From contig JAZODM010000019.1 in NCBI GenBank assembly GCA_045596985.1, forward strand, positions 1-54,303: a stretch of 54,303 nucleotides of DNA. Direction: 5' to 3'. Source of the stretch: Clostridia bacterium. GTDB taxonomy: Bacteria; Bacillota; Clostridia; UMGS1883. Shown in pieces: positions 1 to 54,303 of this stretch. Below the pieces are notes generated by a model. The model searched no databases. It worked only from the letters and a program-made list of their open reading frames with translations, and was not told the origin of the DNA. The translations under genes were made by a program, and so were the position numbers. How positions within the stretch are numbered: the stretch's first letter is position 1; each line of letters opens with the position of its first letter.

Positions 1-1236
<1,236 letters not shown>

Positions 1237-1267
1237 GTACATATTTCAAAATTCAAAATTAATGAAA

Positions 1268-1299
1268 GGCTGTGGCAAAATTTTGTCACAGCCTTTTTT
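1268..1299 (+). terminator. Rho-independent terminator of gdhA
   Basis: GGCTGTG(GCA)-loop-(TGT)CACAGCC stem followed by TTTTTT. Confidence 0.8.
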
Positions 1300-1348
1300 C
1301 ACCCCCATATAAATTTTAGCATAGAATATAACGGGAGGTGAATAATCT

Positions 1349-1771
1349 ATGAATAACTTTGGATGTTCTTGCAGAGGCGGTTGCACGCTTCTTGCAATTG
1401 GTGCAAGTATCATTTTGGGAATTGTTGCGGCAGTTCTCAACTTTTTGGCGATTATAACCGTAACTCCTGCATTTTTATGGGTGGTTTTCGCTATCGCTGT
1501 CGTTTACCTTGCAATACTGCTTGTCGTTTCGGCAACCTCGCGCAGCTTTGCGGCACGAAGCTGTCTGTGCCCGATACTATCAGTTTTAATAACGGGAATT
1601 TTAGGCGCAATTTTAACAGCAGTAATTCTTTTGGCGGTTACCTTTGCCGCTACAAGCGGAATTGGCGCAATAATAGTCGGCTTACTGGTACTGTTTTTCT
1701 CTCTAACAATAACAACAACGGCGTGTCTTGTAAAGTGTGTTGCAAGATGTGATGATGAAGAGACGCTATAA
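1349..1771 (+). CDS. Hypothetical polytopic membrane protein with Cys clusters at both termini
   Basis: 140-aa ORF with SD GGAGGTG (1334-1340) about 8 nt upstream of the ATG. About four long hydrophobic segments. N-terminal GCSCRGGC and C-terminal CLVKCVARC. No family recognised. Confidence 0.55.
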   Translation: MNNFGCSCRGGCTLLAIGASIILGIVAAVLNFLAIITVTPAFLWVVFAIAVVYLAILLVVSATSRSFAARSCLCPILSVLITGILGAILTAVILLAVTFAATSGIGAIIVGLLVLFFSLTITTTACLVKCVARCDDEETL

Positions 1772-1956
1772 GGCTGACAAAGTCAGCCTTTCGCAACGAA
1801 AAGTTTCTAAAGAAAATGTTTCGTTGCGAGATAAGGGCTTACGCTCGCGCGGCACTCACCGTGCCAGCCCTTGTAAGGAATCAAAACCGAGGTTCACGCC
1901 CTCGGTTTTGATAAATTCAATGTTAAGGGGCATCCCCTTAACAATCCCCTTTTTTA
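1770..1956 (+). repeat. Multi-hairpin interspersed repeat, copy A
   Basis: Starts at the stop codon of the 1349-1771 ORF. Shares AAGGCTGAC-AAA-GTCAGCCTT and the GAGATAAGGGCT...CCCCTTAACA chain with 37188-37373 (+) and 48754-48915 (-). Confidence 0.85.
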
Positions 1957-1966
1957 ACGTAATAAA

Positions 1967-1997
1967 ACAGGCGTTGGGATTTTGTCCCGACGCCTGT
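1967..1997. terminator. Bidirectional hairpin terminator between convergent genes
   Basis: 13-bp stem ACAGGCGTTGGGA / GTCCCGACGCCTGT (one G-U) with a TTTT loop. T-rich tails on both strands. Lies directly 3' of the minus-strand kinase stop (2009). Confidence 0.75.
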
Positions 1998-2008
1998 TTG
2001 TGTTTTTC

Positions 2009-3379
2009 TTACTTTATTTTTGGAAGGCTTGCTGCTGCAACCGACTGCCCCACTCTTCTTGCTTTTTCATCAGGAATATGAAGAGTAATCTTCTCACTAA
2101 GCTCGGGGAATTCTGTCCTGAGAACTTCTTTCGCCTGATTAAGAAGAATTGTACCGCCCTTACCGCTTGTAACTCTGCCCATAATAAGAACGTGCTTTAT
2201 ATCATAGAAAATCGAGTAATAAGCAATTGTATAGCCAAAATATGTACCGATTGTTTCATAAATATCTGCCGCACGGCTGTCGTCATTTTCCATAAGACCC
2301 TGAACAACCTTGAGCTTTTCTGCAGGTGAAAGGCTTTCATCAAGCTCAATTCCTGCCTTAGGCGCAAGCTTTATTACAGCATCCTGCGAGAAATACTTAA
2401 CACCGCAGCCATAATCACCGCTCCACTCGTCAACCATCGCACCCTTATTAAAGTCAACGGGAACGAACGCAAGTTCGTTAAGCCAGCCTGTTATATTTCC
2501 GTCCTTGTCAACATAACCTGCCGCCTCGCTCGTACCCATTGCAACGCCGAGTACGTTGTTATCCTCAAGGCTCATTGCGCCTGCCAGTGCTGTTACGTCA
2601 CCGTCATTTGCAACCTCAACGGGAACATCGCCGATTTCCTTTGCAACGTCAATGTACATATTCTTTACGTGCTTTTCAAAATCTTCATCAGATACCTTTA
2701 AGAAGAGTGATGCAACCATTATTTTGTTATCAATGTATACACCTGCTGATGAAACACCGATAGCATCAACTCTGGGCATATGTGATGCCGCAGTCTTCAT
2801 TGCGTTTAAAATACCCTCGTAATGATACATCGGGACGCTCTGAAGCTTGGGGAACCATACAACCTCGACAGAAAAAACTGTTTCACCGTCAACTACGGCA
2901 GAAACCTTACGGTCACTTCCGCCTGCGTCAAAGCCGATACGGCAGCCGTCAAGGTGACGGCCTACGGGTGATGATTTATCGTTTTCCTTGGGGGCATCCT
3001 GTACATTTTCAACATAGACAACTTCAAAAGGCTTTTCGTATACACGTGCCATAAAGTTAAAGTCAAATTCCCTTGCACCGCCAACGGAGTAATCTGCTGC
3101 AATACGCTCGTAAATATATTTAGAGCCTGCAACATATACCTTGTATCCGCCCTTCGCCCAAAGTAAGGTCTTAATAATTCTTTCTACTATTTCATAGTTT
3201 TCTTCATCGTGACCTGTATTTTCCTTATAAACGTCGAGCTTATATACAGCCATAAGTCCTCCGTTTCTCTCTACACAAACACAAACAGGCTGTGAGGGTG
3301 CATTTTTTACTGCTTCTTTATAATCGTTTATAACCTTTACCATTGGCATAAATTGTGGTTCAAGTTTTGCAATCATCAT
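2009..3379 (-). CDS. ASKHA-superfamily (ROK-like) sugar kinase with an unassigned N-terminal extension of about 150 aa
   Basis: Phosphate-1 motif IGFDAGGSDRK and ROK-like ANDGDVTALAG are present. The ROK CxCGxxGCxE zinc motif is absent. The ATG overlaps the nagA stop by 1 nt (TAATG), so the two genes are translationally coupled. Confidence 0.65.
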   Translation of the reverse strand: MMIAKLEPQFMPMVKVINDYKEAVKNAPSQPVCVCVERNGGLMAVYKLDVYKENTGHDEENYEIVERIIKTLLWAKGGYKVYVAGSKYIYERIAADYSVGGAREFDFNFMARVYEKPFEVVYVENVQDAPKENDKSSPVGRHLDGCRIGFDAGGSDRKVSAVVDGETVFSVEVVWFPKLQSVPMYHYEGILNAMKTAASHMPRVDAIGVSSAGVYIDNKIMVASLFLKVSDEDFEKHVKNMYIDVAKEIGDVPVEVANDGDVTALAGAMSLEDNNVLGVAMGTSEAAGYVDKDGNITGWLNELAFVPVDFNKGAMVDEWSGDYGCGVKYFSQDAVIKLAPKAGIELDESLSPAEKLKVVQGLMENDDSRAADIYETIGTYFGYTIAYYSIFYDIKHVLIMGRVTSGKGGTILLNQAKEVLRTEFPELSEKITLHIPDEKARRVGQSVAAASLPKIK

Positions 3380-4524
3380 TATTCTCCTTTATATCTTATT
3401 TCTCCGCCGAGGATTGTTGTCTTTACATTAAACTTTTCGTCGGCAATTACTATGTCGGCACGCTTTCCTTCTTCAAGGGAGCCGATTTCCTTATCCTCAC
3501 CAAGTGCCTTTGCAACATTGAGAGATGCACAGTTTACAGCCTCATAAAGCTCAAGGTCAGAGTTTTCATAGAGATTATAAACTGCCTCGTTAAGCTTTAA
3601 TACGCTGCCTGCAATTGTTCCGTCGTCCATCAGGCACTTAATGCCCTCTTTGTGTACGCTCTGTCCGCCTAATGTATAGTCGCCGTCGGGCATTCCGCCC
3701 GCTCTTATGCAGTCGGTGATAAGGCAAAGCTTATCCCCCTTGATTTTTGCAATAAGACCGAAAAGTCCCTTGTTTACGTGGAAGGTGTCGGCAATAAGCT
3801 CCGTGCTTACATTACTGTCTGCAAGTGCTGCACCTACAACGCCCGGGCTGCGGTGCGAAAGAGCTGTCATAGCATTAAAGAGGTGGGTAGTATGCCTTAC
3901 ACCCTTTTTAATTCCTGCCACAGCCTCCTCATAGGTTGCATCAGTATGTCCCATAGAAATAAGTACATTTGTATTTTTTGAAACCTTTTCTATACACTCT
4001 GCTGCACCATCAACCTCAGGTGCAACGGTGAAAAGCTTCACCAAATCTGAATGTTTTTCAATAAAATCAGCATCAGGCTTTAAAATATGCTCCTCCGCCT
4101 GCGCACCCTTTTTCTTCGCATTTATAAAGGGGCCTTCGCTGTTTACGCCCAAAATTCTGGAACCGTAATAAGAGGCGCTGTCCTTTACCTCACGCACTGC
4201 ATCAAATGCCGCTTCAATCTCTGCCTTTGAAACAGTCATCGTTGTAGGGCACCACGCAGTAACGCCGTTCTTTATGATGCCTTCTGCCATTTTTTTAATT
4301 CCCGCTACATCTGCGTCAGACGCATCAGCACCTAAGTAGCCGTGAATATGCATATCCACAAGACCGGGCGACACATACATTCCTTGTGCATCGATTACTT
4401 CATATGCACTAATGTCTATATCGCTAAGCGGGGCTATCTTTTCAATTTTTTCACTAAAAACGATTGCTACGCCTTCAATAGCGCGGTCTTTTAAAAGGAC
4501 TTTGCCGTTGATAATACATTTCAT
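3379..4524 (-). CDS. nagA: N-acetylglucosamine-6-phosphate deacetylase
   Basis: 381 aa with the amidohydrolase metal motif VDMHIHG, and the overall NagA-like sequence (GSRILGVNSEGPFI, HLFNAM). Confidence 0.9.
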   Translation of the reverse strand: MKCIINGKVLLKDRAIEGVAIVFSEKIEKIAPLSDIDISAYEVIDAQGMYVSPGLVDMHIHGYLGADASDADVAGIKKMAEGIIKNGVTAWCPTTMTVSKAEIEAAFDAVREVKDSASYYGSRILGVNSEGPFINAKKKGAQAEEHILKPDADFIEKHSDLVKLFTVAPEVDGAAECIEKVSKNTNVLISMGHTDATYEEAVAGIKKGVRHTTHLFNAMTALSHRSPGVVGAALADSNVSTELIADTFHVNKGLFGLIAKIKGDKLCLITDCIRAGGMPDGDYTLGGQSVHKEGIKCLMDDGTIAGSVLKLNEAVYNLYENSDLELYEAVNCASLNVAKALGEDKEIGSLEEGKRADIVIADEKFNVKTTILGGEIRYKGE

Positions 4525-4635
4525 AACCTATTCTCCTTTCTGAAATTATGCCGTCATTTTGATAATATCACAAAATTTTTGAGAACGCAACTCCTTTTGA
4601 ATAAAAATATCATATAATATAGAGGAGTGAAGTGA

Positions 4636-5598
4636 ATGAATTATCTTGATAAAGAACTTTTGAAAAAAGCGAACGTGGAGGCAATCTATAACGTATATAT
4701 GTATCTTGCGTACAAAAGCACCCCTGCGCCAAAGGAAACTTTTAAATCAATCGTGAGTACTCTGGAAGAGGATTTTAAAAACCCTTTCACTAACACATGG
4801 AGCGAGCGCGAAATACTACGGCTTAAAATCTTAAAAAATGCAGTGCGCTTTGACAGCGTTATCGCAAATTCAGTTATTGAAAACCTTATCGTTTCAAAAA
4901 GCCTTATGACGGCGTGCGCCTTTACAAAGCCTGATGAAAGCGTTTCCATTGTTTTTAAAGGGACGGGGAAAAGTGAATGGATTGATAATGGGGAGGGGTT
5001 AAGCGGTATTCCTGAGGAAAATACATATATTTTTTACAAAAAGGACGGGCGGGAGGAAGGCAGAAAAACTGTATACAACGATTTTGCCACAGACCAACAG
5101 GTCAGTGCACTCAACTGGTTTTATTTGACGGTGGCAAAGTGCGGCTGGGATAAAGACACAGGCATTACCGTTTCAGGTCATTCAAAAGGGGGCAACAAGG
5201 CGCAGTTTGTTGCAATTAATTCAGATCTGCCGCAGCTTTGCATCAGCTTTGACGGGCAGGGTTTTTCACCAGAGGCACTATCCGCACTCCAAAAAAAGCA
5301 CGGCGCACAATATGAAAAACGACGACAAAGCATCTATAGCTTTGCCGCCGAAAATGACTATGTAAATGTTCTTGGGGAGCCGCTTGTGCCGCCAAGTAAT
5401 ATGTATTACTTCAAATCGCGCGGAGGAGTTCATTATATGGAGGCTATTCTTACCTCGCGCGGCAAATTACGCCGCCAATGCGAGCAGGGGAAAACCTCTG
5501 CACACGTGCAAACCCTCTCGCGTGAGCTTATGAAAAAGCCGCCGCAGCTTCGCAGTTATATAACCTTGGGAGCAATGAACATTTTTCAGGAGAAATGA
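4636..5598 (+). CDS. DUF2974 / Mbeg1-like alpha/beta-hydrolase (lipase-like) protein
   Basis: 320 aa with nucleophile elbow GHSKGGNKA. SD GAGGAG upstream of the ATG. Family assignment is from memory of the GHSKGG-containing DUF2974 family. Confidence 0.55.
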   Translation: MNYLDKELLKKANVEAIYNVYMYLAYKSTPAPKETFKSIVSTLEEDFKNPFTNTWSEREILRLKILKNAVRFDSVIANSVIENLIVSKSLMTACAFTKPDESVSIVFKGTGKSEWIDNGEGLSGIPEENTYIFYKKDGREEGRKTVYNDFATDQQVSALNWFYLTVAKCGWDKDTGITVSGHSKGGNKAQFVAINSDLPQLCISFDGQGFSPEALSALQKKHGAQYEKRRQSIYSFAAENDYVNVLGEPLVPPSNMYYFKSRGGVHYMEAILTSRGKLRRQCEQGKTSAHVQTLSRELMKKPPQLRSYITLGAMNIFQEK

Positions 5599-5610
5599 AT
5601 ATGACGAAAA

Positions 5611-5712
5611 AAAGCCTGACTGTATCAAGCTTTTTAGTTCCTCGAAATAGGCACGATGACGGCTGGATAATAGGTTGCTGAGGGGCTAAAAAGCTTGGCA
5701 CAATCAGGCTTT
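5611..5712. repeat. Long inverted repeat (26-nt arms, 50-nt spacer) between convergent genes
   Basis: Arms 5611-5636 and 5687-5712 pair at 23 of 26 positions (plus one G-U) on the + strand. On the - strand two of the mismatches become G-U, and a T7 run follows the hairpin. Confidence 0.7.
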
Positions 5713-5722
5713 ATCGCATATT

Positions 5723-7345
5723 TTATTCTGCGTTATGACCTCGCTCTTTTATTGTGTCCGCAATTAAAGAAGCATATTCTTTACATTTTTCTTCGCTTTC
5801 GCTTTCAATCATTATACGGATAACAGGCTCTGTTCCGCTCTTACGAAGAAGTGCTCTGCCGTTTCCTGCAATAAGCGTTTCTACCTCTGAAAGCTTTTTC
5901 AAAACCTCACTGTCAGAGAGAACTGCCCCTTTATCCTTTACACGAACATTTTGTGTGTACTGCGGATAAAGTATAACAGGCGCTGCAAGCTCCGAAAGCG
6001 GCAGTTTACTATCGCAGATTTCCTCCGTCACCATAATGGCGGTGAGAATTCCGTCACCCGTTGTTGCATATTTTTTAAGGATAATATGTCCTGACTGCTC
6101 TCCGCCGAGGCAGAAATCCTTTTCCTGCATACATTCATATACAAAACGGTCACCTACATTGGTCTGCTCACACTTGATGCCTTCCTTTTCCAGGCTCCGG
6201 ATAAATCCGCTGTTTGACATAATTGTTGCAACAACAGTATTGCCGTTGAGCATTCCTCTTGATTTAAGACGCTTTCCAAGGATATAGAGCATCTTATCCC
6301 CGTCTACAACATTACCGTTTCCGTCAACCGCTATACATCTGTCCGCATCTCCGTCAAAGGCAAAGCCTACGTCAAGGTGCTGCTCTCTTACAAGACGGCA
6401 CAGGTTTTCTATATGTGTAGAACCGCAGTTTTCGTTAACATTAAGTCCGTTGGGGTCTGCACCTATTACAACAGTCTGCGCACCGAGTGCACCGAAAACC
6501 GATTTTGCAATCATCCACGATGCTCCGTTTGCACAGTCAAGACCTATTTTGAGGTTTTTATACGAATGTGAAGCCAGGGAAATAAGGTATCCCACATATC
6601 TGTTTCTGCCCGAGGAATAGTCAACAATACAGCCTATCTTTTCTCTGCACGCAAGCGGCAGGTCATCCCCTGAAACTCCGATAGCACTCAAATTACCGTC
6701 AATATATGCTTCAATAAGTGCCGTAACCTTATCATCAAGCTTTTCGCCGTAGCGGTTTATAACCTTTATTCCGTTATCATAGTAGGGATTATGTGATGCA
6801 GTAATCATAATACCGCAATCAAATTCCTCCTGTCGTGTTACATATGAAACGCTTGGCGTTGTTGTAACGTGGAGCATATATGCGTCAGCACCTGATGCAG
6901 TTATTCCTGCTACAATTGAATATTCCAGCATATAGCTTGAACGCCTCGTATCCTTTCCTATTACGATACGTGGTCTGTAGCCTGCTTTAGCACATCCTGA
7001 AAGGGGGGAGGAATAATACCAGCCAAGGAATCTGCCCACCTTGTATGCCTGCATAGATGTCAGGGTAAGATTTGCCTCCCCACGAAATCCGTCTGTACCA
7101 AAATATTTATTTTTTATTTCTTTATCAACGCTTTTAAGAGAAAGATTTATTTTATCATGCAAAAGCTCATCCGCCGAAACATTAAAAAGCTCGCAAAGCT
7201 GCAGTACCTTATCAATCTGCGGAAGAGCCTGATCCATTTCCCATTTTGAAACGGATTGCCTTGATACCGAAATTTTTTCAGCAAGCTGTTCCTGTGATAT
7301 ATCTGCCGCTATGCGAAGGGATGCAATTTTTTCACCTATTGTCAT
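5723..7345 (-). CDS. glmM: XRE-type HTH domain fused in frame to phosphoglucosamine mutase
   Basis: Residues 1-65 (MTIGEKIASLRIAADISQEQLAEKISVSRQSVSKWEMDQALPQIDKVLQLCELFNVSADELL) form an HTH_3/XRE pattern. From KYFGTDGFRGEAN onward it is full-length GlmM-like, with active-site TASHNPYYDNGIK, metal loop FDGDADR, and GEQSGH. Confidence 0.85.
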   Translation of the reverse strand: MTIGEKIASLRIAADISQEQLAEKISVSRQSVSKWEMDQALPQIDKVLQLCELFNVSADELLHDKINLSLKSVDKEIKNKYFGTDGFRGEANLTLTSMQAYKVGRFLGWYYSSPLSGCAKAGYRPRIVIGKDTRRSSYMLEYSIVAGITASGADAYMLHVTTTPSVSYVTRQEEFDCGIMITASHNPYYDNGIKVINRYGEKLDDKVTALIEAYIDGNLSAIGVSGDDLPLACREKIGCIVDYSSGRNRYVGYLISLASHSYKNLKIGLDCANGASWMIAKSVFGALGAQTVVIGADPNGLNVNENCGSTHIENLCRLVREQHLDVGFAFDGDADRCIAVDGNGNVVDGDKMLYILGKRLKSRGMLNGNTVVATIMSNSGFIRSLEKEGIKCEQTNVGDRFVYECMQEKDFCLGGEQSGHIILKKYATTGDGILTAIMVTEEICDSKLPLSELAAPVILYPQYTQNVRVKDKGAVLSDSEVLKKLSEVETLIAGNGRALLRKSGTEPVIRIMIESESEEKCKEYASLIADTIKERGHNAE

Positions 7346-7441
7346 AAATACAACTCCTTGTGGGAAAATATTGGTATATCATATTAATTATATTCAATTG
7401 TATCAGAGAAAATACATATCATCAACCAACTTTACTTTGAA

Positions 7442-7468
7442 TTTTTTGCAACCTGCAGTTGCAAAAAA
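7442..7468. promoter_or_regulatory. Perfect inverted repeat TTTTTTGCAAC-CTGCA-GTTGCAAAAAA upstream of HTH-glmM (candidate operator)
   Basis: 11-bp arms with a 5-nt spacer, about 100-120 nt upstream of the start at 7345. It sits just upstream of a plausible -35/-10 pair (TTGATG-17-TACAAT on the minus strand). Confidence 0.4.
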
Positions 7469-7508
7469 TTCGCTTTTTCTCTTTGTTACAGTTTTTATTA
7501 TACAAGAA

Positions 7509-7548
7509 AACGCAAAAGTTGTAAACTTTAATTTACAGCTTTTGCGTT
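7509..7548 (-). terminator. Terminator of the dGTPase-like gene
   Basis: 17-bp stem AACGCAAAAGTTGTAAA / TTTACAGCTTTTGCGTT (one G-U), followed by TTTT on the minus strand. Confidence 0.75.
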
Positions 7549-7554
7549 ATAAAA

Positions 7555-8547
7555 TCATATTTTATTCCACGACCTCGGCACATAAATATCATTAAATGTA
7601 TATATTGCAAAACGGTCGCTCATCCCTGCGATGTAATCGCAAACTGCCCTTTCAATACCCTGTGTCCACGCAATTTCCTGCATATGAATGGGAAGTGCAT
7701 CAGGCTTTTCGCAGTAATATGTGAAAATGCCCTCTATTATTCCGTGAACCTTGGCTTCTTCTTTTTTTGCGCTTGAGCCTACATACACGTATTCAAACAT
7801 AAATTTGCGCAGAGCGTTCATTGCAAGCTCCACTTCTTCTGTCATAAGGATTTCGCCTTTTCCCTGAGATGCAAAAATAATATCCTTCACAAGGGTGTTT
7901 ATCCTCTCTGAATGGGTTTCCCCAAGAATATCGGTAATGCTCTTTGGAATACTTTGCGGCGATATAACTCCACCGCGGCACGCGTCATCAATATCGTGGT
8001 TTATGTATGCAATTCTGTCTGCATACTTAAGGACTGTTCCTTCAAGGGTCTGCGCCTCGCAATCACCGGGGTGGTTTTTTATTCCGTCAAGTACTTCTTC
8101 CGTCAGATTAAGGTTTTCAAGCACCTCTACAACACGCAAGCTCTGCTCATTATGGCGAAAACCACTGCTGCACAGCGTATCAAGTGCCTTTTCCCCTGCG
8201 TGACCGAACGGCGTATGCCCCAAATCGTGACCCATCGCCATTGCCTCTGCCAAATCCTCGTTAAGCCTGAGCGAGCGCACAATTGTGCGCGCAATCTGCG
8301 AAACCTCCAGCGTATGGGTAAGACGTGTTCTGTAATGGTCACCCTCGGGCGTAATAAAAACCTGCGTCTTATGCTTTAAACGGCGAAATGCCTTGGAATG
8401 AATTATTTTATCCCTGTCGCGCTGAAATTCGGTGCGTATATCGCATAATTCACACGGTTCTTTTCTCCCCTTAGTATTCTGCGAAAGCATCGCATACGGG
8501 GAGAGTGTTTCACGCTCTATCTTTTCAGTTTGCTCACGTATTGTCAT
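7555..8547 (-). CDS. dgt: dGTP triphosphohydrolase-like HD-domain protein
   Basis: FQRDRDKIIHSKAFRRLKHKTQVF, RLTHTLEVSQIAR, and the HD motif GHDLGHTPFGH. Confidence 0.85.
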   Translation of the reverse strand: MTIREQTEKIERETLSPYAMLSQNTKGRKEPCELCDIRTEFQRDRDKIIHSKAFRRLKHKTQVFITPEGDHYRTRLTHTLEVSQIARTIVRSLRLNEDLAEAMAMGHDLGHTPFGHAGEKALDTLCSSGFRHNEQSLRVVEVLENLNLTEEVLDGIKNHPGDCEAQTLEGTVLKYADRIAYINHDIDDACRGGVISPQSIPKSITDILGETHSERINTLVKDIIFASQGKGEILMTEEVELAMNALRKFMFEYVYVGSSAKKEEAKVHGIIEGIFTYYCEKPDALPIHMQEIAWTQGIERAVCDYIAGMSDRFAIYTFNDIYVPRSWNKI

Positions 8548-8663
8548 AGGATACGCTCCTTTCTTGGGACTAAAGAAAAATGATGCACAACGGACAAACT
8601 GAGACCGAAGTTGTATATAGATACTACGAGAGGCTCAGTTTGTCCGTAGCGCAAGGGGTAATT

Positions 8664-8695
8664 CAAAAGAAATCCGCAGCGTACTGCGGATTTCT
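8664..8695 (-). terminator. Terminator of pfkA
   Basis: 12-bp stem AGAAATCCGCAG / CTGCGGATTTCT with a 4-nt loop, followed by TTTT on the minus strand. Confidence 0.85.
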
Positions 8696-8785
8696 ACATA
8701 ACTGTATTAAAAGCTCTTTTCCGCACACAGGTACTTTAATTTTTATACCCTTGCGCGCTGGGCGCATTTTGCTGATGTCCCTGAA

Positions 8786-9904
8786 TTAATCACCAAAGCT
8801 AATTCCCATAGCCTTCGCCATTTCTATAAGCTCACCGTTGGGATCAACCTGCTTTGTTTTCTGTCCGATAACGTTTTCAAGAGACTCATAACCCATCTTG
8901 TCACCCTTGATAACAACCATATTACCGAACTTACCCTGCATTGCAAGCTCAACTGCAGCATAACCGTAACGGGAAGAGAGCACTCTGTCATGACCTGACG
9001 TGCTGCCGCCACGCTGAACATGTCCAAGGATAGTAGCCCTCGCCTCGTTGCCGCAAAGCTCCTCAAGCTGGTCTGCAACAACATTTGCAATACCGCCAAG
9101 ACGGATGGGATCAGGACTATCCTCACGCACTTTGAGAATAACTGCCTCGCCGTCCTTGGGCTTTGCACCCTCTGCAACGGCAACGATTGCAAAATCCTTG
9201 CCCTTTGCAAAGTCTGCCTTAATCTTATCTGCAACCTTGTTTATATCGTAGGGGATTTCGGGGAGAAGGATAGCATCAGCCGCACCTGCGATACCGCCGT
9301 GAAGTGTCAGCCAGCCTGCGCCGCGACCCATAACCTCTGCAACCATAATTCTGCCATGGCTCTTTGCAGTTGATCTGAGTCTGTCGAGTGAATTGCTTAC
9401 AATACCGATAGCGGTATCAAAGCCATACGTGTAGTCAGTACAACTAAGGTCATTATCAATTGTCTTGGGAATACCGATTACGTTTACTCCCAAACGCGCA
9501 AAGTCACGACCGCTTGTAAGTGTGCCGTCACCGCCAAGAATAAAGAGAGCATCAATACCCTCATCCTTGAGATTCTGCACGCCTACGTGGGATACGTCCT
9601 CATATACAATTTTTCCGTCTTTCTTCACAATATCGCCGTTTTCATCACGTACGGGATATTTGAAAAGGTTGTCCTTATTCGAGCTTTTAAGGATTGAACC
9701 GCCCTCACCGATAATTTCCTGAACATTGTCAAGTGTAAGAGGCATAAAATCCTTGTTATAAAGACCATGATAACCTTTTTTGATACCCACAACTTCCAGA
9801 CCATATTTTACTATAGCAGTAGTTGTAACGGCACGGATTACGGCATTAAGGCTTGGGCAATCGCCGCCGCCTGTCATTATAGCAACCTTTTTAATTTCAG
9901 CCAT
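8786..9904 (-). CDS. pfkA: 6-phosphofructokinase (phosphoryl donor uncertain, ATP or PPi)
   Basis: MTGGGDCPSLNAVIR, ILGGDGTL, GIPKTIDND, MGRGAGW, GHVQRGG. Carries Gly at the E. coli 104 position and Lys at the 124 position. Confidence 0.9.
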   Translation of the reverse strand: MAEIKKVAIMTGGGDCPSLNAVIRAVTTTAIVKYGLEVVGIKKGYHGLYNKDFMPLTLDNVQEIIGEGGSILKSSNKDNLFKYPVRDENGDIVKKDGKIVYEDVSHVGVQNLKDEGIDALFILGGDGTLTSGRDFARLGVNVIGIPKTIDNDLSCTDYTYGFDTAIGIVSNSLDRLRSTAKSHGRIMVAEVMGRGAGWLTLHGGIAGAADAILLPEIPYDINKVADKIKADFAKGKDFAIVAVAEGAKPKDGEAVILKVREDSPDPIRLGGIANVVADQLEELCGNEARATILGHVQRGGSTSGHDRVLSSRYGYAAVELAMQGKFGNMVVIKGDKMGYESLENVIGQKTKQVDPNGELIEMAKAMGISFGD

Positions 9905-10073
9905 TTTCTATTCCTCCGATGACTATAGAATTATATTTTATTTTTGCCTATCTACGTCATAATACTACACTTTTATTTTGATTTCAAGTATTTTTTTATC
10001 GATAAAAGCACAATTATCGACATTTTATCGCTTTTTTTAAGAAAAGCTTACCATTTTATCACTTTGCCACCGG

Positions 10074-12500
10074 TTATATTTTTTCTATTACTATTTCCCC
10101 ATTTTCTTCTTTTACAATTACACTGTCACCGCTTTGAACTTTACTGTCAAGTATTTCGCCTGCAAACAAATCCTCCACCTTGCTTGTAATTGCACGGCGA
10201 AGCGGACGCGCACCGTAAATCGGGTCAAAGCCCTCTTTTGCAAGCATTTTTACGGCACTTTCGTCAAAGCTTACCTCTATACCGTTTGATAAAAGACGTT
10301 TTTTAAGACCTTCAAGCATTACGAGGGCGATTTTTCCTATCTCTTCCTCACTAAGCTGTGAAAATACAATTATATCGTCAACACGGTTAAGAAATTCAGG
10401 TCTGAACATCTTTTTAAGCTCGTCTGTAACATTGCTTCTGATGTTTTTATTCGCACTTTCCCTGTCAGGTGCTGCGGATGCAAAGCCAAGTGATTTAGGC
10501 TCTGATATACTCCTTGCACCGACATTACTGGTCATAATTATAACGCAGTTCTTAAAATCCACACGCCGTCCCTGACTGTCCGTAAGCTGACCGTCATCAA
10601 GAATTTGCAAAAGAATATTGAAAACGTCAGGATGTGCCTTTTCGATTTCGTCAAAAAGAATTACACTGTAGGGCTTACGCCTTACTTTTTCGGTGAGCTG
10701 TCCTCCCTCCTCAAAGCCGACATATCCGGGAGGGGAGCCAACCATCTTTGATACGGAGTGCTTCTCCATATATTCTGACATATCAATTCTTATAAGTGCA
10801 TCTTCATCACCAAAGAGCGCTTCACTAAGGGCTTTACTCAGCTCTGTTTTGCCTACACCCGTAGGGCCGAGGAATATAAACGAGCCGATTGGCCTTTTCG
10901 GGTCTTTAAGACCAACTCTGCCCCTGCGGATTGCCCGTGAAACGGCGCTTACCGCCTCGTCTTGTCCTATTACACGCTCATGAAGCACCTCTTCCAGATT
11001 TTTAAGTCTTTCAGACTCCTCCTGGGCAAGCTTTTTTACGGGGATTTTTGTCCACGCCGAAATAACCTCGGCTATTTCCTCTTCGCCTATTTCACCTGCA
11101 CTCTGTGCACTTGTGCTTTTCCATTCCTCGCGCAGCTTTGAGAGGGATTCATTAAGCTCCTTTTCCTTATCGCGCAATGCTGCAGCCTTTTCAAAGTCCT
11201 GGGCATTTATTGCTTCTTTCTTCTCGTTTTGTGCTATCTCGATTTCTTTTTCAAGCTCCTTTATATCAGGCGGCAGAGTAAGTGCGCCCAATCTGACGCG
11301 GCTGCACGCCTCGTCAACAAGGTCAATCGCCTTATCCGGCAAAAATCTGTCTGTTATATACCGGCTGCTGAGCTTTGCCGCCGCCTCAATTGCCGCATCT
11401 AATATTTTTACACCGTGGTGTGCCTCGTACTTTTCGCGAATCCCTTTAAGAATTTGCACTGTCTCCGAAACAGACGGCTCACCAACCATTACGCTCTGAA
11501 ATCTTCTTTCAAGGGCAGCGTCCTTTTCGACATACTTTCTGTATTCGTTAAGCGTTGTTGCACCGATAAGCTGAAGCTCACCGCGCGCAAGCGACGGCTT
11601 TAATATATTTGACGCATCTATTGCGCCCTCTGCCGCACCTGCCCCTATTATAGTATGCATTTCATCGACAAAAAGGATTATATTTCCCGATTTTATTATT
11701 TCCTCCATCGCCTTTTTGAGGCGTTCTTCAAATTCACCGCGATATTTTGCGCCTGCAATTACGCTTGAAAGGTCAAGTGAGAACACGCGCTTACCCTTTA
11801 AAAGCTCGGGCACGTTTCCTGCCGCAATTTCCTGCGCAAGTCCCTCTGCAACGGCAGTTTTTCCAACACCCGGCTCACCTAAAAGAACGGGGTTGTTTTT
11901 CGTTCTCCTTGATAGGATTTGTATTACGCGCTCAATCTCCTTTTCTCGGCCTATTACGGGGTCAAATTTTCCGCTTCGCGCAAGCTCCGTAAGGTCACGT
12001 CCGAACTGATTTAGCGTAGGGGTATCACCGCCTGCCTTGTTTTTCCCCTTTTCGCTTTCGGGAACTTCCTCTGTAATCTGTTTTGAAAGCTCCTCATACA
12101 GATTTTGCGGCGCACCGTATGAAACAAGTATACGAAACGCCACACTGTCACGCTCCCTCGAAAGGGCAAGGAGTATATGCTCCGTTCCTATATAGGAGCT
12201 TGAATGCTTATGCGCCTCGGTAACACTGTTTTGCAGGCATCTGTTCGTTCTTGGGGTAAAGCCTGCAAAGCTTCCCGTTGAAGCAACCTCCATATTATAT
12301 TTTTCAATTTTTTCTTTGAGGTTTTCTGATGTCATTCCCAACGAGGAAAGGTATTTTGCGGCAAAGCCGCTGCCCTCCTCCAAAAGTCCCCAGAGCAAAT
12401 GCTCCGTTCCTATATAATTGCAATTTGTCGCCTGCGCACACTCCTGGGAAAGTGCTATTGCACGCTGGGCTTTTTGTGTAAATCTGTTTTCTATACTCAT
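10074..12500 (-). CDS. clpC: ATP-dependent Clp protease ATP-binding subunit ClpC
   Basis: 808 aa with two Clp_N repeats, two AAA+ modules (GEPGVGKT, GPTGVGKT), and a UVR-like linker. It is the last gene of the ctsR-mcsA-mcsB-clpC operon. Confidence 0.96.
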   Translation of the reverse strand: MSIENRFTQKAQRAIALSQECAQATNCNYIGTEHLLWGLLEEGSGFAAKYLSSLGMTSENLKEKIEKYNMEVASTGSFAGFTPRTNRCLQNSVTEAHKHSSSYIGTEHILLALSRERDSVAFRILVSYGAPQNLYEELSKQITEEVPESEKGKNKAGGDTPTLNQFGRDLTELARSGKFDPVIGREKEIERVIQILSRRTKNNPVLLGEPGVGKTAVAEGLAQEIAAGNVPELLKGKRVFSLDLSSVIAGAKYRGEFEERLKKAMEEIIKSGNIILFVDEMHTIIGAGAAEGAIDASNILKPSLARGELQLIGATTLNEYRKYVEKDAALERRFQSVMVGEPSVSETVQILKGIREKYEAHHGVKILDAAIEAAAKLSSRYITDRFLPDKAIDLVDEACSRVRLGALTLPPDIKELEKEIEIAQNEKKEAINAQDFEKAAALRDKEKELNESLSKLREEWKSTSAQSAGEIGEEEIAEVISAWTKIPVKKLAQEESERLKNLEEVLHERVIGQDEAVSAVSRAIRRGRVGLKDPKRPIGSFIFLGPTGVGKTELSKALSEALFGDEDALIRIDMSEYMEKHSVSKMVGSPPGYVGFEEGGQLTEKVRRKPYSVILFDEIEKAHPDVFNILLQILDDGQLTDSQGRRVDFKNCVIIMTSNVGARSISEPKSLGFASAAPDRESANKNIRSNVTDELKKMFRPEFLNRVDDIIVFSQLSEEEIGKIALVMLEGLKKRLLSNGIEVSFDESAVKMLAKEGFDPIYGARPLRRAITSKVEDLFAGEILDSKVQSGDSVIVKEENGEIVIEKI

Positions 12501-12519
12501 ATGTTTTCTCCTTTCCCCA

Positions 12520-13536
12520 TTAGTTCGTTTCTGTCAATGCCGTCTGTAATATCTGCGCACGCTTTATATCTCTTTCCTGCGCTCCCTTATCGTGCATTGT
12601 AAGGCTCATCAGAGCACTCATCGACGAAAAGAGTGCCCTGCGCAGTTTGGGCGTATCAATATTTTTTATTATTCCTGCATTTACACCCATACAGACATTT
12701 GATACAAGATTCATTGCCTCGCTGCTTGAAATCATATATGCATTTTTTATAATTCCAAGACTTCTGAGACACTTATCGGTAAGCTCACAATAGTTGTTTT
12801 CGAAAATTTCGGCACAGATTCTGCGCTCCTCACTGATAAGGCTGCACGATGCCGCCGTAAAACGTGAAATAATATCCTTTTCACTTGTACCCAAAGTTAT
12901 CTGGTTTGAAAGCTGGAAAAGTGCGCCGCTTGCCTTTGAGCCTTCTCCGTAAAGACCTCTGACCGTCATTCCGAGGTTTGCCGCCCATTTTAAAAGCGGA
13001 TTTATTCTGTGCGCAGCGCTTATTGCAGGAAGGTGCAGCATCACCGATGCCCGAAGTCCCGTTCCTGCATTTGTGGGACAGCTTGTAAGATATCCAAACT
13101 CGTCGTCATAGTCAAATTCTATCTTCTCGGCAAGAAGTGTTTCAATCTTTTTTGCCGTATCGTACGCACCCTCTGCATCGAGGCCCTGCTCAAACACCTG
13201 AATTCTTATGTGGTCTTCCTCGTTTACCATTATGGAAATTTTTTCGTCATTACTTATTATTGCCACAGACGGCACCTTTGAAACACAAAGCTCCGTACTT
13301 ATAAGATGCTTTTCGACGAGGGCTTTTTTCTCCAAATCGGAGATTTTTGTTATATCGTAGACTATAAGCTCACTTTTAAGCGGAGAATTAGAAAAAGCCT
13401 CCCACACATCTTCTGTCAGCTTTTTCGCCGCCGCTTCTCCCATTGTGCGCGGATAGGGAAGTCCTTTTACATTTCGGGCAAGGCGTATTCTTGTAGTTAC
13501 GGCAATGTCATTTTCATTTCCGACAGGTTTATTCAT
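12520..13536 (-). CDS. mcsB: Protein arginine kinase McsB
   Basis: ATP:guanido phosphotransferase motifs (RIRLARN, CPTNAGTGLRAS). The ATG at 13536 lies 1 nt after the mcsA stop and has an SD inside mcsA. The track's longer ORF (to 13590) overlaps mcsA. Confidence 0.92.
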   Translation of the reverse strand: MNKPVGNENDIAVTTRIRLARNVKGLPYPRTMGEAAAKKLTEDVWEAFSNSPLKSELIVYDITKISDLEKKALVEKHLISTELCVSKVPSVAIISNDEKISIMVNEEDHIRIQVFEQGLDAEGAYDTAKKIETLLAEKIEFDYDDEFGYLTSCPTNAGTGLRASVMLHLPAISAAHRINPLLKWAANLGMTVRGLYGEGSKASGALFQLSNQITLGTSEKDIISRFTAASCSLISEERRICAEIFENNYCELTDKCLRSLGIIKNAYMISSSEAMNLVSNVCMGVNAGIIKNIDTPKLRRALFSSMSALMSLTMHDKGAQERDIKRAQILQTALTETN

Positions 13537-13537
13537 T

Positions 13538-13996
13538 TTACTTGCCCTCCTTTTCACGGATAATATCACGAAGCGATGCCGCCTCTTCAAAATTTTCTTC
13601 TGCTATTGCATTTGAGAGTTTTTCACGAAGAAGCTCTATTTCACTCTTTGGCTCTTTTACTTCTTCTTTTTTTGGTTTAATATCCTCTGTAATATGCTTT
13701 GATGTACCGTGTATTTTTTTAAGCATTGCAGCTGCGTGGTTTCTGAAAACACTGTAGCACTCTCCACAGCCCATTCTGCCGCTTCTTAAAAACTCTGAAA
13801 GAGTCATTTTGCAGCACGGACACTGTACAGAGGATGCCTCCTCACGCTCACGAAAGCTTAAAAGCGAGCCGAAATTATCAAAAATAGATTCCTGCGCAGC
13901 GCACGCAGAGCAAATGTTAAGAGAGCTTTTTCTGCCGTTTATTATCTGTGTATATTTAACAATTGCAGGTCTTTTTCCGCATTTTTCACACAACAT
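13538..13996 (-). CDS. mcsA: McsA (zinc-finger and UVR-domain activator of McsB)
   Basis: MLCEKCGKRPA..., CxxC pairs, and the C-terminal UVR motif LREKLSNAIAEENFEEAASLRD. An alternative start is at 14014. Confidence 0.85.
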   Translation of the reverse strand: MLCEKCGKRPAIVKYTQIINGRKSSLNICSACAAQESIFDNFGSLLSFREREEASSVQCPCCKMTLSEFLRSGRMGCGECYSVFRNHAAAMLKKIHGTSKHITEDIKPKKEEVKEPKSEIELLREKLSNAIAEENFEEAASLRDIIREKEGK

Positions 13997-14013
13997 ATAT
14001 ATCCGTCCTTTCA

Positions 14014-14469
14014 TTACTTACAGCCGAAAAGGCTTGTTATCATACTTTTGAAAATTTTCGCCCTGAGAGTGTCGCGCACATCGGCGGCAAAGGGCAGAAC
14101 CTTATCGCTAAGCGCCCCTAAAACAAGATGCGCCTCCCTCTTGGTAATACATTCGTAGTCGAGGAGATTTTGCACAAACACCGCCGCCGTTTGGTAGGAA
14201 AGTGTGTCACCGACAGCATTGACTATATGCATAGGATAAGCACCTCGCTCCGTCCTTACACTACGTATCGTAACGCCGCCGCCGCCACCTCTGCGGCTTT
14301 CTATAATATATCCTCTTTCAGGGGTAAAACGTGTCTGTATCACATAATTAATCTGACTTGGTACACAGTTAAGCTCCCCCGCAAGGTTGTTTCGCTGAAT
14401 CTGAACGTTTCCGCCCGCCTCACGAAGCATTTCCAGAAGCAATTTTTCTATCGCATCTGACATATTCAT
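14014..14469 (-). CDS. ctsR: Class III stress-gene repressor CtsR
   Basis: MNMSDAIEKLLLEML... and the glycine loop ESRRGGGGG. SD AGAGG lies 9 nt upstream of the ATG at 14469. Its own operator lies upstream. Confidence 0.92.
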   Translation of the reverse strand: MNMSDAIEKLLLEMLREAGGNVQIQRNNLAGELNCVPSQINYVIQTRFTPERGYIIESRRGGGGGVTIRSVRTERGAYPMHIVNAVGDTLSYQTAAVFVQNLLDYECITKREAHLVLGALSDKVLPFAADVRDTLRAKIFKSMITSLFGCK

Positions 14470-14495
14470 ATATAAACACCTCTTTTTGGTCAATT

Positions 14496-14520
14496 TTTGA
14501 CTTTGACTTTCTTTGACTTT
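14496..14520 (-). promoter_or_regulatory. CtsR operator (three tandem heptads)
   Basis: The minus strand reads AAGTCAAA-GAA-AGTCAAAGTCAAA, matching the (A/G)GTCAAA-NAN-(A/G)GTCAAA consensus exactly, with a third overlapping heptad. An inverted GGTCAAT sits at 14488-14494. Confidence 0.9.
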
Positions 14521-14549
14521 AATATAACACTAACAAATTCTTTTGTCAA
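14521..14549 (-). promoter_or_regulatory. SigA-type promoter of the ctsR operon
   Basis: The minus strand reads TTGACA (14549-14544), a 17-nt spacer, then TATATT (14526-14521). The CtsR heptads start immediately downstream of the -10. Confidence 0.8.
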
Positions 14550-14609
14550 GTATTTTTCTAAAATTATTTATGATAACACAAAATCGGTTAACAAAAAACG
14601 ATAGACGTC

Positions 14610-14645
14610 ATGACAGCCGCCTCCTCGCAGGAGAACGGCTGTCAT
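14610..14645 (-). terminator. Hairpin 3' of the SLH-protein gene
   Basis: ATGACAGCCG ... CGGCTGTCAT with an inner CTCCT/AGGAG stem. The T run on the minus strand is about 12 nt away, so this is an imperfect intrinsic terminator. Confidence 0.55.
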
Positions 14646-14682
14646 ATCTTTAAACTTTATTTAATCGGTCTTTTTTCTTTCC

Positions 14683-16779
14683 TTAATACAAATATCCAAG
14701 GTATCTATCATAGGGAGTATGATCACGTGATATTTCCTCAAGAGACATCATATAGTAACTGTTTTCATTTTTGCCACCGGAATTCCATGTGGTATCAAAA
14801 TAATATTTATTTCCGTTCAATTCCACAACATTCCAAGCATGAGCTTGTCCCTCTATTATCGAACACTTTACTCCGGCATAGCGCAGCACATCATTAAAAG
14901 CATTTGCATATCCTGAACAAACAGCCTTTTTATGCAAAACAATACATACTGTGCTATCATTAATTGAAAATATGGGAGATGAAGGATTGTTATGCGAGTC
15001 ATAGTCATAATTACATTCGTGCGTCAGGTAATAGTTCAGCGCATAGATTAAATCCGCAGGATTTTTATGATTATCAGCAAACGTCTTTTTAAAATTCAAT
15101 ACTTCCAGTCCTGTCCTTGCATTTTCGGGAAGCGGATCCGCACCGTAAAAAATTCTGCGGTTATAAACACTTGAATAAGCTGCTCCACTACTGGTATCAT
15201 TGATTTTGTATGCCTGTTCTCTCGGAAAAAGAATATCGATTAATGCATATTTAACACCGGAGTTGTTTGAAAAAACTTCCAAAAGTTCCTCTCCGTGATT
15301 CAAATGGAAATTATCAATATCTACATCAAACATATCGTCGTTAGATATACAGATGAGTCTGGAACGTGCCTCGCTAAGAATATATATTTCGTCATCTATG
15401 TTACACGCCCTGTAATTTAAGTAATCTCTCTTATTCTCCGGGGACACCACCGCATTATTAAATCCGGCTTCAAAGAAAATATCCTCTGCTTTAATTTCTT
15501 TGATAATTTCATTTGTAAAGCGATTACACAGAACTATACTTCTGTTATTTGCCTCTATTTCGTGATTTTTATCGTTTTCTATTTTGTTATAGGAATAATA
15601 TTTGCTTGTTACTGCATCAAGCGCATTAATGTATTTGTGGGTTTCTTCACTAACAGACAAATTTTCAAGGTCTATTTGGTAAACAATTCCGTAAGACAGT
15701 ATTTTTTTATTAACTTCTTCCGCTGAAGATCCACTCAGATACAGCATATTTTTATCTGTGTACTCAAACTTATAGCTGGAGGTCATAGTGCAATTACTGA
15801 TGGTGGTTTTGCCTGTGCGGATGTTATATTTTGCAAGATGATATTTGTATTTTTCAGTAGTACTGTCAAGATAATAAATACAATCCTTGTAATATGCCAA
15901 CGGCTCCAACAGCCACGGCGAAGAAAACTCTGTTATTTCATATGTCTTTTTATTCACTATGTATCCGCCCTGATAATCTTCATGTTTAGGGTTACCTTGG
16001 CTGTTTATAAAAGCCTTGGGAACCAATATGCTGTCGCCAATATCTATAATAGTGGACGAAATTACACTATCAAAGGATATAACCTTTCTGGTATCTGTTT
16101 TTTTGTTTAGTACAACAAGTTCATTTTCTTTATTTGACACGATATATGCATATTCACTGTCCTCGAAAACGCTTTTGGGAAAAGCAGCGGCTTCGGAGTA
16201 TATCTTATCTTTGGGCATATCGGCAATTCTGCTTACAATTACCAGCGCCTGAGCCTTGGTTAAAGTGTCTTTCGGAGAAAAGTATCCTTTCGAGGTTCCT
16301 TTAACTATACCCTTTGAAATACAATAATCTATTGCCTCCAAAGCGTACTCAGAAATACTGCTAAAGTCCTCATACTTTCTTGTCACTGTAATCTGTGAGC
16401 CGTGCATTCTGTATATGATGGCTGCAAATTGCTCCCTTGTAAGAGTATCTTTACCTCCAAATGCACTCTCAGATATTCCGTTTATTAGGCCAAGTGAATA
16501 TGCTTCTTCAATAGATTCCTTATAAGGACTGTCCGAAATATCAAAAAAACTGTTGCTTTTTTCCTCTATGACAACATCAGGATTCTGATATTTATAAAGA
16601 GACATCAAAATATTACATATTTCTTCTCTCAAAACAGCATTATCAGGATTTTGGAAATGCTCACTTGCAACAAAAGATTTTTCCTTGAGTGCATCAAGCT
16701 CACCTTCATACCACTGTGCCTGAGTGCTAACAGCAAAGGTACATATTATCAGACTAAACACCACAAAAATTTTTTTCAT
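14683..16779 (-). CDS. Secreted SLH-domain protein with a C-terminal transglutaminase-like cysteine-peptidase core
   Basis: Start MKKIFVVFSLIICTFAVSTQA (signal peptide) with SD GGAGGG 6 nt upstream. Contains SLH-like repeats (FFDISDSPYKESIEEAYSLGLINGISESAFGGKDTLTREQFAAIIYR and similar). The C-terminus CSGYANAFNDVLRYAGVKCSIIEGQAHAWNVVELNGNKYYFDTTWN gives a Cys-His-Asp core. Confidence 0.7.
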   Translation of the reverse strand: MKKIFVVFSLIICTFAVSTQAQWYEGELDALKEKSFVASEHFQNPDNAVLREEICNILMSLYKYQNPDVVIEEKSNSFFDISDSPYKESIEEAYSLGLINGISESAFGGKDTLTREQFAAIIYRMHGSQITVTRKYEDFSSISEYALEAIDYCISKGIVKGTSKGYFSPKDTLTKAQALVIVSRIADMPKDKIYSEAAAFPKSVFEDSEYAYIVSNKENELVVLNKKTDTRKVISFDSVISSTIIDIGDSILVPKAFINSQGNPKHEDYQGGYIVNKKTYEITEFSSPWLLEPLAYYKDCIYYLDSTTEKYKYHLAKYNIRTGKTTISNCTMTSSYKFEYTDKNMLYLSGSSAEEVNKKILSYGIVYQIDLENLSVSEETHKYINALDAVTSKYYSYNKIENDKNHEIEANNRSIVLCNRFTNEIIKEIKAEDIFFEAGFNNAVVSPENKRDYLNYRACNIDDEIYILSEARSRLICISNDDMFDVDIDNFHLNHGEELLEVFSNNSGVKYALIDILFPREQAYKINDTSSGAAYSSVYNRRIFYGADPLPENARTGLEVLNFKKTFADNHKNPADLIYALNYYLTHECNYDYDSHNNPSSPIFSINDSTVCIVLHKKAVCSGYANAFNDVLRYAGVKCSIIEGQAHAWNVVELNGNKYYFDTTWNSGGKNENSYYMMSLEEISRDHTPYDRYLGYLY

Positions 16780-16807
16780 ATAAAACCCTCCGTATTTTTC
16801 TACACCA

Positions 16808-16836
16808 ATGATACCATTAACATAATATTTTGTCAA
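16808..16836 (-). promoter_or_regulatory. SigA-type promoter of the SLH-protein gene
   Basis: The minus strand reads TTGACA-17 nt-TATCAT, about 30 nt upstream of the ATG at 16779. Confidence 0.6.
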
Positions 16837-16965
16837 TTAAAAAGCGTTTTTAACGCCTGAGCCCCCTGTCCCCCAAAATGACATCTTTTTTGTTCTTGAA
16901 CAAAGTTTGTTGCTTTTTAAAGCTATTAAAAAATACAATTAAAAAGTAGTAATTTCTTATACGGT

Positions 16966-17009
16966 AAAAAGTCGCCAAATACGATGGCGTGTACCTCGTA
17001 TTTGACGAC
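16966..17009 (-). terminator. cotF-like gene terminator; solo H3-like module of the interspersed repeat
   Basis: The minus strand reads GTCGTCAAATACGAGG-TACACGCC-ATCGTATTTGGCGAC followed by TTTTT. The GAGGTACACGCC segment (last stem bases plus loop) is identical to hairpin H3 of repeat copies B and C. Confidence 0.8.
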
Positions 17010-17021
17010 TTGCTTCGTTAA

Positions 17022-17480
17022 TTAATACATACTGTTTTTCTGCATATAATCGTACAGCTGTTTACCGTGCTCCTGCTCTTCCTTTTGAATGTGATTGATT
17101 GTGTTACGGATATTTTCATCCTTGAACTCAAATACGCACGTATCATACAGGTGTGAAGCGTGCTTTTCCGTTGTAAGCAGGTCACTCGCCAAAAACGCAT
17201 CGTTCTTCTTATCCTCACTGTCAGAGGGGCCATAAAACTCCGTAAAGGTCGGGCTTTGCTGCGAAGAAGAATTACCTGAAGACTGCGCTGGAGTCTTCCC
17301 GTTTTCAATCTTTGTCAGTGTATCATAGTGTCCCTGCTCTACCTGCGCAATGGAAATAAAGAGCTGTCTTAACTGCGGATCCTTTGCCTGCTGTGCCCCC
17401 TGTGTATATTTATCAACGCACAGCTTTTCTGTGTCCTTCATATCCTTTAAAAGACTTGTTTCCTTCTGACTTAACTGCAT
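17022..17480 (-). CDS. Spore coat protein F-like (Coat_F domain) protein
   Basis: 152 aa with two Coat_F-like helical segments (LLKDMKDTEKLCVDKYTQGAQQAKDPQLRQLF and LLTTEKHASHLYDTCVFEFKDENIRNTINHIQKEEQEH). Confidence 0.7.
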   Translation of the reverse strand: MQLSQKETSLLKDMKDTEKLCVDKYTQGAQQAKDPQLRQLFISIAQVEQGHYDTLTKIENGKTPAQSSGNSSSQQSPTFTEFYGPSDSEDKKNDAFLASDLLTTEKHASHLYDTCVFEFKDENIRNTINHIQKEEQEHGKQLYDYMQKNSMY

Positions 17481-17487
17481 AAAAAAT

Positions 17488-17517
17488 CACCTCGGCATTA
17501 TTATTCACACCGAGGTG
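17488..17517 (-). terminator. Hairpin between the glycosidase-like gene and the cotF-like gene
   Basis: CACCTCGG-14 nt-CCGAGGTG with T runs on both strands. On the minus strand its 3' arm contains the cotF-like SD (GAGGTG). Confidence 0.7.
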
Positions 17518-17532
17518 GTTTTTTATTCCAAT

Positions 17533-19806
17533 TCAATTGTATAAATTTTTAAAGCTATAGGTCACACTATCCCCCGTAACATTAAACGAAAGATATTTTG
17601 CCTTTTCAATTGATTTCCACAAAAGCTTTTCGTCCTTTACGTCTGCAAGGGATATATAGCGTACACCGCCGTCAATACGGCAGAAATTCTCGCTGCCGTT
17701 ATATATTACAAACACATTTTTGTTCTTTGCACCCTCAGAAAGCATTGACGAAAATGCTGCCTTATCAATATCTGCACTAAAGTCAGCAATGCCCCGAAGA
17801 AGAACAAAAATATTCTTCTGCTTTGCGTCATTTAACGCCTCTGAAAGCTTTTTCCATTGTGTTCCGCGTTGCACAACGCCCTTTGACGAAAGCTCCATCG
17901 ATATAATCTTCGCGTTTTCAAAATCACGTACACTGTGCTTTTGCGCACTTACGGGCGAAACGGCAGCAGGGGTAAGGTCAGACAGAAGGTCGCCCCCAAT
18001 CACTGCAGACACATCCGCCTTTCTGAAAGTATCCATTGCGTGTGCGTAAACAATTCTGTCAAAGAGGGTGGTTGCCCCCGTAAAGCCTAAAACATTAAAT
18101 GTAAATGCACCATCCTCTTCTTTATGAAGTGCATCATCTGTCTGTGGCTCGTCTATATCGGCATCGTATTTTCCTGAAATAACCTTAATATCTCTTTTAG
18201 CTTTCCCGTGAGAAAGCGTAATTTTTCCGCCGCCCTCTTTAAGCACCTTTAAGGAGCCGCCCGAAATCTCAATAAATTCCTCATCATATTTCGGGTTAAG
18301 AAGCGTTATGTCCTTAACTGCCGCCGTGTTGCCGTATTTATCGAAAACCTCTGCAATATTATCTGTGGCAATTGATGCCCCTGCGGAAAGTGAAAGTTTA
18401 CTGTCGGCTACAATTCCTGCAATCTCGTCTATTACATAAAGTGTAACGCTGTCAGTTTTTTTGTTATCATAATAAAGCTCCAGCAAAACCTCGTCTGCGC
18501 CCTCGGCATAATACACGTTGTCACGCACATAACCTTCACCTTTTGCAACTGTCCATTTTGGCTCTTTGGTAATTTTTTTCGGTGTGTTATAGTTTTCGTC
18601 ATATGGTGTAAGCCTCAGCTTCACACTGTCGCCTGAAAGAACTGTATTTTTTTCCGCATCTGCAAAAAAGCCTACAGCCTCACCGCTTTGTGCATTTTGC
18701 GTTATGGCAACGGCATTTATAACCTTTCTGTTTTCACTGGGACTGTTTATAAAATGAAGTTCATTTTGGGAAAGCGTTTTTCCCACCATTGCAGTAGAGC
18801 CGCCGCCGTCAAAATTCATTGCATTCACACATCCAAGCTCGAGGCATATATCTGCAAGGGCATCAAGGCTGACGCCACGGCTTATATCCTGCCTTCCGTC
18901 AACGGTTATCATATAAACAACCGTTCCATCTGCATTTGTACCTATTGCCGTGCGCGGATTATTGCCGCTGACGTTGTGCGTTATCGGTGTTTTTTCTCCG
19001 TTTGATAAAAGCAGCGTTCCGCCGCCAAAGGCAGTTTCTATGCCTTGCAGTGACGGGTCTGCCGACGATGAAATCTCTACAGCATCACCGATATTAAAAT
19101 TAATGTCAAGAAACGGCGTCATATTGTCATCTATTGCAAGTATATATCCGTTTTCGGGTATGGGGATAGTTCCGCCGAGGCTGATACCCTTTGCGCTGAC
19201 CTTTCCCTCCGTAACGGTAACTGCCGTTATGCCCTGCGGCAAAAACGGCGAAATGCCGCCGTTAAAATCACTCGTATACATTAAAAGTGCACCGTAATAG
19301 TCGGTGGGCTTATTTATATGGGAAAGGGTTGTCTGCGCCTCATTTGGCGCTTTCACACTCACATTAAGTGTAAGATATGAAAGGCTTAATGCATTGTCCT
19401 TAAAAAAGCCTGCCGCCATATCAGAATTAATATGCGACTGCAAAAGCTCCCCGTCCTTTATTTCTATTCCCAGGCTGAAATTCTGGTCGCCTTTATATGC
19501 CGAAAAAAAGTCTGCATTTGTTGCCGCAACAACATTTTCCTGTGCCTTTGCAAAATTCATTACAGTTTGAACCTTGTCACTGCCGCCACTGTCCTTCAAA
19601 AGCTCCAGACCTAAATTATCATTTTTAAGGTCTGCCGTTATGCAGTTTATATTAAGTGCGTAATCACCGTAAAAACGTACAATGTTTTTATGCGTGACTC
19701 CGCTCGTTACAATTTCCTGAGTTTCCTTTGTATATAGCGGCTGCGCACTTGCGCTTGCTGCCGCCATCATTATAAAGGTCAATATTAAAGAAATTACCTT
19801 TTTCAC
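17533..19806 (-). CDS. Secreted phosphodiester glycosidase-family (NAGPA/DUF2233-like) protein with Ig-like repeats
   Basis: Signal peptide MKKVISLILTFIMMAAASASA. A central NAMNFDGGGSTAM motif is typical of the phosphodiester glycosidase family. The downstream Big_2-like segment and the C-terminal domain are unassigned. Confidence 0.6.
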   Translation of the reverse strand: MKKVISLILTFIMMAAASASAQPLYTKETQEIVTSGVTHKNIVRFYGDYALNINCITADLKNDNLGLELLKDSGGSDKVQTVMNFAKAQENVVAATNADFFSAYKGDQNFSLGIEIKDGELLQSHINSDMAAGFFKDNALSLSYLTLNVSVKAPNEAQTTLSHINKPTDYYGALLMYTSDFNGGISPFLPQGITAVTVTEGKVSAKGISLGGTIPIPENGYILAIDDNMTPFLDINFNIGDAVEISSSADPSLQGIETAFGGGTLLLSNGEKTPITHNVSGNNPRTAIGTNADGTVVYMITVDGRQDISRGVSLDALADICLELGCVNAMNFDGGGSTAMVGKTLSQNELHFINSPSENRKVINAVAITQNAQSGEAVGFFADAEKNTVLSGDSVKLRLTPYDENYNTPKKITKEPKWTVAKGEGYVRDNVYYAEGADEVLLELYYDNKKTDSVTLYVIDEIAGIVADSKLSLSAGASIATDNIAEVFDKYGNTAAVKDITLLNPKYDEEFIEISGGSLKVLKEGGGKITLSHGKAKRDIKVISGKYDADIDEPQTDDALHKEEDGAFTFNVLGFTGATTLFDRIVYAHAMDTFRKADVSAVIGGDLLSDLTPAAVSPVSAQKHSVRDFENAKIISMELSSKGVVQRGTQWKKLSEALNDAKQKNIFVLLRGIADFSADIDKAAFSSMLSEGAKNKNVFVIYNGSENFCRIDGGVRYISLADVKDEKLLWKSIEKAKYLSFNVTGDSVTYSFKNLYN

Positions 19807-19837
19807 AGTAATTACCCCCCTTTCGGGTTTTTATGTT

Positions 19838-20587
19838 TTATTCTTTTTTTGCTTTCTGCAGAATATACACAATCCTTACAGATACGCTTTCAGGCAAAAG
19901 CTTTGATAAAACTCTTGCCGCCTTCATTATGAAGGTGGGTACTACAACAGCCTTCCCCTTCATCATTGCATTTACCGAAACCTTTGCCACATATTCGGGC
20001 GAAATTGTCCTCTTTCCTAAGTTGGAGCCTGACAGTTGCCCAAATTCTGTTTCTACAGGCCCGGGGCAGAGGGTTGTTATCGTCACAGGCGATTTTGTGC
20101 GGCGAAGCTCCTCCCGTACTGCCGTTGCAAGGCGCAAAACATACGCCTTTGATGCGTAGTACGAGGAAAGAAGCGGTCCCGGGAAAAACGCTGCCGAGGA
20201 TGCCACGTTAAGGATTTTTCCGCCGCCCCGCTTTTCAAAAACGGGGATATACGCCTTCATCAGGTAGTGAAGTGCGCGGATGTTTACGTCTATCATCTGA
20301 CTTTCACGGTCGAAATCCGTTTCGCAAAAATCTCCGTACACACCAAAGCCTGCATTGTTAACTAAAATATCTATGTCCTGATACTTTTCAAAAAGCGCAC
20401 GCACCTCGTTCATATCCGACAAATCTGCTGTATAAACCTCGCTCTTTGTCGGGAGAGATTTCGAAAGCTCCTCCAGTCTTTGTGTTCTGCGCGCGACAAG
20501 CACCGTTTCATACCCTTTTTCAGAAAGGACGCGTGCAATTTCTGCACCTATTCCCGAACTTGCACCCGTTATCAAAGCCTTCTTCAT
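19838..20587 (-). CDS. Short-chain dehydrogenase/reductase (SDR) family oxidoreductase
   Basis: MKKALITGASSGIGAEIA (TGxxxGxG), NNAG, and the YxxxK motif YASKAY. The ATG at 20587 lies 1 nt after the upstream stop; the track's TTG start is at 20599. Confidence 0.85.
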   Translation of the reverse strand: MKKALITGASSGIGAEIARVLSEKGYETVLVARRTQRLEELSKSLPTKSEVYTADLSDMNEVRALFEKYQDIDILVNNAGFGVYGDFCETDFDRESQMIDVNIRALHYLMKAYIPVFEKRGGGKILNVASSAAFFPGPLLSSYYASKAYVLRLATAVREELRRTKSPVTITTLCPGPVETEFGQLSGSNLGKRTISPEYVAKVSVNAMMKGKAVVVPTFIMKAARVLSKLLPESVSVRIVYILQKAKKE

Positions 20588-20588
20588 A

Positions 20589-21260
20589 TTAATATCCAAG
20601 CTCCTCGTTTACTAAAATCACGTTTATCCTGCCCTTTAATCTCTGATAACCGCTTACAATATACTGCGAGCATATTCTGCCATCTGCTCTGCAGCCATCG
20701 GTCATAGTGCCGTCTACGCCCTGACACACGCCCTTTTTATGGCAGAAGGTCTGATAGGAAAGGCGCTGACAATTTGCAGGTGCGGCGATTCTTTTAACGC
20801 GCGACTGCGCCTCATCAAGGTCTTTTACAATTTTGTTTCTGCCTACTATCATAATTATCTTTTCAGGGCCGTATGCAATACACGCCACGCGGTTTCCGTT
20901 TCCGTCTACGTTATAAAGCTCACCATTTTGGGTTACGGCGTTTGATGAGCATAAGTAGTAATCCGCACAAAAGCTTTTTCTGTAAAGAGCGATTTTATCC
21001 TCAACCTTTTCTCGGTCAAGATATTCATACTTTCCGCTGCGCAGAATATCCATCATTCCGCACTCTGCAAGCGACATTGAGCCGCCGCTTGCAACGAGCG
21101 CCCCCTCATGCATGAGCGAGGTTGCAATAGCGCACGCATCCTCCTTGCTTTGCGCAATAAAGGCATTCATATTGTTCTTCTCAAGTGCATTTTTAACATT
21201 TTCAAGCTGCATCATAACTGCGGCATTTAAATTCTTATCCATTTTTATCCCCTCATCCAT
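20589..21260 (-). CDS. LUD-domain (LutC/YkgG-like) protein with a C-terminal Cys-rich tail
   Basis: 223 aa, LUD_dom-like (SGGSMSL, YLCSSNAVTQNGELYNVDGNGNRV), with C-terminal CQRLSYQTFCHKKGVCQGVDGTMTDGCRADGRIC. The start may instead be 21242. Confidence 0.6.
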   Translation of the reverse strand: MDEGIKMDKNLNAAVMMQLENVKNALEKNNMNAFIAQSKEDACAIATSLMHEGALVASGGSMSLAECGMMDILRSGKYEYLDREKVEDKIALYRKSFCADYYLCSSNAVTQNGELYNVDGNGNRVACIAYGPEKIIMIVGRNKIVKDLDEAQSRVKRIAAPANCQRLSYQTFCHKKGVCQGVDGTMTDGCRADGRICSQYIVSGYQRLKGRINVILVNEELGY

Positions 21261-21513
21261 TTTTAAACATTTCTTCCGGCAGAACTCTTATCGCAACGCC
21301 AAGCTCCGCAGCAACTATTTCAAGCTCTTTTGTAAGAGCGTCAAAATCTATACTGCTGTTTTCCATATCAACAAGTGCAATCATAGTAAAAAGGTTTTGC
21401 ATAAGCTTTTGCGATATGTCTAAGATATTAATGTTCTTTTCATAGAAAAGACCGCTTACCCTTGCGATAATACCCGTTTTATCCTTACCTACAACCGTTA
21501 CAACTGCTCTCAT
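21253..21513 (-). CDS. ACT-domain protein (UPF0237 family)
   Basis: 86 aa: MRAVVTVVGKDKTGIIARVSGLFYEKNINILDISQ. Confidence 0.8.
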   Translation of the reverse strand: MRAVVTVVGKDKTGIIARVSGLFYEKNINILDISQKLMQNLFTMIALVDMENSSIDFDALTKELEIVAAELGVAIRVLPEEMFKNG

Positions 21514-21527
21514 TCCAACCTCTCCTT

Positions 21528-22262
21528 TTAGTTTCTTCCCTGCCTTACGACCTCATATATAAAGAGTGCCGCCGCAACAGATGCGTTGAGGGAGTTTACA
21601 TTACCCTTCATAGGAATTTTGACCTTGAAATCGCACTTTTCCAGAACAAGACGGCTTATACCCTCACCTTCAGAGCCGATAACGATTGCAACTGCACCCT
21701 TTAAATCGGCATCATAAAGCTCTTTTTCGCCAGAGGCATCTGCGCCTGTTACCCATATGTTTTTCTTTTTCAGCTCGTCAATCGTTTTAGCAAGGTTTGC
21801 CACACGCGCAACGGGCATATACTCCACTGCCCCTGCCGATGCCTTTGCACATACTGCGCCCAGTGATGCCCCGTCGTGCTTTGAAATTATTACTCCGTGC
21901 GCACCTGCGCAGTTTGCCGTTCTTATAATCGAGCCTAAGTTTCTGGGGTCGGCTATTTTGTCAAGAATTATTATAAACGGTGCCTCGCCCCTCTTTTGCG
22001 CATTTTCAAGAATATCGTCAACAGATGCATACTCGGCTGCGGCGCAAAGTGCAATTACACCCTGATGCGACCCCGTTTCACTCATTTCGTCAAGACGGCG
22101 TGCATCAGTTTCACTCACAATTATTCCTTTTTCACGTGCCATACGGATTATGGGAATAATGCTTCCGTGCTTATCTCCCTTTTTTACGTATATTTTATCT
22201 ATGCTCCTGCCGCTTTTAAGCGCTTCGGCGACAGGGTTTCTTCCTTCGATTTTATCAGACAT
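21528..22262 (-). CDS. rlmB: 23S rRNA (guanosine-2'-O)-methyltransferase, TrmH family group 3
   Basis: N-terminal SpoU substrate-binding segment (IEGRNPVAEALKSGRSIDKIYV) and SpoU motifs (DPRNLGSIIRTA, IVIGSEGEGIS, PMKGNVNSLNASVAAA). Confidence 0.82.
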   Translation of the reverse strand: MSDKIEGRNPVAEALKSGRSIDKIYVKKGDKHGSIIPIIRMAREKGIIVSETDARRLDEMSETGSHQGVIALCAAAEYASVDDILENAQKRGEAPFIIILDKIADPRNLGSIIRTANCAGAHGVIISKHDGASLGAVCAKASAGAVEYMPVARVANLAKTIDELKKKNIWVTGADASGEKELYDADLKGAVAIVIGSEGEGISRLVLEKCDFKVKIPMKGNVNSLNASVAAALFIYEVVRQGRN

Positions 22263-22322
22263 ATAAATTCTCCTTTGAAAATGAGATACTTAAAGTATAT
22301 CATACTCTCTCCCACATTGCAC

Positions 22323-24386
22323 CTAATTTTTTATGGAAAATTTGTTTTCTTTTTGAAGTATTTTTCCGTTTGTAAGCTTGGCTACATCTGTTTCCTTGTG
22401 AAAAATTGCAAACGGCAGCTTCAGCACATCACACTCAAATGTTACTCCCTCTTGCAAAATGCTTTCAATATCTGCGCCGCTATAGCCCTGCAGACTTATA
22501 AAGGTTTTATTATCATATTCTATTCTTACGGCAGCATTTTCATTACTCTCCGGGTAATCTATCATCATACCTGCGATTATGGCAGGCTCTTTATCTGAAA
22601 GCGAAATGAGGTGCACATTATTTTCTCTTGCACTTTGCCTGATTTTTTCTGTTTCTTCCCTTGAAAAAGTATTTTCAGGAAAAATCACCGTATCTATTTC
22701 TCCGTTTTGTGCAAGGAGGAACATTTCCTCATAATCTTTATCCGTAAGAATACCGCCCGAGATAGTATCTATCCCTTTGTTTTCCATAAGCTCCTGCACA
22801 TCATATGCATCCTCGCACCCGATAAGAACAGTGTTCTTTCCGTTTGATATTATACTGCTGCACCTTGTGCCATAATTTAAAAATTGCATTGAAAGGCTTG
22901 TGTCACCCACATTTTGCATTACAAGAACTGTGCAAAACACTGCCGTAAACACAGCGCTTATCACACCTAACCTTTTTATATGTACAGGGTAAAGATAAAT
23001 TACCGTCAGCATAAAAATCCAGGCTATGAAAAGAACTGCCCCAAGGTTTCCTATCGGTGTAATTGCCCCGGGCAGGACACAAACTGCCTCCGATATAAAG
23101 AGAATTGCCTCCGAAAGAAATTCTATCACCGCTTTACACACAAATCCTATAACAGGAATATTGCATACAATCACGTACACCATGCCGAGCGGAACAATTG
23201 CCGTCGCAAACGGAAAGACAAGAAGGTTTGTAATAATTGCATATGGTGTTATAATACCAAAATAATATATAACCGCAAGATTGACGCCAAGCTGTGCACT
23301 TATCGTAACAGAGCAAGTGTTTGCAAACGGTATCGGCATTACTTTAGAGCATAGCTTCTGAATTTTTTCGTTATATAAAACTATCCCTAAAACTGAAAGC
23401 ACTGACAAAATAAGTCCTGCATTCAATGCAAGATAAGGATTAAATACTATCATCACAAGAAGTGTCAGGAACAGAGAATTTATTGCATCGTTTTCTCTGT
23501 ACACAATCCTTGAAAGCTGATAAATCACGCACATAACGAGTGCACGCACCACCGATGCCCCTGCACCTGTAACAAGGGTTATAAAAATTGCGCCCAAAAC
23601 GGCAAAGAGTGCGCCAATCCTTTTCTTTCCGAACAGTTTACTTAAAAGAAACATCTGCGCCGCTATCATAATTGACAGATGCATACCCGAAACAACGGCT
23701 ATATGCTTAATTCCTGCGCCCTGAAGTGCCGTATCAAGCGCCTTATTAATCAGGCTTTTATCACCCAGCACCATAGCACAAAAGAGGGCAAGGACATCAC
23801 CTGAAAAGGAATTTTCAGCCATCTGCCGCACATATCGTCTTACAGAAAACACCCATCCCCGAATACCCTTTGTATACTGTGAGGTTAAGGTTAGTGTTTC
23901 TCCCTTTGCGTAAAGATACGTTCTCTTTCCCGCAAGATATGCGCCAAAATCACACTTCTGGGTTTTACTTCTTGAAATACCGCTAAGGGAAATTTTGGAG
24001 CGGACAATGTCACCCGGCATCAGAGTGGGACATTCCTTCAGCGAAAGATAAATCTTTACACGCTTTCCCTCGTCTAAAAACTCTGCAGCGACTTTATTAT
24101 TGTCAGAAAAGTCCGTTATCAGGATTTCGCCGTCATATGTACGCGCGGCATACTTAAATTCAGCCTTGTTTCGGTTGCGCTCTGCACTCTCAAGTCTCAG
24201 CATCCCCAAAACAACAAAAAGAGAGATTACCGCTATCATAATTATTATTTTTCTTCTGCACAAAATTGCCCATAGCACTGCACTCAGGCAAATGGGCAAA
24301 ATATATGCTGTTTTAATCTGGAACACGGCAAGGGCTATTCCTGCTAAAAAGGAAAGCGCCGCTACAAGAAGCGGTCTTTTGGTCAT
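22323..24386 (-). CDS. comEC: ComEC/Rec2-family competence channel protein with a degenerate C-terminal MBL domain
   Basis: DUF4131-like N-terminus and a polytopic Competence domain. The ATG at 24386 (MTKRPLLVAAL) has SD GAGGGTG and lies 1 nt after the upstream stop; the track's TTG start is at 24404. The C-terminal 188 aa lack the GQGD and HxHxDH motifs. Confidence 0.8.
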   Translation of the reverse strand: MTKRPLLVAALSFLAGIALAVFQIKTAYILPICLSAVLWAILCRRKIIIMIAVISLFVVLGMLRLESAERNRNKAEFKYAARTYDGEILITDFSDNNKVAAEFLDEGKRVKIYLSLKECPTLMPGDIVRSKISLSGISRSKTQKCDFGAYLAGKRTYLYAKGETLTLTSQYTKGIRGWVFSVRRYVRQMAENSFSGDVLALFCAMVLGDKSLINKALDTALQGAGIKHIAVVSGMHLSIMIAAQMFLLSKLFGKKRIGALFAVLGAIFITLVTGAGASVVRALVMCVIYQLSRIVYRENDAINSLFLTLLVMIVFNPYLALNAGLILSVLSVLGIVLYNEKIQKLCSKVMPIPFANTCSVTISAQLGVNLAVIYYFGIITPYAIITNLLVFPFATAIVPLGMVYVIVCNIPVIGFVCKAVIEFLSEAILFISEAVCVLPGAITPIGNLGAVLFIAWIFMLTVIYLYPVHIKRLGVISAVFTAVFCTVLVMQNVGDTSLSMQFLNYGTRCSSIISNGKNTVLIGCEDAYDVQELMENKGIDTISGGILTDKDYEEMFLLAQNGEIDTVIFPENTFSREETEKIRQSARENNVHLISLSDKEPAIIAGMMIDYPESNENAAVRIEYDNKTFISLQGYSGADIESILQEGVTFECDVLKLPFAIFHKETDVAKLTNGKILQKENKFSIKN

Positions 24387-24387
24387 A

Positions 24388-24561
24388 TTATTTTTCACCC
24401 TCAAGGTTTTCTAGTGCAACTCTTACCGCTTCTACAACAAAAGCTGTAAACGTACAGTTTTTACCTTCAATCGCATTTTCCACTCTGCTTATTATATCAT
24501 TGGGAAATCTTATACACTTATTTGTTGTCGGTGGAATAGATGGTATTTTAAATTTTTTCAT
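24388..24561 (-). CDS. Small ribbon-helix-helix protein (YlcI/YnfO-like)
   Basis: 57 aa from MKKFKIPSIPPTTNKCIRFPNDIISRVENAIEGKNCTFTAFVVEAVRVALENLEGEK. SD GAGGTG lies 5 nt upstream of the ATG at 24561. The pattern is beta-strand (IRFP) followed by two helices. Confidence 0.6.
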   Translation of the reverse strand: MKKFKIPSIPPTTNKCIRFPNDIISRVENAIEGKNCTFTAFVVEAVRVALENLEGEK

Positions 24562-24596
24562 ACAATCACCTCTGCAAGAAAATGATATAAACTCCA

Positions 24597-24785
24597 TTAT
24601 TTTACCTTGCTGTTATTTATCGCATAATCCAACAAAATGTTAATCAGTTCATTTCTTGAGCGATGTGTCTCTTCTGACAGCTTATTTAATCGTGCAACAG
24701 TTTCATCCTTTATCCGCACAGAAAAAGTTTTGTATCCATCTTCACCTTTTAAATTCTTTTTATTTATAATGAGTTTATCTTCCAT
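24597..24785 (-). CDS. Small ribbon-helix-helix (CopG/Arc-like) DNA-binding protein
   Basis: 62 aa: FSVRIKDETVARLNKLSEETHRSRNELINILLDYAINN is a beta-alpha-alpha RHH pattern. SD GAGGTG is upstream. Confidence 0.65.
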   Translation of the reverse strand: MEDKLIINKKNLKGEDGYKTFSVRIKDETVARLNKLSEETHRSRNELINILLDYAINNSKVK

Positions 24786-24834
24786 AACATTTCACCTCAC
24801 ATATATTATATGCCGGTAAAGGTTGCAAATATAT

Positions 24835-24867
24835 GTTATGTTTTCGAACATAAACTCTAACATAAAA
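24835..24867. promoter_or_regulatory. Repeat cluster upstream of the RHH genes (candidate operator)
   Basis: AACATAAA occurs at 24847-24854 and 24859-24866 (12-nt register), with an imperfect inverted copy GTTATGTT at 24835-24842. All lie 50-80 nt upstream of the start at 24785. Confidence 0.35.
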
Positions 24868-24980
24868 AGGTTTTAATATATCAACCCACACGTTTTTGGT
24901 CCTTTTGACACCAAAAGTACATTTTGCTTCGTGTTCCGCGTATCTTTCTTAAGGATCGCTTAATTATTACACAATATAAT

Positions 24981-25012
24981 AAAAGAAACGGCTGAACAAA
25001 ACTGTTCAGCCG
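24981..25012 (-). terminator. Terminator of lysC
   Basis: CGGCTGAACA / TGTTCAGCCG stem, followed on the minus strand by TTTCTTTT. Confidence 0.8.
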
Positions 25013-25020
25013 CAATGTTC

Positions 25021-26232
25021 TTAATCATGTAAATTAAACTTATTGTGTATAGCTCTTACAGCGTTTTCCGCATCTTTTCTGTCGATAAGAACGCTTACTC
25101 TGATTTCACTTGTTGAAATCATCTGAATATTAATTCCTGCATCGTAAAGCGCCTCAAACATTGTTGCAGCAACACCGGGGTTAGATGTCATTCCTGCACC
25201 TACAACAGACACCTTTGAAACATTATCATCGTGAATTACCTTTTCTGCACCGATAATGCTGTTGTTTTCGTTGATTATATTAAGCGCTGTTTCAAGGTCA
25301 TCCTTGCTTACAGTGAAGCTGATATCCTTACTTCCGTCACGTCCGATTGACTGAAGTATTACGTCTACATTTACCTTTTTCTTTGCAAGTATTGAGAAAA
25401 TCTGGAATGCCTTTCCTGGTGTATCGTTTATATTTACAAGCGCAATTCTTGCAATATCATTATCACGGGCAATTCCTCTTATCAACATTTTTTCCACAGT
25501 GTTTTCCTCCTTAACTATTGTTCCGGGTACTTTCTCAAGACTTGAAAGCACTTCCATATTTACATTGAATTTCTTTGCAAGCTCCACACTTCTGTTATGG
25601 AGCACATTCGCACCTGCAGATGCAAGCTCGAGCATTTCGTCATATGTGATTTCATTGAGCTTGAACGCCTCGGGCACAATTCTGGGGTCTGCAGTATATA
25701 CACCCGTTACATCAGTGAATATCTGACAAAGGTCTGCGCCAAGTGCCGCTGCAATCGCCACCGCCGAGGTATCGCTACCGCCGCGTCCCAGTGTTGTAAT
25801 ATCATCAAACTTGTTGATACCCTGGAAGCCTGCTACAATAACAATCTTCTTCTTATCAAGCTCAAGATGTATTCTCTCACCTACAACACGCTTGATACGC
25901 GCCTTTGAGTAGTTGCTGTCTGTGCTCATTCCTGCCTGCCAGCCTGTAAGGGAAACAACGGGTCTGCCAAGCTTTTCAATCGCCATCGCAAGAAGAGACA
26001 TTGAAATCTGCTCTCCCGCAGAGAGAAGAACATCCATTTCTCTTTTGGAAGCTTTTGTATTAATCTCCTTCGCCTTTTCAATCAAATCATCTGTCGTGTC
26101 ACCCTGTGCCGAAACAACTACAACAACGTCGTTTCCTGCATCATACGTTTCAATAACACGGCTCGCAACATTAAATACACGCTCTGCATCTCTGACGCTG
26201 CTGCCGCCAAATTTCTGTACTATTAAACCCAA
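25021..26232 (-). CDS. lysC: Aspartate kinase
   Basis: MGLIVQKFGGSSV, GRGGSDT, and two C-terminal ACT domains; 403 aa. Confidence 0.93.
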   Translation of the reverse strand: MGLIVQKFGGSSVRDAERVFNVASRVIETYDAGNDVVVVVSAQGDTTDDLIEKAKEINTKASKREMDVLLSAGEQISMSLLAMAIEKLGRPVVSLTGWQAGMSTDSNYSKARIKRVVGERIHLELDKKKIVIVAGFQGINKFDDITTLGRGGSDTSAVAIAAALGADLCQIFTDVTGVYTADPRIVPEAFKLNEITYDEMLELASAGANVLHNRSVELAKKFNVNMEVLSSLEKVPGTIVKEENTVEKMLIRGIARDNDIARIALVNINDTPGKAFQIFSILAKKKVNVDVILQSIGRDGSKDISFTVSKDDLETALNIINENNSIIGAEKVIHDDNVSKVSVVGAGMTSNPGVAATMFEALYDAGINIQMISTSEIRVSVLIDRKDAENAVRAIHNKFNLHD

Positions 26233-26244
26233 TTTTAAAACCTC

Positions 26245-27453
26245 CTACCGAAATAACCTTATCCTTGATATATAACCGCCTGCTTTTTCGAGCTTTTCAT
26301 CAAGCTCCTTAACGCTCATAAGCGGTGAAACAAAGCCGAAGTCTGAAACACCCTTAATAATTTCCACATTTGGGAAAAGGGACGCAATCTTTTCTTTCTG
26401 CGCTTCCTCTATACGTACAAAGAATTTTGTATTAATATCCTCATAGGGAATAATCTTTTCTTTATCCGCATCGCCCCACGAATAATAGGGATTATATTTT
26501 CCGTCTCTTACAATATCTATAACATCGCCGACAACCGCACTCGCCGTGGGAAGCATTCCTGCTCCTCTGCCGTAAAACATCAGTGTGTCAACCATATTAC
26601 CCTTTACTGTAACGGCATTGAAAACGTCCTCAACCGATGAAAGGGGATGTGACGAAGGAATAAGCATAGGCTCAACAGATGCGCTGACCTTACCGTTTTC
26701 CACAAATCCGCATCCAATAAGCTTGATTGTGCAGCCGATTGCCGCCGCATATGTTACATCCTCGGCACTAACCTTGCGAATGCCCTTTGTATTTATATCT
26801 TCACATTCAATTTTTCTGCCCGTTACAAGCGACATCAAAATTGCAATCTTTCTGCACGCATCGTGTCCGTCAACATCTGCCGTGGGGTCTTTTTCAGCAT
26901 AACCAAGCTCCTGCGCATTTTTAAGTGCGTTTTCAAAGCTGTCATTTTCCTTGAACATTTTTGTCAGGATGTAGTTTGTAGTACCGTTTAAAATACCTGA
27001 AACATTTACTACCTCATTTGCGCTGACATCGCAGGCAAGCGGTCTTATAACAGGTATTCCTCCTCCAACAGACGCCTCATAAAGATAGCGCACATTCTTT
27101 TCCTTTGCAATGCGGAAAAATTCTTCACCGTGCGTAGCAACAAGCTCCTTATTACTTGTAACAACGCTTTTCCCGCTTTCAAGAAGTGCTTTTGTGTATT
27201 CATAGGCAAATTTTATTCCGCCCATAGTTTCAACAACAATCTCGATTTCACCATCATTTAAAAGGTCATTAAAATCCTTTGTAAAAAGATGACTTTCCTT
27301 ATGGTCTGAAAAGTCCCTGATGTCAAGGATTCTCTTTACATCAATTTCCTCTCCCGACTTTTTTGTAAGGACATCTTTGTTTTTTCTGATAATTTCATAT
27401 ACTCCGGAGCCAACAACTCCAAAGCCTATAATAGCAATTTTTTTCATTGGCAC
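26245..27453 (-). CDS. hom: Homoserine dehydrogenase
   Basis: IAIIGFGVVGSG NAD-binding N-terminus, a Homoserine_dh core (VTSNKELVA, LNGTTNYIL), and a C-terminal ACT-like domain. Confidence 0.92.
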   Translation of the reverse strand: MPMKKIAIIGFGVVGSGVYEIIRKNKDVLTKKSGEEIDVKRILDIRDFSDHKESHLFTKDFNDLLNDGEIEIVVETMGGIKFAYEYTKALLESGKSVVTSNKELVATHGEEFFRIAKEKNVRYLYEASVGGGIPVIRPLACDVSANEVVNVSGILNGTTNYILTKMFKENDSFENALKNAQELGYAEKDPTADVDGHDACRKIAILMSLVTGRKIECEDINTKGIRKVSAEDVTYAAAIGCTIKLIGCGFVENGKVSASVEPMLIPSSHPLSSVEDVFNAVTVKGNMVDTLMFYGRGAGMLPTASAVVGDVIDIVRDGKYNPYYSWGDADKEKIIPYEDINTKFFVRIEEAQKEKIASLFPNVEIIKGVSDFGFVSPLMSVKELDEKLEKAGGYISRIRLFR

Positions 27454-27464
27454 GCCTTCCTTTT

Positions 27465-27899
27465 TTACTGCTTTGCGAGGATATTAACCTTTCGCACACC
27501 ACGTACGCTGTTAATCCCCGTTATGAGCCGGTCTGTACTCAGCCGCATATTTTCCGTCTGAAGTGTAACGGTGATATTTGCCACACCGTTTACCGGCACA
27601 TTTTGATTTATCGTAAGAATATTACAGCCTGCGTCACTCATAACCGCAAGCACGTCACTAAGCACCCCTTTAAGGTCAATCACCGCTATAAGGAGCGTAA
27701 GTATTCCCTGCATCTGATTAAAGGGGAACACATAGTCCTTATATTTATAATACGCACTTCGTGATACGTTTGCTATCTGGGAAGCCTCATTAACAGTCTC
27801 GGCTTTACCGCTGTCAAGCAATTCCTTCACCATAAGCACCTTGTGATAAACCGGCGGAAGTACCGATAAATCGGCAATTACAAGCTTCCTTTCGTCCAT
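27465..27899 (-). CDS. ACT-domain protein with N-terminal HTH (UPF0735/PheB-like)
   Basis: MDERKLVIADLSVLPPVYHKVLMVKELLDSGKAETVNEASQIANVSRSAYYKYKDYVFPF followed by an ACT fold. The ATG at 27899 has SD GGTGGTGGA. Confidence 0.75.
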   Translation of the reverse strand: MDERKLVIADLSVLPPVYHKVLMVKELLDSGKAETVNEASQIANVSRSAYYKYKDYVFPFNQMQGILTLLIAVIDLKGVLSDVLAVMSDAGCNILTINQNVPVNGVANITVTLQTENMRLSTDRLITGINSVRGVRKVNILAKQ

Positions 27900-27983
27900 A
27901 TGTCCACCACCTGCGTACATTTGTCTTTAGATATGATATCACTGCAGATGGCTTTTGTCAACAAATTTTTCTAAATAATTTCA

Positions 27984-28823
27984 TTATCTTTTATATTCGT
28001 TATATATATCCCGCTTTGGCACACTGCGGTCCTTTGCCGCCGCCTTGATGGCTTCTTTTTCATCCATTCCTTTTTTTATATACATATCAACGTGCTCTCT
28101 TATGGAAATGCCTTCCCATTCGCCCTTTTTCTCATCCTCTATCTGATTACGGCTCTTTCCCTCTACTACAAGGACAAATTCCCCTCTTGGCGGATTTTCC
28201 TCATAATGCGCAATCGCTTCGCTCAGCGTTGTACGGAAAAATTCCTCGTGTATTTTTGTTATCTCACGGCAAAGGCAGATGCGCCTTTCTCCAAAGGAAG
28301 CATACATATCCTTAAGCGTTGTCCTAAGCTTATGCGGTGCTTCATAAAAAATCATTGTTCTTTCTTCGTTTTCAAGGGATTTGAGCATTTCGTTTCTGCC
28401 CCTTTTATTCACGGTAAGAAACCCTTCAAACGTAAATCTTCCCGTAGGAAGACCGCTTGCAATCAGTGCATTTATTCCCGCAACTGCACCGGGAACGGGA
28501 ACAACGCACACATCATTTTCAGCGCAAAGTGCCACAAGGTCCTCCCCGGGGTCACTTATAGCAGGTGTCCCTGCATCACTTACAAGTGCGATATTCTTGC
28601 CCTCTTTCATCAGGCTAATAAGATATTCGCCCTTTTCACGTCTGTTATGCTCAAAATAGCTTGTCATCGGCTTTTCTATTCCGAGGTGATTTAAAAGCCC
28701 CAGTGTCCTCCTGGTATCCTCTGCGGCTATCATATCAACACTTTTTAAAACCTCGACACATCTGTAGGTAATATCACCTAAGTTTCCTATAGGCGTTGCA
28801 CATAAATAGAGTTTTCCGCTCAT
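27984..28823 (-). CDS. rsmI: 16S rRNA (cytidine1402-2'-O)-methyltransferase
   Basis: LYLCATPIGNLGDITYR, AEDTRRT, SDAGTPAISDPG. Confidence 0.9.
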   Translation of the reverse strand: MSGKLYLCATPIGNLGDITYRCVEVLKSVDMIAAEDTRRTLGLLNHLGIEKPMTSYFEHNRREKGEYLISLMKEGKNIALVSDAGTPAISDPGEDLVALCAENDVCVVPVPGAVAGINALIASGLPTGRFTFEGFLTVNKRGRNEMLKSLENEERTMIFYEAPHKLRTTLKDMYASFGERRICLCREITKIHEEFFRTTLSEAIAHYEENPPRGEFVLVVEGKSRNQIEDEKKGEWEGISIREHVDMYIKKGMDEKEAIKAAAKDRSVPKRDIYNEYKR

Positions 28824-29554
28824 AATAACTGCCCTTTCTCCAGTGACTGTAAATAGTTTCCCTCATTATCATACATAAATACTGCGCTTTCCATTTTAAG
28901 CTGCGGCTTTCCGCCCTCTGCACCTTCAACAAGGATAAGTGATGCCGCCTTCCCCTCCGACGGATAAACAATCCGCATTCTCTTTGGCTCAATACGGTAT
29001 TTACGCATCGTTGTTATAACATCGCACATTCTGTCTGCACGATGCACCATAAAAAGCTTTCCGCAGGGCTTTAAGACATCTCTGGCGGCTTTTACCACAT
29101 CGTCAAGATTGCACGCAATTTCGTGACGTGCAAGTGCAAGGCGGTCTTTTGGGTTTACTATCCCTCCGCCTACATTCATATACGGCGGATTGCACGTAAC
29201 GGCGTCAAAGGCGCGCCTGCCGTATATTTTCAGCACATCTTTTATATCGCCGCAATGCACACGTATTTTATCTGAAAGGTTATTAAGCTCCATTGTACGC
29301 TGTGCCATATCGGCAACCTGGGGTACAATTTCAACGGCATCAATACCCGAAAGTTCATTAAGTCCCCATAAAAGAACAGGAATAATACCCGTTCCCGTGC
29401 ATAAATCAAGCACCCTTGCACCTTTTTTAGGCTTTGCAAACCTTGAAAGCAATACCGCATCGCTTCCAAAACAAAAACCGCTTTTATCCTGAATTACTTT
29501 ATATCCTTTGAGGTTTAAATCCTCAACCTTTTCATATTCGTAAACCATATACAT
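28820..29554 (-). CDS. SAM-dependent methyltransferase, YabB / tRNA(m6A37) TrmN6-like
   Basis: VLDLCTGTGI SAM motif and NPPY motif (VTCNPPYMN). Lies upstream of rsmI with a 4-nt overlap, as yabB does in Bacillus. Confidence 0.75.
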   Translation of the reverse strand: MYMVYEYEKVEDLNLKGYKVIQDKSGFCFGSDAVLLSRFAKPKKGARVLDLCTGTGIIPVLLWGLNELSGIDAVEIVPQVADMAQRTMELNNLSDKIRVHCGDIKDVLKIYGRRAFDAVTCNPPYMNVGGGIVNPKDRLALARHEIACNLDDVVKAARDVLKPCGKLFMVHRADRMCDVITTMRKYRIEPKRMRIVYPSEGKAASLILVEGAEGGKPQLKMESAVFMYDNEGNYLQSLEKGQLL

Positions 29555-29570
29555 ACCCTGTTTCTAAAGC

Positions 29571-29595
29571 AAAAGCCGCCTTTGTGGCGGCTTTT
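29571..29595 (-). terminator. Terminator of the ferredoxin gene
   Basis: AAAAGCCGCC-TTTGT-GGCGGCTTTT hairpin with A and T tracts (bidirectional form). Confidence 0.8.
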
Positions 29596-29610
29596 GACTT
29601 GTTTTTTTAA

Positions 29611-29784
29611 TTACTCAGCAGGATTGGGAGCAGCTACAGGACATACACCTGCACATGCGCCGCACTCTACGCAAGCGTCTGCGTCGATTACGTACTTGCC
29701 ATCGCCCTCAGAAATACATTCACAGGGGCACTCGCCTGCACATGCACCGCAACCGATGCAATCATCATTAATAATATAAGCCAT
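29611..29784 (-). CDS. fdx: 2x[4Fe-4S] clostridial-type ferredoxin (57 aa; absent from the ORF track because it is under 60 aa)
   Basis: Minus-strand translation is MAYIINDDCIGCGACAGECPCECISEGDGKYVIDADACVECGACAGVCPVAAPNPAE, with two CxxCxxCxxxCP motifs. SD AGAGGTG is upstream and a terminator is downstream. Confidence 0.88.
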   Translation of the reverse strand: MAYIINDDCIGCGACAGECPCECISEGDGKYVIDADACVECGACAGVCPVAAPNPAE

Positions 29785-29946
29785 TATTTTACACCTCTTT
29801 TACGTGAATTATACTTACATTGTAGCATAAAAATATTAAAATTCAATAGTTTTTTTTGCTTTTGTCGTATTTTTGCTTGAATAACGACTTTATTTTATAT
29901 ATAATATGTAGGAACGAAAGACAAGTTTTTTCAGGGGGCAATTATT

Positions 29947-31014
29947 TTGAAAACCATCAAATCTGTACTCAACCACATTTTTATTGACGGACTCAGCGGA
30001 ATGGCTCTGGGGCTTTTTGCAACACTTATTGTGGGAACAATCCTTTCACAAATCGGCACGCTTTTTGTAGGCGGCTCGTTTGGAAATCTGCTCTTTACGG
30101 CAGGTAAGATTGCATCCCTTCTTACAGGTGCAGGTATCGGATGCGGCGTTGCATATAAATTCAAGGAGTCACCCCTTGTTGTTTTAAGTGCCGCAACCTG
30201 CGGTATGATCGGCGCATACGCAGAAAAAATCATTTCAGGTGCTATAATATCCGACGGTGTGTTTACAATCACCCCTCCCGGTGAGCCGCTCGGTGCGTTT
30301 GTTGCCGCATATATAGGTATTCTTGCAGGTCATCTTGTAAGTGGAAGAACAAAGGTGGACATCCTTATAACACCTCTTGTAAGTATAATTGCAGGAAGTA
30401 TTGCAGGAATTTTTGTGGGACCTCCCATTTCCTCCTTTATGACATACCTCGGCTCTCTTGTAAACTGGGGAACACAGCAGCAGCCTTTCCTTATGGGAAT
30501 AGTTGTAAGTGTTCTGATGGGAATGTTCCTTACTCTGCCGATAAGCTCTGCGGCAATCGGTATTGTACTTGGTCTTGACGGACTTGCGGCAGGGGCGGCA
30601 ACAGTTGGCTGCTGTGCAAATATGATTGGTTTTGCAGTAGCAAGCTACCGTGAAAATAAGCTTGGCGGTCTTTTGGCGCAGGGACTTGGCACAAGTATGC
30701 TTCAAATCCCCAATATTGTAAGAAAGCCGCTTATATGGCTTCCTGCAATTGTGTCAAGTGCCGTGTTAGGGCCTGTTTCCACAATGGTATTTAAAATGAC
30801 AAGCAATGCAACAGGCTCAGGTATGGGAACGGCAGGTCTTATCGGGCCGATTATGTCCTTCCGCACAATGATTGACAAAGTGCCCTTTGCTACTGCTCTT
30901 ACTTATAATATAACGATTTATTTCGTTCTTCCCGCTATCATTTCTCTTTGCGTTTCTGAATTTATGCGCAGACATAAATTCATTTCCTATGGCGATATGT
31001 CGCTTGATATATGA
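29947..31014 (+). CDS. Polytopic membrane protein, PTS EIIC_2-like (no EIIA/EIIB partner nearby)
   Basis: 355 aa and highly hydrophobic. TTG start with SD AGGGGG. The similarity to the PTS_EIIC_2 family is recalled from memory and not verified. Confidence 0.5.
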   Translation: MKTIKSVLNHIFIDGLSGMALGLFATLIVGTILSQIGTLFVGGSFGNLLFTAGKIASLLTGAGIGCGVAYKFKESPLVVLSAATCGMIGAYAEKIISGAIISDGVFTITPPGEPLGAFVAAYIGILAGHLVSGRTKVDILITPLVSIIAGSIAGIFVGPPISSFMTYLGSLVNWGTQQQPFLMGIVVSVLMGMFLTLPISSAAIGIVLGLDGLAAGAATVGCCANMIGFAVASYRENKLGGLLAQGLGTSMLQIPNIVRKPLIWLPAIVSSAVLGPVSTMVFKMTSNATGSGMGTAGLIGPIMSFRTMIDKVPFATALTYNITIYFVLPAIISLCVSEFMRRHKFISYGDMSLDI

Positions 31015-31958
31015 TGAAGATAGGAAACGTAACCTTAAAAAACAATGTATTTCTTGCCCCTATGGCAGGTGTTACAGACCTCGCTTTCCGTATAATCTGT
31101 GACCGCTATGGTGCAGGTCTTTCATATACGGAAATGATTAGTGCAAAGGCGCTTTCCTTTGAGGATAAGAAGACTGCTGCCCTTATAGAAACAAAGGATC
31201 TTCCGACGGCAGTTCAGCTTTTCGGCAGTGACGCTTTTGTTATGGGCGAGGTTGTCACCGAGACTGAAAAGCACGGACTTTTTACAGATATTAATATGGG
31301 ATGCCCTGCCCCGAAAATCACAGGCAACGGAGAGGGCAGTGCTCTTATGAAGGATTTAAACCTTGCAGAAAAAATTATTGATGCAGTCTGCAAAAATGCG
31401 ACCAAGCCCGTAACCGTAAAAATGCGCAGTGGTTGGGACAGTGACAATATAAATGCAGTGGAGCTTGCACGAATTGCCGAGAGGTGCGGCGCAGCCGCAA
31501 TAACAGTGCATGCAAGAACGAGGGAGCAGTTTTACAGTGGCACTGCTGATAGAAGCCTTATTGCCGAGGTCTCTAAAAATGTTTCCATCCCCGTTATTGC
31601 AAACGGCGATATTTTTTCAGCGGAAAGTGCACGTGATATGCTCTCTGAGACGGGTGCCGCCGCAGTAATGGTTGGCAGGGGCGCGCAGGGAAATCCGTGG
31701 ATATTTTCGCAGATAAATGAGCTTTTTAAAGATGGCTCTGTTACTACAGACCCCTCCCCGAAGGAGAAAATCAGCCTTGCGATGGAGCATATTTCCCTTT
31801 TATGCTCTCTAAAGGGCGAATATATCGGCATACGGGAGGCACGAAAGCACGCCTCCTGGTATATAAAGGGGCTTAGCGGTGCGGCATCACTAAGGAATAA
31901 AATCAATACCGCCGTTACCCTTGACCAGATGAACAGTATTTTACACGAACTTCTTTAA
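31011..31958 (+). CDS. dusB: tRNA-dihydrouridine synthase
   Basis: LAPMAGVTDLAFR, NMGCPAPK, and a TIM-barrel Dus pattern. The start overlaps the upstream stop (ATGATGA). Confidence 0.9.
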   Translation: MMKIGNVTLKNNVFLAPMAGVTDLAFRIICDRYGAGLSYTEMISAKALSFEDKKTAALIETKDLPTAVQLFGSDAFVMGEVVTETEKHGLFTDINMGCPAPKITGNGEGSALMKDLNLAEKIIDAVCKNATKPVTVKMRSGWDSDNINAVELARIAERCGAAAITVHARTREQFYSGTADRSLIAEVSKNVSIPVIANGDIFSAESARDMLSETGAAAVMVGRGAQGNPWIFSQINELFKDGSVTTDPSPKEKISLAMEHISLLCSLKGEYIGIREARKHASWYIKGLSGAASLRNKINTAVTLDQMNSILHELL

Positions 31959-31979
31959 TTACCGAAAGGATTGATACAG

Positions 31980-32753
31980 ATGCGTATAGCAGTAAAGGTA
32001 GGTACATCAACGCTGGCACACAGCACGGGACACCTTAATATCCGCCACGTGGAGGAGCTTTGTAAGGTTTTAAGCGACCTTAAAAACGCAGGGAATGAAA
32101 TTATCCTCATCTCTTCAGGCGCGATAGGAATGGGTGTGGGTAAGCTTTCTCTTGGAACCAGGCCATCCGATATGCCTACAAAGCAGGCTGCCGCCGCAGT
32201 AGGTCAGTGTGAGCTTATGTATACATATGACAAGCTTTTTTCAGAATATAACCATACTGTTGCACAGCTTCTCGTTACTGCACCCGATATTGAGGATACG
32301 TGCCGCGGTGAAAACTTCCGCAACACGGTACAAAGGCTTATCGAACTTGGTGCACTGCCTGTCATTAATGAAAATGATACCGTCGCAACAGAGGAAATTT
32401 CTGTGGGCGATAACGATACACTAAGCGCACTTGTTGCGCAAAGCTGCAAGGCAGACTTGCTTGTACTTCTTTCGGATATTGACGGTCTTTACACGGCAGA
32501 CCCGCACAAAGATAAAAATGCCACACTTATAAGTGAGGTTAAGGAAATTACCCCCGAAATTCTTTCTCTTGCAGGGGGCAAGGGGTCAGACCTTGGAACA
32601 GGCGGAATGGCAACAAAGCTTCACGCCGCACAAATCTGCACAAAGAGCGGCATTGATATGATTATCGCAAACGGCGCATCTCCTGCCATTTTGTATGATA
32701 TTCTTGACGGCAAAAATGTCGGCACAAAATTCTTAGGGGGGAGCTTAAAATGA
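31980..32753 (+). CDS. proB: Glutamate 5-kinase (short form, no PUA domain)
   Basis: MRIAVKVGTSTL, ISSGAIG, NENDTVA, DNDTLSA. Confidence 0.9.
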   Translation: MRIAVKVGTSTLAHSTGHLNIRHVEELCKVLSDLKNAGNEIILISSGAIGMGVGKLSLGTRPSDMPTKQAAAAVGQCELMYTYDKLFSEYNHTVAQLLVTAPDIEDTCRGENFRNTVQRLIELGALPVINENDTVATEEISVGDNDTLSALVAQSCKADLLVLLSDIDGLYTADPHKDKNATLISEVKEITPEILSLAGGKGSDLGTGGMATKLHAAQICTKSGIDMIIANGASPAILYDILDGKNVGTKFLGGSLK

Positions 32754-33997
32754 CAACTGCCCAAATTCTTGAAAACGCTCGCAGTGCAAAGGCACAGGCA
32801 ATGCTTCTTGATACGGAGCAAAAAAACACTGTTCTTTTAAAAATGGCTGATGCCCTTTTGGAGGGCTGTGACGAAATTCTTGCTGCAAATGCTATTGACG
32901 TTCAAAATTCCAGAGGGATAATCTCCGACGTTATGATAGACCGCCTGACACTTTCTTCCGAAAGAATAGCACAAATGGCGCAGGGAATACGTGACGTGGC
33001 AACTCTTCCTGACCCCGTGGGTAATGTTCTTTCTTCATATGAACGCCCTGACGGACTTTTAATAGAAAAGGTGGCAGTGCCCATTGGTGTTACCGCCATT
33101 ATTTATGAGAGCCGCCCCAATGTTACGAGTGATGCCGCCGCACTTTCCCTTAAAAGCGGTAATGTGTCTGTTCTTCGTGTCGGTAAAGAGGCACATAACA
33201 GTGCCAAAGCCATTGTAAATGCTCTCAGAAAAGCACTTTTGCAGTGTAATCTCCCTGAAAACCTGATTAACCTTATAGAAGATACCACAAGGGCAAGTGC
33301 GACAGAGCTGATGCAGGCAGCAGGATACGTTGACCTTCTTATTCCAAGAGGCGGTGCAGGACTTATAAATGCCTGCCTTGAGAACGCTAAAGTTCCGTGC
33401 ATACAGACGGGAACGGGTATTTGTCATATTTACGTTGATGAGAGTGCCGATTTTTCTATGGCGCTTAATATAATCGAAAACGCAAAAACAAGTCGGCCCT
33501 CCGTATGCAACGCGGCAGAAAGTCTTATCGTGCACGAAAAAATTGCAGACGATTTTCTTCCCCTTGTAAAGGAGCGCCTTGTCACAAACCGCGCGCAAAA
33601 CCCGGTAGAGCTTCGATGCGATGAAAAGGCATATGAAATTATCGGCGGCATAAAGGCAGGAAAAGATGATTTTGATACAGAATTTCTTGACTACATTCTG
33701 GCAGTAAGTGTTGCGAGGGATATTAACGAGGCTATACTGCATATCAGCAAGCACTCTACGGGTCACAGTGAAAGCATCCTTACCCAAAGTGAAGAAAACG
33801 CGCGCCTTTTCACTACTGCCGTAGACAGCGCTGCAGTTTATGTGAATGCATCAACACGCTTCACCGACGGCGGCGAATTTGGTCTTGGATGCGAAATGGG
33901 TATTTCTACACAAAAGCTTCACGCAAGAGGGCCTATGGGACTTTGCGAGCTTACTGCGTACAAATATATAGTAAAAGGTAACGGACATATAAGGTGA
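32750..33997 (+). CDS. proA: Glutamate-5-semialdehyde dehydrogenase
   Basis: 415 aa with IYESRPNVT and the catalytic-Cys region SRPSVCNAAESL. ATGA overlap with proB. Confidence 0.93.
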   Translation: MTTAQILENARSAKAQAMLLDTEQKNTVLLKMADALLEGCDEILAANAIDVQNSRGIISDVMIDRLTLSSERIAQMAQGIRDVATLPDPVGNVLSSYERPDGLLIEKVAVPIGVTAIIYESRPNVTSDAAALSLKSGNVSVLRVGKEAHNSAKAIVNALRKALLQCNLPENLINLIEDTTRASATELMQAAGYVDLLIPRGGAGLINACLENAKVPCIQTGTGICHIYVDESADFSMALNIIENAKTSRPSVCNAAESLIVHEKIADDFLPLVKERLVTNRAQNPVELRCDEKAYEIIGGIKAGKDDFDTEFLDYILAVSVARDINEAILHISKHSTGHSESILTQSEENARLFTTAVDSAAVYVNASTRFTDGGEFGLGCEMGISTQKLHARGPMGLCELTAYKYIVKGNGHIR

Positions 33998-34009
33998 GGA
34001 GGTAAACTA

Positions 34010-34810
34010 ATGAAAATAGGATTTATCGGTTGCGGAAATATGGGCGGTGCTCTTTGCAGCGCTGCGGCAAAGGCTATTGGCGGGGAAAATATCTACGCCT
34101 CTGATTTTATAAGTGAAAAAGTCACTATGCTATGCGAAAGCATTGACGCAAACCCCTCTTCAAACGAAGAAATTTCAAAATACTGTAAGTATATCTTTCT
34201 TGGGGTAAAGCCTCAGGTGATGGAGGCGACACTCAAGGAAATTGCACCCGTTCTTAAAAAAAGAAAAGATGACTTCACGCTTGTTTCTATGGCGGCGGGA
34301 ATTTCTACCGATGTAATTTTAAAAACACTGGGCTTTAACTGCCCGCTTGTGCGTATTATGCCAAATACCCCCTGTGCGGTGGGTGAGGGGGTAATTCTTT
34401 ATAGCCCTGCGGCATCTTTTGATATGTCTGCACAAAAAGAATTTGAAAGCATTTTCTCCTGCGCAGGCATTATAGATAAAATTCCCGAAACCCTTATTGA
34501 TGCGGCAAGTGCCGTTTCAGGCTGCGGTCCTGCTTTTGTTTATTTATTTATAGAGGCTCTGGCAGATGGCGCTGTAGCCTGCGGACTTCCCAGGGATAAG
34601 GCACTTTTATATGCGGCAGAAACAGTTAAGGGTGCATCAGAAATGGTTATAAAATCAGAGAAGCATCCCGGGGAGCTTAAGGATGCAGTATGCTCTCCCG
34701 GCGGAACAACGATTGAGGGTGTTCGCGCTCTTGAAGAGGGCGGACTTCGCGCAAGTGCAATGAACGCCGTTATAAAGGCATTTGAGAAGACGCTGAAGCT
34801 CAAAAAATAG
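34010..34810 (+). CDS. proC: Pyrroline-5-carboxylate reductase
   Basis: IGFIGCGNMG, and the C-terminal signature VCSPGGTTIEG. Confidence 0.92.
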   Translation: MKIGFIGCGNMGGALCSAAAKAIGGENIYASDFISEKVTMLCESIDANPSSNEEISKYCKYIFLGVKPQVMEATLKEIAPVLKKRKDDFTLVSMAAGISTDVILKTLGFNCPLVRIMPNTPCAVGEGVILYSPAASFDMSAQKEFESIFSCAGIIDKIPETLIDAASAVSGCGPAFVYLFIEALADGAVACGLPRDKALLYAAETVKGASEMVIKSEKHPGELKDAVCSPGGTTIEGVRALEEGGLRASAMNAVIKAFEKTLKLKK

Positions 34811-34839
34811 TCAAAATTTTGTATATTTACAAAAAATGC

Positions 34840-34868
34840 TTGCAAATTTATTCATATCAACTTATAAT
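34840..34868 (+). promoter_or_regulatory. SigA-type promoter of the amino-acid ABC operon
   Basis: TTGCAA (34840-34845), a 17-nt spacer, then TATAAT (34863-34868). Confidence 0.65.
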
Positions 34869-34904
34869 GTTATTGTTAAAATTATTTTTTGGAGGTTACA
34901 TATT

Positions 34905-35666
34905 ATGAAAAAGATTATTTCTCTTGTTCTTGCATTAGCTCTTTGTGTATTTGTATTTGCTGCCTGCGGCGAAGAAAAGGCAGACACAAACGTTCTTACA
35001 ATGGCTACCAATGCAGAGTTCCCCCCCTACGAATTTTACGAGGGTGAAAAGGTTGTAGGTATTGATGCTGAAATCGCTGGTGTTATCGCAGAAAAGCTCG
35101 GTATGGAGCTTGAAATTGTAGACACTGCATTTGACTCAATCATCCCCGCTATTGTAGCAGGTAAGTATGATATGGGTATGGCAGGTATGACAGTTACAGA
35201 GGAAAGACTTGAAGAGGTTAACTTCTCTGACAGCTACGCAACAGGTGTTCAGGTTGTTATCGTAAACAAGGATTCCGAGATTAAGACTGTTGATGACCTC
35301 TTCGGTGATAAGAATTATACAATCGGTGTACAGACAGGTACAACAGGTGACCTTTACTCAACCTGGGATATCGAGGATGAGGGACTTGGAAAGGTTTCCC
35401 GTTTCAACAAGGGTGCTGACGCTGTTGAGGCTCTTAAGATAGGTAAGGTTGACTGCGTTATCATCGACAACGAGCCTGCAAAGGCATTCGTTGCAGAAAG
35501 CGAAAGTCTTGTAATTCTTGATACAGCTTATGCTGAAGAGCAGTATGCTATCGCAGTTTCAAAGGAAAATACAGAGCTTCTTGACTCTATCAACAAGGCT
35601 CTTTCAGAGCTTACAGAAGACGGAACTCTTCAGAAAATAGTAGATAAGTACATTAGTGCAGAATAA
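34905..35666 (+). CDS. Amino-acid ABC transporter substrate-binding lipoprotein
   Basis: MKKIISLVLALALCVFVFAACGEEK (lipobox FAAC) with SD GGAGG 7 nt upstream. SBP_bac_3 pattern (GIDAEIA, MTVTEER, GVQTGTTG). Confidence 0.88.
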   Translation: MKKIISLVLALALCVFVFAACGEEKADTNVLTMATNAEFPPYEFYEGEKVVGIDAEIAGVIAEKLGMELEIVDTAFDSIIPAIVAGKYDMGMAGMTVTEERLEEVNFSDSYATGVQVVIVNKDSEIKTVDDLFGDKNYTIGVQTGTTGDLYSTWDIEDEGLGKVSRFNKGADAVEALKIGKVDCVIIDNEPAKAFVAESESLVILDTAYAEEQYAIAVSKENTELLDSINKALSELTEDGTLQKIVDKYISAE

Positions 35667-35680
35667 TCTAATCTGAAACC

Positions 35681-35710
35681 AAAGCGGCTTTCCGTTTGGA
35701 GAGCCGCTTT
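35681..35710 (+). other. Intercistronic hairpin between the SBP and permease genes
   Basis: AAAGCGGCT-12 nt-AGCCGCTTT with a poor T run. This is a partial terminator or mRNA-stabilising stem, as is common after SBP genes. Confidence 0.5.
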
Positions 35711-35738
35711 AAAATTTCAGGAAAGGCTGTGTTACTCT

Positions 35739-36470
35739 ATGGCAGAATTTTGGAGCGGACTTAAATCCGACTTTATAAAATGCTTTATAACTAAAAACAG
35801 ATGGACATTTATTACTGACGGTCTGTGGGCAACTCTTAAGATAACTCTTTTTTCGTGCCTGATGGGTATTGCAATCGGTCTTATCGTTGCAATTATCCGC
35901 AGCACATATGAGCAAAATCACAAGCGTATGCGTAAAGGCTTTGGCAAAAGCGTGCTTTGCATTCTGAATTTTATATGCAACATTTATCTTACCGTTATAC
36001 GTGGAACACCCGTTGTTGTACAGCTTATGATTATGTACTACATAATTTTTGCAAGCTCAAGTAACGGCATTTTAATTGCGGTAACGGCTTTTGGTATAAA
36101 TTCAGGTGCATATGTTGCGGAAATTTTCCGAAGCGGTATTATGAGTATCGACAACGGTCAGTTTGAGGCGGGCAGAAGTCTTGGCTTCGGGTATATAAAA
36201 ACTATGGCATATATTATTTTCCCGCAGGCTTTTAAAAGTGTTCTTCCTACCCTTGCCAACGAATTTATAGTTCTTCTTAAAGAAACATCCGTTGCAGGCT
36301 ACGTGGCTATACAGGACCTTACCAAGGGCGGCGATATTATCCGCGGTGCTACGTATGAAACCTTTATGCCGCTTTTCGCTGTTGCAGGAATTTACCTTAT
36401 TATGGTTATTTTCTTCACACAGCTTGTAAACAAGCTTGAAAGGAGGCTGCGTAAGAGTGATAACCGTTAA
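35739..36470 (+). CDS. Amino-acid ABC transporter permease (His/Glu/Gln/Arg/opine family)
   Basis: BPD_transp_1 EAA-type loop ([22 protein letters not shown]). Confidence 0.88.
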
Positions 36471-37188
36471 AAATCTCGAAAAAAACTTTGGCGAAAATAA
36501 TGAAATTCACGTTCTTAAAGGAATTGACGAAAATATCCGCAAAGGGGAGCAGGTTGTTGTAATCGGCCCCTCCGGCAGTGGTAAAAGTACGTTTTTAAGA
36601 TGTCTTAATCTTCTTGAAAACCCTACTGAAGGTCAGATTTTCTTTAATGGTGAAGAAATTACTTCTCCAAAATGCGATATTAATAAGGTTCGTCAGAATA
36701 TTGGTATGGTGTTTCAGCACTTCAACCTTTTCCCGCACCTTACAATTAAGCAGAATATCACCCTCGCGCCCGTAAAACTTGGCAAAATGACTAAGGAAGA
36801 GGCAGATAAAAAGGCAATGGAGCTTCTTTGCCGTGTAGGTCTTTCCGATAAGGCGGATGCTTACCCTCAGCAGCTTTCAGGCGGACAGAAGCAGCGTATT
36901 GCGATTGTGCGCGCTCTTGCGATGAATCCTGATGTAATGCTCTTTGACGAGCCGACAAGTGCACTTGACCCCGAAATGGTTGGCGAGGTGCTTGACGTTA
37001 TGAAGGAGCTTGCCGCTGACGGAATGACGATGGTTGTGGTAACACACGAAATGGGCTTCGCTCGTGAGGTTGCAGATACCGTAATCTTTATGGATGACGG
37101 AAAGGTTGCAGCAAAGGGAACACCCGAGGAAATTTTCGATAACCCCACACATCCAAGGCTCAAAGAATTTTTAGGAAAAGTTTTGTAA
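36457..37188 (+). CDS. Amino-acid ABC transporter ATP-binding protein
   Basis: Walker [10 protein letters not shown], signature LSGGQKQR, Walker [12 protein letters not shown]. The GTG at 36457 lies 10 nt after AGGAGG; the track's TTG start is at 36436. Confidence 0.9.
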
Positions 37189-37373
37189 AGGCTGACAAGG
37201 TCAGCCTTTACAAAAAGAAGTTTTGCAAGCAAAACATTCTCTTTCGAGATAAGGGCTTTCGCTCGCGCGGCACTCACCGTGCCAGCCCTTTATAGGAGTT
37301 AAAACCGAGGTACACGCCCCCGGTTTTAACGATTTATATTGTTAAGGGGACACCCCTTAACAAACCCCTTATT
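37188..37373 (+). repeat. Multi-hairpin interspersed repeat, copy B
   Basis: Begins on the last base of the ABC ATPase stop codon. Hairpins: H0 37188-37208, H1 37220-37235, H2 37251-37290, H3 37301-37327, H4 37342-37360. Confidence 0.88.
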
Positions 37374-37379
37374 ATGTAT

Positions 37380-37417
37380 AAAAAAATACAGAGAGAAATT
37401 TTCTCTCTGTATTTTTT
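37380..37417. terminator. Bidirectional terminator (ABC operon / ypeB)
   Basis: ATACAGAGAGAA-ATT-TTCTCTCTGTAT flanked by an A7 run and a T7 run. Confidence 0.85.
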
Positions 37418-38742
37418 TATACCGCGAGTGTTCCGCCTTCTGTTTCGAGGAGAATCTGTACGTCCTCCGTATAGCCTGTCTGTGTATTTACATACGTCAG
37501 GAAATGCTTTCCTGAAACAATACCTTTTATTTGGTAACAACATGCCTCACTGCCGTCCTCAAGGGGGATTATTGCAGTTGTTACACCTTTTATTTTAAGT
37601 CCACTGCTTACGTTTTCAAGGGCTTTTTCCTCACTTATTTTCGGTGCAGGGATTTGCCGCTGCATATGGTTCATTATATATCCGCGGCTTTCAAAGCCTA
37701 TTACCTCGCCGCTGTCAAGGGCAACCTTAACCTTTACCAAATCAGGAAAAACAACATATCCGTCCTGTTCATAGGCATAGTTTATAACTATGCTTCCGTC
37801 ACGCTTTTCATAATAGCTTTCGCGCATATCCATAAACCCGTTATCGCGCAGGAAAAGCTCTGCCTTTACCTTTGCATCCTCTATGGAAAGCGTTTCCTCC
37901 TCAATATTTCTGTCACGCATCAATAAAAGGAGTATGCCGCCATCCTTTGTGTATTCAATAACACGGTCTTTACTCTTTATACTGTAGGACGGGAGCTTTC
38001 CGTTAATTTCCGTAACGCTCACTTCCTCTTCCCCTGTAAACTTTTTTGCATAATTTATCGCCTGCTTCTTGCTTATCTGCGCCTTGCCCTTTATCAGCAC
38101 AGATTCTTTCAGTGACAAATGCTGCGAAAACGGCCCGTCATATATAAGAGAAGGATAACTGTGAAATTCTTCTTCGAGCGAGGCAAGCTCGCTCGCCATA
38201 GCAACCTTTCCGCCTCCGATAAAGCTTCCTATCTTTGACGCTGAATTACTCAGCGATATTCTCCCCTCATTTATGCCTATGAGCATATCGTCAAGGCCAC
38301 TTTTGAGTGTTTCTGCATATTGCCTTAGCTCGCTCATTGTTTTTATTTCCTTTTCGCTCATTTTTTCGCCCTTGAGCATTTTTGCGGAAATTGCGTTTGC
38401 GTATTCTCCGACCTGCGACAAAAATTCCGACGTTTTTTCAAGCTGATGTCCGTCTAAGGGTAGCAGTGCCAGATTTGCCTTTGCACCGCTTGATTGTCCG
38501 TACAAATCACCTGCAAGCTTTGCCATCTGCTGCGGAGTAGAAATAACCTGCCCCTTTAAAAGTGAAATTTCAAGGTCATCCACATACTCTGTAAGCTCTG
38601 TAAAAACTCTGTTATACTCTATCTCCCTGGCGTAGCTCAGCTCCCTTGCCCTCTTATACTGCACAATGCCAAAAACCGTTACAAGGCACAGCAGCGTTGA
38701 AAGCAGAATGTACTGTTTGCGTTTTTTTAATATTTCAAACAT
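37417..38742 (-). CDS. ypeB: Germination protein YpeB
   Basis: N-terminal membrane anchor, YpeB-type N-domain (YAREIEYNRVFTELTEYVDDLEISLLKG), and C-terminal PepSY repeats. No sleB is adjacent. Confidence 0.8.
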   Translation of the reverse strand: MFEILKKRKQYILLSTLLCLVTVFGIVQYKRARELSYAREIEYNRVFTELTEYVDDLEISLLKGQVISTPQQMAKLAGDLYGQSSGAKANLALLPLDGHQLEKTSEFLSQVGEYANAISAKMLKGEKMSEKEIKTMSELRQYAETLKSGLDDMLIGINEGRISLSNSASKIGSFIGGGKVAMASELASLEEEFHSYPSLIYDGPFSQHLSLKESVLIKGKAQISKKQAINYAKKFTGEEEVSVTEINGKLPSYSIKSKDRVIEYTKDGGILLLLMRDRNIEEETLSIEDAKVKAELFLRDNGFMDMRESYYEKRDGSIVINYAYEQDGYVVFPDLVKVKVALDSGEVIGFESRGYIMNHMQRQIPAPKISEEKALENVSSGLKIKGVTTAIIPLEDGSEACCYQIKGIVSGKHFLTYVNTQTGYTEDVQILLETEGGTLAV

Positions 38743-38809
38743 TCAGTTACCACCTCTACTTTAAATTTCTTCACTTTATGAAAATTTATTCATTTTTTCT
38801 TGTTTATTC

Positions 38810-38838
38810 TTGAAAAGAGTATTATTAATTGTTATAAT
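38810..38838 (+). promoter_or_regulatory. SigA-type promoter of the ApgM-family gene
   Basis: TTGAAA (38810-38815), a 17-nt spacer, then TATAAT (38833-38838). Confidence 0.65.
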
Positions 38839-38869
38839 TAAGTCAAATTCTTGGAAAGGTCCTGATTTT

Positions 38870-40072
38870 ATGAAACACGTAATTATTCTTACAGACGGCT
38901 GTGCAGATCTCCCGATTGCAGAGCTTGGAAATATGACCCCTCTTGAAAAGAGTACTACTCCCAATATGGACGATTTTGCAAAAAATGGTTCTCTTTACCT
39001 GGTAAAGACCGTTCCCGACGGTATGAAGCCGGGCAGTGATGTGGCAAACCTTGCGGTTATGGGCTACAATCCGCTTGAGTGTTACACAGGTCGCTCCCCG
39101 CTTGAGGCGGCAAGTATCGGCGTAAAGCTGGAGGATAATCAGACTGCGTTCCGCGCAAACCTTGTTACCCTTTCTGACGAGGCAGACTACAGCGAAAAAA
39201 CAATGCTCGACTATTCTGCAGGCGAAATTTCAACCGAGGAGAGCCGCGCCCTTATGGCAGATATTGAAAAGGCTCTCGGTGGCGGCGACATCCATTTTTA
39301 CGGTGGCGTAAGCTACCGCCACCTTTTCGTATGGACGGATGCACCCGAAAAATTCACCCTGACACCTCCCCACGATATATCAGACAGAAAAATACGTGAT
39401 TATCTTCCCTCTGACGAAAGAATTTATGACCTTATGAAAAAGAGTGAGGAAATTCTTAAAAACCACCCTATCAATCAAAAACGTATTGCCGAGGGGAAAA
39501 ATCCTGCTACATCAATGTGGATATGGGGCGAGGGTACGAGGCCTTCCCTTAATTCCTTTATCAGTCTTTATAATAAAAAAGGCGCTGTTGTAAGTGCCGT
39601 TGACCTTATAAAGGGAATTGCGATTTTGGCAGGAATGAACAGTATTGATGTTGAAGGTGCAACGGGAAATATCCACACAAACTTTGACGGCAAGGCAAAG
39701 GCAGCAGCCGACGCTCTGTTAAATGACGGTGCAGACCTTGTTTATGTCCATCTTGAGGCACCTGACGAATGCGGTCACCAGGGCGATGCACCGGGTAAAG
39801 CACGCAGTCTTGAGCTTATTGATGAAAAGGTTATCGGCTATATCCGCAAACGTCTTGAGGATGCAGGGGAGGATTATGCATTTATGGTTATGCCTGACCA
39901 CCCCACACCCGTTTCAACGAAAACTCACAGTAGCGAGAGCGTTCCGTGCGTAATTTATAAAAAGGGCGATGATCGCGCAAACGATTATCGTTTTACCGAA
40001 GAATATGCGCGCAAATACGGCGAAAAGGTTGATATTGGATATACAATTATGAGAAAATTTCTTGATAAATAA
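38870..40072 (+). CDS. apgM: Cofactor-independent phosphoglycerate mutase, archaeal ApgM type (the family also contains proposed non-canonical homoserine kinases)
   Basis: MKHVIILTDGCADLP..., the GSDVANL motif, and the metalloenzyme C-terminal motifs HLEAPDECGHQGD and PDHPTP. Confidence 0.8.
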   Translation: MKHVIILTDGCADLPIAELGNMTPLEKSTTPNMDDFAKNGSLYLVKTVPDGMKPGSDVANLAVMGYNPLECYTGRSPLEAASIGVKLEDNQTAFRANLVTLSDEADYSEKTMLDYSAGEISTEESRALMADIEKALGGGDIHFYGGVSYRHLFVWTDAPEKFTLTPPHDISDRKIRDYLPSDERIYDLMKKSEEILKNHPINQKRIAEGKNPATSMWIWGEGTRPSLNSFISLYNKKGAVVSAVDLIKGIAILAGMNSIDVEGATGNIHTNFDGKAKAAADALLNDGADLVYVHLEAPDECGHQGDAPGKARSLELIDEKVIGYIRKRLEDAGEDYAFMVMPDHPTPVSTKTHSSESVPCVIYKKGDDRANDYRFTEEYARKYGEKVDIGYTIMRKFLDK

Positions 40073-40108
40073 TTTGTAAAAGTTTAAATTATTATAATTC
40101 AGAATAAA

Positions 40109-40139
40109 ATAGAAAGAGTTTATAGCTCTTTCTATTTTT
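40109..40139 (+). terminator. Terminator of the ApgM-family gene
   Basis: ATAGAAAGAG-7 nt-CTCTTTCTAT followed by TTTT. Confidence 0.8.
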
Positions 40140-40156
40140 CTTTTTGGGGTGATTTT

Positions 40157-41242
40157 TTGAAATTCATTTCGCTAAAGCTTCTTCGCTCTTTATGTCTTGA
40201 CTTTATAATATTTTTAATTCCCTTATCACTTATTCTCTTTTTTATTCCGTATGCGTTGCGGCTTTTCCTGCCTTTTATCGCCGCATTTTTTCTCTACCTT
40301 GCTGCAAATCCGCTCAATAAAGCACTCTCTCGGAGAAAAATCCCCCGCTCCTTGTGTGCTTTTCTTTCACTTTTTATAATATCCTTTATCCTTGCACTTA
40401 TTATCCGTATTCTTTCAGTAAAATTATGGGATGAGCTTCGCTCCCTCAGCGAAAATTCCTCCGCAATATATAATTCCTATTCCGCCTCTCTTTCAAAAGC
40501 TTCGCAAAGGATTTTTTCACGTGCGCAGGATTTTTCCTTTTCTCTGCAGGGCGCAGATAACGCATCCGCCATTTTTTCCTCTTTTTCCGAGGCATTCCAA
40601 AAGCAGCTTGGAAAAGTTTTATCAGATTTCAGCCTCTCCTTCCTTAATGCGGCTAAGAATATCCCTGCCCTCTTTCTGGGGGTTTTTACAACAATTTTCA
40701 CAACCTTTTTCCTGCTTAAGGAAAGCGACTCTCTCTTTTCACTCCTTCGCAGATTTTTCGGGGAAAAGGTATGCAACTTCTTTTACAGGGCAAAAAACAC
40801 CTTTTTTAACGCTGCTGCATCTTACATTAAAGCGCAGCTTATAATCGAAGGTATTATTTTTATTATTCTTCTGTGTGGATTTTTAATGCTGAAAATAAAT
40901 TATTCCTTCACTCTGGCACTGATTACAGCGCTTGTCGATGTCGTTCCTATTTTCGGCACGGGCGCAATTCTTATCCCTATGGCTATTTTTAATTTTTTAT
41001 CAGCTAAATCGTCTTTAGGGTGGGGTATTTTGATCTTATACGGAACAGCGCTCCTTGCGCGCCAGCTTTGCGAGCCTAAAATAATCGGTAAAAAGCTTGG
41101 AATTCATCCCCTTGTCACGATTTTTTCAATTTATGTGGGAACGAAGCTTTTTGGTGTTTTGGGTCTTATTCTCGCGCCGCTTGCCGCCGTTTTTATAAAA
41201 GTCCTCTTTTTCTCTCATCAAGAAAATACCAAGACTTCATAA
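40157..41242 (+). CDS. ytvI: AI-2E family transporter / sporulation integral membrane protein YtvI-like
   Basis: 361 aa and polytopic, with a conserved C-terminal block (ALVDVVPIFGTGAILIPMAIF, EPKIIGKKLGIHPLVTI). TTG start after GGGGTGA. Confidence 0.7.
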   Translation: MKFISLKLLRSLCLDFIIFLIPLSLILFFIPYALRLFLPFIAAFFLYLAANPLNKALSRRKIPRSLCAFLSLFIISFILALIIRILSVKLWDELRSLSENSSAIYNSYSASLSKASQRIFSRAQDFSFSLQGADNASAIFSSFSEAFQKQLGKVLSDFSLSFLNAAKNIPALFLGVFTTIFTTFFLLKESDSLFSLLRRFFGEKVCNFFYRAKNTFFNAAASYIKAQLIIEGIIFIILLCGFLMLKINYSFTLALITALVDVVPIFGTGAILIPMAIFNFLSAKSSLGWGILILYGTALLARQLCEPKIIGKKLGIHPLVTIFSIYVGTKLFGVLGLILAPLAAVFIKVLFFSHQENTKTS

Positions 41243-41335
41243 AATTTCTTATGCAAAATGCGAACAAATGTTTGCTTTTTGCATTTTTTTGTGTTATACT
41301 TGCATTATCGGACTACTAAAAAGGAGGGGATTTTC

Positions 41336-42100
41336 GTGTCTTTCCAGGCAAGTTTAGATAATCAGGACGTATTTTATATTTATGACGGCAGCTTTGACGG
41401 ACTTTTAAGTGTTATTTTCACGGCAGTTTATTCACGCCTTGTCCCCTGCGGAATTTACGTGCATAGGGGGATGCAGTTTTCTCTTAATGCGCGTTATGTA
41501 GAGGTTGAAACAAATAAAAACCGCGCAAAGCGCGTTTACGATGCAATTTTTCGCAAGATAGGAAGCTTTGGTCTTAAACGGCTTTATTATGTTTTTCTCA
41601 GTGATGCTCCCGATAAAGACCTTATTATATATAAATATATGATGCTTGGATTTAAAAACGGCAGTATTACAAACTCTGCACTTTCAGATGATACTGTTTC
41701 GCGCGCATTTAGCCTCTCCGAAAATGTTTCACGTGAAACAGAGAAGTTTCGTCAGTTCACCAGGTTTTCTGTGATGCAGTGGGGCGTTCAGTACGCAAAG
41801 ATTGCCCCCAACAATAACATTTTGCCCATTCTTACCCCGTTTTTCGTAAACAGATTGAAGGTAATTCCCTTTGTCCTCCACGATTCCACGCACAATGTTT
41901 GTGCCGTCTACGATACTAAAGAGTGGCGCGTTTCCTCTGCCGAGGGACTTATCGCACCTGAAAAGGGGAGTGACGGGGCGGAAATCGAAAAACTCTGGAA
42001 AGCTTTCTTTGATGCAATCTCCATAAAGGAAAGAAAAAACACAAAGCTTCAGAAACAGAATATGCCGTCAAGATACTTTAAAAATGTTTGGACACTTTAA
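41336..42100 (+). CDS. DUF4130 / TIGR03915-type probable DNA-metabolism protein
   Basis: GTG start 6 nt after AAGGAGGGGA. N-terminal YIYDGSFDGLLSVIF, mid VSRETEKFRQFTRF, and C-terminal ERKNTKLQKQNMPSRYFKNV are typical of this family. Confidence 0.7.
   Translation: MSFQASLDNQDVFYIYDGSFDGLLSVIFTAVYSRLVPCGIYVHRGMQFSLNARYVEVETNKNRAKRVYDAIFRKIGSFGLKRLYYVFLSDAPDKDLIIYKYMMLGFKNGSITNSALSDDTVSRAFSLSENVSRETEKFRQFTRFSVMQWGVQYAKIAPNNNILPILTPFFVNRLKVIPFVLHDSTHNVCAVYDTKEWRVSSAEGLIAPEKGSDGAEIEKLWKAFFDAISIKERKNTKLQKQNMPSRYFKNVWTL
41725..41740. promoter_or_regulatory. parS site (perfect TGTTTCACGTGAAACA) inside the DUF4130 CDS
   Basis: Exact 16-bp palindrome matching the Firmicute parS consensus TGTTNCACGTGAAACA. 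Confidence 0.85.
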
Positions 42101-42113
42101 TGTTTTCAGGCAC

Positions 42114-42147
42114 AAAAAAATGACTTGGACAACCCAAGTCATTTTTT
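42114..42147. terminator. Bidirectional terminator (DUF4130 gene / serS)
   Basis: AAAAAATGACTTGG-ACAAC-CCAAGTCATTTTTT. Confidence 0.85.
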
Positions 42148-42153
42148 GTGTTC

Positions 42154-43425
42154 TTATTTTATAATTGTTTTTCCGCCCATATACGGAACAAGCACATCAG
42201 GAACTGTAATGCTTCCGTCTTCGTTCTGGTAGTTTTCTATAATTGCCGCTACCGTTCTTCCTACTGCAACACCGCTTCCGTTAAGGGTGTGAACGAACTG
42301 TGCCTTGCTGCCCTGACCATCTTTATACTTAATATTAGCTCTTCTTGCCTGGAAATCTTCAAAATTACTGCAGGATGAAATTTCAACATATCTTCCGTAA
42401 GAGGGCATCCATACCTCAATATCATACTTCTTTGCCGCGGTAAAACCAAGGTCACCGATGCAAATTCTCACAACGCGGTAGGGAAGACCTAATCCCTGAA
42501 GGACCTTTTCTGCATCATTTGTCAGCTTTTCAAGCTCTTCATAGGACTCCTCGGGCTTTGTAAACTTAACAAGCTCAACCTTGTTGAACTGATGCTGACG
42601 GATAAGTCCGCGCGTATCTCTTCCTGCGCTTCCTGCCTCTGCACGGAAGCAAGCGGTATATGCAACATGTTTAATAGGAAGGTCTTTTGCATCAAGTATC
42701 TGTTCGCGGTACATATTTGTAACGGGTACTTCTGCCGTAGGAACGAGGAAATAATCGGTATCTGCGACCTTAAATGCATCCTCTTCAAACTTAGGAAGCT
42801 GACCCGTTCCCACCATTGAATTTCTGTGTACCATAAACGGAGGGAATACCTCTGTATATCCGTTTTTCTCGGTATGTGTATCAAGATAATAGTTAATAAC
42901 TGCTCTTTCAAGTCTTGCGCCGGCATCCTTATACACAGTAAAGCGCGCACCCGTTATTTTCGCAGCTGTGTCAGGGTCAAGAATTCCCAAATCCTTACCT
43001 AAATCCCAATGCGCCTTCGGCTCAAAGCCAAAATCTTTAGGCTCACCGAATTTTCTGATTTCTATATTATCCTCGTCAGTATCTCCGTCGGGAACGTCAT
43101 CACTGGGAATATTGGGGATTGTCAGCATCATACGGTTAAGTTCATCCTCAACCTCTCTTGTTTTTGCATCAAGCTCCTTGATTTTTTCTGAAATTTCTTT
43201 CATCTGGGCAAAAACCTCGGTAGTATCCTTTCCCTCTTTCTTCATTACGGGAATCTGCTTTGTAACCTCGTTCTGCTTTGCTTTAAGTGCCTCCGCCTCA
43301 ACTAAAAGAGCGCGTCTTTTATCGTCAATTTCGATTATTGCATCGATATCAACAACTTCTTTTCTTCTTCCCAGAGCCTTTTTTACCCTTTCCGTTTCTC
43401 CTCTGATAAGTTTAAGGTCTAACAT
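42154..43425 (-). CDS. serS: Serine--tRNA ligase
   Basis: [10 protein letters not shown]... with an N-terminal coiled coil and class II motifs ([30 protein letters not shown]). The track ORF extends 10 codons further upstream. Confidence 0.95.
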
Positions 43426-43470
43426 TTTAAAACTTCCTTTCGTATTTATAAGCAATTATTATAATCAATT

Positions 43471-44319
43471 TTAATCAAGCAAATCAACTATTCTGGTAAG
43501 GTCTGCCACGCTGTAAAACTCAAGCTCAATTTTTCCTTTTTTTACGCCTTTTATCCTTACCTTTGTACCGAATTTCTGTGAAAGATTTCTTTCAACGTCA
43601 CCGTATGCGCTTACTTTAGAGCTGTGCGGCGATTTTTTAGGTGCAGCTTTTTCATCCTTAAGAGCCTCTGCCTGCCTTACATTAAGTCCCTCTGCAACTA
43701 TTTTCCTTGCTGCTTCAATGCGGCTCTTCCCCTCCGGAAGGGATAGGAGCGCCCTTGCATGCCCCATTGTAAGGGTGTTTTGTGCAAGCATTTCCTTTAT
43801 TTCGTCTTCTAGGGAAAGAAGCCTTAGCATATTTGCAACATTACTTCGGCTTTTGCCCACTCTTTCGCTGACTTTATCCTGCGTCATCGAAAATTTGTCC
43901 ATAAGGGTCTTGTAACCAAGCGCCTCTTCTATAGGGTTGAGGTCTTCCCTCTGCAGATTTTCAATAAGTGCAACCTCTGCAATCTGCATTTCGTCATACG
44001 TTCTTACAATTGCAGGAATTTCCGAAAGGTTTGCAAGCTTTGACGCCCGCCATCTTCTTTCTCCCGCTATTATACTGTAATAGCCGTTTTCTCCCTCTGT
44101 AACTATTATAGGTTGTATTACGCCGTGCTCCGAAATAGAATTTGCCAATGCCTGCAACTGTTCGCGGTCAAAATTCTTTCTGGGCTGGTCGCGTCTTGGC
44201 TCGATAAGGCTTGTCCTTATCATTCTTACCTCGCCCTGCTCTTTTTCCGTAACATCTTCTTCAGGCAAGCCGCTTTTGGAGAAAAGAGCGTCAAGTCCCT
44301 GTCCCAAAACTCTCTTCAT
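43471..44319 (-). CDS. spo0J: Chromosome partitioning protein ParB/Spo0J
   Basis: GERRWRAS, IENLQREDLNPIEEA, and HTH SERVGKSRSNVANMLRLL. Confidence 0.93.
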   Translation of the reverse strand: MKRVLGQGLDALFSKSGLPEEDVTEKEQGEVRMIRTSLIEPRRDQPRKNFDREQLQALANSISEHGVIQPIIVTEGENGYYSIIAGERRWRASKLANLSEIPAIVRTYDEMQIAEVALIENLQREDLNPIEEALGYKTLMDKFSMTQDKVSERVGKSRSNVANMLRLLSLEDEIKEMLAQNTLTMGHARALLSLPEGKSRIEAARKIVAEGLNVRQAEALKDEKAAPKKSPHSSKVSAYGDVERNLSQKFGTKVRIKGVKKGKIELEFYSVADLTRIVDLLD

Positions 44320-44320
44320 C

Positions 44321-45109
44321 TTAATCCTCCTGTTCTTTTTCAGAATCTATTGAAGTAATAAGTTCTGTCGCAAGCTCCATATAGCTTTGTGCACCTGCGC
44401 AGGAGCCATCGTAATATATAACCGGTCTTCCAAAACCGGGGGCTTCGCTTATCCTTACATTTCGGGGGATAATTGTTGAATATACCTTTCCCGGAAAAAA
44501 CCTTTTCACCTCGTCAACAACCTGCACTGCGAGATTTGTCCGCGCATCGTACATAGTCATAACTATTCCCTGTATAAAAAGTGTTGGGTTTAATGCTTTT
44601 TTTATTCTTTTAATCGTTTCTGTAAGCTGACTTACACCCTCAAGCGCGTAAAATTCGCACTGTATAGGTATAAGAACACTGTCTGCCGCCGTAAGGGTGT
44701 TTATTGTGATAAGTCCGAGCGAGGGCGGAGTATCTATTAAAATAAAATCGTATTCTTCTTTTACGGATTCAAGACTTTCCTTTAGTCTGCTTTCCCTTCC
44801 CATTACGCTTATAAGCTCTATCTCCGCGCCGGAAAGGTCTAAGTTCGAGGGGCAAAGGCTCAGATTTTCGTACTGCGTCTGCACTGCAACATTTCCCATC
44901 TTTTCCTCGTTAATAAGGCAATCATAAATGGTTTTCTCACAACGCCTTTTATCAACGCCGAGTCCGCTTGTGGAATTACCCTGCGGATCTATGTCAATCA
45001 GCAATACTTTTTTTCCGAGTTTTGCAAGGCAGGCTGCAAGATTTACCGTTGTTGTCGTTTTCCCCACGCCGCCCTTCTGGTTTGCAATTGCAATTATCCT
45101 GCTCAACAA
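44321..45109 (-). CDS. soj: Chromosome partitioning ATPase ParA/Soj
   Basis: Deviant Walker A NQKGGVGKTTT; 262 aa. TTG start (45109 or 45106) after GGGGG. Confidence 0.93.
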   Translation of the reverse strand: MLSRIIAIANQKGGVGKTTTTVNLAACLAKLGKKVLLIDIDPQGNSTSGLGVDKRRCEKTIYDCLINEEKMGNVAVQTQYENLSLCPSNLDLSGAEIELISVMGRESRLKESLESVKEEYDFILIDTPPSLGLITINTLTAADSVLIPIQCEFYALEGVSQLTETIKRIKKALNPTLFIQGIVMTMYDARTNLAVQVVDEVKRFFPGKVYSTIIPRNVRISEAPGFGRPVIYYDGSCAGAQSYMELATELITSIDSEKEQED

Positions 45110-45125
45110 AATTCCCCCTTTTTTT

Positions 45126-45149
45126 CATTATAGCATACATTATAGCACA
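45126..45149 (-). promoter_or_regulatory. Tandem 12-mer duplication carrying two TATAAT boxes upstream of soj
   Basis: The + strand reads CATTATAGCATA CATTATAGCACA. The minus strand reads TGTGCTATAATG TATGCTATAATG. Confidence 0.55.
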
Positions 45150-45153
45150 TAAA

Positions 45154-45169
45154 TGTTTCACGTGAAACA
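45154..45169. promoter_or_regulatory. parS site (perfect TGTTTCACGTGAAACA) upstream of soj-spo0J
   Basis: Exact 16-bp palindrome, extended to 22 bp (AAATGTTTCACGTGAAACATTT). It overlaps the -35 position of the upstream TATAAT. Confidence 0.9.
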
Positions 45170-45218
45170 TTTTTTTATCTTTTTTTGCAAAAAAAGCCGC
45201 ATTTTTTTAAAAATGCGA

Positions 45219-46016
45219 CTACCTTTTATATATTTTTAAAGAAAATTCGCCATATTCTTCGTTTTCCTGCTGAAAAAGCTCTACCCTTGCCCCGTTTCTC
45301 TTAAGCAGCTCCACCGTTTTTTTTATGGTATTTATGTATACGGGCATTTTTTCCTTTGTGCTTTTATCTTTAAAGGATTTAGATTCCCATATGCGCTTTT
45401 GCGCCATTTCCTTTACTTCTTCTTTTATTGCTTTTGAAAAGCTGGTAAAAGACCAATCCTCTTTTTCCGCTTTTTCTATGATTTCAAGCTGCTTTTCCTC
45501 ATCGCGCAGCTTTAAAAGTTCCTTTGCAAACTTTTCATTATACCCTTTTTCCTCAATTTTATACCTGACCTTTTCGCTTAGTCCCAGAAGACGCACTTTA
45601 TCATTAATTCTTAACCATTCAAGACAAAGAACTCCGAGAAGCTTCTCCCTCTTTATCCTATGATATGCCATCAAATTATAGTACCCCTCCGCCTCCTCGC
45701 AAAAAGAGAGGTTTTCACGCTGTAGATTTTCTATAAGTGTAAGCTGGGCGCACTGCGCATCCCCTGCCTTCACAATAATAGCGGGGACTTCCTTTATACC
45801 TGCCATTATTGCTGCCCTTAGTCGCCTCTGTCCGCATACAAGCTCAAACCCGCCAAAAGCCCCCCGCACAATAACAGGGGAGAGCATTCCGTTTTCCTTT
45901 ATGGAGAGGGAAAGCTCCTCCAGCTTTTTCCTATCAAAATTTCTTCTTATCTGATAGGGGTTTGGGGAAATATCAGCAGTCTTTATCATTTTAATCTTCT
46001 GTGTGGTGCGTATCAT
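45219..46016 (-). CDS. ParB-family paralog (Noc/Spo0J-like) with divergent motifs
   Basis: ParB N-domain (ISPNPYQIRRNFD, IENLQRENL), but GQRRLRAA replaces GERRxRA and the HTH region is divergent (LEWLRINDKVRLL). Confidence 0.8.
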   Translation of the reverse strand: MIRTTQKIKMIKTADISPNPYQIRRNFDRKKLEELSLSIKENGMLSPVIVRGAFGGFELVCGQRRLRAAIMAGIKEVPAIIVKAGDAQCAQLTLIENLQRENLSFCEEAEGYYNLMAYHRIKREKLLGVLCLEWLRINDKVRLLGLSEKVRYKIEEKGYNEKFAKELLKLRDEEKQLEIIEKAEKEDWSFTSFSKAIKEEVKEMAQKRIWESKSFKDKSTKEKMPVYINTIKKTVELLKRNGARVELFQQENEEYGEFSLKIYKR

Positions 46017-46139
46017 AGTAAACAGTCCTTTCTATGATACTATTTTAACATACAAACAAGACATATTAAAGATAAAGTTTTCGCCTTATTCCCGCCATTT
46101 TTCTTTTAAAAACGCTCTATTTTTCCTATTTTGACAATT

Positions 46140-46853
46140 TTAAACAATCGGCTCTTTACTCGGCTTGCCTGCCTTTCTGGGGTATTTTGAAGGTGTATTT
46201 GAAATTTTCTTGATTATTACAAGGCAGTGGTTAATTCCCGACGGCAAAAATACTTCCTTAACCTCTTCTATCTGTCCGCCCATTTCCTTTATGGCGCGTT
46301 TTGCGTTATTTATTTCTTCTTCGGGTGCATTTCCCTTTAATGCAACAAAATATCCGCCAACTCTTACAAACGGCAGCGCATATTCAGCAAGAACTGCAAG
46401 GTCTGCAACGGCGCGCGCCGTCGCCACATCAAATTTTTCACGCAGAGCTTTATCCTTTCCGCCGTCTTCTGCACGAAAATGGATTGCTCTTGCTTTTTCT
46501 ATACCCAAGTTGTTAATTACCTCGTTTAAAAAGCCAATACGTTTATTAAGCGAATCAAGCATTGTGAGGTTTATGTCCTCTCTTACTATCTTGACGGGAA
46601 GCGACGGAAACCCAGCACCTGCGCCTATATCAATCAGGCTGCAGCCTTCCTGAAGCTTTTTACTTGTTATAAGCGTAAGGGAATCAAGAAAATGCTTTTC
46701 TCTTATTTCATCAGGCTCTGTAATTGCAGTAAGATTCATAACCTCATTATACTCAAGCATTATTTGCGCATATTTTTCAAGATTATTTTGCATTTTTGGA
46801 GTGATTTCTATATCAAATTTAGCAGCTTCTTTTATTAAATCCATTTTTATCAC
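46140..46853 (-). CDS. rsmG: 16S rRNA (guanine527-N7)-methyltransferase
   Basis: GidB pattern ([35 protein letters not shown]). Confidence 0.9.
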
Positions 46854-48724
46854 CTTTTCTCATCATTCTTTGTTGCAAGGTAAATAAGAAGGACACCTAT
46901 GTCCGCAGGGCTTACACCGCTTATTCTGCTTGCCCTTCCTATATTTTCGGGGCGCATTTTTTCAAGTTTCTGGCGTGCCTCTGTCCTAAGGCCGTAAACC
47001 TTTGAATAATCAATATCCTGAGGTATCATTTTCTTTTCATTTTTTGAAAAACGCTCTACCTGTTCAAACTGCCTTTTAATATATCCTTCGTATTTTACTG
47101 CAATTTCAGCCTGCTGCCAGTGTGTTTTTTCAAGCTCAGGCCTTTCTTTGTCAAAAGGAGCAAGCTCTTCATAACAAAGCTCCGGTCTTCTAATAAGCTC
47201 TGCAAGCTTAATACCGGTTGTAAGGAGTTGACTTCCATTTTTTTCCAGATATTCGTTAATTTCTTTTGTCGGCGCGATGTTTACAGAATTAATTCGTTCT
47301 ATCTCTTTTTCTATATTTTCTTTTTTCTCAAGGAATTTTTTGTATCTTTCCTCTGAAATAAGGCCTATTTCATATCCTTTGGGAGTAAGGCGCAAATCTG
47401 CATTGTCCTGGCGCAACAAAAGTCTGTATTCTGCCCTTGAGGTAAGCATTCTGTAAGGCTCATTCGTTCCTTTTGTAACAAGGTCGTCTATCAAGACCCC
47501 TATATATGCCTCACTCCTGTCAAAAACAACGCTGTCAAGACCCTTTAGCTTTCTTGCCGCGTTTATCCCTGCCATAAGTCCCTGCGCCGCAGCCTCTTCA
47601 TATCCGCTCGTTCCGTTGAACTGCCCTGCTCCGAAAAGACCGGGTATTTCGCGCATTTCAAGTGACGGCTTTAGCTGCAACGGGTCGCAGCAGTCATATT
47701 CTATTGCATATGCACTGCGCATTATTTCAACATTTTCAAGGCCTTTCATCGTTTTTAGCATGGAAAGCTGAACATCCTCAGGAAGGCTCGTACTCATTCC
47801 CTGAAGGTACATTTCCTGTGTAGAAAGGCCCATAGGCTCTATAAATATCTGATGACGCTCTCTGTCTGCAAAGCGTACAACCTTATCCTCTATAGAGGGG
47901 CAGTATCTCGGCCCTATTCCGTCGATAAGACCGTTAAAAAGAGGACTTCTGTGAAGATTTTCTCTTATTATCTCGTGTGTTTTCGTATTTGTGTACGTAA
48001 GATAACAGCAAACCTTATTTTCCTCCTCCTTTGTTGTTTCAAAGGAAAACGGAACAATTTCCTCGTCGCCCTCCTGCTTTTCAAGAACAGAAAAATCAAC
48101 ACTTCTTGCGTGAATTCTTGTAGGCGTTCCCGTTTTAAAGCGCATCATTTCAACACCTAATTTCTGCAGACTTTCACTAAGTCCGTTTGACGGGAAAAGT
48201 CCGTCAGGGCCGCCGCTGTAGGCAGTTTCGCCTATTATTATTTTGCTTTCAAGATACGTCCCCGTTGAAATTATGACGCATTTAGAATAAAATTTTGTAC
48301 CCGTATGTATGGTAAGGGTAAATATATCGTTATCTTTTTGAATTTCTTTTACCTCGGCCTGCCTTATATAAAGATTTTTTTGCTCTTCAAGGCGCTTTTT
48401 CATTTCAATCTGATATGCGCGTCTGTCTGCCTGCGCGCGCAATGAATGTACCGCAGGCCCTTTCCTGAGGTTGAGCATCCTTGTCTGAAGTTTTGTGAGG
48501 TCTGCCACCTTTCCCATTTCACCGCCAAGTGCATCTATCTCCCTCACAAGGTGACCCTTCGCCGTTCCGCCTATGCTTGGATTACACGGCATATTTGCAA
48601 TGGAATCAAGGTTTATTGTAAGGAGAATTGTCCTCATTCCAAGCCTTGCTGATGCGAGTGCCGCCTCACATCCTGCGTGACCTGCACCTATAACGGCTAT
48701 ATCGTAATTAAATGTGTTATCCAT
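46850..48724 (-). CDS. mnmG: tRNA uridine-5-carboxymethylaminomethyl modification enzyme MnmG
   Basis: [19 protein letters not shown] motif; about 624 aa. The ATG at 48724 follows GGAGGA by 4 nt. The track start at 48736 has no SD. Confidence 0.95.
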
Positions 48725-48753
48725 AATTTCCTCCATACTTAATAACTAAAGCT

Positions 48754-48915
48754 ATAAAAGGGGGTTTGTTAAGGGGATACCCCTTTACATAAAATTCGTT
48801 AAAATCGGGGGCGTGTACCTCGATTTTAACTCCTTACAAGGGCTACCGCGGTGAGCGGTGCGCGAGCGTAAGCCCTTATCTCGAAAGAGAATGTTTTGCT
48901 TGCAAAACTTCTTTT
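48754..48915 (-). repeat. Multi-hairpin interspersed repeat, copy C (lacks H0)
   Basis: The reverse complement aligns with copy B from AAAAAGAAGTTTTGCAAGCAAAAC to CCCCTTAACAAACCCC. It starts directly at the mnmE stop codon and fills most of the mnmE-mnmG spacer. Confidence 0.88.
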
Positions 48916-50247
48916 TCACTTACCGAGGCAGAATTTTTCAAATATCCTGTCTACGGTTTCCTGATTAATACTTATACCCTCAGCCTCTCCCAAAAAAGCT
49001 ACCGCCTGACCGATGTCTATGGCTGCAAGGTCACTGAAAAATCCCTCTTCAAGTGTAGCGATTGCTTTTTTAATGCTTTCAGATGCGCGCAGCACAGCTT
49101 CATACTGCCTTTCGTTTGCTATAAATGCACTTGATGGGGTGTTTCCCACAATATCTGAAACAGCTTTTTTTATTTTATCTATTCCCTCGTTATTTTTTGC
49201 ACTTATTTCTATATATTCTTCTTTTATATTATCTTTTAAATCAACCTTATTTGCAACGAGAATATATTCCTTCTCCTTTATTTTTTTGAGGATTTCCTCC
49301 TCTTCTTTTGTAAGACTGCGTCCGCTTTCCGTTACAAAGATACATATGTCTGCGCTTTCTATATAATCAAACGATTTTTCAACGCCTATACTCTCTACCA
49401 CATCTTCGCTTTCGCGTATTCCCGCAGTATCACCGAATTTTACAGGAATTCCGTCTATATCCGTATATTCCTCTACTACATCACGGGTTGTTCCTGCTAT
49501 ATCTGTCACTATTGCCTTCTTTTTTTCGACAAGCGCATTTAAAAGTGAGCTTTTACCCGTATTTGGTATTCCGCAGATTGCACACGTTATTCCGTTATTA
49601 AGTGCCTCACCGCGTCTTGCCGTTTTTTTAAGAGATTCTAACTCATCTTTTATATTTTCAAGCTTTTCCTTTAGCTCTCCGCCTGCAAACGTATCAATGT
49701 CCTCTTCGGGAAAATCACTTGAAACCTGTATTGCCGCCAGTAAATCAAGAAGAAGCTGCCTTATCTTTATAATCGGCTTTGTTATCGCACCCTCTAATCT
49801 GTTTACTGCCGCAAATAACGCTTTATCCGTCTTTGCCTCTATTATATCATTTACCGCCTCTGCCTGGGTAAGGCTCATTTTTCCGTTTAAAAATGCCCTT
49901 TTTGTAAATTCACCTTTTTTTGCCATAGATGCTCCGTTTTCAAGGAGTGCATCTATTATTCTTTCCACACTCAGGGGGGAGCCGTGGCAGCTTATTTCGC
50001 ACACATTTTCACCGGTAAAGGAATTAGGTTTCCTAAAAACCGATACAAGACATTCGTCAATTTCCTTTTCTTCAAAAACTGCCTTTCCATAGACTATGGT
50101 ATATCCGTCAGCCTCTGTTATTTTTTTATTTGATTTTATTACTTTTTCCGTTATAGAAAGTGCGTTTTCACCACTCACCCTTATAACGGCAATTCCACCC
50201 TTACCACGTGGGGTAGAGAGGGCACAAACCGTATCATTTTCAAACAT
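48916..50247 (-). CDS. mnmE: tRNA modification GTPase MnmE
   Basis: GGIAVIRVSG, G-domain GIPNTGKSSL / DTAGIR / NKVDL, and C-terminal FCLGK. Confidence 0.95.
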   Translation of the reverse strand: MFENDTVCALSTPRGKGGIAVIRVSGENALSITEKVIKSNKKITEADGYTIVYGKAVFEEKEIDECLVSVFRKPNSFTGENVCEISCHGSPLSVERIIDALLENGASMAKKGEFTKRAFLNGKMSLTQAEAVNDIIEAKTDKALFAAVNRLEGAITKPIIKIRQLLLDLLAAIQVSSDFPEEDIDTFAGGELKEKLENIKDELESLKKTARRGEALNNGITCAICGIPNTGKSSLLNALVEKKKAIVTDIAGTTRDVVEEYTDIDGIPVKFGDTAGIRESEDVVESIGVEKSFDYIESADICIFVTESGRSLTKEEEEILKKIKEKEYILVANKVDLKDNIKEEYIEISAKNNEGIDKIKKAVSDIVGNTPSSAFIANERQYEAVLRASESIKKAIATLEEGFFSDLAAIDIGQAVAFLGEAEGISINQETVDRIFEKFCLGK

Positions 50248-50343
50248 TTATATCACCTCTAAAAAAAAGAGGCAAAAGAATTTTTCTCATAAGAATAGTT
50301 TTCTTACAAGAAAGACCTTTCACCTCTTTCTCTCTTTATTTAT

Positions 50344-51036
50344 TTACTCTGTTTTAAGCTCGTTTTCCTTACGGTTATAACGATACTTTGACACATAATC
50401 ACTGCCGTATTCTTTTTTCTTTGTTGTTATTACTATGCAGCGATTGGGATCCTTACCCGTGGAATATGTTGTTATATTTTTATATTCCTGAAGAGTAGAA
50501 TGTATTATTCTTCTTTCATTGGGGTTCATCGGCTCGAGTGTTACGCTCTTTCTGCTTCTTGAAACAATGCCTGCCATCCTTTTTGCAAGTTTTTTAAGAG
50601 TTTCTTCCCTTTTACCTCTGTAATTTTCAGTATCAATAGTAACTCTTATATAATTTTCCTCACCCTTGTTTACAACAAGTGATGTAAGGTATTGAAGCGC
50701 GTCAAGCGTATCTCCCCTTCTTCCTATTACCTTTCCAACCTCTTCGCTGTCGCCTACAATTTCTATGTTTACTGTTTCATCCTCATAGGAAGATTTCAAA
50801 GCTGCTTCTATTCCAAAGCTCTTAATTATATCAGACACATAATTTTCTGCCTTTTTAAGGGGATTTTCCTCCATAGAAACCTTTACCCTTGCTTCCTCAG
50901 CGCCAAGTCCCAGTATACCTCTTTTTCCTTCGTTTATTACTTCTATCTCAACATCGTCCCTTGATGCGCCAAGCTCTCTGAGTGCAGCTTCAACAGCTTC
51001 ATCAATGGTTTTTCCGCTTTTTTCTATTATTATCAT
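50344..51036 (-). CDS. jag: Jag/KhpB RNA-binding protein (Jag_N, KH, R3H)
   Basis: MIIIEKSGKTIDEAVEAALRELG, the KH segment VIGRRGDTLDALQYL, and R3H EPMNPNERRIIH. Confidence 0.88.
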   Translation of the reverse strand: MIIIEKSGKTIDEAVEAALRELGASRDDVEIEVINEGKRGILGLGAEEARVKVSMEENPLKKAENYVSDIIKSFGIEAALKSSYEDETVNIEIVGDSEEVGKVIGRRGDTLDALQYLTSLVVNKGEENYIRVTIDTENYRGKREETLKKLAKRMAGIVSRSRKSVTLEPMNPNERRIIHSTLQEYKNITTYSTGKDPNRCIVITTKKKEYGSDYVSKYRYNRKENELKTE

Positions 51037-51868
51037 AATTATCTTTCCTTTCAGAAGGCATATCTTCTTCCATTTTTTTATTTATTACATTTGTTATTAC
51101 AGCTTGCTGAATTATCTGTGCCACAGTTGAAACAAACCAGTAAAGTGACATTCCTACCGGCATTGTATACGTGAAAAATGCCGTCATTATAGGCATAATG
51201 GTCATCATTGAATTTGACATTGACTGCGCCTGCTCATTTGCGCCGTTACTGCTTGATTGCATCTGCTTTTTTGAAATCTGTGCAGACCATATCGTCGATA
51301 AAACTGCTAAAACAGGGAATATCCAAACAAGTAAATCAGTCTCATTTCCCTTTACCATACGTGTAAGATCTATTCCCCAGAAATCAAAGTTAATGGGTTT
51401 TTTACCAAGGGCTATTATCTGCTCACTCACGCCCTCCATCCCGCAAAGCGTTACCTGATACGTTGTTACGGTAGCACCAACCGCCTCTTTAATTTTATCA
51501 ATCTGGTCAACACTGAGCTGAAGAATATATCTGAGCGGGTCATATACAACACGTATAAATCCGAAAAGTACAAACATCTGCACTATAAGGGGAAGACATC
51601 CGCCCATAGGATTTACATCGTGCTTTCTGTAAAGCTTTTGCATTTCTATGCTAAGCTTTTCTTTATCATTTTTATATTTTTGCTGCAGCTTTTGAAGCTC
51701 CGGCTGAATAAGCTGAGTTTTAGACGTACTTTTCTGAGACATTACAGTAAGCGGAATTGTAAGAATTCTTATAAGAATAGTAACTATTATAAGAGTAATT
51801 CCGTAATTTTCTATTATGTTGTAAATAAACCTTGTCAAAAAGGCAAGGGGCTCTGCTAAAATATACAT
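51002..51868 (-). CDS. yidC: Membrane protein insertase YidC/SpoIIIJ
   Basis: 60-kDa IMP core (GGCLPLIVQMFVLFGF, LYWFVS) and a basic C-terminal tail. Overlaps jag by 35 nt. Confidence 0.9.
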   Translation of the reverse strand: MYILAEPLAFLTRFIYNIIENYGITLIIVTILIRILTIPLTVMSQKSTSKTQLIQPELQKLQQKYKNDKEKLSIEMQKLYRKHDVNPMGGCLPLIVQMFVLFGFIRVVYDPLRYILQLSVDQIDKIKEAVGATVTTYQVTLCGMEGVSEQIIALGKKPINFDFWGIDLTRMVKGNETDLLVWIFPVLAVLSTIWSAQISKKQMQSSSNGANEQAQSMSNSMMTIMPIMTAFFTYTMPVGMSLYWFVSTVAQIIQQAVITNVINKKMEEDMPSERKDNYDNNRKKRKNH

Positions 51869-51883
51869 TTTCTTTCTCCTTTT

Positions 51884-52102
51884 TTACGGAACGGGGTCAT
51901 ATCCACCTTTACAAAAGGGATTACACCTTAAAATTCTCCTTACAGACAAATAAAGCCCCTTTAAAACACCGTACTTCTCAACAGCCTCAATGGCATATTG
52001 TGAGCATGTCGGCGTAAAGCGGCAGCAAGGTTTTTTAAGCGGAGATATATATTTTCTGTAAAGCTTAACTACACATATAATAATTTTCTTAATCAAGCTC
52101 AT
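51884..52102 (-). CDS. yidD: Membrane protein insertion efficiency factor YidD
   Basis: [45 protein letters not shown] is the hallmark CRFxPTCSxY motif. The track ORF extends to 52135. Confidence 0.88.
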
Positions 52103-52445
52103 CCCTTTTAAGAAGCCCGCTGTCATAAAGCGCACCCTTCAAATCTTTTCCAATCTCTTCATAATTTGCAAATGCAGCACTTTTCCTTGCTACAATTACA
52201 ATATCATATCCGTTGGATATACCCTCTAAAAGTCGGTAGTTTTCTTTTAAAAGCCTTCTGATTCTGTTTCTTTTAACTGCGTTTCCCACTTTCGGTGAAA
52301 CGGTTATTCCCAGTCTATTATAGGAAAATCTGTTTTTTCTGTAATATATAACCAGTCTTTTTTTAACCTGGGAGCTTCCTCTGTAATAAAGCCTTTTAAA
52401 ATCACTGTTTTCTTTAATGGATACTGTTTTCATTTTTTTACACAC
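52089..52445 (-). CDS. rnpA: Ribonuclease P protein component
   Basis: Basic 118-aa protein containing [23 protein letters not shown] (RNR motif), lying downstream of rpmH. Confidence 0.9.
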
Positions 52446-52463
52446 AGAGTGTGTTCTTTCTGC

Positions 52464-52598
52464 TCAGGCAGAAAGAACACGTCTGCCTCTCTGACGGCGT
52501 CTTCTGAGAACCTTTCTTCCGTTAGCGGTACTCATTCTTTTTCTAAAGCCGTGATCCTTTTTTCTTTTTCTTACATTTGGCTGATAAGTTCTGAGCAT
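52464..52598 (-). CDS. rpmH: 50S ribosomal protein L34
   Basis: [44 protein letters not shown] (44 aa), with SD GGAGGTG upstream. The track's 80-aa ORF is an upstream extension. Confidence 0.96.
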
Positions 52599-52674
52599 TT
52601 TTGTGCACCTCCTCATTTTATAAAAAGCCTTTAAGGGGCTATTCTTCTCAATCATATCATAACGATACCAACAT

Positions 52675-52703
52675 AGTATACATAAACTTGTCTTTTTTGT
52701 CAA
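52675..52703 (-). promoter_or_regulatory. SigA-type promoter of the rpmH-rnpA operon
   Basis: The minus strand reads TTGACA (52703-52698), a 17-nt spacer, then TATACT (52680-52675). Confidence 0.75.
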
Positions 52704-52731
52704 CAATTATTTTATTTTTTTTAATTTTAAG

Positions 52732-52760
52732 TTGAATTTTGATCTATTATTTGGTATAAT
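52732..52760 (+). promoter_or_regulatory. SigA-type promoter of dnaA
   Basis: TTGAAT (52732-52737), a 17-nt spacer, then TATAAT (52755-52760), about 165 nt upstream of the ATG. Confidence 0.65.
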
Positions 52761-52782
52761 AAATTGAATGTTTATTTTTAAG

Positions 52783-52875
52783 TTTTTAACAGTTTTATTG
52801 CTTATTTTTGAGTTATTAACAGATTTTTTGCGAATATGCCTTAATTTGGCTACTTTTTAACAGTTTTTATTAACA
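52783..52875 (+). promoter_or_regulatory. Cluster of four same-strand 9-mers TT(T/A)TTAACA (candidate non-canonical DnaA boxes / oriC part)
   Basis: TTTTTAACA at 52783-52791 and 52854-52862. TTATTAACA at 52813-52821 and 52867-52875. All lie between the dnaA promoter and the ATG. No CCACA or TGTGG core occurs in 52707-52925. Confidence 0.5.
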
Positions 52876-52925
52876 AGCCTGTTTAAAACTTTCATTCTTT
52901 TATTATTTATAAAGGACTGTTTATT

Positions 52926-54230
52926 ATGGTATCTGATTTAATCAAAATGTGGACAGAATGTCTCATTCTTTTAGAGGAGGAGGTTACTCCTGTAGGGTTT
53001 AATACGTGGATAAAGGATATTAAGCCGCTTAATATGAATGATACTACACTTACTCTTTCTGTAAGTACGTCAATTATCAAAAATATGGTAGAGATGCGCT
53101 ATTGTGACCTTATTAAAAACACAGTTGCGCAGATAACGGGTAAAATCTACGATATTGAATTTGTGATAGGCGATAATTTTTCCTCACAAACTAAAAAGGC
53201 AGATTACCACAATACTTATCAGAAATATACTTTTGATAATTTTGTAGTAGGTAATTCAAATCGTTTTGCACAAAGTGCGTCACTTGCCGTTGCAGAATCA
53301 CCTGCATATGCATATAACCCTCTTTTTCTCCACGGTGGAGTGGGTCTTGGAAAAACGCATCTTATGCACGCTATAGGTAATTACATAAAGGCTAATGACC
53401 CCGACGCAAAGATTGAATTTTTAAGTGCAGAAACCTTTACTAATGAGCTTATAAATTCAATTAAAGATAATAAAAATCAGGAGTTTCGTGATAAATACAG
53501 AAATATTGATGTACTGCTTGTTGACGATATTCAGTTCATTGCAGGAAAAACAACAACCGAGGAGGAGTTTTTCCACACCTTTAACACCCTTCACGAGGCT
53601 AATAAACAGATAGTACTTACAAGCGACAGACCGCCTAATGAAATAAGAACACTTGAAGAAAGGCTTCGTTCAAGATTTGGATGGGGACTTATCTGTGATA
53701 TTCAGCCGCCTGATTACGAGACGAGAATTGCTATTTTACGTAAAAAGGCACAGAATGAAAATATAATTATAAGCGACGAAATAATAGAGTTTATAGCACA
53801 AAAGATAAAGTCAAACATTCGTGAGCTTGAAGGTGTATTTAACAGAGTTGTTGCTTACCGCGGACTTATAAATAAAGAAATAACCATTGATGTTGCGATG
53901 GAGGCTCTTAAGGATTACGGTGAAAGCAGTGAAAAGAAAATAACCCCCGACTATATTATAGAGAGCTGTGCTAAATTTTATAATGTTAAGAAAGAGGATA
54001 TTTATTCTGAAAAAAGAAATAAGGAGATTGCCTTTGCACGTCAGGTTTCCATCTATATTATAAGGGAAATTACAAATTATTCTTTCCCTAAAATAGGTGA
54101 TATTTTTGGAAAAGACCACGCAACTGCAATTTATGCCATAAAGCAGATTACAAAGCTTATGGAAAATGATTTAAGCGTTAAAATTAATATAGAAGGACTT
54201 ATAAATGACATAAAGGGCGCAGCTAATTAA
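52926..54230 (+). CDS. dnaA: Chromosomal replication initiator protein DnaA
   Basis: AAA+ Walker A GGVGLGKTHL, Walker B LLVDDIQF, sensor RSRFGWGL, and a C-terminal domain IV with the atypical signature FGKDHATAIYA. Confidence 0.96.
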   Translation: MVSDLIKMWTECLILLEEEVTPVGFNTWIKDIKPLNMNDTTLTLSVSTSIIKNMVEMRYCDLIKNTVAQITGKIYDIEFVIGDNFSSQTKKADYHNTYQKYTFDNFVVGNSNRFAQSASLAVAESPAYAYNPLFLHGGVGLGKTHLMHAIGNYIKANDPDAKIEFLSAETFTNELINSIKDNKNQEFRDKYRNIDVLLVDDIQFIAGKTTTEEEFFHTFNTLHEANKQIVLTSDRPPNEIRTLEERLRSRFGWGLICDIQPPDYETRIAILRKKAQNENIIISDEIIEFIAQKIKSNIRELEGVFNRVVAYRGLINKEITIDVAMEALKDYGESSEKKITPDYIIESCAKFYNVKKEDIYSEKRNKEIAFARQVSIYIIREITNYSFPKIGDIFGKDHATAIYAIKQITKLMENDLSVKINIEGLINDIKGAAN

Positions 54231-54250
54231 CAGCTTCCTGTTAATTAACA
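54224..54250 (+). promoter_or_regulatory. Two TAATTAACA 9-mers flanking a TTAACAG-CTTC-CTGTTAA hairpin at the dnaA stop
   Basis: TAATTAACA at 54224-54232 (overlapping the stop codon) and 54242-54250. A related TTTTTAAACAG lies near 54285-54295. Same core as the upstream 9-mers. Confidence 0.4.
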
Positions 54251-54303
54251 TTTTATAAAAAAAAATTTTAATTTTTTTAAACTCTTTTTAAACAGTCAAA
54301 AAT

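Follow-up and report, generated by a model that had tools for sequence, protein, structure and literature searches.

An XRE-type helix-turn-helix domain fused to phosphoglucosamine mutase in uncultured Clostridia, and a candidate operator at its own promoter

Introduction

Peptidoglycan and other cell-envelope glycans cannot be made without phosphoglucosamine mutase (GlmM), which is also a hub that controls c-di-AMP synthesis in Bacillota. In a window of 54,303 nucleotides, the whole stretch of DNA analyzed here (contig JAZODM010000019.1 of assembly GCA_045596985.1, Clostridia bacterium), a first-pass annotation made from the letters alone described a GlmM preceded in frame by an XRE-type helix-turn-helix (HTH), and suggested that the protein may regulate its own gene or neighboring amino-sugar genes. 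The locus raises the question of whether this fusion (HTH-GlmM) is real, and what a DNA-binding domain may be doing on such an enzyme.

Architecture of the fused gene

The open reading frame (Table 1) encodes 540 aa plus a stop codon and is open throughout, starting at an ATG (7345-7343) preceded by the SD sequence AAGGAG (7359-7354). The proposed combination of an N-terminal XRE HTH and a complete GlmM was borne out by profile searches. Residues 7-61 do score as an HTH, matching Pfam HTH_3 at 52.9 bits (cut-off 23), with HTH_19 and HTH_31 likewise above cut-off; PGM_PMM_I-IV follow in order at residues 80-530, each exceeding its Pfam cut-off, and NCBIfam TIGR01455 (glmM) covers residues 82-533 at 498.2 bits (equivalog cut-off 447.55). 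Residues 79-533 match B. subtilis GlmM (7OJR) at 415 bits, and all four catalytic loops, including the sugar loop GGEQSGH (residues 414-420) and the phosphate loop RKSGTEP (residues 501-507), agree with that enzyme and are invariant in 59 aligned homologues. The AF2 model comprises a confident five-helix HTH (residues 3-13, 18-24, 29-36, 44-54 and 58-62; pLDDT about 90), a disordered linker and a confident four-domain mutase. The recognition helix lies around VSRQSVSKWE, and the best PDB match of the HTH is that of ICEBs1 ImmR (7T8I; E 2e-6).

Table 1. Features of the HTH-GlmM locus, numbered from the first nucleotide of the window.
Feature	Position	Strand	Basis
HTH-GlmM fusion gene, 540 aa + stop	5723..7345	-	ORF list, sequence, Pfam, NCBIfam
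XRE / Cro-C1-type HTH, residues 1-62	7160..7345	-	HTH_3, AF2, conservation, PDB match
Flexible linker, residues 63-78	7112..7159	-	20% aa identity; AF2 pLDDT <50 at residues 70-77
Complete phosphoglucosamine mutase module, residues 79-540, + stop codon	5723..7111	-	TIGR01455; 7OJR alignment
Phosphoserine loop TASHNP, residues 182-187, Ser184 catalytic	6785..6802	-	aligned to B. subtilis ASHNP; invariant in 59
Metal-binding loop DGDADR, residues 331-336	6338..6355	-	B. subtilis GlmM alignment; homologue alignment
Probable terminator, long inverted repeat then T-run, just past stop codon	5601..5712	-	sequence read
Predicted promoter P2: TTGATG, 17 nt, TG-n-TACAAT	7397..7425	-	promoter scan; -35/-10 fixed relative to O1
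Candidate weaker operator O2, TCAAA-GTAAA-GTTGG	7426..7440	-	phased half-site matches; tentative
Candidate operator O1	7442..7468	.	conservation in fused loci; genome PWM scan
Promoter-like match P1: TTTACA, 17 nt, TATAAT, stronger than P2	7497..7525	-	11/12 match, promoter scan

Misassembly does not account for the junction. Read-level verification had been advised, and in Logan contigs from four further public runs, which span 7029-7600, indels are confined to the non-coding upstream DNA, with none at the junction itself. It had also been claimed that no in-frame start lies near this point, which stands in its consequence but not to the letter: a TTG exists at codon 62, 17 codons ahead of KYFGTDG, but because it has no SD sequence and is not conserved, the mutase module would still be without an independent start. 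Nor is there a conserved start from which the mutase could be made on its own: in 11 of 31 orthologues, the 30 codons before GTDG hold no ATG, GTG or TTG. The best 120 database homologues (NCBI, ENA, JGI, Logan; 82-97% identical) are full-length fusions, except for two records that begin at a called start, M37. Annotation pipelines label such fusions plain 'phosphoglucosamine mutase'; at least two records shift the start to M37 and thereby hide the HTH.

In its own genome the fused protein is the only match above the GlmM cut-off (the assembly is 78% complete, and a second copy could be missed). Of 23 genomes of the genus with a full-length fusion, 22 have no GlmM besides the fused one, and the other (G048) carries both types; the check for a second, canonical glmM thus returned none in the former and none in those 22. 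The best reading is that HTH-GlmM is the cell's predicted working phosphoglucosamine mutase, converting GlcN-6-P to GlcN-1-P.

Distribution and evolution

The same architecture was found in more than 100 homologues, and at least 40 species-level MAGs of uncultured Clostridia from ruminant and herbivore guts carry the fusion. The comparison with related genomes, advised at first pass, gave at least 29 full-length fusions, with orthologues not split into two genes. The fused genes form a single clade (SH-aLRT 99) comprising 30 fused rows and two nested HTH-less derivatives (G016 and L048), a topology that indicates one gain of the HTH and two nested losses. The clade is young, its members being at least 70% identical, and two GlmM types, fused and unfused, occur within one genus. 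In a search of 50%-identity representatives the nearest relatives outside the clade are unfused and 56-61% identical, and an exhaustive search found no fused form beyond the clade among the best 150 of these representatives. Two loci first taken as fusions by tblastn with residues 3-537 (L066 and L077) were discarded, the extra match being a separate upstream hexapeptide-transferase ORF, as was one supposed HTH-less derivative (G050), whose contig stops inside the HTH. The HTH is under purifying selection, with a dN/dS of 0.12 against 0.08 for GlmM and a mean amino acid identity among orthologues of 73%, compared with 20% for the unconstrained and variable linker of about 16 aa.

The candidate operator

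Autoregulation, as put forward in the first-pass annotation, draws strong comparative support from a palindrome upstream of the gene. The core of O1, GCAAC-TGCAG-GTTGC at 7462-7448 (gene sense), lies inside 11-bp perfect arms, and its center maps to about -66 relative to the predicted transcription start. A search for transcript evidence yielded DNA runs only, such that this start is a computational prediction. Every one of the 29 fused loci carries the palindrome GCAAC-N5-GTTGC, placed 22-23 nt before the -35, and none of the 77 unfused loci, the two HTH-less derivatives among them, has it. The best PWM score within 300 nt upstream is at least 14.9 bits in all 29 fused loci and at most 7.4 in all 77 unfused ones; 27 of the 29 fused sites had served to train the PWM, such that their scores are partly circular, and the two fused loci outside the training set scored 14.9 and 22.3 bits. 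The position of O1 relative to the -35 is fixed although the upstream neighbors differ among fused loci, and the DNA flanking O1 is not conserved among them. Some of the conservation of the O1 promoter could be inherited, the fused clade being young. The core motif is enriched over a reversed control in fused genomes, not in unfused ones, and the comparison of loci indicates three independent events in which O1 was gained or lost jointly with the fused HTH.

It is possible, in principle, that the palindrome forms an RNA or terminator hairpin rather than a protein-binding site, as a terminator scan flags 7438-7472 on the + strand. However, no + strand gene ends there, and in gene sense the palindrome is followed by an A-tract rather than a T-run. 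Moreover, the arms are only 5-7 bp long in most relatives, the changes in L005-L008 (left arm TCAAC opposite right arm GTTGC) are not compensatory, and the leader matches no known RNA element in Rfam, all of which makes a hairpin very improbable.

A further possibility is that some other regulator binds O1 and that the fused HTH binds DNA elsewhere, as in nucleoid association or at unseen targets. Related genomes do hold XRE paralogues with similar helices, and GCAAC-N5-GTTGC is found upstream of stand-alone XRE genes encoding a VSRQAVSKW recognition helix in G013 and G017. However, a pattern search of the genome studied here (78% complete) returned no other protein with an SRQ-VSKWE-type helix, and O1 is the only strong PWM match in its 1.25 Mb, at 29.1 bits, the next match of 17.0 bits falling inside a CDS. 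As the joint gains and losses of O1 and the fused HTH also speak against it, another regulator is an improbable owner of the site.

A second and weaker candidate site, O2, lies 22 bp (two helical turns) downstream of O1 and abuts the -35, with its center at about -44. At the offset of +22/23, 6-8 of 10 half-site positions match in 21 of 27 fused loci, compared with 3-4 at control offsets; O2 is degenerate and is missing in the other 6, and a third phased operator was unsupported in the 27 loci. O1 itself sits upstream of the -35 and not over the promoter, a placement from which repression by O1 alone is not obvious. The promoter-like match P1 shares sequence with the terminator hairpin of the HD-domain gene upstream and is conserved only in the closest relatives (L005-L008); if active, it would put O1 downstream of its start site, inside the transcript.

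This geometry would also suit an activator, in that the same protein, bound at O2 and O1, may recruit RNA polymerase in the manner of lambda CI at PRM or of a class I/II activator, resulting in positive feedback or substrate-induced expression. The positions at -44 and -66 are classic for activators and obstruct neither the -10 nor most of the -35. However, the hexamers of P2 are near consensus and accompanied by an extended -10, promoters of this type usually need no activator, and XRE autoregulators are mostly repressors. Activation is accordingly a minority reading, if the strongest of the rivals considered here, and negative autoregulation is regarded as somewhat likelier because the promoter hexamers are so close to consensus.

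Gene neighborhood and the search for a regulon

An HD-domain dGTPase-like gene lies upstream of glmM. The neighbors named at first pass, nagA and a sugar kinase, were confirmed downstream on the same strand as nagA (amidohydrolase) and a ROK-family kinase, with a convergent Mbeg1-like gene (4636-5598) separating them from glmM. Given the probable terminator just past its stop codon, the HTH-GlmM gene is probably monocistronic in this genome, whereas in many relatives the glmM promoter and its candidate operator stand at the head of an operon in which glmM is followed by a hexapeptide (LbH) transferase and then by nagB or glmS. The observation that glmM stands outside a cdaA-cdaR-glmM operon is true here, as the HD-domain and Mbeg1-like genes flank it instead, but it is not special to the fusion, since unfused relatives likewise keep glmM away from cdaA. 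No DAC domain was found in the 78%-complete assembly; across the genus cdaA is present in 34 of 39 genomes, on contigs apart from glmM in fused and unfused genomes alike, and the glmS ribozyme is absent from 38 of 39. As fused and unfused genomes do not differ in either respect, a link of the fusion to cdaA/cdaR or to the ribozyme was rejected.

The frequent presence of cdaA bears on a different role for the HTH, namely that it serves protein-protein contacts or oligomerization (with CdaA or cell-wall enzymes, for example), or is a decaying relic, and has no part in transcription. GlmM binds and inhibits the c-di-AMP cyclase CdaA in Bacillota (PMC8573169, PMC6368335), and two lineages have shed the HTH yet kept the enzyme. 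However, the purifying selection described above, which is as strong as that on the enzyme, and the conservation of a canonical DNA-recognition helix argue against such a role, which would also leave the strictly co-occurring palindrome unexplained; it is thus considered quite unlikely, marginally more so than ownership of O1 by another regulator.

Regulation of the nagA/kinase promoter, also proposed in the first-pass annotation, did not hold up, as this promoter carries no O1-like site in this genome, and among about 20 fused relatives only 2 have one at nagA. The PWM scan yielded no second credible site for a wider regulon in the 78%-complete genome, the 17.0-bit match being intragenic and a palindrome at C54:1658 scoring below the 11-bit reporting threshold, and full palindromes in 13 fused genomes proved to lie in unrelated places or terminator hairpins. 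The one other long HTH protein inspected in the same genome as a possible further HTH-enzyme fusion (C47) is an ordinary HTH + TPR-like regulator.

A model for HTH-GlmM function

The data allow a model, to which we assign a probability of roughly 0.65, in which HTH-GlmM is bifunctional, acting as a working mutase and, through its HTH, as a sequence-specific regulator of its own promoter. This model proposes that the flexibly tethered N-terminal HTH reads the palindrome at that promoter. GlmM dimerizes through domain 1 (PMC8573169), and since the HTH is joined to the N-terminus of this domain, the dimer would present two HTHs to GCAAC-N5-GTTGC; from the sequence we infer that the HTH binds O1 and O2. 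In this genome the circuit would control GlmM itself, because the gene is probably monocistronic and O1 is the sole strong site, and in relatives with the glmM/LbH-transferase/nagB or glmS operon it may exert wider control of hexosamine flux. GlcN phosphates, or the state of the phosphoserine, may in turn modulate binding. More specifically, and more tentatively, HTH-GlmM could be a metabolite-reading trigger enzyme, a proposal that we hold to be rather less likely than not to be correct, in which GlcN-6-P, GlcN-1-P or GlcN-1,6-bisP bound in the active site, or the presence or absence of the phosphate on Ser184, would shift the geometry of the domain-1 dimer or the freedom of the tethered HTHs and thereby the occupancy of O1/O2. 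Transcription of glmM and, in relatives, of the operon would then be set directly by how much passes through the first committed step to UDP-GlcNAc, and such a device would replace the glmS ribozyme, which the lineage lacks.

Comparison with known systems

A literature search returned no paper describing the HTH-GlmM architecture or a transcription-factor form of GlmM, consistent with the lack of a characterized example at first pass. Residues 79-540 align end to end with canonical GlmM (B. subtilis 7OJR, B. anthracis 3PDK, S. aureus 6GYZ), from which HTH-GlmM differs by about 78 extra N-terminal residues (HTH + linker), by seven inserted residues in domain 1, a typical trait of the Clostridia 'KYFGTDGFRG' subtype, and by the location of its gene apart from cdaA/cdaR. 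On the DNA side, ImmR (ICEBs1) and the phage 434/lambda-type repressors likewise use palindromic, short-spacer operators in two helically phased sites, resembling the candidates O1 and O2; however, these repressors carry a C-terminal dimerization or cleavage domain where HTH-GlmM has a 460-aa enzyme. Hexosamine genes are elsewhere controlled in response to GlcN-6-P or GlcNAc-6-P by NagC/Mlc (ROK), NagR/YvoA (GntR/HutC; PMC2853113) and the glmS ribozyme, but these sensors are non-catalytic paralogues or, in the last case, RNA, unlike the enzyme described here. BzdR of Azoarcus sp. CIB likewise joins an N-terminal XRE HTH and a linker to an enzyme fold, a shikimate-kinase-like domain, and regulates an operon of the pathway related to that domain (PMC3602430). 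However, the kinase-like domain of BzdR is no longer catalytic and serves as an effector sensor, whereas the enzyme module of HTH-GlmM, the sole GlmM, looks fully catalytic; the C-terminal folds are unrelated and HTH-GlmM has no SKI match, making it an analogue and not a member of that family. A parallel in design is provided by trigger enzymes with their own DNA-binding domain, such as BirA, PutA, NadR and archaeal RbkR (PMC5397151), which combine an active enzyme and a transcription factor of the same pathway in one polypeptide, several being autoregulators with a single or few targets. HTH-GlmM appears to share this architecture, with an intact enzyme, an HTH and a candidate operator at its own promoter. 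The known examples differ in using a winged HTH or ribbon-helix-helix and other enzymes, none of them a phosphohexomutase or a member of amino-sugar or cell-wall precursor synthesis, and effector coupling has been shown for them. Should HTH-GlmM regulate its own promoter, a phosphohexomutase would join this short list of enzymes that double as DNA-binding regulators, and would provide a natural, recent example of an enzyme recruiting a repressor module along with its operator.

A genuine and conserved fusion

HTH-GlmM, a phosphoglucosamine mutase with an N-terminal XRE-type helix-turn-helix (HTH), is a real and conserved fusion. HTH and PGM domains occur together in all but two of the top 120 database relatives (NCBI, ENA, JGI and Logan; 82-97% identical). 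The exceptions are two NCBI records of 504 aa (P0005 and P0006, 96-97% identical) in which M37, a residue within the HTH, was annotated as the start, so that the annotation halves the HTH and conceals the fusion; the database name of the fused homologues is just "phosphoglucosamine mutase". A sequencing or assembly error at the junction, a possibility raised in the first-pass annotation, can be set aside, as independently assembled contigs from four other gut-metagenome runs span it, with indels confined to non-coding DNA upstream of the ATG, and the relatives are likewise intact across it. The expected profiles were both found by Pfam, HTH_3 at residues 7-61 (52.9 bits) and PGM_PMM domains I-IV at residues 80-530 (each well over its cut-off), and the NCBIfam glmM equivalog TIGR01455 matches residues 82-533 with 498.2 bits against a cut-off of 447.55. 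Of the solved structures, that of B. subtilis GlmM (7OJR) comes nearest, with an alignment over residues 79 to 533, and the top match of the HTH by itself is the Xre-family ImmR of ICEBs1 (7T8I). The phosphoserine (TASHNP), metal (DGDADR), sugar (GGEQSGH) and phosphate (RKSGTEP) loops are all kept and are unchanged throughout 59 aligned homologues; by all features tested, the sequence assigns HTH-GlmM to GlmM and to the HTH_3 superfamily. In an AlphaFold2 model built on a homologue alignment, the five-helix HTH (pLDDT about 90) and the four-domain mutase are confident and linker residues 70-77 fall below 50, a pattern that suggests an ordinary mutase to which a DNA-binding module is tethered. 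The earlier statement that no in-frame ATG, GTG or TTG lies near the junction was mistaken, codon 62 being an in-frame TTG; the conclusion that the mutase lacks an independent start nevertheless holds, since this TTG has no Shine-Dalgarno sequence (SD) and is not conserved, and in 11 of 31 orthologues the 30 codons that precede GTDG contain none of these three triplets. Across 29 orthologues, mean amino acid identity is 73% for the HTH (dN/dS 0.12), 76% for the mutase (dN/dS 0.08) and 20% for the linker; by these measures the HTH is under purifying selection and probably functional.

Features of the fused glmM locus
Feature	Coordinates	Strand	Remarks
HTH-GlmM ORF	5723-7345	minus	open for 540 aa
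Start ATG	7345-7343	minus	preceded by good SD AAGGAG at 7359-7354
Inverted repeat with T-run	5601-5712	minus	arms about 26 bp, loop about 50 nt; directly after glmM stop
Candidate operator O1, core	7462-7448	gene sense	inside 11-bp arms at 7442-7468
Weaker candidate copy O2	7440-7426	minus	TCAAA-N5-GTTGG; 22 bp downstream of O1, abuts -35
Predicted promoter	7425-7397	minus	TTGATG, 17 nt, TG-n-TACAAT
Second promoter-like match	7525-7497		near-consensus TTTACA, 17 nt, TATAAT; upstream of O1, inside terminator hairpin of HD-domain gene

Distribution, origin and gene context

The window belongs to a 1.25-Mb MAG, 78% complete, in which the fused gene is the sole GlmM, the check for a second, canonical glmM having found none. 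When all 39 species genomes of the GTDB genus were classed by GlmM state, 23 had the full-length fusion (one of them, G048, with the other GlmM type too), one a fusion interrupted by a contig end (G050), one a C-terminal fragment of the fused type (G001), one an HTH-less derivative (G016) and ten solely a very different GlmM with a MGRLFGTDGVRG start; in three, GlmM was not found. This single GTDB genus holds two GlmM types with a mutual identity of just 42-45%. Eighteen further fused genes, 70-83% identical, came from a scan of one genome per species; their MAGs stem from the guts of roe deer, goat, sheep and other herbivores. When 1.8 billion cluster representatives were searched exhaustively without a profile, the best 150 matches contained no more distant fused form, and the nearest relatives were unfused Lachnospiraceae/Oscillospiraceae-type GlmMs (56-61% identity). 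A maximum-likelihood tree built from the mutase part unites the fused genes in a single clade (SH-aLRT 99) of 30 fused rows with two HTH-less rows nested among them, and therefore points to one gain followed by two losses. Unfused GlmMs from this genus fall, across a long branch, with those of the order's other families, a grouping by which the fused gene looks like a xenologue, and its type appears to have displaced the ancestral glmM in some members of the genus. Both types in G048 (90% complete, 1% contamination; G048:C47 and G048:C7) may reflect a transitional state or bin chimerism. As for the two natural HTH-less derivatives, that of G016 (L024, G016:C40:7700-10400) has lost HTH, operator and promoter, a short remnant (KKIGDEI...LPDNK) leads into KYFGTDG, and the mutase probably restarts at a TTG; the other, L048, begins MSFERKVNKYFGTDG, downstream of an unrelated gene.

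Since the next gene is convergent in the window and in the closest relatives (L005-L008), and a hairpin with a T-run follows the stop, HTH-GlmM is probably monocistronic there; the repeat is unusually large for an intrinsic terminator. Many other fused loci have, on the same strand, glmM, then a hexapeptide (LbH) transferase, then nagB or glmS. cdaA is present in 34 of the 39 genomes (it is missing from the window's own, incomplete assembly) and never adjoins glmM, fused or unfused. The glmS ribozyme is absent from 38 of the 39 (sole carrier G018), and GlcN-6-P feedback in this lineage must, judged from these genomes, work by other means. At 2009-3379 the window encodes a ROK-family kinase coupled to nagA, with a ROK profile match from residue 148 on (25.5 bits) and no Pfam match for its first 150 aa or so.

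A candidate operator that accompanies the fusion

Fused loci have different upstream neighbours and otherwise unconserved intergenic DNA, and every one carries GCAAC-N5-GTTGC at a distance of 22-23 nt upstream of a -35/-10 pair that is close to consensus. With a weight matrix (PWM) derived from 27 sites and scored as the best match in 300 nt upstream, all 29 fused loci reach at least 14.9 bits (14.9 and 22.3 in the two outside the training set), all 77 unfused loci reach at most 7.4 bits, and the two HTH-less derivatives score -8.6 and 1.2. In three independent events, then, the HTH and the site were gained or lost as a pair, and the predicted promoter-operator unit, by these scores, strictly co-evolves with the fusion. 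Within its own genome O1 scores 29.1 bits and the runner-up, within a CDS, 17.0; against a reversed control, the core motif is roughly three-fold enriched in fused genomes and unenriched in unfused ones. At the O2 position, 21 of 27 loci agree with the half-sites at 6-8 of 10 bases, versus 3-4 at control offsets, and no third phased site was seen in the 27 fused loci. An RNA element was considered for the palindrome and rejected, as Rfam gave no match and its arms change without compensation. Strain variants in two public runs affect the O1 spacer (7453-7457; deletion of one base at 7454, insertion of a G after 7457 and a C>T change at 7456), which stays 5 long, and fit a constraint on spacing rather than sequence.

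The nagA/kinase promoter, which had been put forward as a further target, has no site in the window. Of about 20 fused relatives, just two carry a site before nagA, G019 (23.7 bits) and G015 (11.1 bits), a sporadic extension of the putative regulon to amino-sugar catabolism; the G019 site (L115 / L154, G019:C3, about 99800) is a perfect TTGCAAC-N5-GTTGCAA 37-53 nt upstream, and G015 (L146, G015:C3) has the full GCAAC-N5-GTTGC. The palindrome also precedes, by 50-90 nt, the starts of two stand-alone XRE genes (L114 pos 95, G013:C57, 182 aa; L128 pos 1251, G017:C54, 119 aa) with a VSRQAVSKW recognition helix like that of the fused HTH, which suggests that a wider HTH class reads it. In the window's own genome, a full GCAAC-AAAAA-GTTGC (G000:C54:1658) lies between a divergent membrane-protein gene and a comM/yifB-like gene, whose start is about 60 nt away downstream, and falls under the 11-bit PWM reporting threshold owing to its spacer and flanks.

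A model for autoregulation

XRE HTHs are dimeric binders of palindromes. In HTH-GlmM, a flexible linker of about 16 aa joins the HTH to the N-terminus of domain 1, and the two O1 half-sites have their centres 12 bp from each other. GlmM forms M-shaped dimers joined via domain 1 (PMC8573169). One dimer may thus dock its two HTHs on O1, with another at O2 beside the -35, which would place glmM transcription under concentration-dependent feedback. Sugar phosphates or the phosphorylation state of Ser184 might modulate this binding. HTH-GlmM is most likely an autoregulating GlmM, and, given a promoter close to consensus, repression is favoured over activation at about 60:40; an activator at this promoter, the less probable alternative, would also be suited by sites at about -44 and -66. 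The promoter-like match upstream of O1 might itself be active as a second promoter. This match (region 7497-7550) is kept in L005-L008, where it is followed by AAGGAGG, which resembles an SD, and by a possible ORF of 21 codons through the operator.

Comparison with known systems

Full-text literature searches returned no description of an HTH-GlmM or HTH-phosphohexomutase, and gave no sign that the architecture is a described family already. BzdR, an XRE HTH with a linker and an enzyme-fold domain (PMC3602430), resembles it in architecture; however, HTH-GlmM lies outside the BzdR family and has kept its catalytic site, whereas BzdR has not. By analogy, HTH-GlmM would work in the manner of BirA, PutA, NadR and RbkR, trigger enzymes in which a DNA-binding domain is built in (PMC5397151).

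Follow-up and report, generated by a model that had tools for sequence, protein, structure and literature searches.

The window (the whole stretch of DNA analysed, 54,303 nt of contig JAZODM010000019.1) contains three copies of a repeat of up to about 190 nt, each of which starts at the stop codon of an open reading frame (ORF) on the same strand: TAA for copies A and B and TGA for copy C. Copy B follows the gene of an ABC-transporter ATPase, which converges on ypeB, and copy C lies between mnmE and mnmG. The copies, their hairpins (H0 to H4) and the features beside them are as follows.

1770-1956, + strand: copy A, full element, behind the TAA (1769-1771) of ORF 1349-1771; covariance-model match of 211.6 bits
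1770-1790, + strand: H0 of copy A, overlapped by the TAA at 1769-1771
about 1793-1829, + strand: H1 of copy A (allele a), unlike the other H1 in sequence and still forming a hairpin
1833-1872, + strand: H2 of copy A, with the 11-nt bulge TACGCTCGCGC
1880-1912, + strand: H3 of copy A
1922-1942, + strand: H4 of copy A
1942-1949, + strand: tail of copy A, CAATCCCC
1965-1999, + strand: separate intrinsic terminator 3' of copy A, called by the scanner; part of the host locus and outside the repeat
16971-17009, - strand: solo H3-type hairpin GTCGTCAAATACGA-GGTACACGCCA-TCGTATTTGGCGAC followed by T5, 12 nt past the stop of the CotF-like ORF 17022-17480
37188-37373, + strand: copy B, full element, at the TAA (37186-37188) of the ABC-transporter ATPase ORF 36436-37188
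37187-37209, + strand: H0 of copy B, AAAGGCTGAC-AAG-GTCAGCCTTT, covering the last two bases of the TAA
37216-37240, + strand: H1 of copy B (allele b), an imperfect hairpin around GTTTTGC-AA-GCAAAAC
37251-37290, + strand: H2 of copy B, with the invariant outer helix AAGGGCT/AGCCCTT and, within it, the covarying inner helix GGCAC/GTGCC with loop TCACC
37258-37268, + strand: invariant 11-nt H2 bulge of copy B, TTCGCTCGCGC
37291-37298, + strand: junction J2/3 of copy B, TATAGGAG, a conserved Shine-Dalgarno-like junction (consensus AGGAG/AGGTG)
37298-37330, + strand: H3 of copy B, covarying stem GTTAAAACCG/CGGTTTTAAC with the invariant apical sequence GGTACACGCCC
37341-37368, + strand: H4 of copy B, GTTAAGGGG-ACA-CCCCTTAAC, and the single-stranded tail CAAACCCC
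37380-37419, either strand: A7-palindrome-T7 common to the convergent ABC ATPase and ypeB genes, outside the repeat and read by eye
48761-48915, - strand: copy C, H1 to H4 and tail without H0, between the mnmE stop TGA (48916-48918) and the mnmG ribosome-binding site (RBS) and start (48736); 177 bits

The initial annotation had recognised these three copies, their hairpins and their abutment on stop codons, and all three observations hold, with the qualification that the H1 hairpin of copy A has a different sequence. Its estimate of about 85-90% identity between copies B and C agrees with a measured 87% over 155 aligned nt, and the statement that copy A shares H0 and the 3' two-thirds of the element corresponds to identities with copy B of 84% and 85%, respectively; only in H1 does the identity fall to 53%. 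Diagnostic sub-patterns turn up two or three times in the window, whereas shuffled sequence would yield 0.00-0.04. Copy C has lost H0 secondarily, since a close relative (L083) retains this hairpin in its orthologous copy. The separate terminators that had been placed downstream of copies A and B fared differently, the one at copy A being called by the scanner, whereas the palindrome at copy B was left unflagged; the latter is a probable bidirectional terminator of the ABC ATPase and ypeB genes.

The position of the element is strongly constrained. A same-strand ORF precedes 23 window-type copies (21 loci), and its stop codon either lies 0-4 nt before H0 or is the TGA contained in H0. Every window-type copy with a visible upstream gene is in sense orientation (21 of 21 independent loci; chance about 5e-7), and the distance stays within 4 nt also at gene-terminal sites, which could tolerate a longer spacer without harm. 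Within the window the orientation tracks the gene strand (+ for copies A and B, - for copy C and the solo hairpin) and not one replication direction. The sense 3'UTR or intercistronic placement described for the three window copies is thereby borne out in other genomes, at some 21 independent loci. The statement that a stop codon is "always" abutted applies to the window-type subfamily; it fails for a sister subfamily, whose copies lie beside terminator hairpins in mixed orientation. Intercistronic sites in core operons include mnmE|mnmG, dnaN|S4-domain gene, gyrB|gyrA and probably atpG|atpD, and many copies have the RBS and start of a further gene 7-40 nt behind them. Because window-type copies are in sense and start at the upstream stop codon, their position alone implies that they must be transcribed as 3'UTR or intercistronic RNA. 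A role of the element as a general supplier of stop codons was rejected, since the upstream proteins end at canonical C-termini (e.g. MnmE ...FCLGK); one reading frame through the element is, moreover, open.

Pattern scans and a covariance model recovered about 34 copies, spread over about 28 loci of gut Clostridia metagenome-assembled genomes (MAGs) and metagenomes. Five hairpins in a row make up the element, and compensatory substitutions have preserved their pairing: of all cells, 95.4% are paired, compared with 81.4% after shuffling and no more than 54.5% in slid controls, and double changes are found in 31 of 47 pairs, against 9-11 in slid controls. This covariation gives strong backing to the hairpins described in the initial annotation. 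Some 30 bases in junctions and loops hardly vary, even in the sister subfamily, where almost every stem is rewritten (H0, H1, H3 and outer H4) and AAGGGCTTTCGCTCGCGC, GGTACACGCCC and the CCCC tail are kept. Among 25-31 sequences, the outer H2 helix and the GGGG/CCCC helix of H4 show zero covariation and the remaining helices all covary, as would be expected if these boxes had more than one pairing partner. In the minimum-free-energy fold of copy B, GAUAAGGG pairs with the tail and H2 is not formed.

These features are consistent with a dedicated functional RNA, either a self-cleaving ribozyme or a sensor of a ligand or protein, that acts as a termination-coupled switch and for which mobility is secondary. 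The ribosome would melt H0, the AAGGG, CCCUU and CCCC boxes would re-pair, and as a next step the conserved core would either cut the mRNA or attract a factor, punctuating operon mRNAs. The invariance of the 11-nt H2 bulge, the H3 apical loop and the tail across two subfamilies with rewritten stems favours such a switch, as do the two helices without covariation, the alternative fold of copy B, the strict distance of H0 from the stop codon and the conservation of orthologous copies in essential operons above the level of coding sequence (CDS). It is nevertheless a rather unlikely account, because nothing in Rfam suggests a resemblance to known ribozyme or riboswitch families, the neighbouring genes have no common functional theme, H0 or H4 is absent from several otherwise intact copies (window copy C, L036, L037, L063 and L073), the gyrB|gyrA copy has lost the H2 bulge, and close relatives have dropped the element from mnmE|mnmG with nothing in its place. 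An all-against-all covariation scan, swamped by the two-clade structure of the family, found no extra covarying long-range pair and yielded an H4 extension only. By eye, none of the pairings of the tail with J2/3, the H2 loop with J2/3 or the H2 bulge with the H3 loop is consistently complementary across copies. A T-loop reading of the H3 loop was rejected because position 5 is C and not A.

Comparison of orthologous sites reveals both persistence and turnover. Orthologous copies are conserved at least as well as the flanking genes, with 92% identity against 78% for flanking CDS in one pair (L033/L038) and 82% against 76-79% in another (L069/L047), although part of this conservation could stem from gene conversion between copies and not from selection. 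The mnmE|mnmG site, to which the empty-site comparison refers (relatives found via YpeB and a ROK protein differ in gene order at the sites of copies A and B), is empty in relatives with 77% and 71% MnmE identity and holds only relics in relatives with 84-87% identity. About 155 kb of related MAGs contained zero copies. The H1 allele differs between orthologous atpG copies, and each of the four possible combinations of H1 and H2 alleles exists, revealing module swapping between copies. Copies thus remain at orthologous positions, are eroded by deletion in certain lineages and trade modules with one another, and this patchiness together with the deletion relics indicates that individual copies are dispensable.

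Evidence for mobility comes from the sister subfamily. Direct repeats of 17-39 nt, derived from locus-specific terminator hairpins, flank its copies, and this long duplication of the target hairpin is found at five of seven loci (L034, L039, L057, L059 and L082) and at none of the window subfamily; at L057 the duplication is present and the 3' extension absent. Such target-site duplications point to mobility at the DNA level. Among 25 window-type copies, no flanking direct repeats of at least 10 nt were found and the ends (AAGGATGAC... and ...CAATCCCC) show no mutual match, in line with the earlier statement that terminal inverted repeats (TIRs) are lacking; the ends of the sister subfamily show only a weak terminal inverted match of 7/11 (GAGCGTGTCGA versus CAGACNGTCGA). 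The lack of TIRs and target duplications speaks against window-type copies having spread as a mobile repeat, a reading that does not account for how they moved or came to sit exactly at stop codons. IS200/IS605-type targeting was rejected because the 4-5 nt to the left of the element vary.

The element might alternatively be purely selfish miniature mobile DNA, its hairpins serving a trans-acting transposase on DNA or single-stranded DNA, its RNA being without a role and its distribution reflecting harmless sites. The patchy, lineage-specific distribution with relics, the shuffled modules and the duplications, terminal match and mixed orientation of the sister subfamily would all suit this explanation, as would the finding that both strands fold about equally well (z = -8.2 for antisense against -9.0 for sense). 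However, G.U pairs are fixed within subfamilies, A.C pairs are singletons, and the ends of the element (H0, H1 and outer H4) are its most variable parts while the interior is invariant; in miniature inverted-repeat elements (MITEs) it is the ends that are conserved. The uniformly sense, stop-abutting placement and the conservation of orthologous copies above that of flanking CDS over about 22% nucleotide divergence also argue against it, and a Pfam scan of 20 window ORFs (85-26232) found no transposase (the initial annotation had noted none in the element), no RAYT and no reverse transcriptase (RT). Selfish DNA alone is hence an improbable explanation.

It is very improbable that the element terminates or attenuates transcription, or that it serves the gene downstream as a 5' leader of the riboswitch type: copies A, C, L037 and L057 do end in CCCC and a short T run, and a gene start does follow about half of the copies, but the element sits inside obligatorily co-transcribed operons, the scanner called no terminator in the mnmE-mnmG gap that contains copy C (the element being distinct from a terminator, as had been proposed), gene-terminal copies have their own separate terminators to the 3' side, about half of the copies face a convergent gene, many have no downstream gene at all, and those downstream genes that exist are functionally unrelated (mnmG, gyrA and the S4-domain gene, together with what we take to be atpD, recR, dnaK, lpd and metA).

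The initial annotation could not assign the repeat to a known class, and neither could the searches made here. Rfam 15 at gathering thresholds gave zero matches in the whole window and zero in four phage loci, and in E-value mode copy B and five other loci gave unrelated sub-threshold matches that differed between copies. The literature searched did not yield any account of such a repeat. REP/REPIN membership was rejected for an element of 190 nt with five distinct hairpins and no inverted doublets, and MITE membership for window-type copies that have neither TIR nor short target duplication. A group II (IIC) intron was excluded by the length of 190 nt and the lack of a match to any Rfam intron model, and an integron attC site by the chain of hairpins and by flanks that are syntenic core genes (mnmE/mnmG, dnaN, gyrB/gyrA); no integrase was found among the 20 window ORFs (85-26232, Pfam) or the called genes of the origin-region loci examined. 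ARAGORN found zero tRNA-like or tmRNA-like genes in the window. A phage origin was likewise rejected, the core 18-mer giving 15 IMG/VR matches that are all due to chance and zero covariance-model matches; a 25-mer from H4 and the tail matches 31 phage contigs, which have only that 28-nt module in common with the element.

The closest parallels are found among interspersed bacterial repeats. Like the element, the REP/BIME sequences of Enterobacteria (and REPIN-RAYT systems) are transcribed extragenic hairpins in 3'UTRs and between cistrons. They protect upstream mRNA and evolve in concert through gene conversion. REPs that lie within 16 nt of a stop codon disturb and stall the terminating ribosome and lower translation (PMC12306157). 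REPs differ in being single palindromes of 20-40 nt that carry a conserved tetranucleotide at the 5' end, can point either way, often form inverted pairs and have a cognate RAYT gene, whereas the element has 190 nt, five different hairpins, a conserved unpaired core, strictly sense orientation in its window-type copies and no RAYT among the ORFs scanned. ERIC (IRU) and pneumococcal BOX are also structured repeats of about 100-200 nt in transcribed intergenic regions, BOX having modular, mosaic copies. Between species, ERIC is strikingly well conserved, and orthologous sites vary in whether they hold a copy. However, ERIC is a single long imperfect palindrome found in both orientations with TA duplications, BOX modules resemble the element in neither sequence nor architecture, and neither repeat is known to abut stop codons systematically. 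Group IIC introns insert in sense just past intrinsic terminator hairpins, where the sister subfamily also sits, but they are not known to duplicate the hairpin; the element has no Rfam Intron_gpII or D1-D4 match, domain V or RT and is at least three times too short. IS1630 (IS30 family) targets inverted repeats or terminators and duplicates them, with variable duplications of 19-26 bp (PMC2853133) comparable to the 17-39 nt of the sister subfamily. In contrast to IS1630, the element has no transposase gene, a weak terminal inverted match, a duplication without 3' extension at L057 and no duplication in the window subfamily. In a Clostridium, stem-loops between the cistrons of the cip-cel operon (Ruminiclostridium cellulolyticum) set the abundance of transcript segments and operon stoichiometry (PMC10311766), which is the function proposed here; those stem-loops are locus-specific simple hairpins and not a dispersed, conserved multi-hairpin family.

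The element is a real, uncatalogued family of structured repeats of about 190 nt and five hairpins whose fold has been kept by evolution, with a lineage-specific host range of uncultured, spore-forming gut Clostridia. This supports the initial reading of a sense-transcribed structured-RNA or REP/MITE-like family and refines it, the family being modular, recombining, patchy among relatives and accompanied by a sister subfamily with target-site duplications. The best interpretation, to which we assign a probability of roughly 0.5, is a new REP/ERIC/BOX-like mobile repeat under RNA-level selection that serves as a post-stop mRNA structure module, and we infer that its job is probably the tuning of mRNA fate after and between genes. 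It would have spread as non-autonomous mobile DNA, of which the sister subfamily may still show insertion beside terminator hairpins, and would have survived only where the sense RNA was tolerated or useful. Within the mRNA the module would act in cis. [quoted passage not shown] The stable array of H1 to H4 would block 3' exonucleases and insulate neighbouring cistrons. Without ending transcription, it may thereby determine how stable the individual segments of an operon mRNA are and in what stoichiometry they occur.

Several observations sit uneasily with this post-stop module. The antisense strand folds about as well, the excess of G.U over A.C pairs is only about 2:1 and individual copies are dispensable; furthermore, a simple stabiliser or insulator needs no array of some 30 invariant unpaired bases, no invariant 7-bp helix and no Shine-Dalgarno-like junction, features that may suggest a specific partner or a conformational switch. 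A new type of post-stop RNA device, mobile and working only against a stop codon, in which unfolding of H0 would lead to re-pairing of the boxes and then to self-cleavage or factor recruitment, is a decidedly unlikely extension of this idea. If it existed, it would punctuate or tune the mRNAs of essential operons (gyrB|gyrA, dnaN, mnmEG and probably atpGD).

If the reading as a mobile post-stop structure module is right, the family would be the Clostridia counterpart of the REP, ERIC and BOX repeats, with two features beyond them: a complex core with unpaired bases conserved as in a riboswitch or ribozyme, and a strict sense placement at stop codons that includes essential operons. It would offer a clean natural system for the interplay of the terminating ribosome and a downstream RNA fold in Firmicutes, a candidate new structured-RNA family for Rfam with at least 30 covarying examples, and a marker of genome dynamics (gain, gene conversion and deletion relics) in abundant uncultured gut and rumen bacteria. 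The sister subfamily provides a further natural example, the second, of insertions accompanied by long terminator-hairpin duplications.

A fourth, partial member of the family in the window, absent from the initial annotation, is the solo hairpin at 16971-17009 (-), which bears the family loop GAGGTACACGCC. It represents a relic or else an independent module, in which latter case it probably acts as the terminator of the CotF-like gene.

The element, a chain of five hairpins (H0 to H4) followed by a 3' tail, is a real, uncatalogued, multi-copy structured repeat. Three copies are found in the window at the positions proposed in the initial annotation, and each begins, as claimed there, at the stop codon of an ORF on the same strand.

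1770-1956, + strand: copy A, after a 140-aa ORF with no Pfam match
1965-1999: terminator distinct from copy A, downstream of it
16971-17009, - strand: solo H3 hairpin with the family loop GAGGTACACGCC, a match to the covariance model of the element
37188-37373, + strand: copy B, the reference, after an ABC-transporter ATPase
37380-37419: A7-palindrome-T7 downstream of copy B, read by eye in the sequence
48761-48915, - strand: copy C, after mnmE and before mnmG
52926-54230, + strand: dnaA, in the origin region

A MAFFT alignment puts the identity of copies B and C at 87% over 155 nt. Copies A and B share 85% identity in the 3' two-thirds and 84% in H0; in H1 this falls to 53%, copy A having a different sequence there that yet folds as a long hairpin. 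Three diagnostic sub-patterns each occur two to three times in the window, where dinucleotide shuffles predict 0.00-0.04. Separate downstream terminators had been described for copies A and B; a terminator scanner calls the first, whereas it made no call on the palindrome after copy B. The same type of scan finds none in the mnmE-mnmG spacer containing copy C. The solo H3 hairpin is a remnant of a full element or else a module in its own right. It lies 12 nt past a stop codon, that of a CotF-like spore-coat gene (17022-17480), with T5 after it, and is therefore probably the terminator of that gene. Because ypeB and cotF-like genes are present, the organism is a spore former. The end of the window (42154-54303) is the replication-origin region, with the order serS, parB, parA, a second parB-like gene, rsmG, mnmG, mnmE, jag, yidC, yidD, rnpA and dnaA, which is the same in relatives.

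Nowhere in the window does an Rfam 15 family attain its gathering score. With permissive settings, the sub-threshold matches of copy B stem from the downstream terminator or are microRNA-type noise, and they are absent from five other copies. ARAGORN finds no tRNA-like gene, and literature searches returned no description of the element; thus the earlier statement that it could not be assigned to a known class stands. When one genome per species was scanned with an exact pattern, six gut Clostridia MAGs (hosts human, goat, sheep and roe deer) yielded 10 true copies and an Altererythrobacter one chance match; a looser two-gap pattern gave 18 further loci on metagenome contigs. All true matches to the latter contain the bulge TTNCGCTCGCGC, though the pattern left the bulge free. 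A covariance model built from 25 copies recovers every copy from both scans and adds a second copy on metagenome contig L047 and two in the origin region of sheep MAG GCA_017505525.1, one after dnaN (181 bits) and a degenerate one between gyrB and gyrA (91 bits), for a total of about 34 copies at about 28 distinct loci. These fall into two subfamilies. In the window type, H0 is GGATGAC-AAG-GTCATCC or GGCTGAC...GTCAGCC; in the UMGS755 type H0, H1, H3 and outer H4 are all rewritten, with retention of AAGGGCTTTCGCTCGCGC, the H3 apex GGTACACGCCC, the H4 GGGG/CCCC and the ...CCCC tail.

The proposed chain of hairpins is supported by covariation. RNAalifold returns five hairpins with compensatory double changes in 31 of 49 pairs. 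With the structure fixed at 47 pairs, standard pairs occupy 95.4% of cells, compared with 81.4% after partner shuffling (0 of 500 shuffles score as high) and no more than 54.5% in controls with partners displaced by 1-3 columns; double-change pairs number 31, versus 9-11 in these slid controls. The inner helix of H2 (5 bp) has three covarying positions (GGCAC/GTGCC versus ACCGC/GCGGT), and the outer helix (7 bp, AAGGGCU/AGCCCUU) and the GGGG/CCCC core of H4 are invariant. Selection acts on both the fold and many unpaired bases. Two AAGGG and three CCC(U) boxes occur in the element, and in the minimum free energy fold of copy B, GAUAAGGG pairs with the 3' tail and H2 is not formed, which is compatible with putative alternative pairings; a covariation scan of all columns against all is confounded by the two-clade phylogeny. 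Sense and antisense strands fold equally well thermodynamically (z = -9.0 and -8.2). The sense strand as the selected fold receives modest support because G.U pairs (31 cells, one invariant U.G not counted) outnumber A.C pairs (15 cells); several G.U pairs are fixed within one subfamily and the A.C pairs are all sporadic.

Placement of window-type copies is always such that they would be read in sense, immediately behind a stop codon, with no termination of transcription. At 23 copies from 21 distinct loci a long same-strand ORF stops 0-4 nt upstream of H0; for four of the 23, which represent three loci, the stop is a TGA within the 5' arm of H0 (L032 and L077, which share one atpG locus, L046 and L073). 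Orientation is sense at 21 of 21 loci (chance probability about 5e-7), which, together with the lack of a terminator at copy C, supports the reading of a sense-transcribed element that is not simply a terminator. Within the window orientation follows gene strand (A and B on +, C and the solo H3 hairpin on -) and not a single replication direction. The claim that the element always abuts a stop codon holds for the window type and fails for the UMGS755 type, which is not strictly sense: L034 runs opposite to the genes beside it, and both L057 and L072 sit ahead of divergently transcribed genes.

Where Pfam called the neighbouring genes, the copies lie at mnmE|mnmG, dnaN|S4-domain gene and gyrB|gyrA; from terminal peptides, by our own assignment and not by search, we take other contexts to be atpG|atpD, ybaB|recR, grpE|dnaK, E2|lpd, O-acetylhomoserine sulfhydrylase|metA, yicC|remA and secF|x. 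The remaining copies lie at gene ends opposite convergent genes. Intercistronic copies have the RBS of the next gene 7-40 nt downstream, and ordinary terminators, specific to each locus, come after the gene-terminal ones. Upstream proteins keep normal C-termini (e.g. MnmE ...FCLGK); therefore the element follows the native stop and does not truncate the gene. Abutment is partly explained by tight operons, in which the stop-to-RBS gap is the sole viable insertion slot, but this explains neither gene-terminal copies within 4 nt of the stop nor tightness on the 5' side only.

In three comparisons, orthologous copies equal or exceed the flanking coding DNA in conservation (L033/L038, 92% vs 78%; L069/L047, 82% vs 76-79%; window C/L083, 90% vs 83-91%). 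At mnmE|mnmG, the window and a relative whose MnmE is 92-93% identical both carry the element; in relatives at 84% and 87% only relics are left (an H0-like hairpin plus TTTCnAAAAGAAG, or a TTTCnAAAAGAAG stub alone), and those at 77% and 71% have a plain 10-14-nt spacer.

L107:5542-5599: deletion relic in the mnmE-mnmG spacer, degenerate H0 and TTTCCTAAAAGAAGTTTT
L106:11336-11356: deletion relic in the same spacer, only TTTCTAAAAGAAGG, which now seems to be the mnmG RBS

Eight related loci totalling about 155 kb contain no copy, against 2-4 copies per 21-54 kb in carriers, which makes the distribution of the family patchy. The orthologous atpG|atpD copies of L032 and L077 have 91-92% identical flanks and entirely different H1 alleles, evidence that a module was replaced or that dispersed copies underwent gene conversion. 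H1 and H2-inner-stem alleles also occur in all four combinations; copies therefore recombine with or convert one another. H0 is missing from window copy C, L037 and the degenerate gyrB|gyrA copy, H4 and the tail from L036, L063 and L073, and H3 stands without other modules at 16971-17009.

Five of seven UMGS755-type loci have flanking direct repeats of a locus-specific terminator-like hairpin (L082, 28 nt; L057, 39 nt; L039, about 26 nt; L059, about 37 nt, imperfect with compensatory differences; L034, at least 17 nt), the left copy without a T tract and the right intact. At these loci the element has inserted at the terminator foot and duplicated the hairpin; IS1630, which makes long variable duplications, is the precedent in the literature (PMC2853133). 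Four of the five (L034, L039, L059, L082) carry a 3' extension with a TATAAT box, TTGGATTATAATATAGTTTTTCGAC in the last three and diverged in L034; L057 has the duplication and no extension. At window-type copies no flanking repeat of 10 nt or more is found and, as reported initially, no terminal inverted repeat; the claimed lack of a transposase holds for the 20 window ORFs scanned with Pfam, all housekeeping genes.

The initial interpretation is supported overall: this is a transcribed interspersed structured repeat, unusual in its conserved core and stop-codon placement. It may have spread as non-autonomous mobile DNA and been retained where its sense RNA serves as a cis module. H0 lies within the footprint of a terminating ribosome; in E. 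coli, ribosomes stall at REP hairpins less than 16 nt from a stop, and translation is lowered (PMC12306157). In a clostridial operon, stable intercistronic stem-loops are reported to fix segment stability (PMC10311766). A retained cis module would account for position, orientation, read-through and persistence. The invariant core is not fully explained in this way, so two rivals stay live: a dedicated RNA device (ribozyme or sensor), or DNA that is purely selfish.

Two further motifs were observed. AATTYCCTATACGRKAAWAAAA, common to L046:3920-3950, L050:1679-1710 and L047:10460-10490 from one metagenome, lies about 10 nt 3' of the CCCC tail, ahead of the host terminator, and may be an optional sixth module. 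A 28-nt module comprising H4 and the tail, GTTAAGGGGAAACCCCTTAACAATCCCC, is identical across a phage contig family from IMG/VR (L001-L031; e.g. L012:6703-6763), where the CCCC tail could pair with a GGAGGGG run shortly before the module. Beyond these 28 nt the contigs are not homologous to the element (12-21 bits with the covariance model). The module comes last in a noncoding region of 0.6-1.3 kb bounded by lysis genes and the tape-measure gene. This region has no Rfam match and may be a new phage noncoding RNA.

Follow-up and report, generated by a model that had tools for sequence, protein, structure and literature searches.

A mosaic structured repeat of gut Clostridia in the mnmE-mnmG spacer: compensated stems, constant loops and placement along the direction of transcription

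The genes mnmE and mnmG normally leave little room between them. In the 54,303-nt stretch of Clostridia DNA analyzed here (the window), this junction is nonetheless occupied by a structured insert, designated copy C, of a repeat of which the same window holds two other copies, A and B. What is this insert, and is its structure kept for the sake of an RNA, for mobility as single-stranded DNA, or for no function at all? A first-pass annotation, made from the letters of the sequence alone, had delineated the three copies and had interpreted compensated base-pair exchanges between B and C as selection on secondary structure. The analysis below follows the insert from its own junction to the family to which it belongs, and from there to its placement relative to genes and to the known systems that it resembles.

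The mnmE-mnmG junction and the copies in the window

Pfam confirms the identities of mnmE, mnmG, rsmG and dnaA in the window; look-ups of the exact proteins of mnmE and of the ABC-ATPase gene next to copy B returned no record. The upstream gene, mnmE (48916..50247, minus strand; Pfam MnmE_helical and TrmE_N), ends in FCLGK followed by the stop codon, and the downstream gene, mnmG (46850..48724, minus strand), likely starts at the ATG at 48724, with a GGAGG (48734-48730) ahead of it. Copy C (48760..48918, minus strand; 184.4 bits with the covariance model of the family) fills the spacer. As the first-pass annotation described, it begins at the mnmE stop, the TGA (48918-48916) lying inside the base of its first hairpin H1, and it ends at about 48760, which is 36 nt ahead of the mnmG start, close to the distance of some 30 nt given there. 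The description of the junction as normally tight also holds, as the spacer measures only -4 to 48 nt (median of about 15 nt) in 31 relatives with adjacent genes, found through MnmG. Likewise, no terminator-like site occurs on the minus strand within the copy, in agreement with the claim that it contains no strong terminator. No promoter-like site was found on the sense strand of copy C either, and the combination of a GC-rich hairpin and a U-tract that defines an intrinsic terminator is absent from that strand.

Read on the minus strand, copy C consists of H1, a P2 domain that encloses H2, H3, H4 and a tail. The pairs of H1 (48881..48918) covary within the family. In the P2 domain (48838..48877), AAGGGCT and AGCCCTT embrace an internal loop, TACGCTCGCGC, and H2 (48845..48859), which reads ACCGC-TCACC-GCGGT and is one of seven fully paired H2 alleles of the family. 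H3 (48798..48830) is composed of GTTAAAATCG, a bulged A, the loop GGTACACGCCC and CGATTTTAAC, while H4 and the tail together span 48760..48788, with H4 as GTAAAGGGG-TAT-CCCCTTAAC and AAACCCCC as the tail.

Copies A and B lie on the plus strand. Copy A (1772..1949; 218.1 bits) directly follows a TAA (1769-1771) and comprises H0 (1772-1788), H1 (1791-1829), P2/H2 (1833-1872), H3 (1880-1912) and H4 (1922-1942), followed by the tail. Copy B (37190..37368; 208.2 bits) lies 1 nt downstream of the TAA (37186-37188) that ends an ABC-ATPase gene, with H0 at 37190-37206, H1 at 37209-37247, P2/H2 at 37251-37290, H3 at 37298-37330, H4 at 37341-37361 and then the tail. Identity among the three copies is 74-83% over 150-187 nt, and the covariance model recognizes them with E-values from 5e-56 to 4e-47. 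The repeat sequences quoted for A, B and C in the first-pass annotation were all found at their places. The copies that it outlined are real, yet the outline left out H0, an extra 5' hairpin (GGCTGAC-AAR-GTCAGCC, then TTT) that is part of the element in A and B and is absent from C. In total, the window holds these three copies and one partial copy, D (16966..17012, minus strand; 30.9 bits, E 1e-6), which consists of a lone H3-like hairpin that shares the loop (GAGGTACACGCC) but has a longer stem, is followed by TTTTT and fits the definition of an intrinsic terminator.

The exchanges between B and C, three pairs in H2 and one in H3, are present in the sequence as described. H2 reads GGCAC-TCACC-GTGCC in both A and B (1851-1865 and 37269-37283) versus ACCGC-TCACC-GCGGT in C, and H3 changes from AAAACCG...CGGTTTT in B to AAAATCG...CGATTTT in C through a single C-G to U-A exchange.

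Comparison of orthologous spacers shows the junction in filled, partial and empty states. The element fills the site in the window and in the relatives L199 and L173, the spacer being 191 nt long in the window, where H0 is lacking, and 224 nt in L199. In L198, only a remnant is left, made up of H0 and the first 16 nt of H1. In the closest relative (L196; 91% MnmG identity), mnmE and mnmG overlap. These states across relatives indicate that the element is an insertion that is able to decay by deletion. In three further relatives (L197, L200 and L123), unrelated structured inserts lie at the mnmE-mnmG junction, which thus tolerates inserts.

Paired stems and constant loops across the family

Copies outside the window were gathered by two pattern scans of a species-representative genome collection, complemented with nhmmer on the fetched loci, which were examined as 8-kb pieces. 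The first pattern (18 positions, 17 specified bases) mostly yielded chance matches in high-GC genomes and was replaced by one of 29 bases, in which the H2 stem is unspecified. The search pattern fixes the H2 loop and the internal loop, which is part of P2, and thereby biases the sample. About 115 copies of at least 100 nt were found. The MAG assemblies that contain them number at least 30, derive from the guts of humans and ruminants and are labeled as Clostridia, Clostridiales or Oscillospiraceae. Many of the copies lie at contig ends, as is expected for a repeat that breaks assemblies. No element was found in a scan of viral contigs or in a BLAST search of plasmids. An Rfam scan at gathering thresholds, covering the whole window and eight loci (about 12 copies), gave nothing that overlaps an element, and the sole matches in the eight loci were two SRP RNA genes. 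In E-value mode, Rfam returned weak matches only, namely Clostridiales-2 and noise such as miRNA and snoRNA families, and full-text literature searches for the element sequence and for 'Clostridiales-2' were both without match. Apparently, this is an undescribed family of mosaic interspersed repeats of an uncultured gut Clostridia clade (Oscillospiraceae-like MAGs).

The element is 165-190 nt long and carries five hairpin modules in a fixed order and a single orientation. H0 (GGMTGRC, a short loop, GYCAKCC and TTT) and the long hairpin H1 are followed by P2/H2, in which AAGGGCT/AGCCCTT surround an 11-nt internal loop and the 5-bp H2 with its TCACC loop. A purine-rich linker (GCAAGGAG) leads to H3 (10 bp, a bulged A, 2 bp and the loop UACACGCC), and an AU-rich linker to H4 (TTAAGGGG-N3-CCCCTTAA) and the C-rich tail AATCCCC. 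Around 15-20% of the copies miss H0, some miss H1 or H4, and solo H3+H4 units exist, which makes the family mosaic. Within the H1 loop, or within the linker that precedes H4, some copies host other small repeats.

Structure-preserving evolution, which the first-pass annotation had proposed from a handful of base pairs, is supported by an alignment of 70 full copies, built with MAFFT and thus blind to structure. The proportion of paired cells is 95.1%, compared to 84.4% in shuffled alignments, and 37 of the 55 pairs show changes on both sides, with 420 compensated cells versus 133 in the shuffles; none of 500 shuffles reaches these values. When the partners are slid by 1-3 columns, pairing drops to 37-51% and the compensated cells to about 40. 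The column pairs with the highest mutual information are helix pairs, and a search for tertiary contacts across all column pairs returned nothing beyond helix pairs and short extensions of the H1 and H4 helices. Since paralogs have a common ancestry, orthologous copies were compared as well, i.e., copies at the same site with the same flanking genes in different species. Summed over 15 pairs of this sort, compensated double changes number 46 and single changes that break a pair 20, along with six that leave a wobble and two uncompensated doubles. In 114 copies, the H2 stem, whose ten positions are unconstrained by the search pattern, takes seven fully Watson-Crick forms, with only four imperfect copies: GGCAC/GTGCC (n = 53), ACCGC/GCGGT (n = 29), GGCGC/GCGCC (n = 18), and the rarer GGTGC/GCACC (n = 4), GACGC/GCGTC (n = 3), ACTGC/GCAGT (n = 2) and GCCAC/GTGGC (n = 1).

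While the stems vary in a compensated manner, the loops and junctions do not vary freely. Five copies were reached by neither search pattern; all five carry TCACC, three have the exact internal loop and two have it with one change, and the same check on P2 revealed compensated changes in these five copies. The H3 loop and the tail, which the pattern leaves free, are conserved too. The most distant copy (L090), from a higher-GC genome, differs in the H1, H3 and H4 stems and keeps the loops, its identity to the consensus being 72% in unpaired and 59% in paired columns. Finally, orthologous copies are on average 86.8% identical, compared to 82.6% for 400 nt of mostly coding flanks. In short, pairing in the stems is maintained by compensated changes and by the swapping of entire hairpin alleles between copies, and the loops and junctions remain constant. 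The earlier claim of selection on structure rather than on primary sequence is supported as far as the pairing goes; loops and junctions are constrained in sequence as well.

The difference between B and C itself has another origin than was proposed. The first-pass annotation treated the H2 swaps as independent substitutions. The GGCAC and ACCGC alleles, however, each occur on many H1 and H3 variants, and between the orthologs L091 and L150 four H2 pairs are changed and almost nothing else. At the mnmE-mnmG site, H2 is ACCGC in the window and GGCAC in L199 and L173, and these three carry three different pairs at one position of H3. Together, these observations identify the difference as an exchange between long-standing alleles of the family, and not as new substitutions in copy C, with modules being exchanged between copies. 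Gene conversion between copies is the simplest explanation of such an exchange. A local inversion of the hairpin was rejected as a source of the swap, since the reverse complement has the same stem with GGTGA as its loop, whereas copy C keeps TCACC.

Do these data place the element at the level of RNA? The stem cells, H0 excluded, comprise 3221 Watson-Crick pairs (approximately 96%), 28 sense-strand G-U, 53 A-C and 57 other combinations. Sense G-U is thus not commoner than A-C, which corresponds to G-U on the other strand, and a wobble signature specific to one strand is absent. Both strands of copy C fold equally well (z -4.96 and -5.06). Such near-pure Watson-Crick pairing and folding on both strands are unusual for a selected RNA; a DNA-level or repair-driven process fits equally well. 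Taken alone, the pairing data are compatible with RNA and with single-stranded DNA, and with selection as well as with palindrome-correcting repair.

Quasipalindrome template switching can correct one arm of a hairpin to match the other. Pairing might accordingly be kept with no functional selection by such repair combined with gene conversion, in a palindromic repeat that is selfish but tolerated, or neutral. The near absence of wobble or single-mismatch intermediates is what this would produce, and the exchange of whole hairpins, as between L091 and L150, together with the occurrence of H2 alleles in all combinations with H1 and H3 types, points the same way. Correction of arms does not account, however, for loops and junctions that are conserved even outside the search patterns, for the stems of L090 that have diverged more than its loops, for orthologous copies as conserved as their coding flanks, or for the 95% orientation bias described below. 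Neither correction nor conversion alone explains the element in view of these four observations, and we regard this account as very unlikely.

Placement along transcription, mobility and proposed role

Based on simple ORF calls in the loci, none of the copies lies within an ORF. Between co-directional genes, 62 elements are in sense and three in antisense orientation (62/65; 95% sense). The upstream stop codon is located 0-4 nt ahead of H0, or 1-6 nt ahead of H1 when H0 is absent, and the next start codon usually follows 20-50 nt beyond the tail. The upstream genes are housekeeping genes, atpG, ybeY, radC and a gene for a SleB-like hydrolase among them. Elements are found either between cistrons (mnmE-mnmG; downstream of atpG and ybeY) or between the stop codon and the terminator of an operon. 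At 13 of 18 convergent sites, a canonical terminator distinct from the element lies behind it on the sense strand, so that the order is stop codon, element, terminator, an arrangement that A and B share. Several species carry the element immediately next to the 3' end of the SRP RNA gene, and inverted pairs of copies in L161 and L155 flank an SRP RNA gene, not a transposase gene. The three copies in the window illustrate the dependence on transcription. With dnaA at 52926-54230 and a negative GC skew over most of the window, A and B (plus strand) and C (minus strand) all lie left of dnaA in one replichore, and each matches the direction of its upstream gene. Opposite strands within one replichore indicate that, for these three copies, orientation follows transcription and not replication.

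For two modules, the detailed transcript-level model proposed below makes predictions that can be compared with these contexts. H0 looks like a terminator, yet only TTT follows its hairpin. The idea that it acts as a terminator and is selected against inside operons was rejected, as it is kept at 44 of 55 co-directional and 13 of 14 convergent sites, which is no clear depletion. A specific link of H4 with intercistronic copies was not retained either, because the difference in its presence, 45 of 54 intercistronic versus 32 of 47 terminal copies, amounts to no more than a trend (p = 0.10).

The dispersal of the repeat raises the possibility of a non-autonomous DNA transposon of the REP/RAYT or IS200/IS605-derived kind, the hairpins and loops of which are read on single-stranded DNA by a tyrosine/HUH transposase. 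Pairing would then be kept for mobility, and effects at the RNA level would be incidental. Many dispersed copies, a good part of them at contig ends, and the varying site occupancy among related species are in line with mobility of this kind. So are the almost pure Watson-Crick stems that show no strand-specific wobble, and the conserved single bulged base in H3. The ends of the element do not pair with each other, so that terminal inverted repeats are absent, and the longest word shared by both flanks averages 3.97 nt versus 3.76 nt after permutation (37 copies; p = 0.08), giving no target-site duplication; both are features that a single-stranded DNA transposon would have. Such transposons would however insert beside a constant 4-5-nt target, whereas the 5' flanks of the element vary and share only the nearby stop codon. 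Also, orientation tracks gene direction rather than replication, no transposase was noticed beside the copies in the flanking ORFs that were sampled, and neither the viral nor the plasmid collection searched contained the element. Moreover, insertions are shared between species whose flanks are only 70-80% identical. The insertions are old and vertically inherited, and they evolve about as slowly as the flanking coding DNA. A transposon of this kind is, on balance, unlikely. Other DNA elements, namely a group II intron fragment, an integron attC site, a CRISPR repeat and a plasmid single-strand origin, were set aside as probable misfits in size, context or partner genes, judged by the generally known features of these elements.

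A structured RNA could also be encoded on the opposite strand. An antisense small-RNA gene would have its promoter over H4 and the linker and its end near the reverse complement of H0. Indeed, 35 of 70 copies carry on the reverse strand a TTGTTA, a spacer of 16-19 nt and TAAAAT or TATAAT, copy C has a promoter-like site there too, the A-rich stretch upstream of H0 would give a U-rich run after its reverse complement, and the sole recurring Rfam resemblance, Clostridiales-2, is on that strand. Conservation within the element is lowest, however, in the -10-like stretch, which half of the copies lack or carry only in a poor form. Consistent terminators are lacking on that strand, and the Rfam scores (11.6-19.5 bits) are far under the gathering score of 58.6. 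Finally, there is no obvious rationale for placing an antisense gene 0-6 nt after stop codons in operons such as atp in 62 of 65 cases. An antisense gene is highly improbable.

Four findings argue for constraint and a role at the level of the transcript: inside transcription units the element is strongly biased to the sense orientation, it lies between stop codon and terminator, it is as conserved as coding DNA, and its unpaired nucleotides are kept while its stems diverge. The argument for RNA hence relies on orientation and context, not on pairing. With moderate confidence, we interpret copy C as a co-transcribed structured repeat of 3'UTRs and intercistronic spacers, comparable to REP/BIME or BOX elements. 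According to this interpretation, the element would be co-transcribed with its host genes and act as RNA, and its stable stack of hairpins in a 3'UTR or intercistronic spacer would shape the fate of the mRNA. Whether they sit between cistrons or at the end of an operon, the hairpins may block 3' exonucleases on behalf of the upstream cistron. Cleavage could plausibly occur in the single-stranded, AU-rich linker that joins H3 to H4, and would make H4 the 5' hairpin of the message of the downstream cistron. At the junction under study, mnmG would still be co-transcribed with mnmE, as copy C presumably does not terminate transcription. By analogy with E. coli, termination or translation of the upstream gene might additionally be damped by a hairpin that lies no more than 15 nt from its stop codon; REPs at 15 nt or less from a stop codon have been reported to lower translation (PMC12306157, citing its ref. 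17). Effects on co-transcribed genes have been described or proposed for BOX, BIME, ERIC and Correia elements as well (PMC3049150).

A bolder version of a transcript-level role is conceivable but quite unlikely. The element might be a functional RNA 'punctuation mark' of operons, with its invariant loops (TCACC; the bulged A with GGUACACGCCC; the tail AAUCCCC) being read by a dedicated host factor or forming a catalytic or processing fold. It would then have spread to the 3' ends of genes in a transcription-coupled manner that leaves no target-site duplication, and the scarcity of wobbles and the exchange of alleles would reflect active correction between copies.

Whichever of these roles applies, the family adds an abundant structured element to poorly studied gut anaerobes that are known almost only from MAGs. 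Its copies break assemblies and inflate intergenic spacers inside conserved operons (e.g., mnmE-mnmG, atp), and they risk being misannotated as a terminator or a small-RNA gene. The dozens of compensated orthologous and paralogous copies constitute a data set that is able to separate selection at the RNA level from palindrome correction in DNA. Furthermore, the family could be used to test whether hairpins after stop codons tune expression in Firmicutes as REPs do in E. coli.

Comparison with known systems

Among the known repeats, the REP/BIME elements of enterobacteria and pseudomonads are high-copy extragenic structured repeats of 3'UTRs and intercistronic regions, which are co-transcribed, mosaic and free of terminal inverted repeats and target-site duplications (PMC12306157; PMC2817692). 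The present element shares these features, co-transcription being inferred in its case. Many REPs are situated within 15 nt of a stop codon, where they lower translation of the gene upstream (PMC12306157; PMC2817692). The unit itself is different: a REP is a single imperfect palindrome of 20-40 nt with a conserved 5' GTAG, occurs in alternating orientation and has partner RAYT genes, whereas the element spans 165-190 nt and strings together five different hairpins with conserved loops in a fixed order and one orientation. No RAYT gene was noticed in the loci, and the element occurs in Clostridia while REPs are known from Proteobacteria. In terms of definition, the element is thus high-copy, extragenic and located in 3'UTRs or between cistrons, but not a single short palindromic unit.

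The BOX element of Streptococcus pneumoniae is likewise a modular repeat of a Firmicute, with gain and loss of modules and extensive predicted RNA structure, and it is co-transcribed with its neighbors and thought to affect their expression (PMC3049150). In BOX, the boxA and boxC ends pair as terminal inverted repeats and boxB occurs in tandem, and the element has neither. No sequence likeness was noticed, the comparison being one of descriptions. Other small structured repeats for which position and orientation relative to transcription matter are SPRITE, ERIC and Correia; SPRITEs are enriched at the 3' ends of genes, and RNases cut ERIC and Correia elements once these are transcribed (PMC3049150). 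SPRITE is, however, a single terminator-like hairpin, and ERIC and Correia are long imperfect palindromes with terminal inverted repeats, with Correia generating a TA duplication. None of the three has the five-module layout of the element or its 95% sense bias in operons.

Two further comparisons concern the opposite strand and mobile DNA. Clostridiales-2 (RF02937), from related bacteria, resembles the reverse strand over the tail and H4, where a G-rich stretch is followed by a GGGG/CCCC hairpin. Membership of this family was rejected, as three matches reached 18.2, 19.5 and 11.6 bits where the gathering score is 58.6, with a 90-nt insertion where the model has 34 nt. IS200/IS605-derived PATEs are non-autonomous, have hairpins instead of terminal inverted repeats at their ends, make no target-site duplication and are strongly oriented. 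Yet they insert 3' of a fixed tetra- or pentanucleotide in an orientation set by the replication fork, whereas the element has variable 5' flanks and an orientation linked to transcription.

The element consequently lacks the defining features of MITEs (terminal inverted repeats, target-site duplication), of REPs, of IS200/IS605-type elements and of the Rfam families tested. We rate it as belonging with the small structured interspersed repeats that ride in bacterial transcripts, not as a new kind of system, and in behavior it is closest to REP/BIME and to the pneumococcal BOX.

Placement of the element relative to genes and terminators

The two plus-strand copies of the hairpin-module repeat in the window, A and B, are each directly followed on the 3' side by a bidirectional terminator composed of an A-tract, a hairpin and a T-tract (1964-1999 and 37380-37418, respectively). 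Both copies are therefore situated between a stop codon and a terminator that the convergent gene also uses. Among loci from related metagenome-assembled genomes, the element is also seen behind the SRP RNA gene, which matches Rfam RF01854 with 198 bits, and begins directly after its 3' terminus (L161 4038-4463, L127 3889-4329, and likewise L192 and L155); a separate terminator-like hairpin comes next. Such a location behind an RNA gene indicates that placement is independent of a stop codon or of translation. In some copies, the TGA within the GGATGAC of module H0 forms the apparent end of the upstream ORF (L086 and others in which the ORF stops 4-15 nt ahead of H1), and in copy C, the minus-strand filler of the mnmE-mnmG spacer, the mnmE TGA lies within the base of H1; the repeat is thus able to overlap a stop codon or to provide one.

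A single module is found at 16966-17012 on the minus strand (partial copy D), where a solo H3-like hairpin is followed by TTTTT. Its loop, GAGGTACACGCC, is that of the element family, and its stem is longer. The stop codon of a CotF-domain gene (17022..17480) is located 10 nt before this hairpin, which looks like a functioning intrinsic terminator made from a single repeat module. Separately, the repeat finder returned two pairs of short direct repeats (16078-16127 with 18718-18767, and 12153-12194 with 12375-12416), which are 72-76% identical and fall within large minus-strand ORFs, one of which encodes an SLH/transglutaminase protein.

The mnmE-mnmG junction and the dnaA region

On the plus strand, dnaA (52926-54230) stands opposite minus-strand ORFs with the sizes expected for rnpA, rpmH, yidC and jag, beyond which mnmE, mnmG and rsmG follow. 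The replication origin probably lies within the gap at 52.7-52.9 kb; to the left of this gap, the GC skew is negative over most of the window but turns positive locally at about 30-37 kb. Two in-frame ATGs are present in mnmG (48736 and 48724; 48722-48736, minus strand). Since homologues align from the second, to which the GGAGG box belongs, the start at 48736 in the ORF list is probably four codons too long.

In relatives, the mnmE-mnmG junction also carries inserts unrelated to the element, namely a 246-nt member of a different repeat family (L197 2243-2488; 19 BLAST matches among the loci) and a long, roughly 110-nt palindrome (AATGCGGAATGCGGAATACGG...; L200 2383-2491 and L123 1650-1761). 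The junction appears to be a landing site where inserts are tolerated.

Repeats nested within the element

The element itself hosts other repeats. One is small, roughly 60 nt long (TTTGGGGACAGG...GTCCCCGTCCCC), has six matches among the loci and sits in the H1 apical loop (L187 1826-1891, L192 5166-5230 and L093 1266-1331). The linker before H4 of one copy contains a 271-nt MITE (L189 7469-7747), which has terminal inverted repeats about 21 nt long (CCAAAAGCGAATAGTCCGAAC) and shows a TTAA duplication, so classical MITEs are also present in these genomes.
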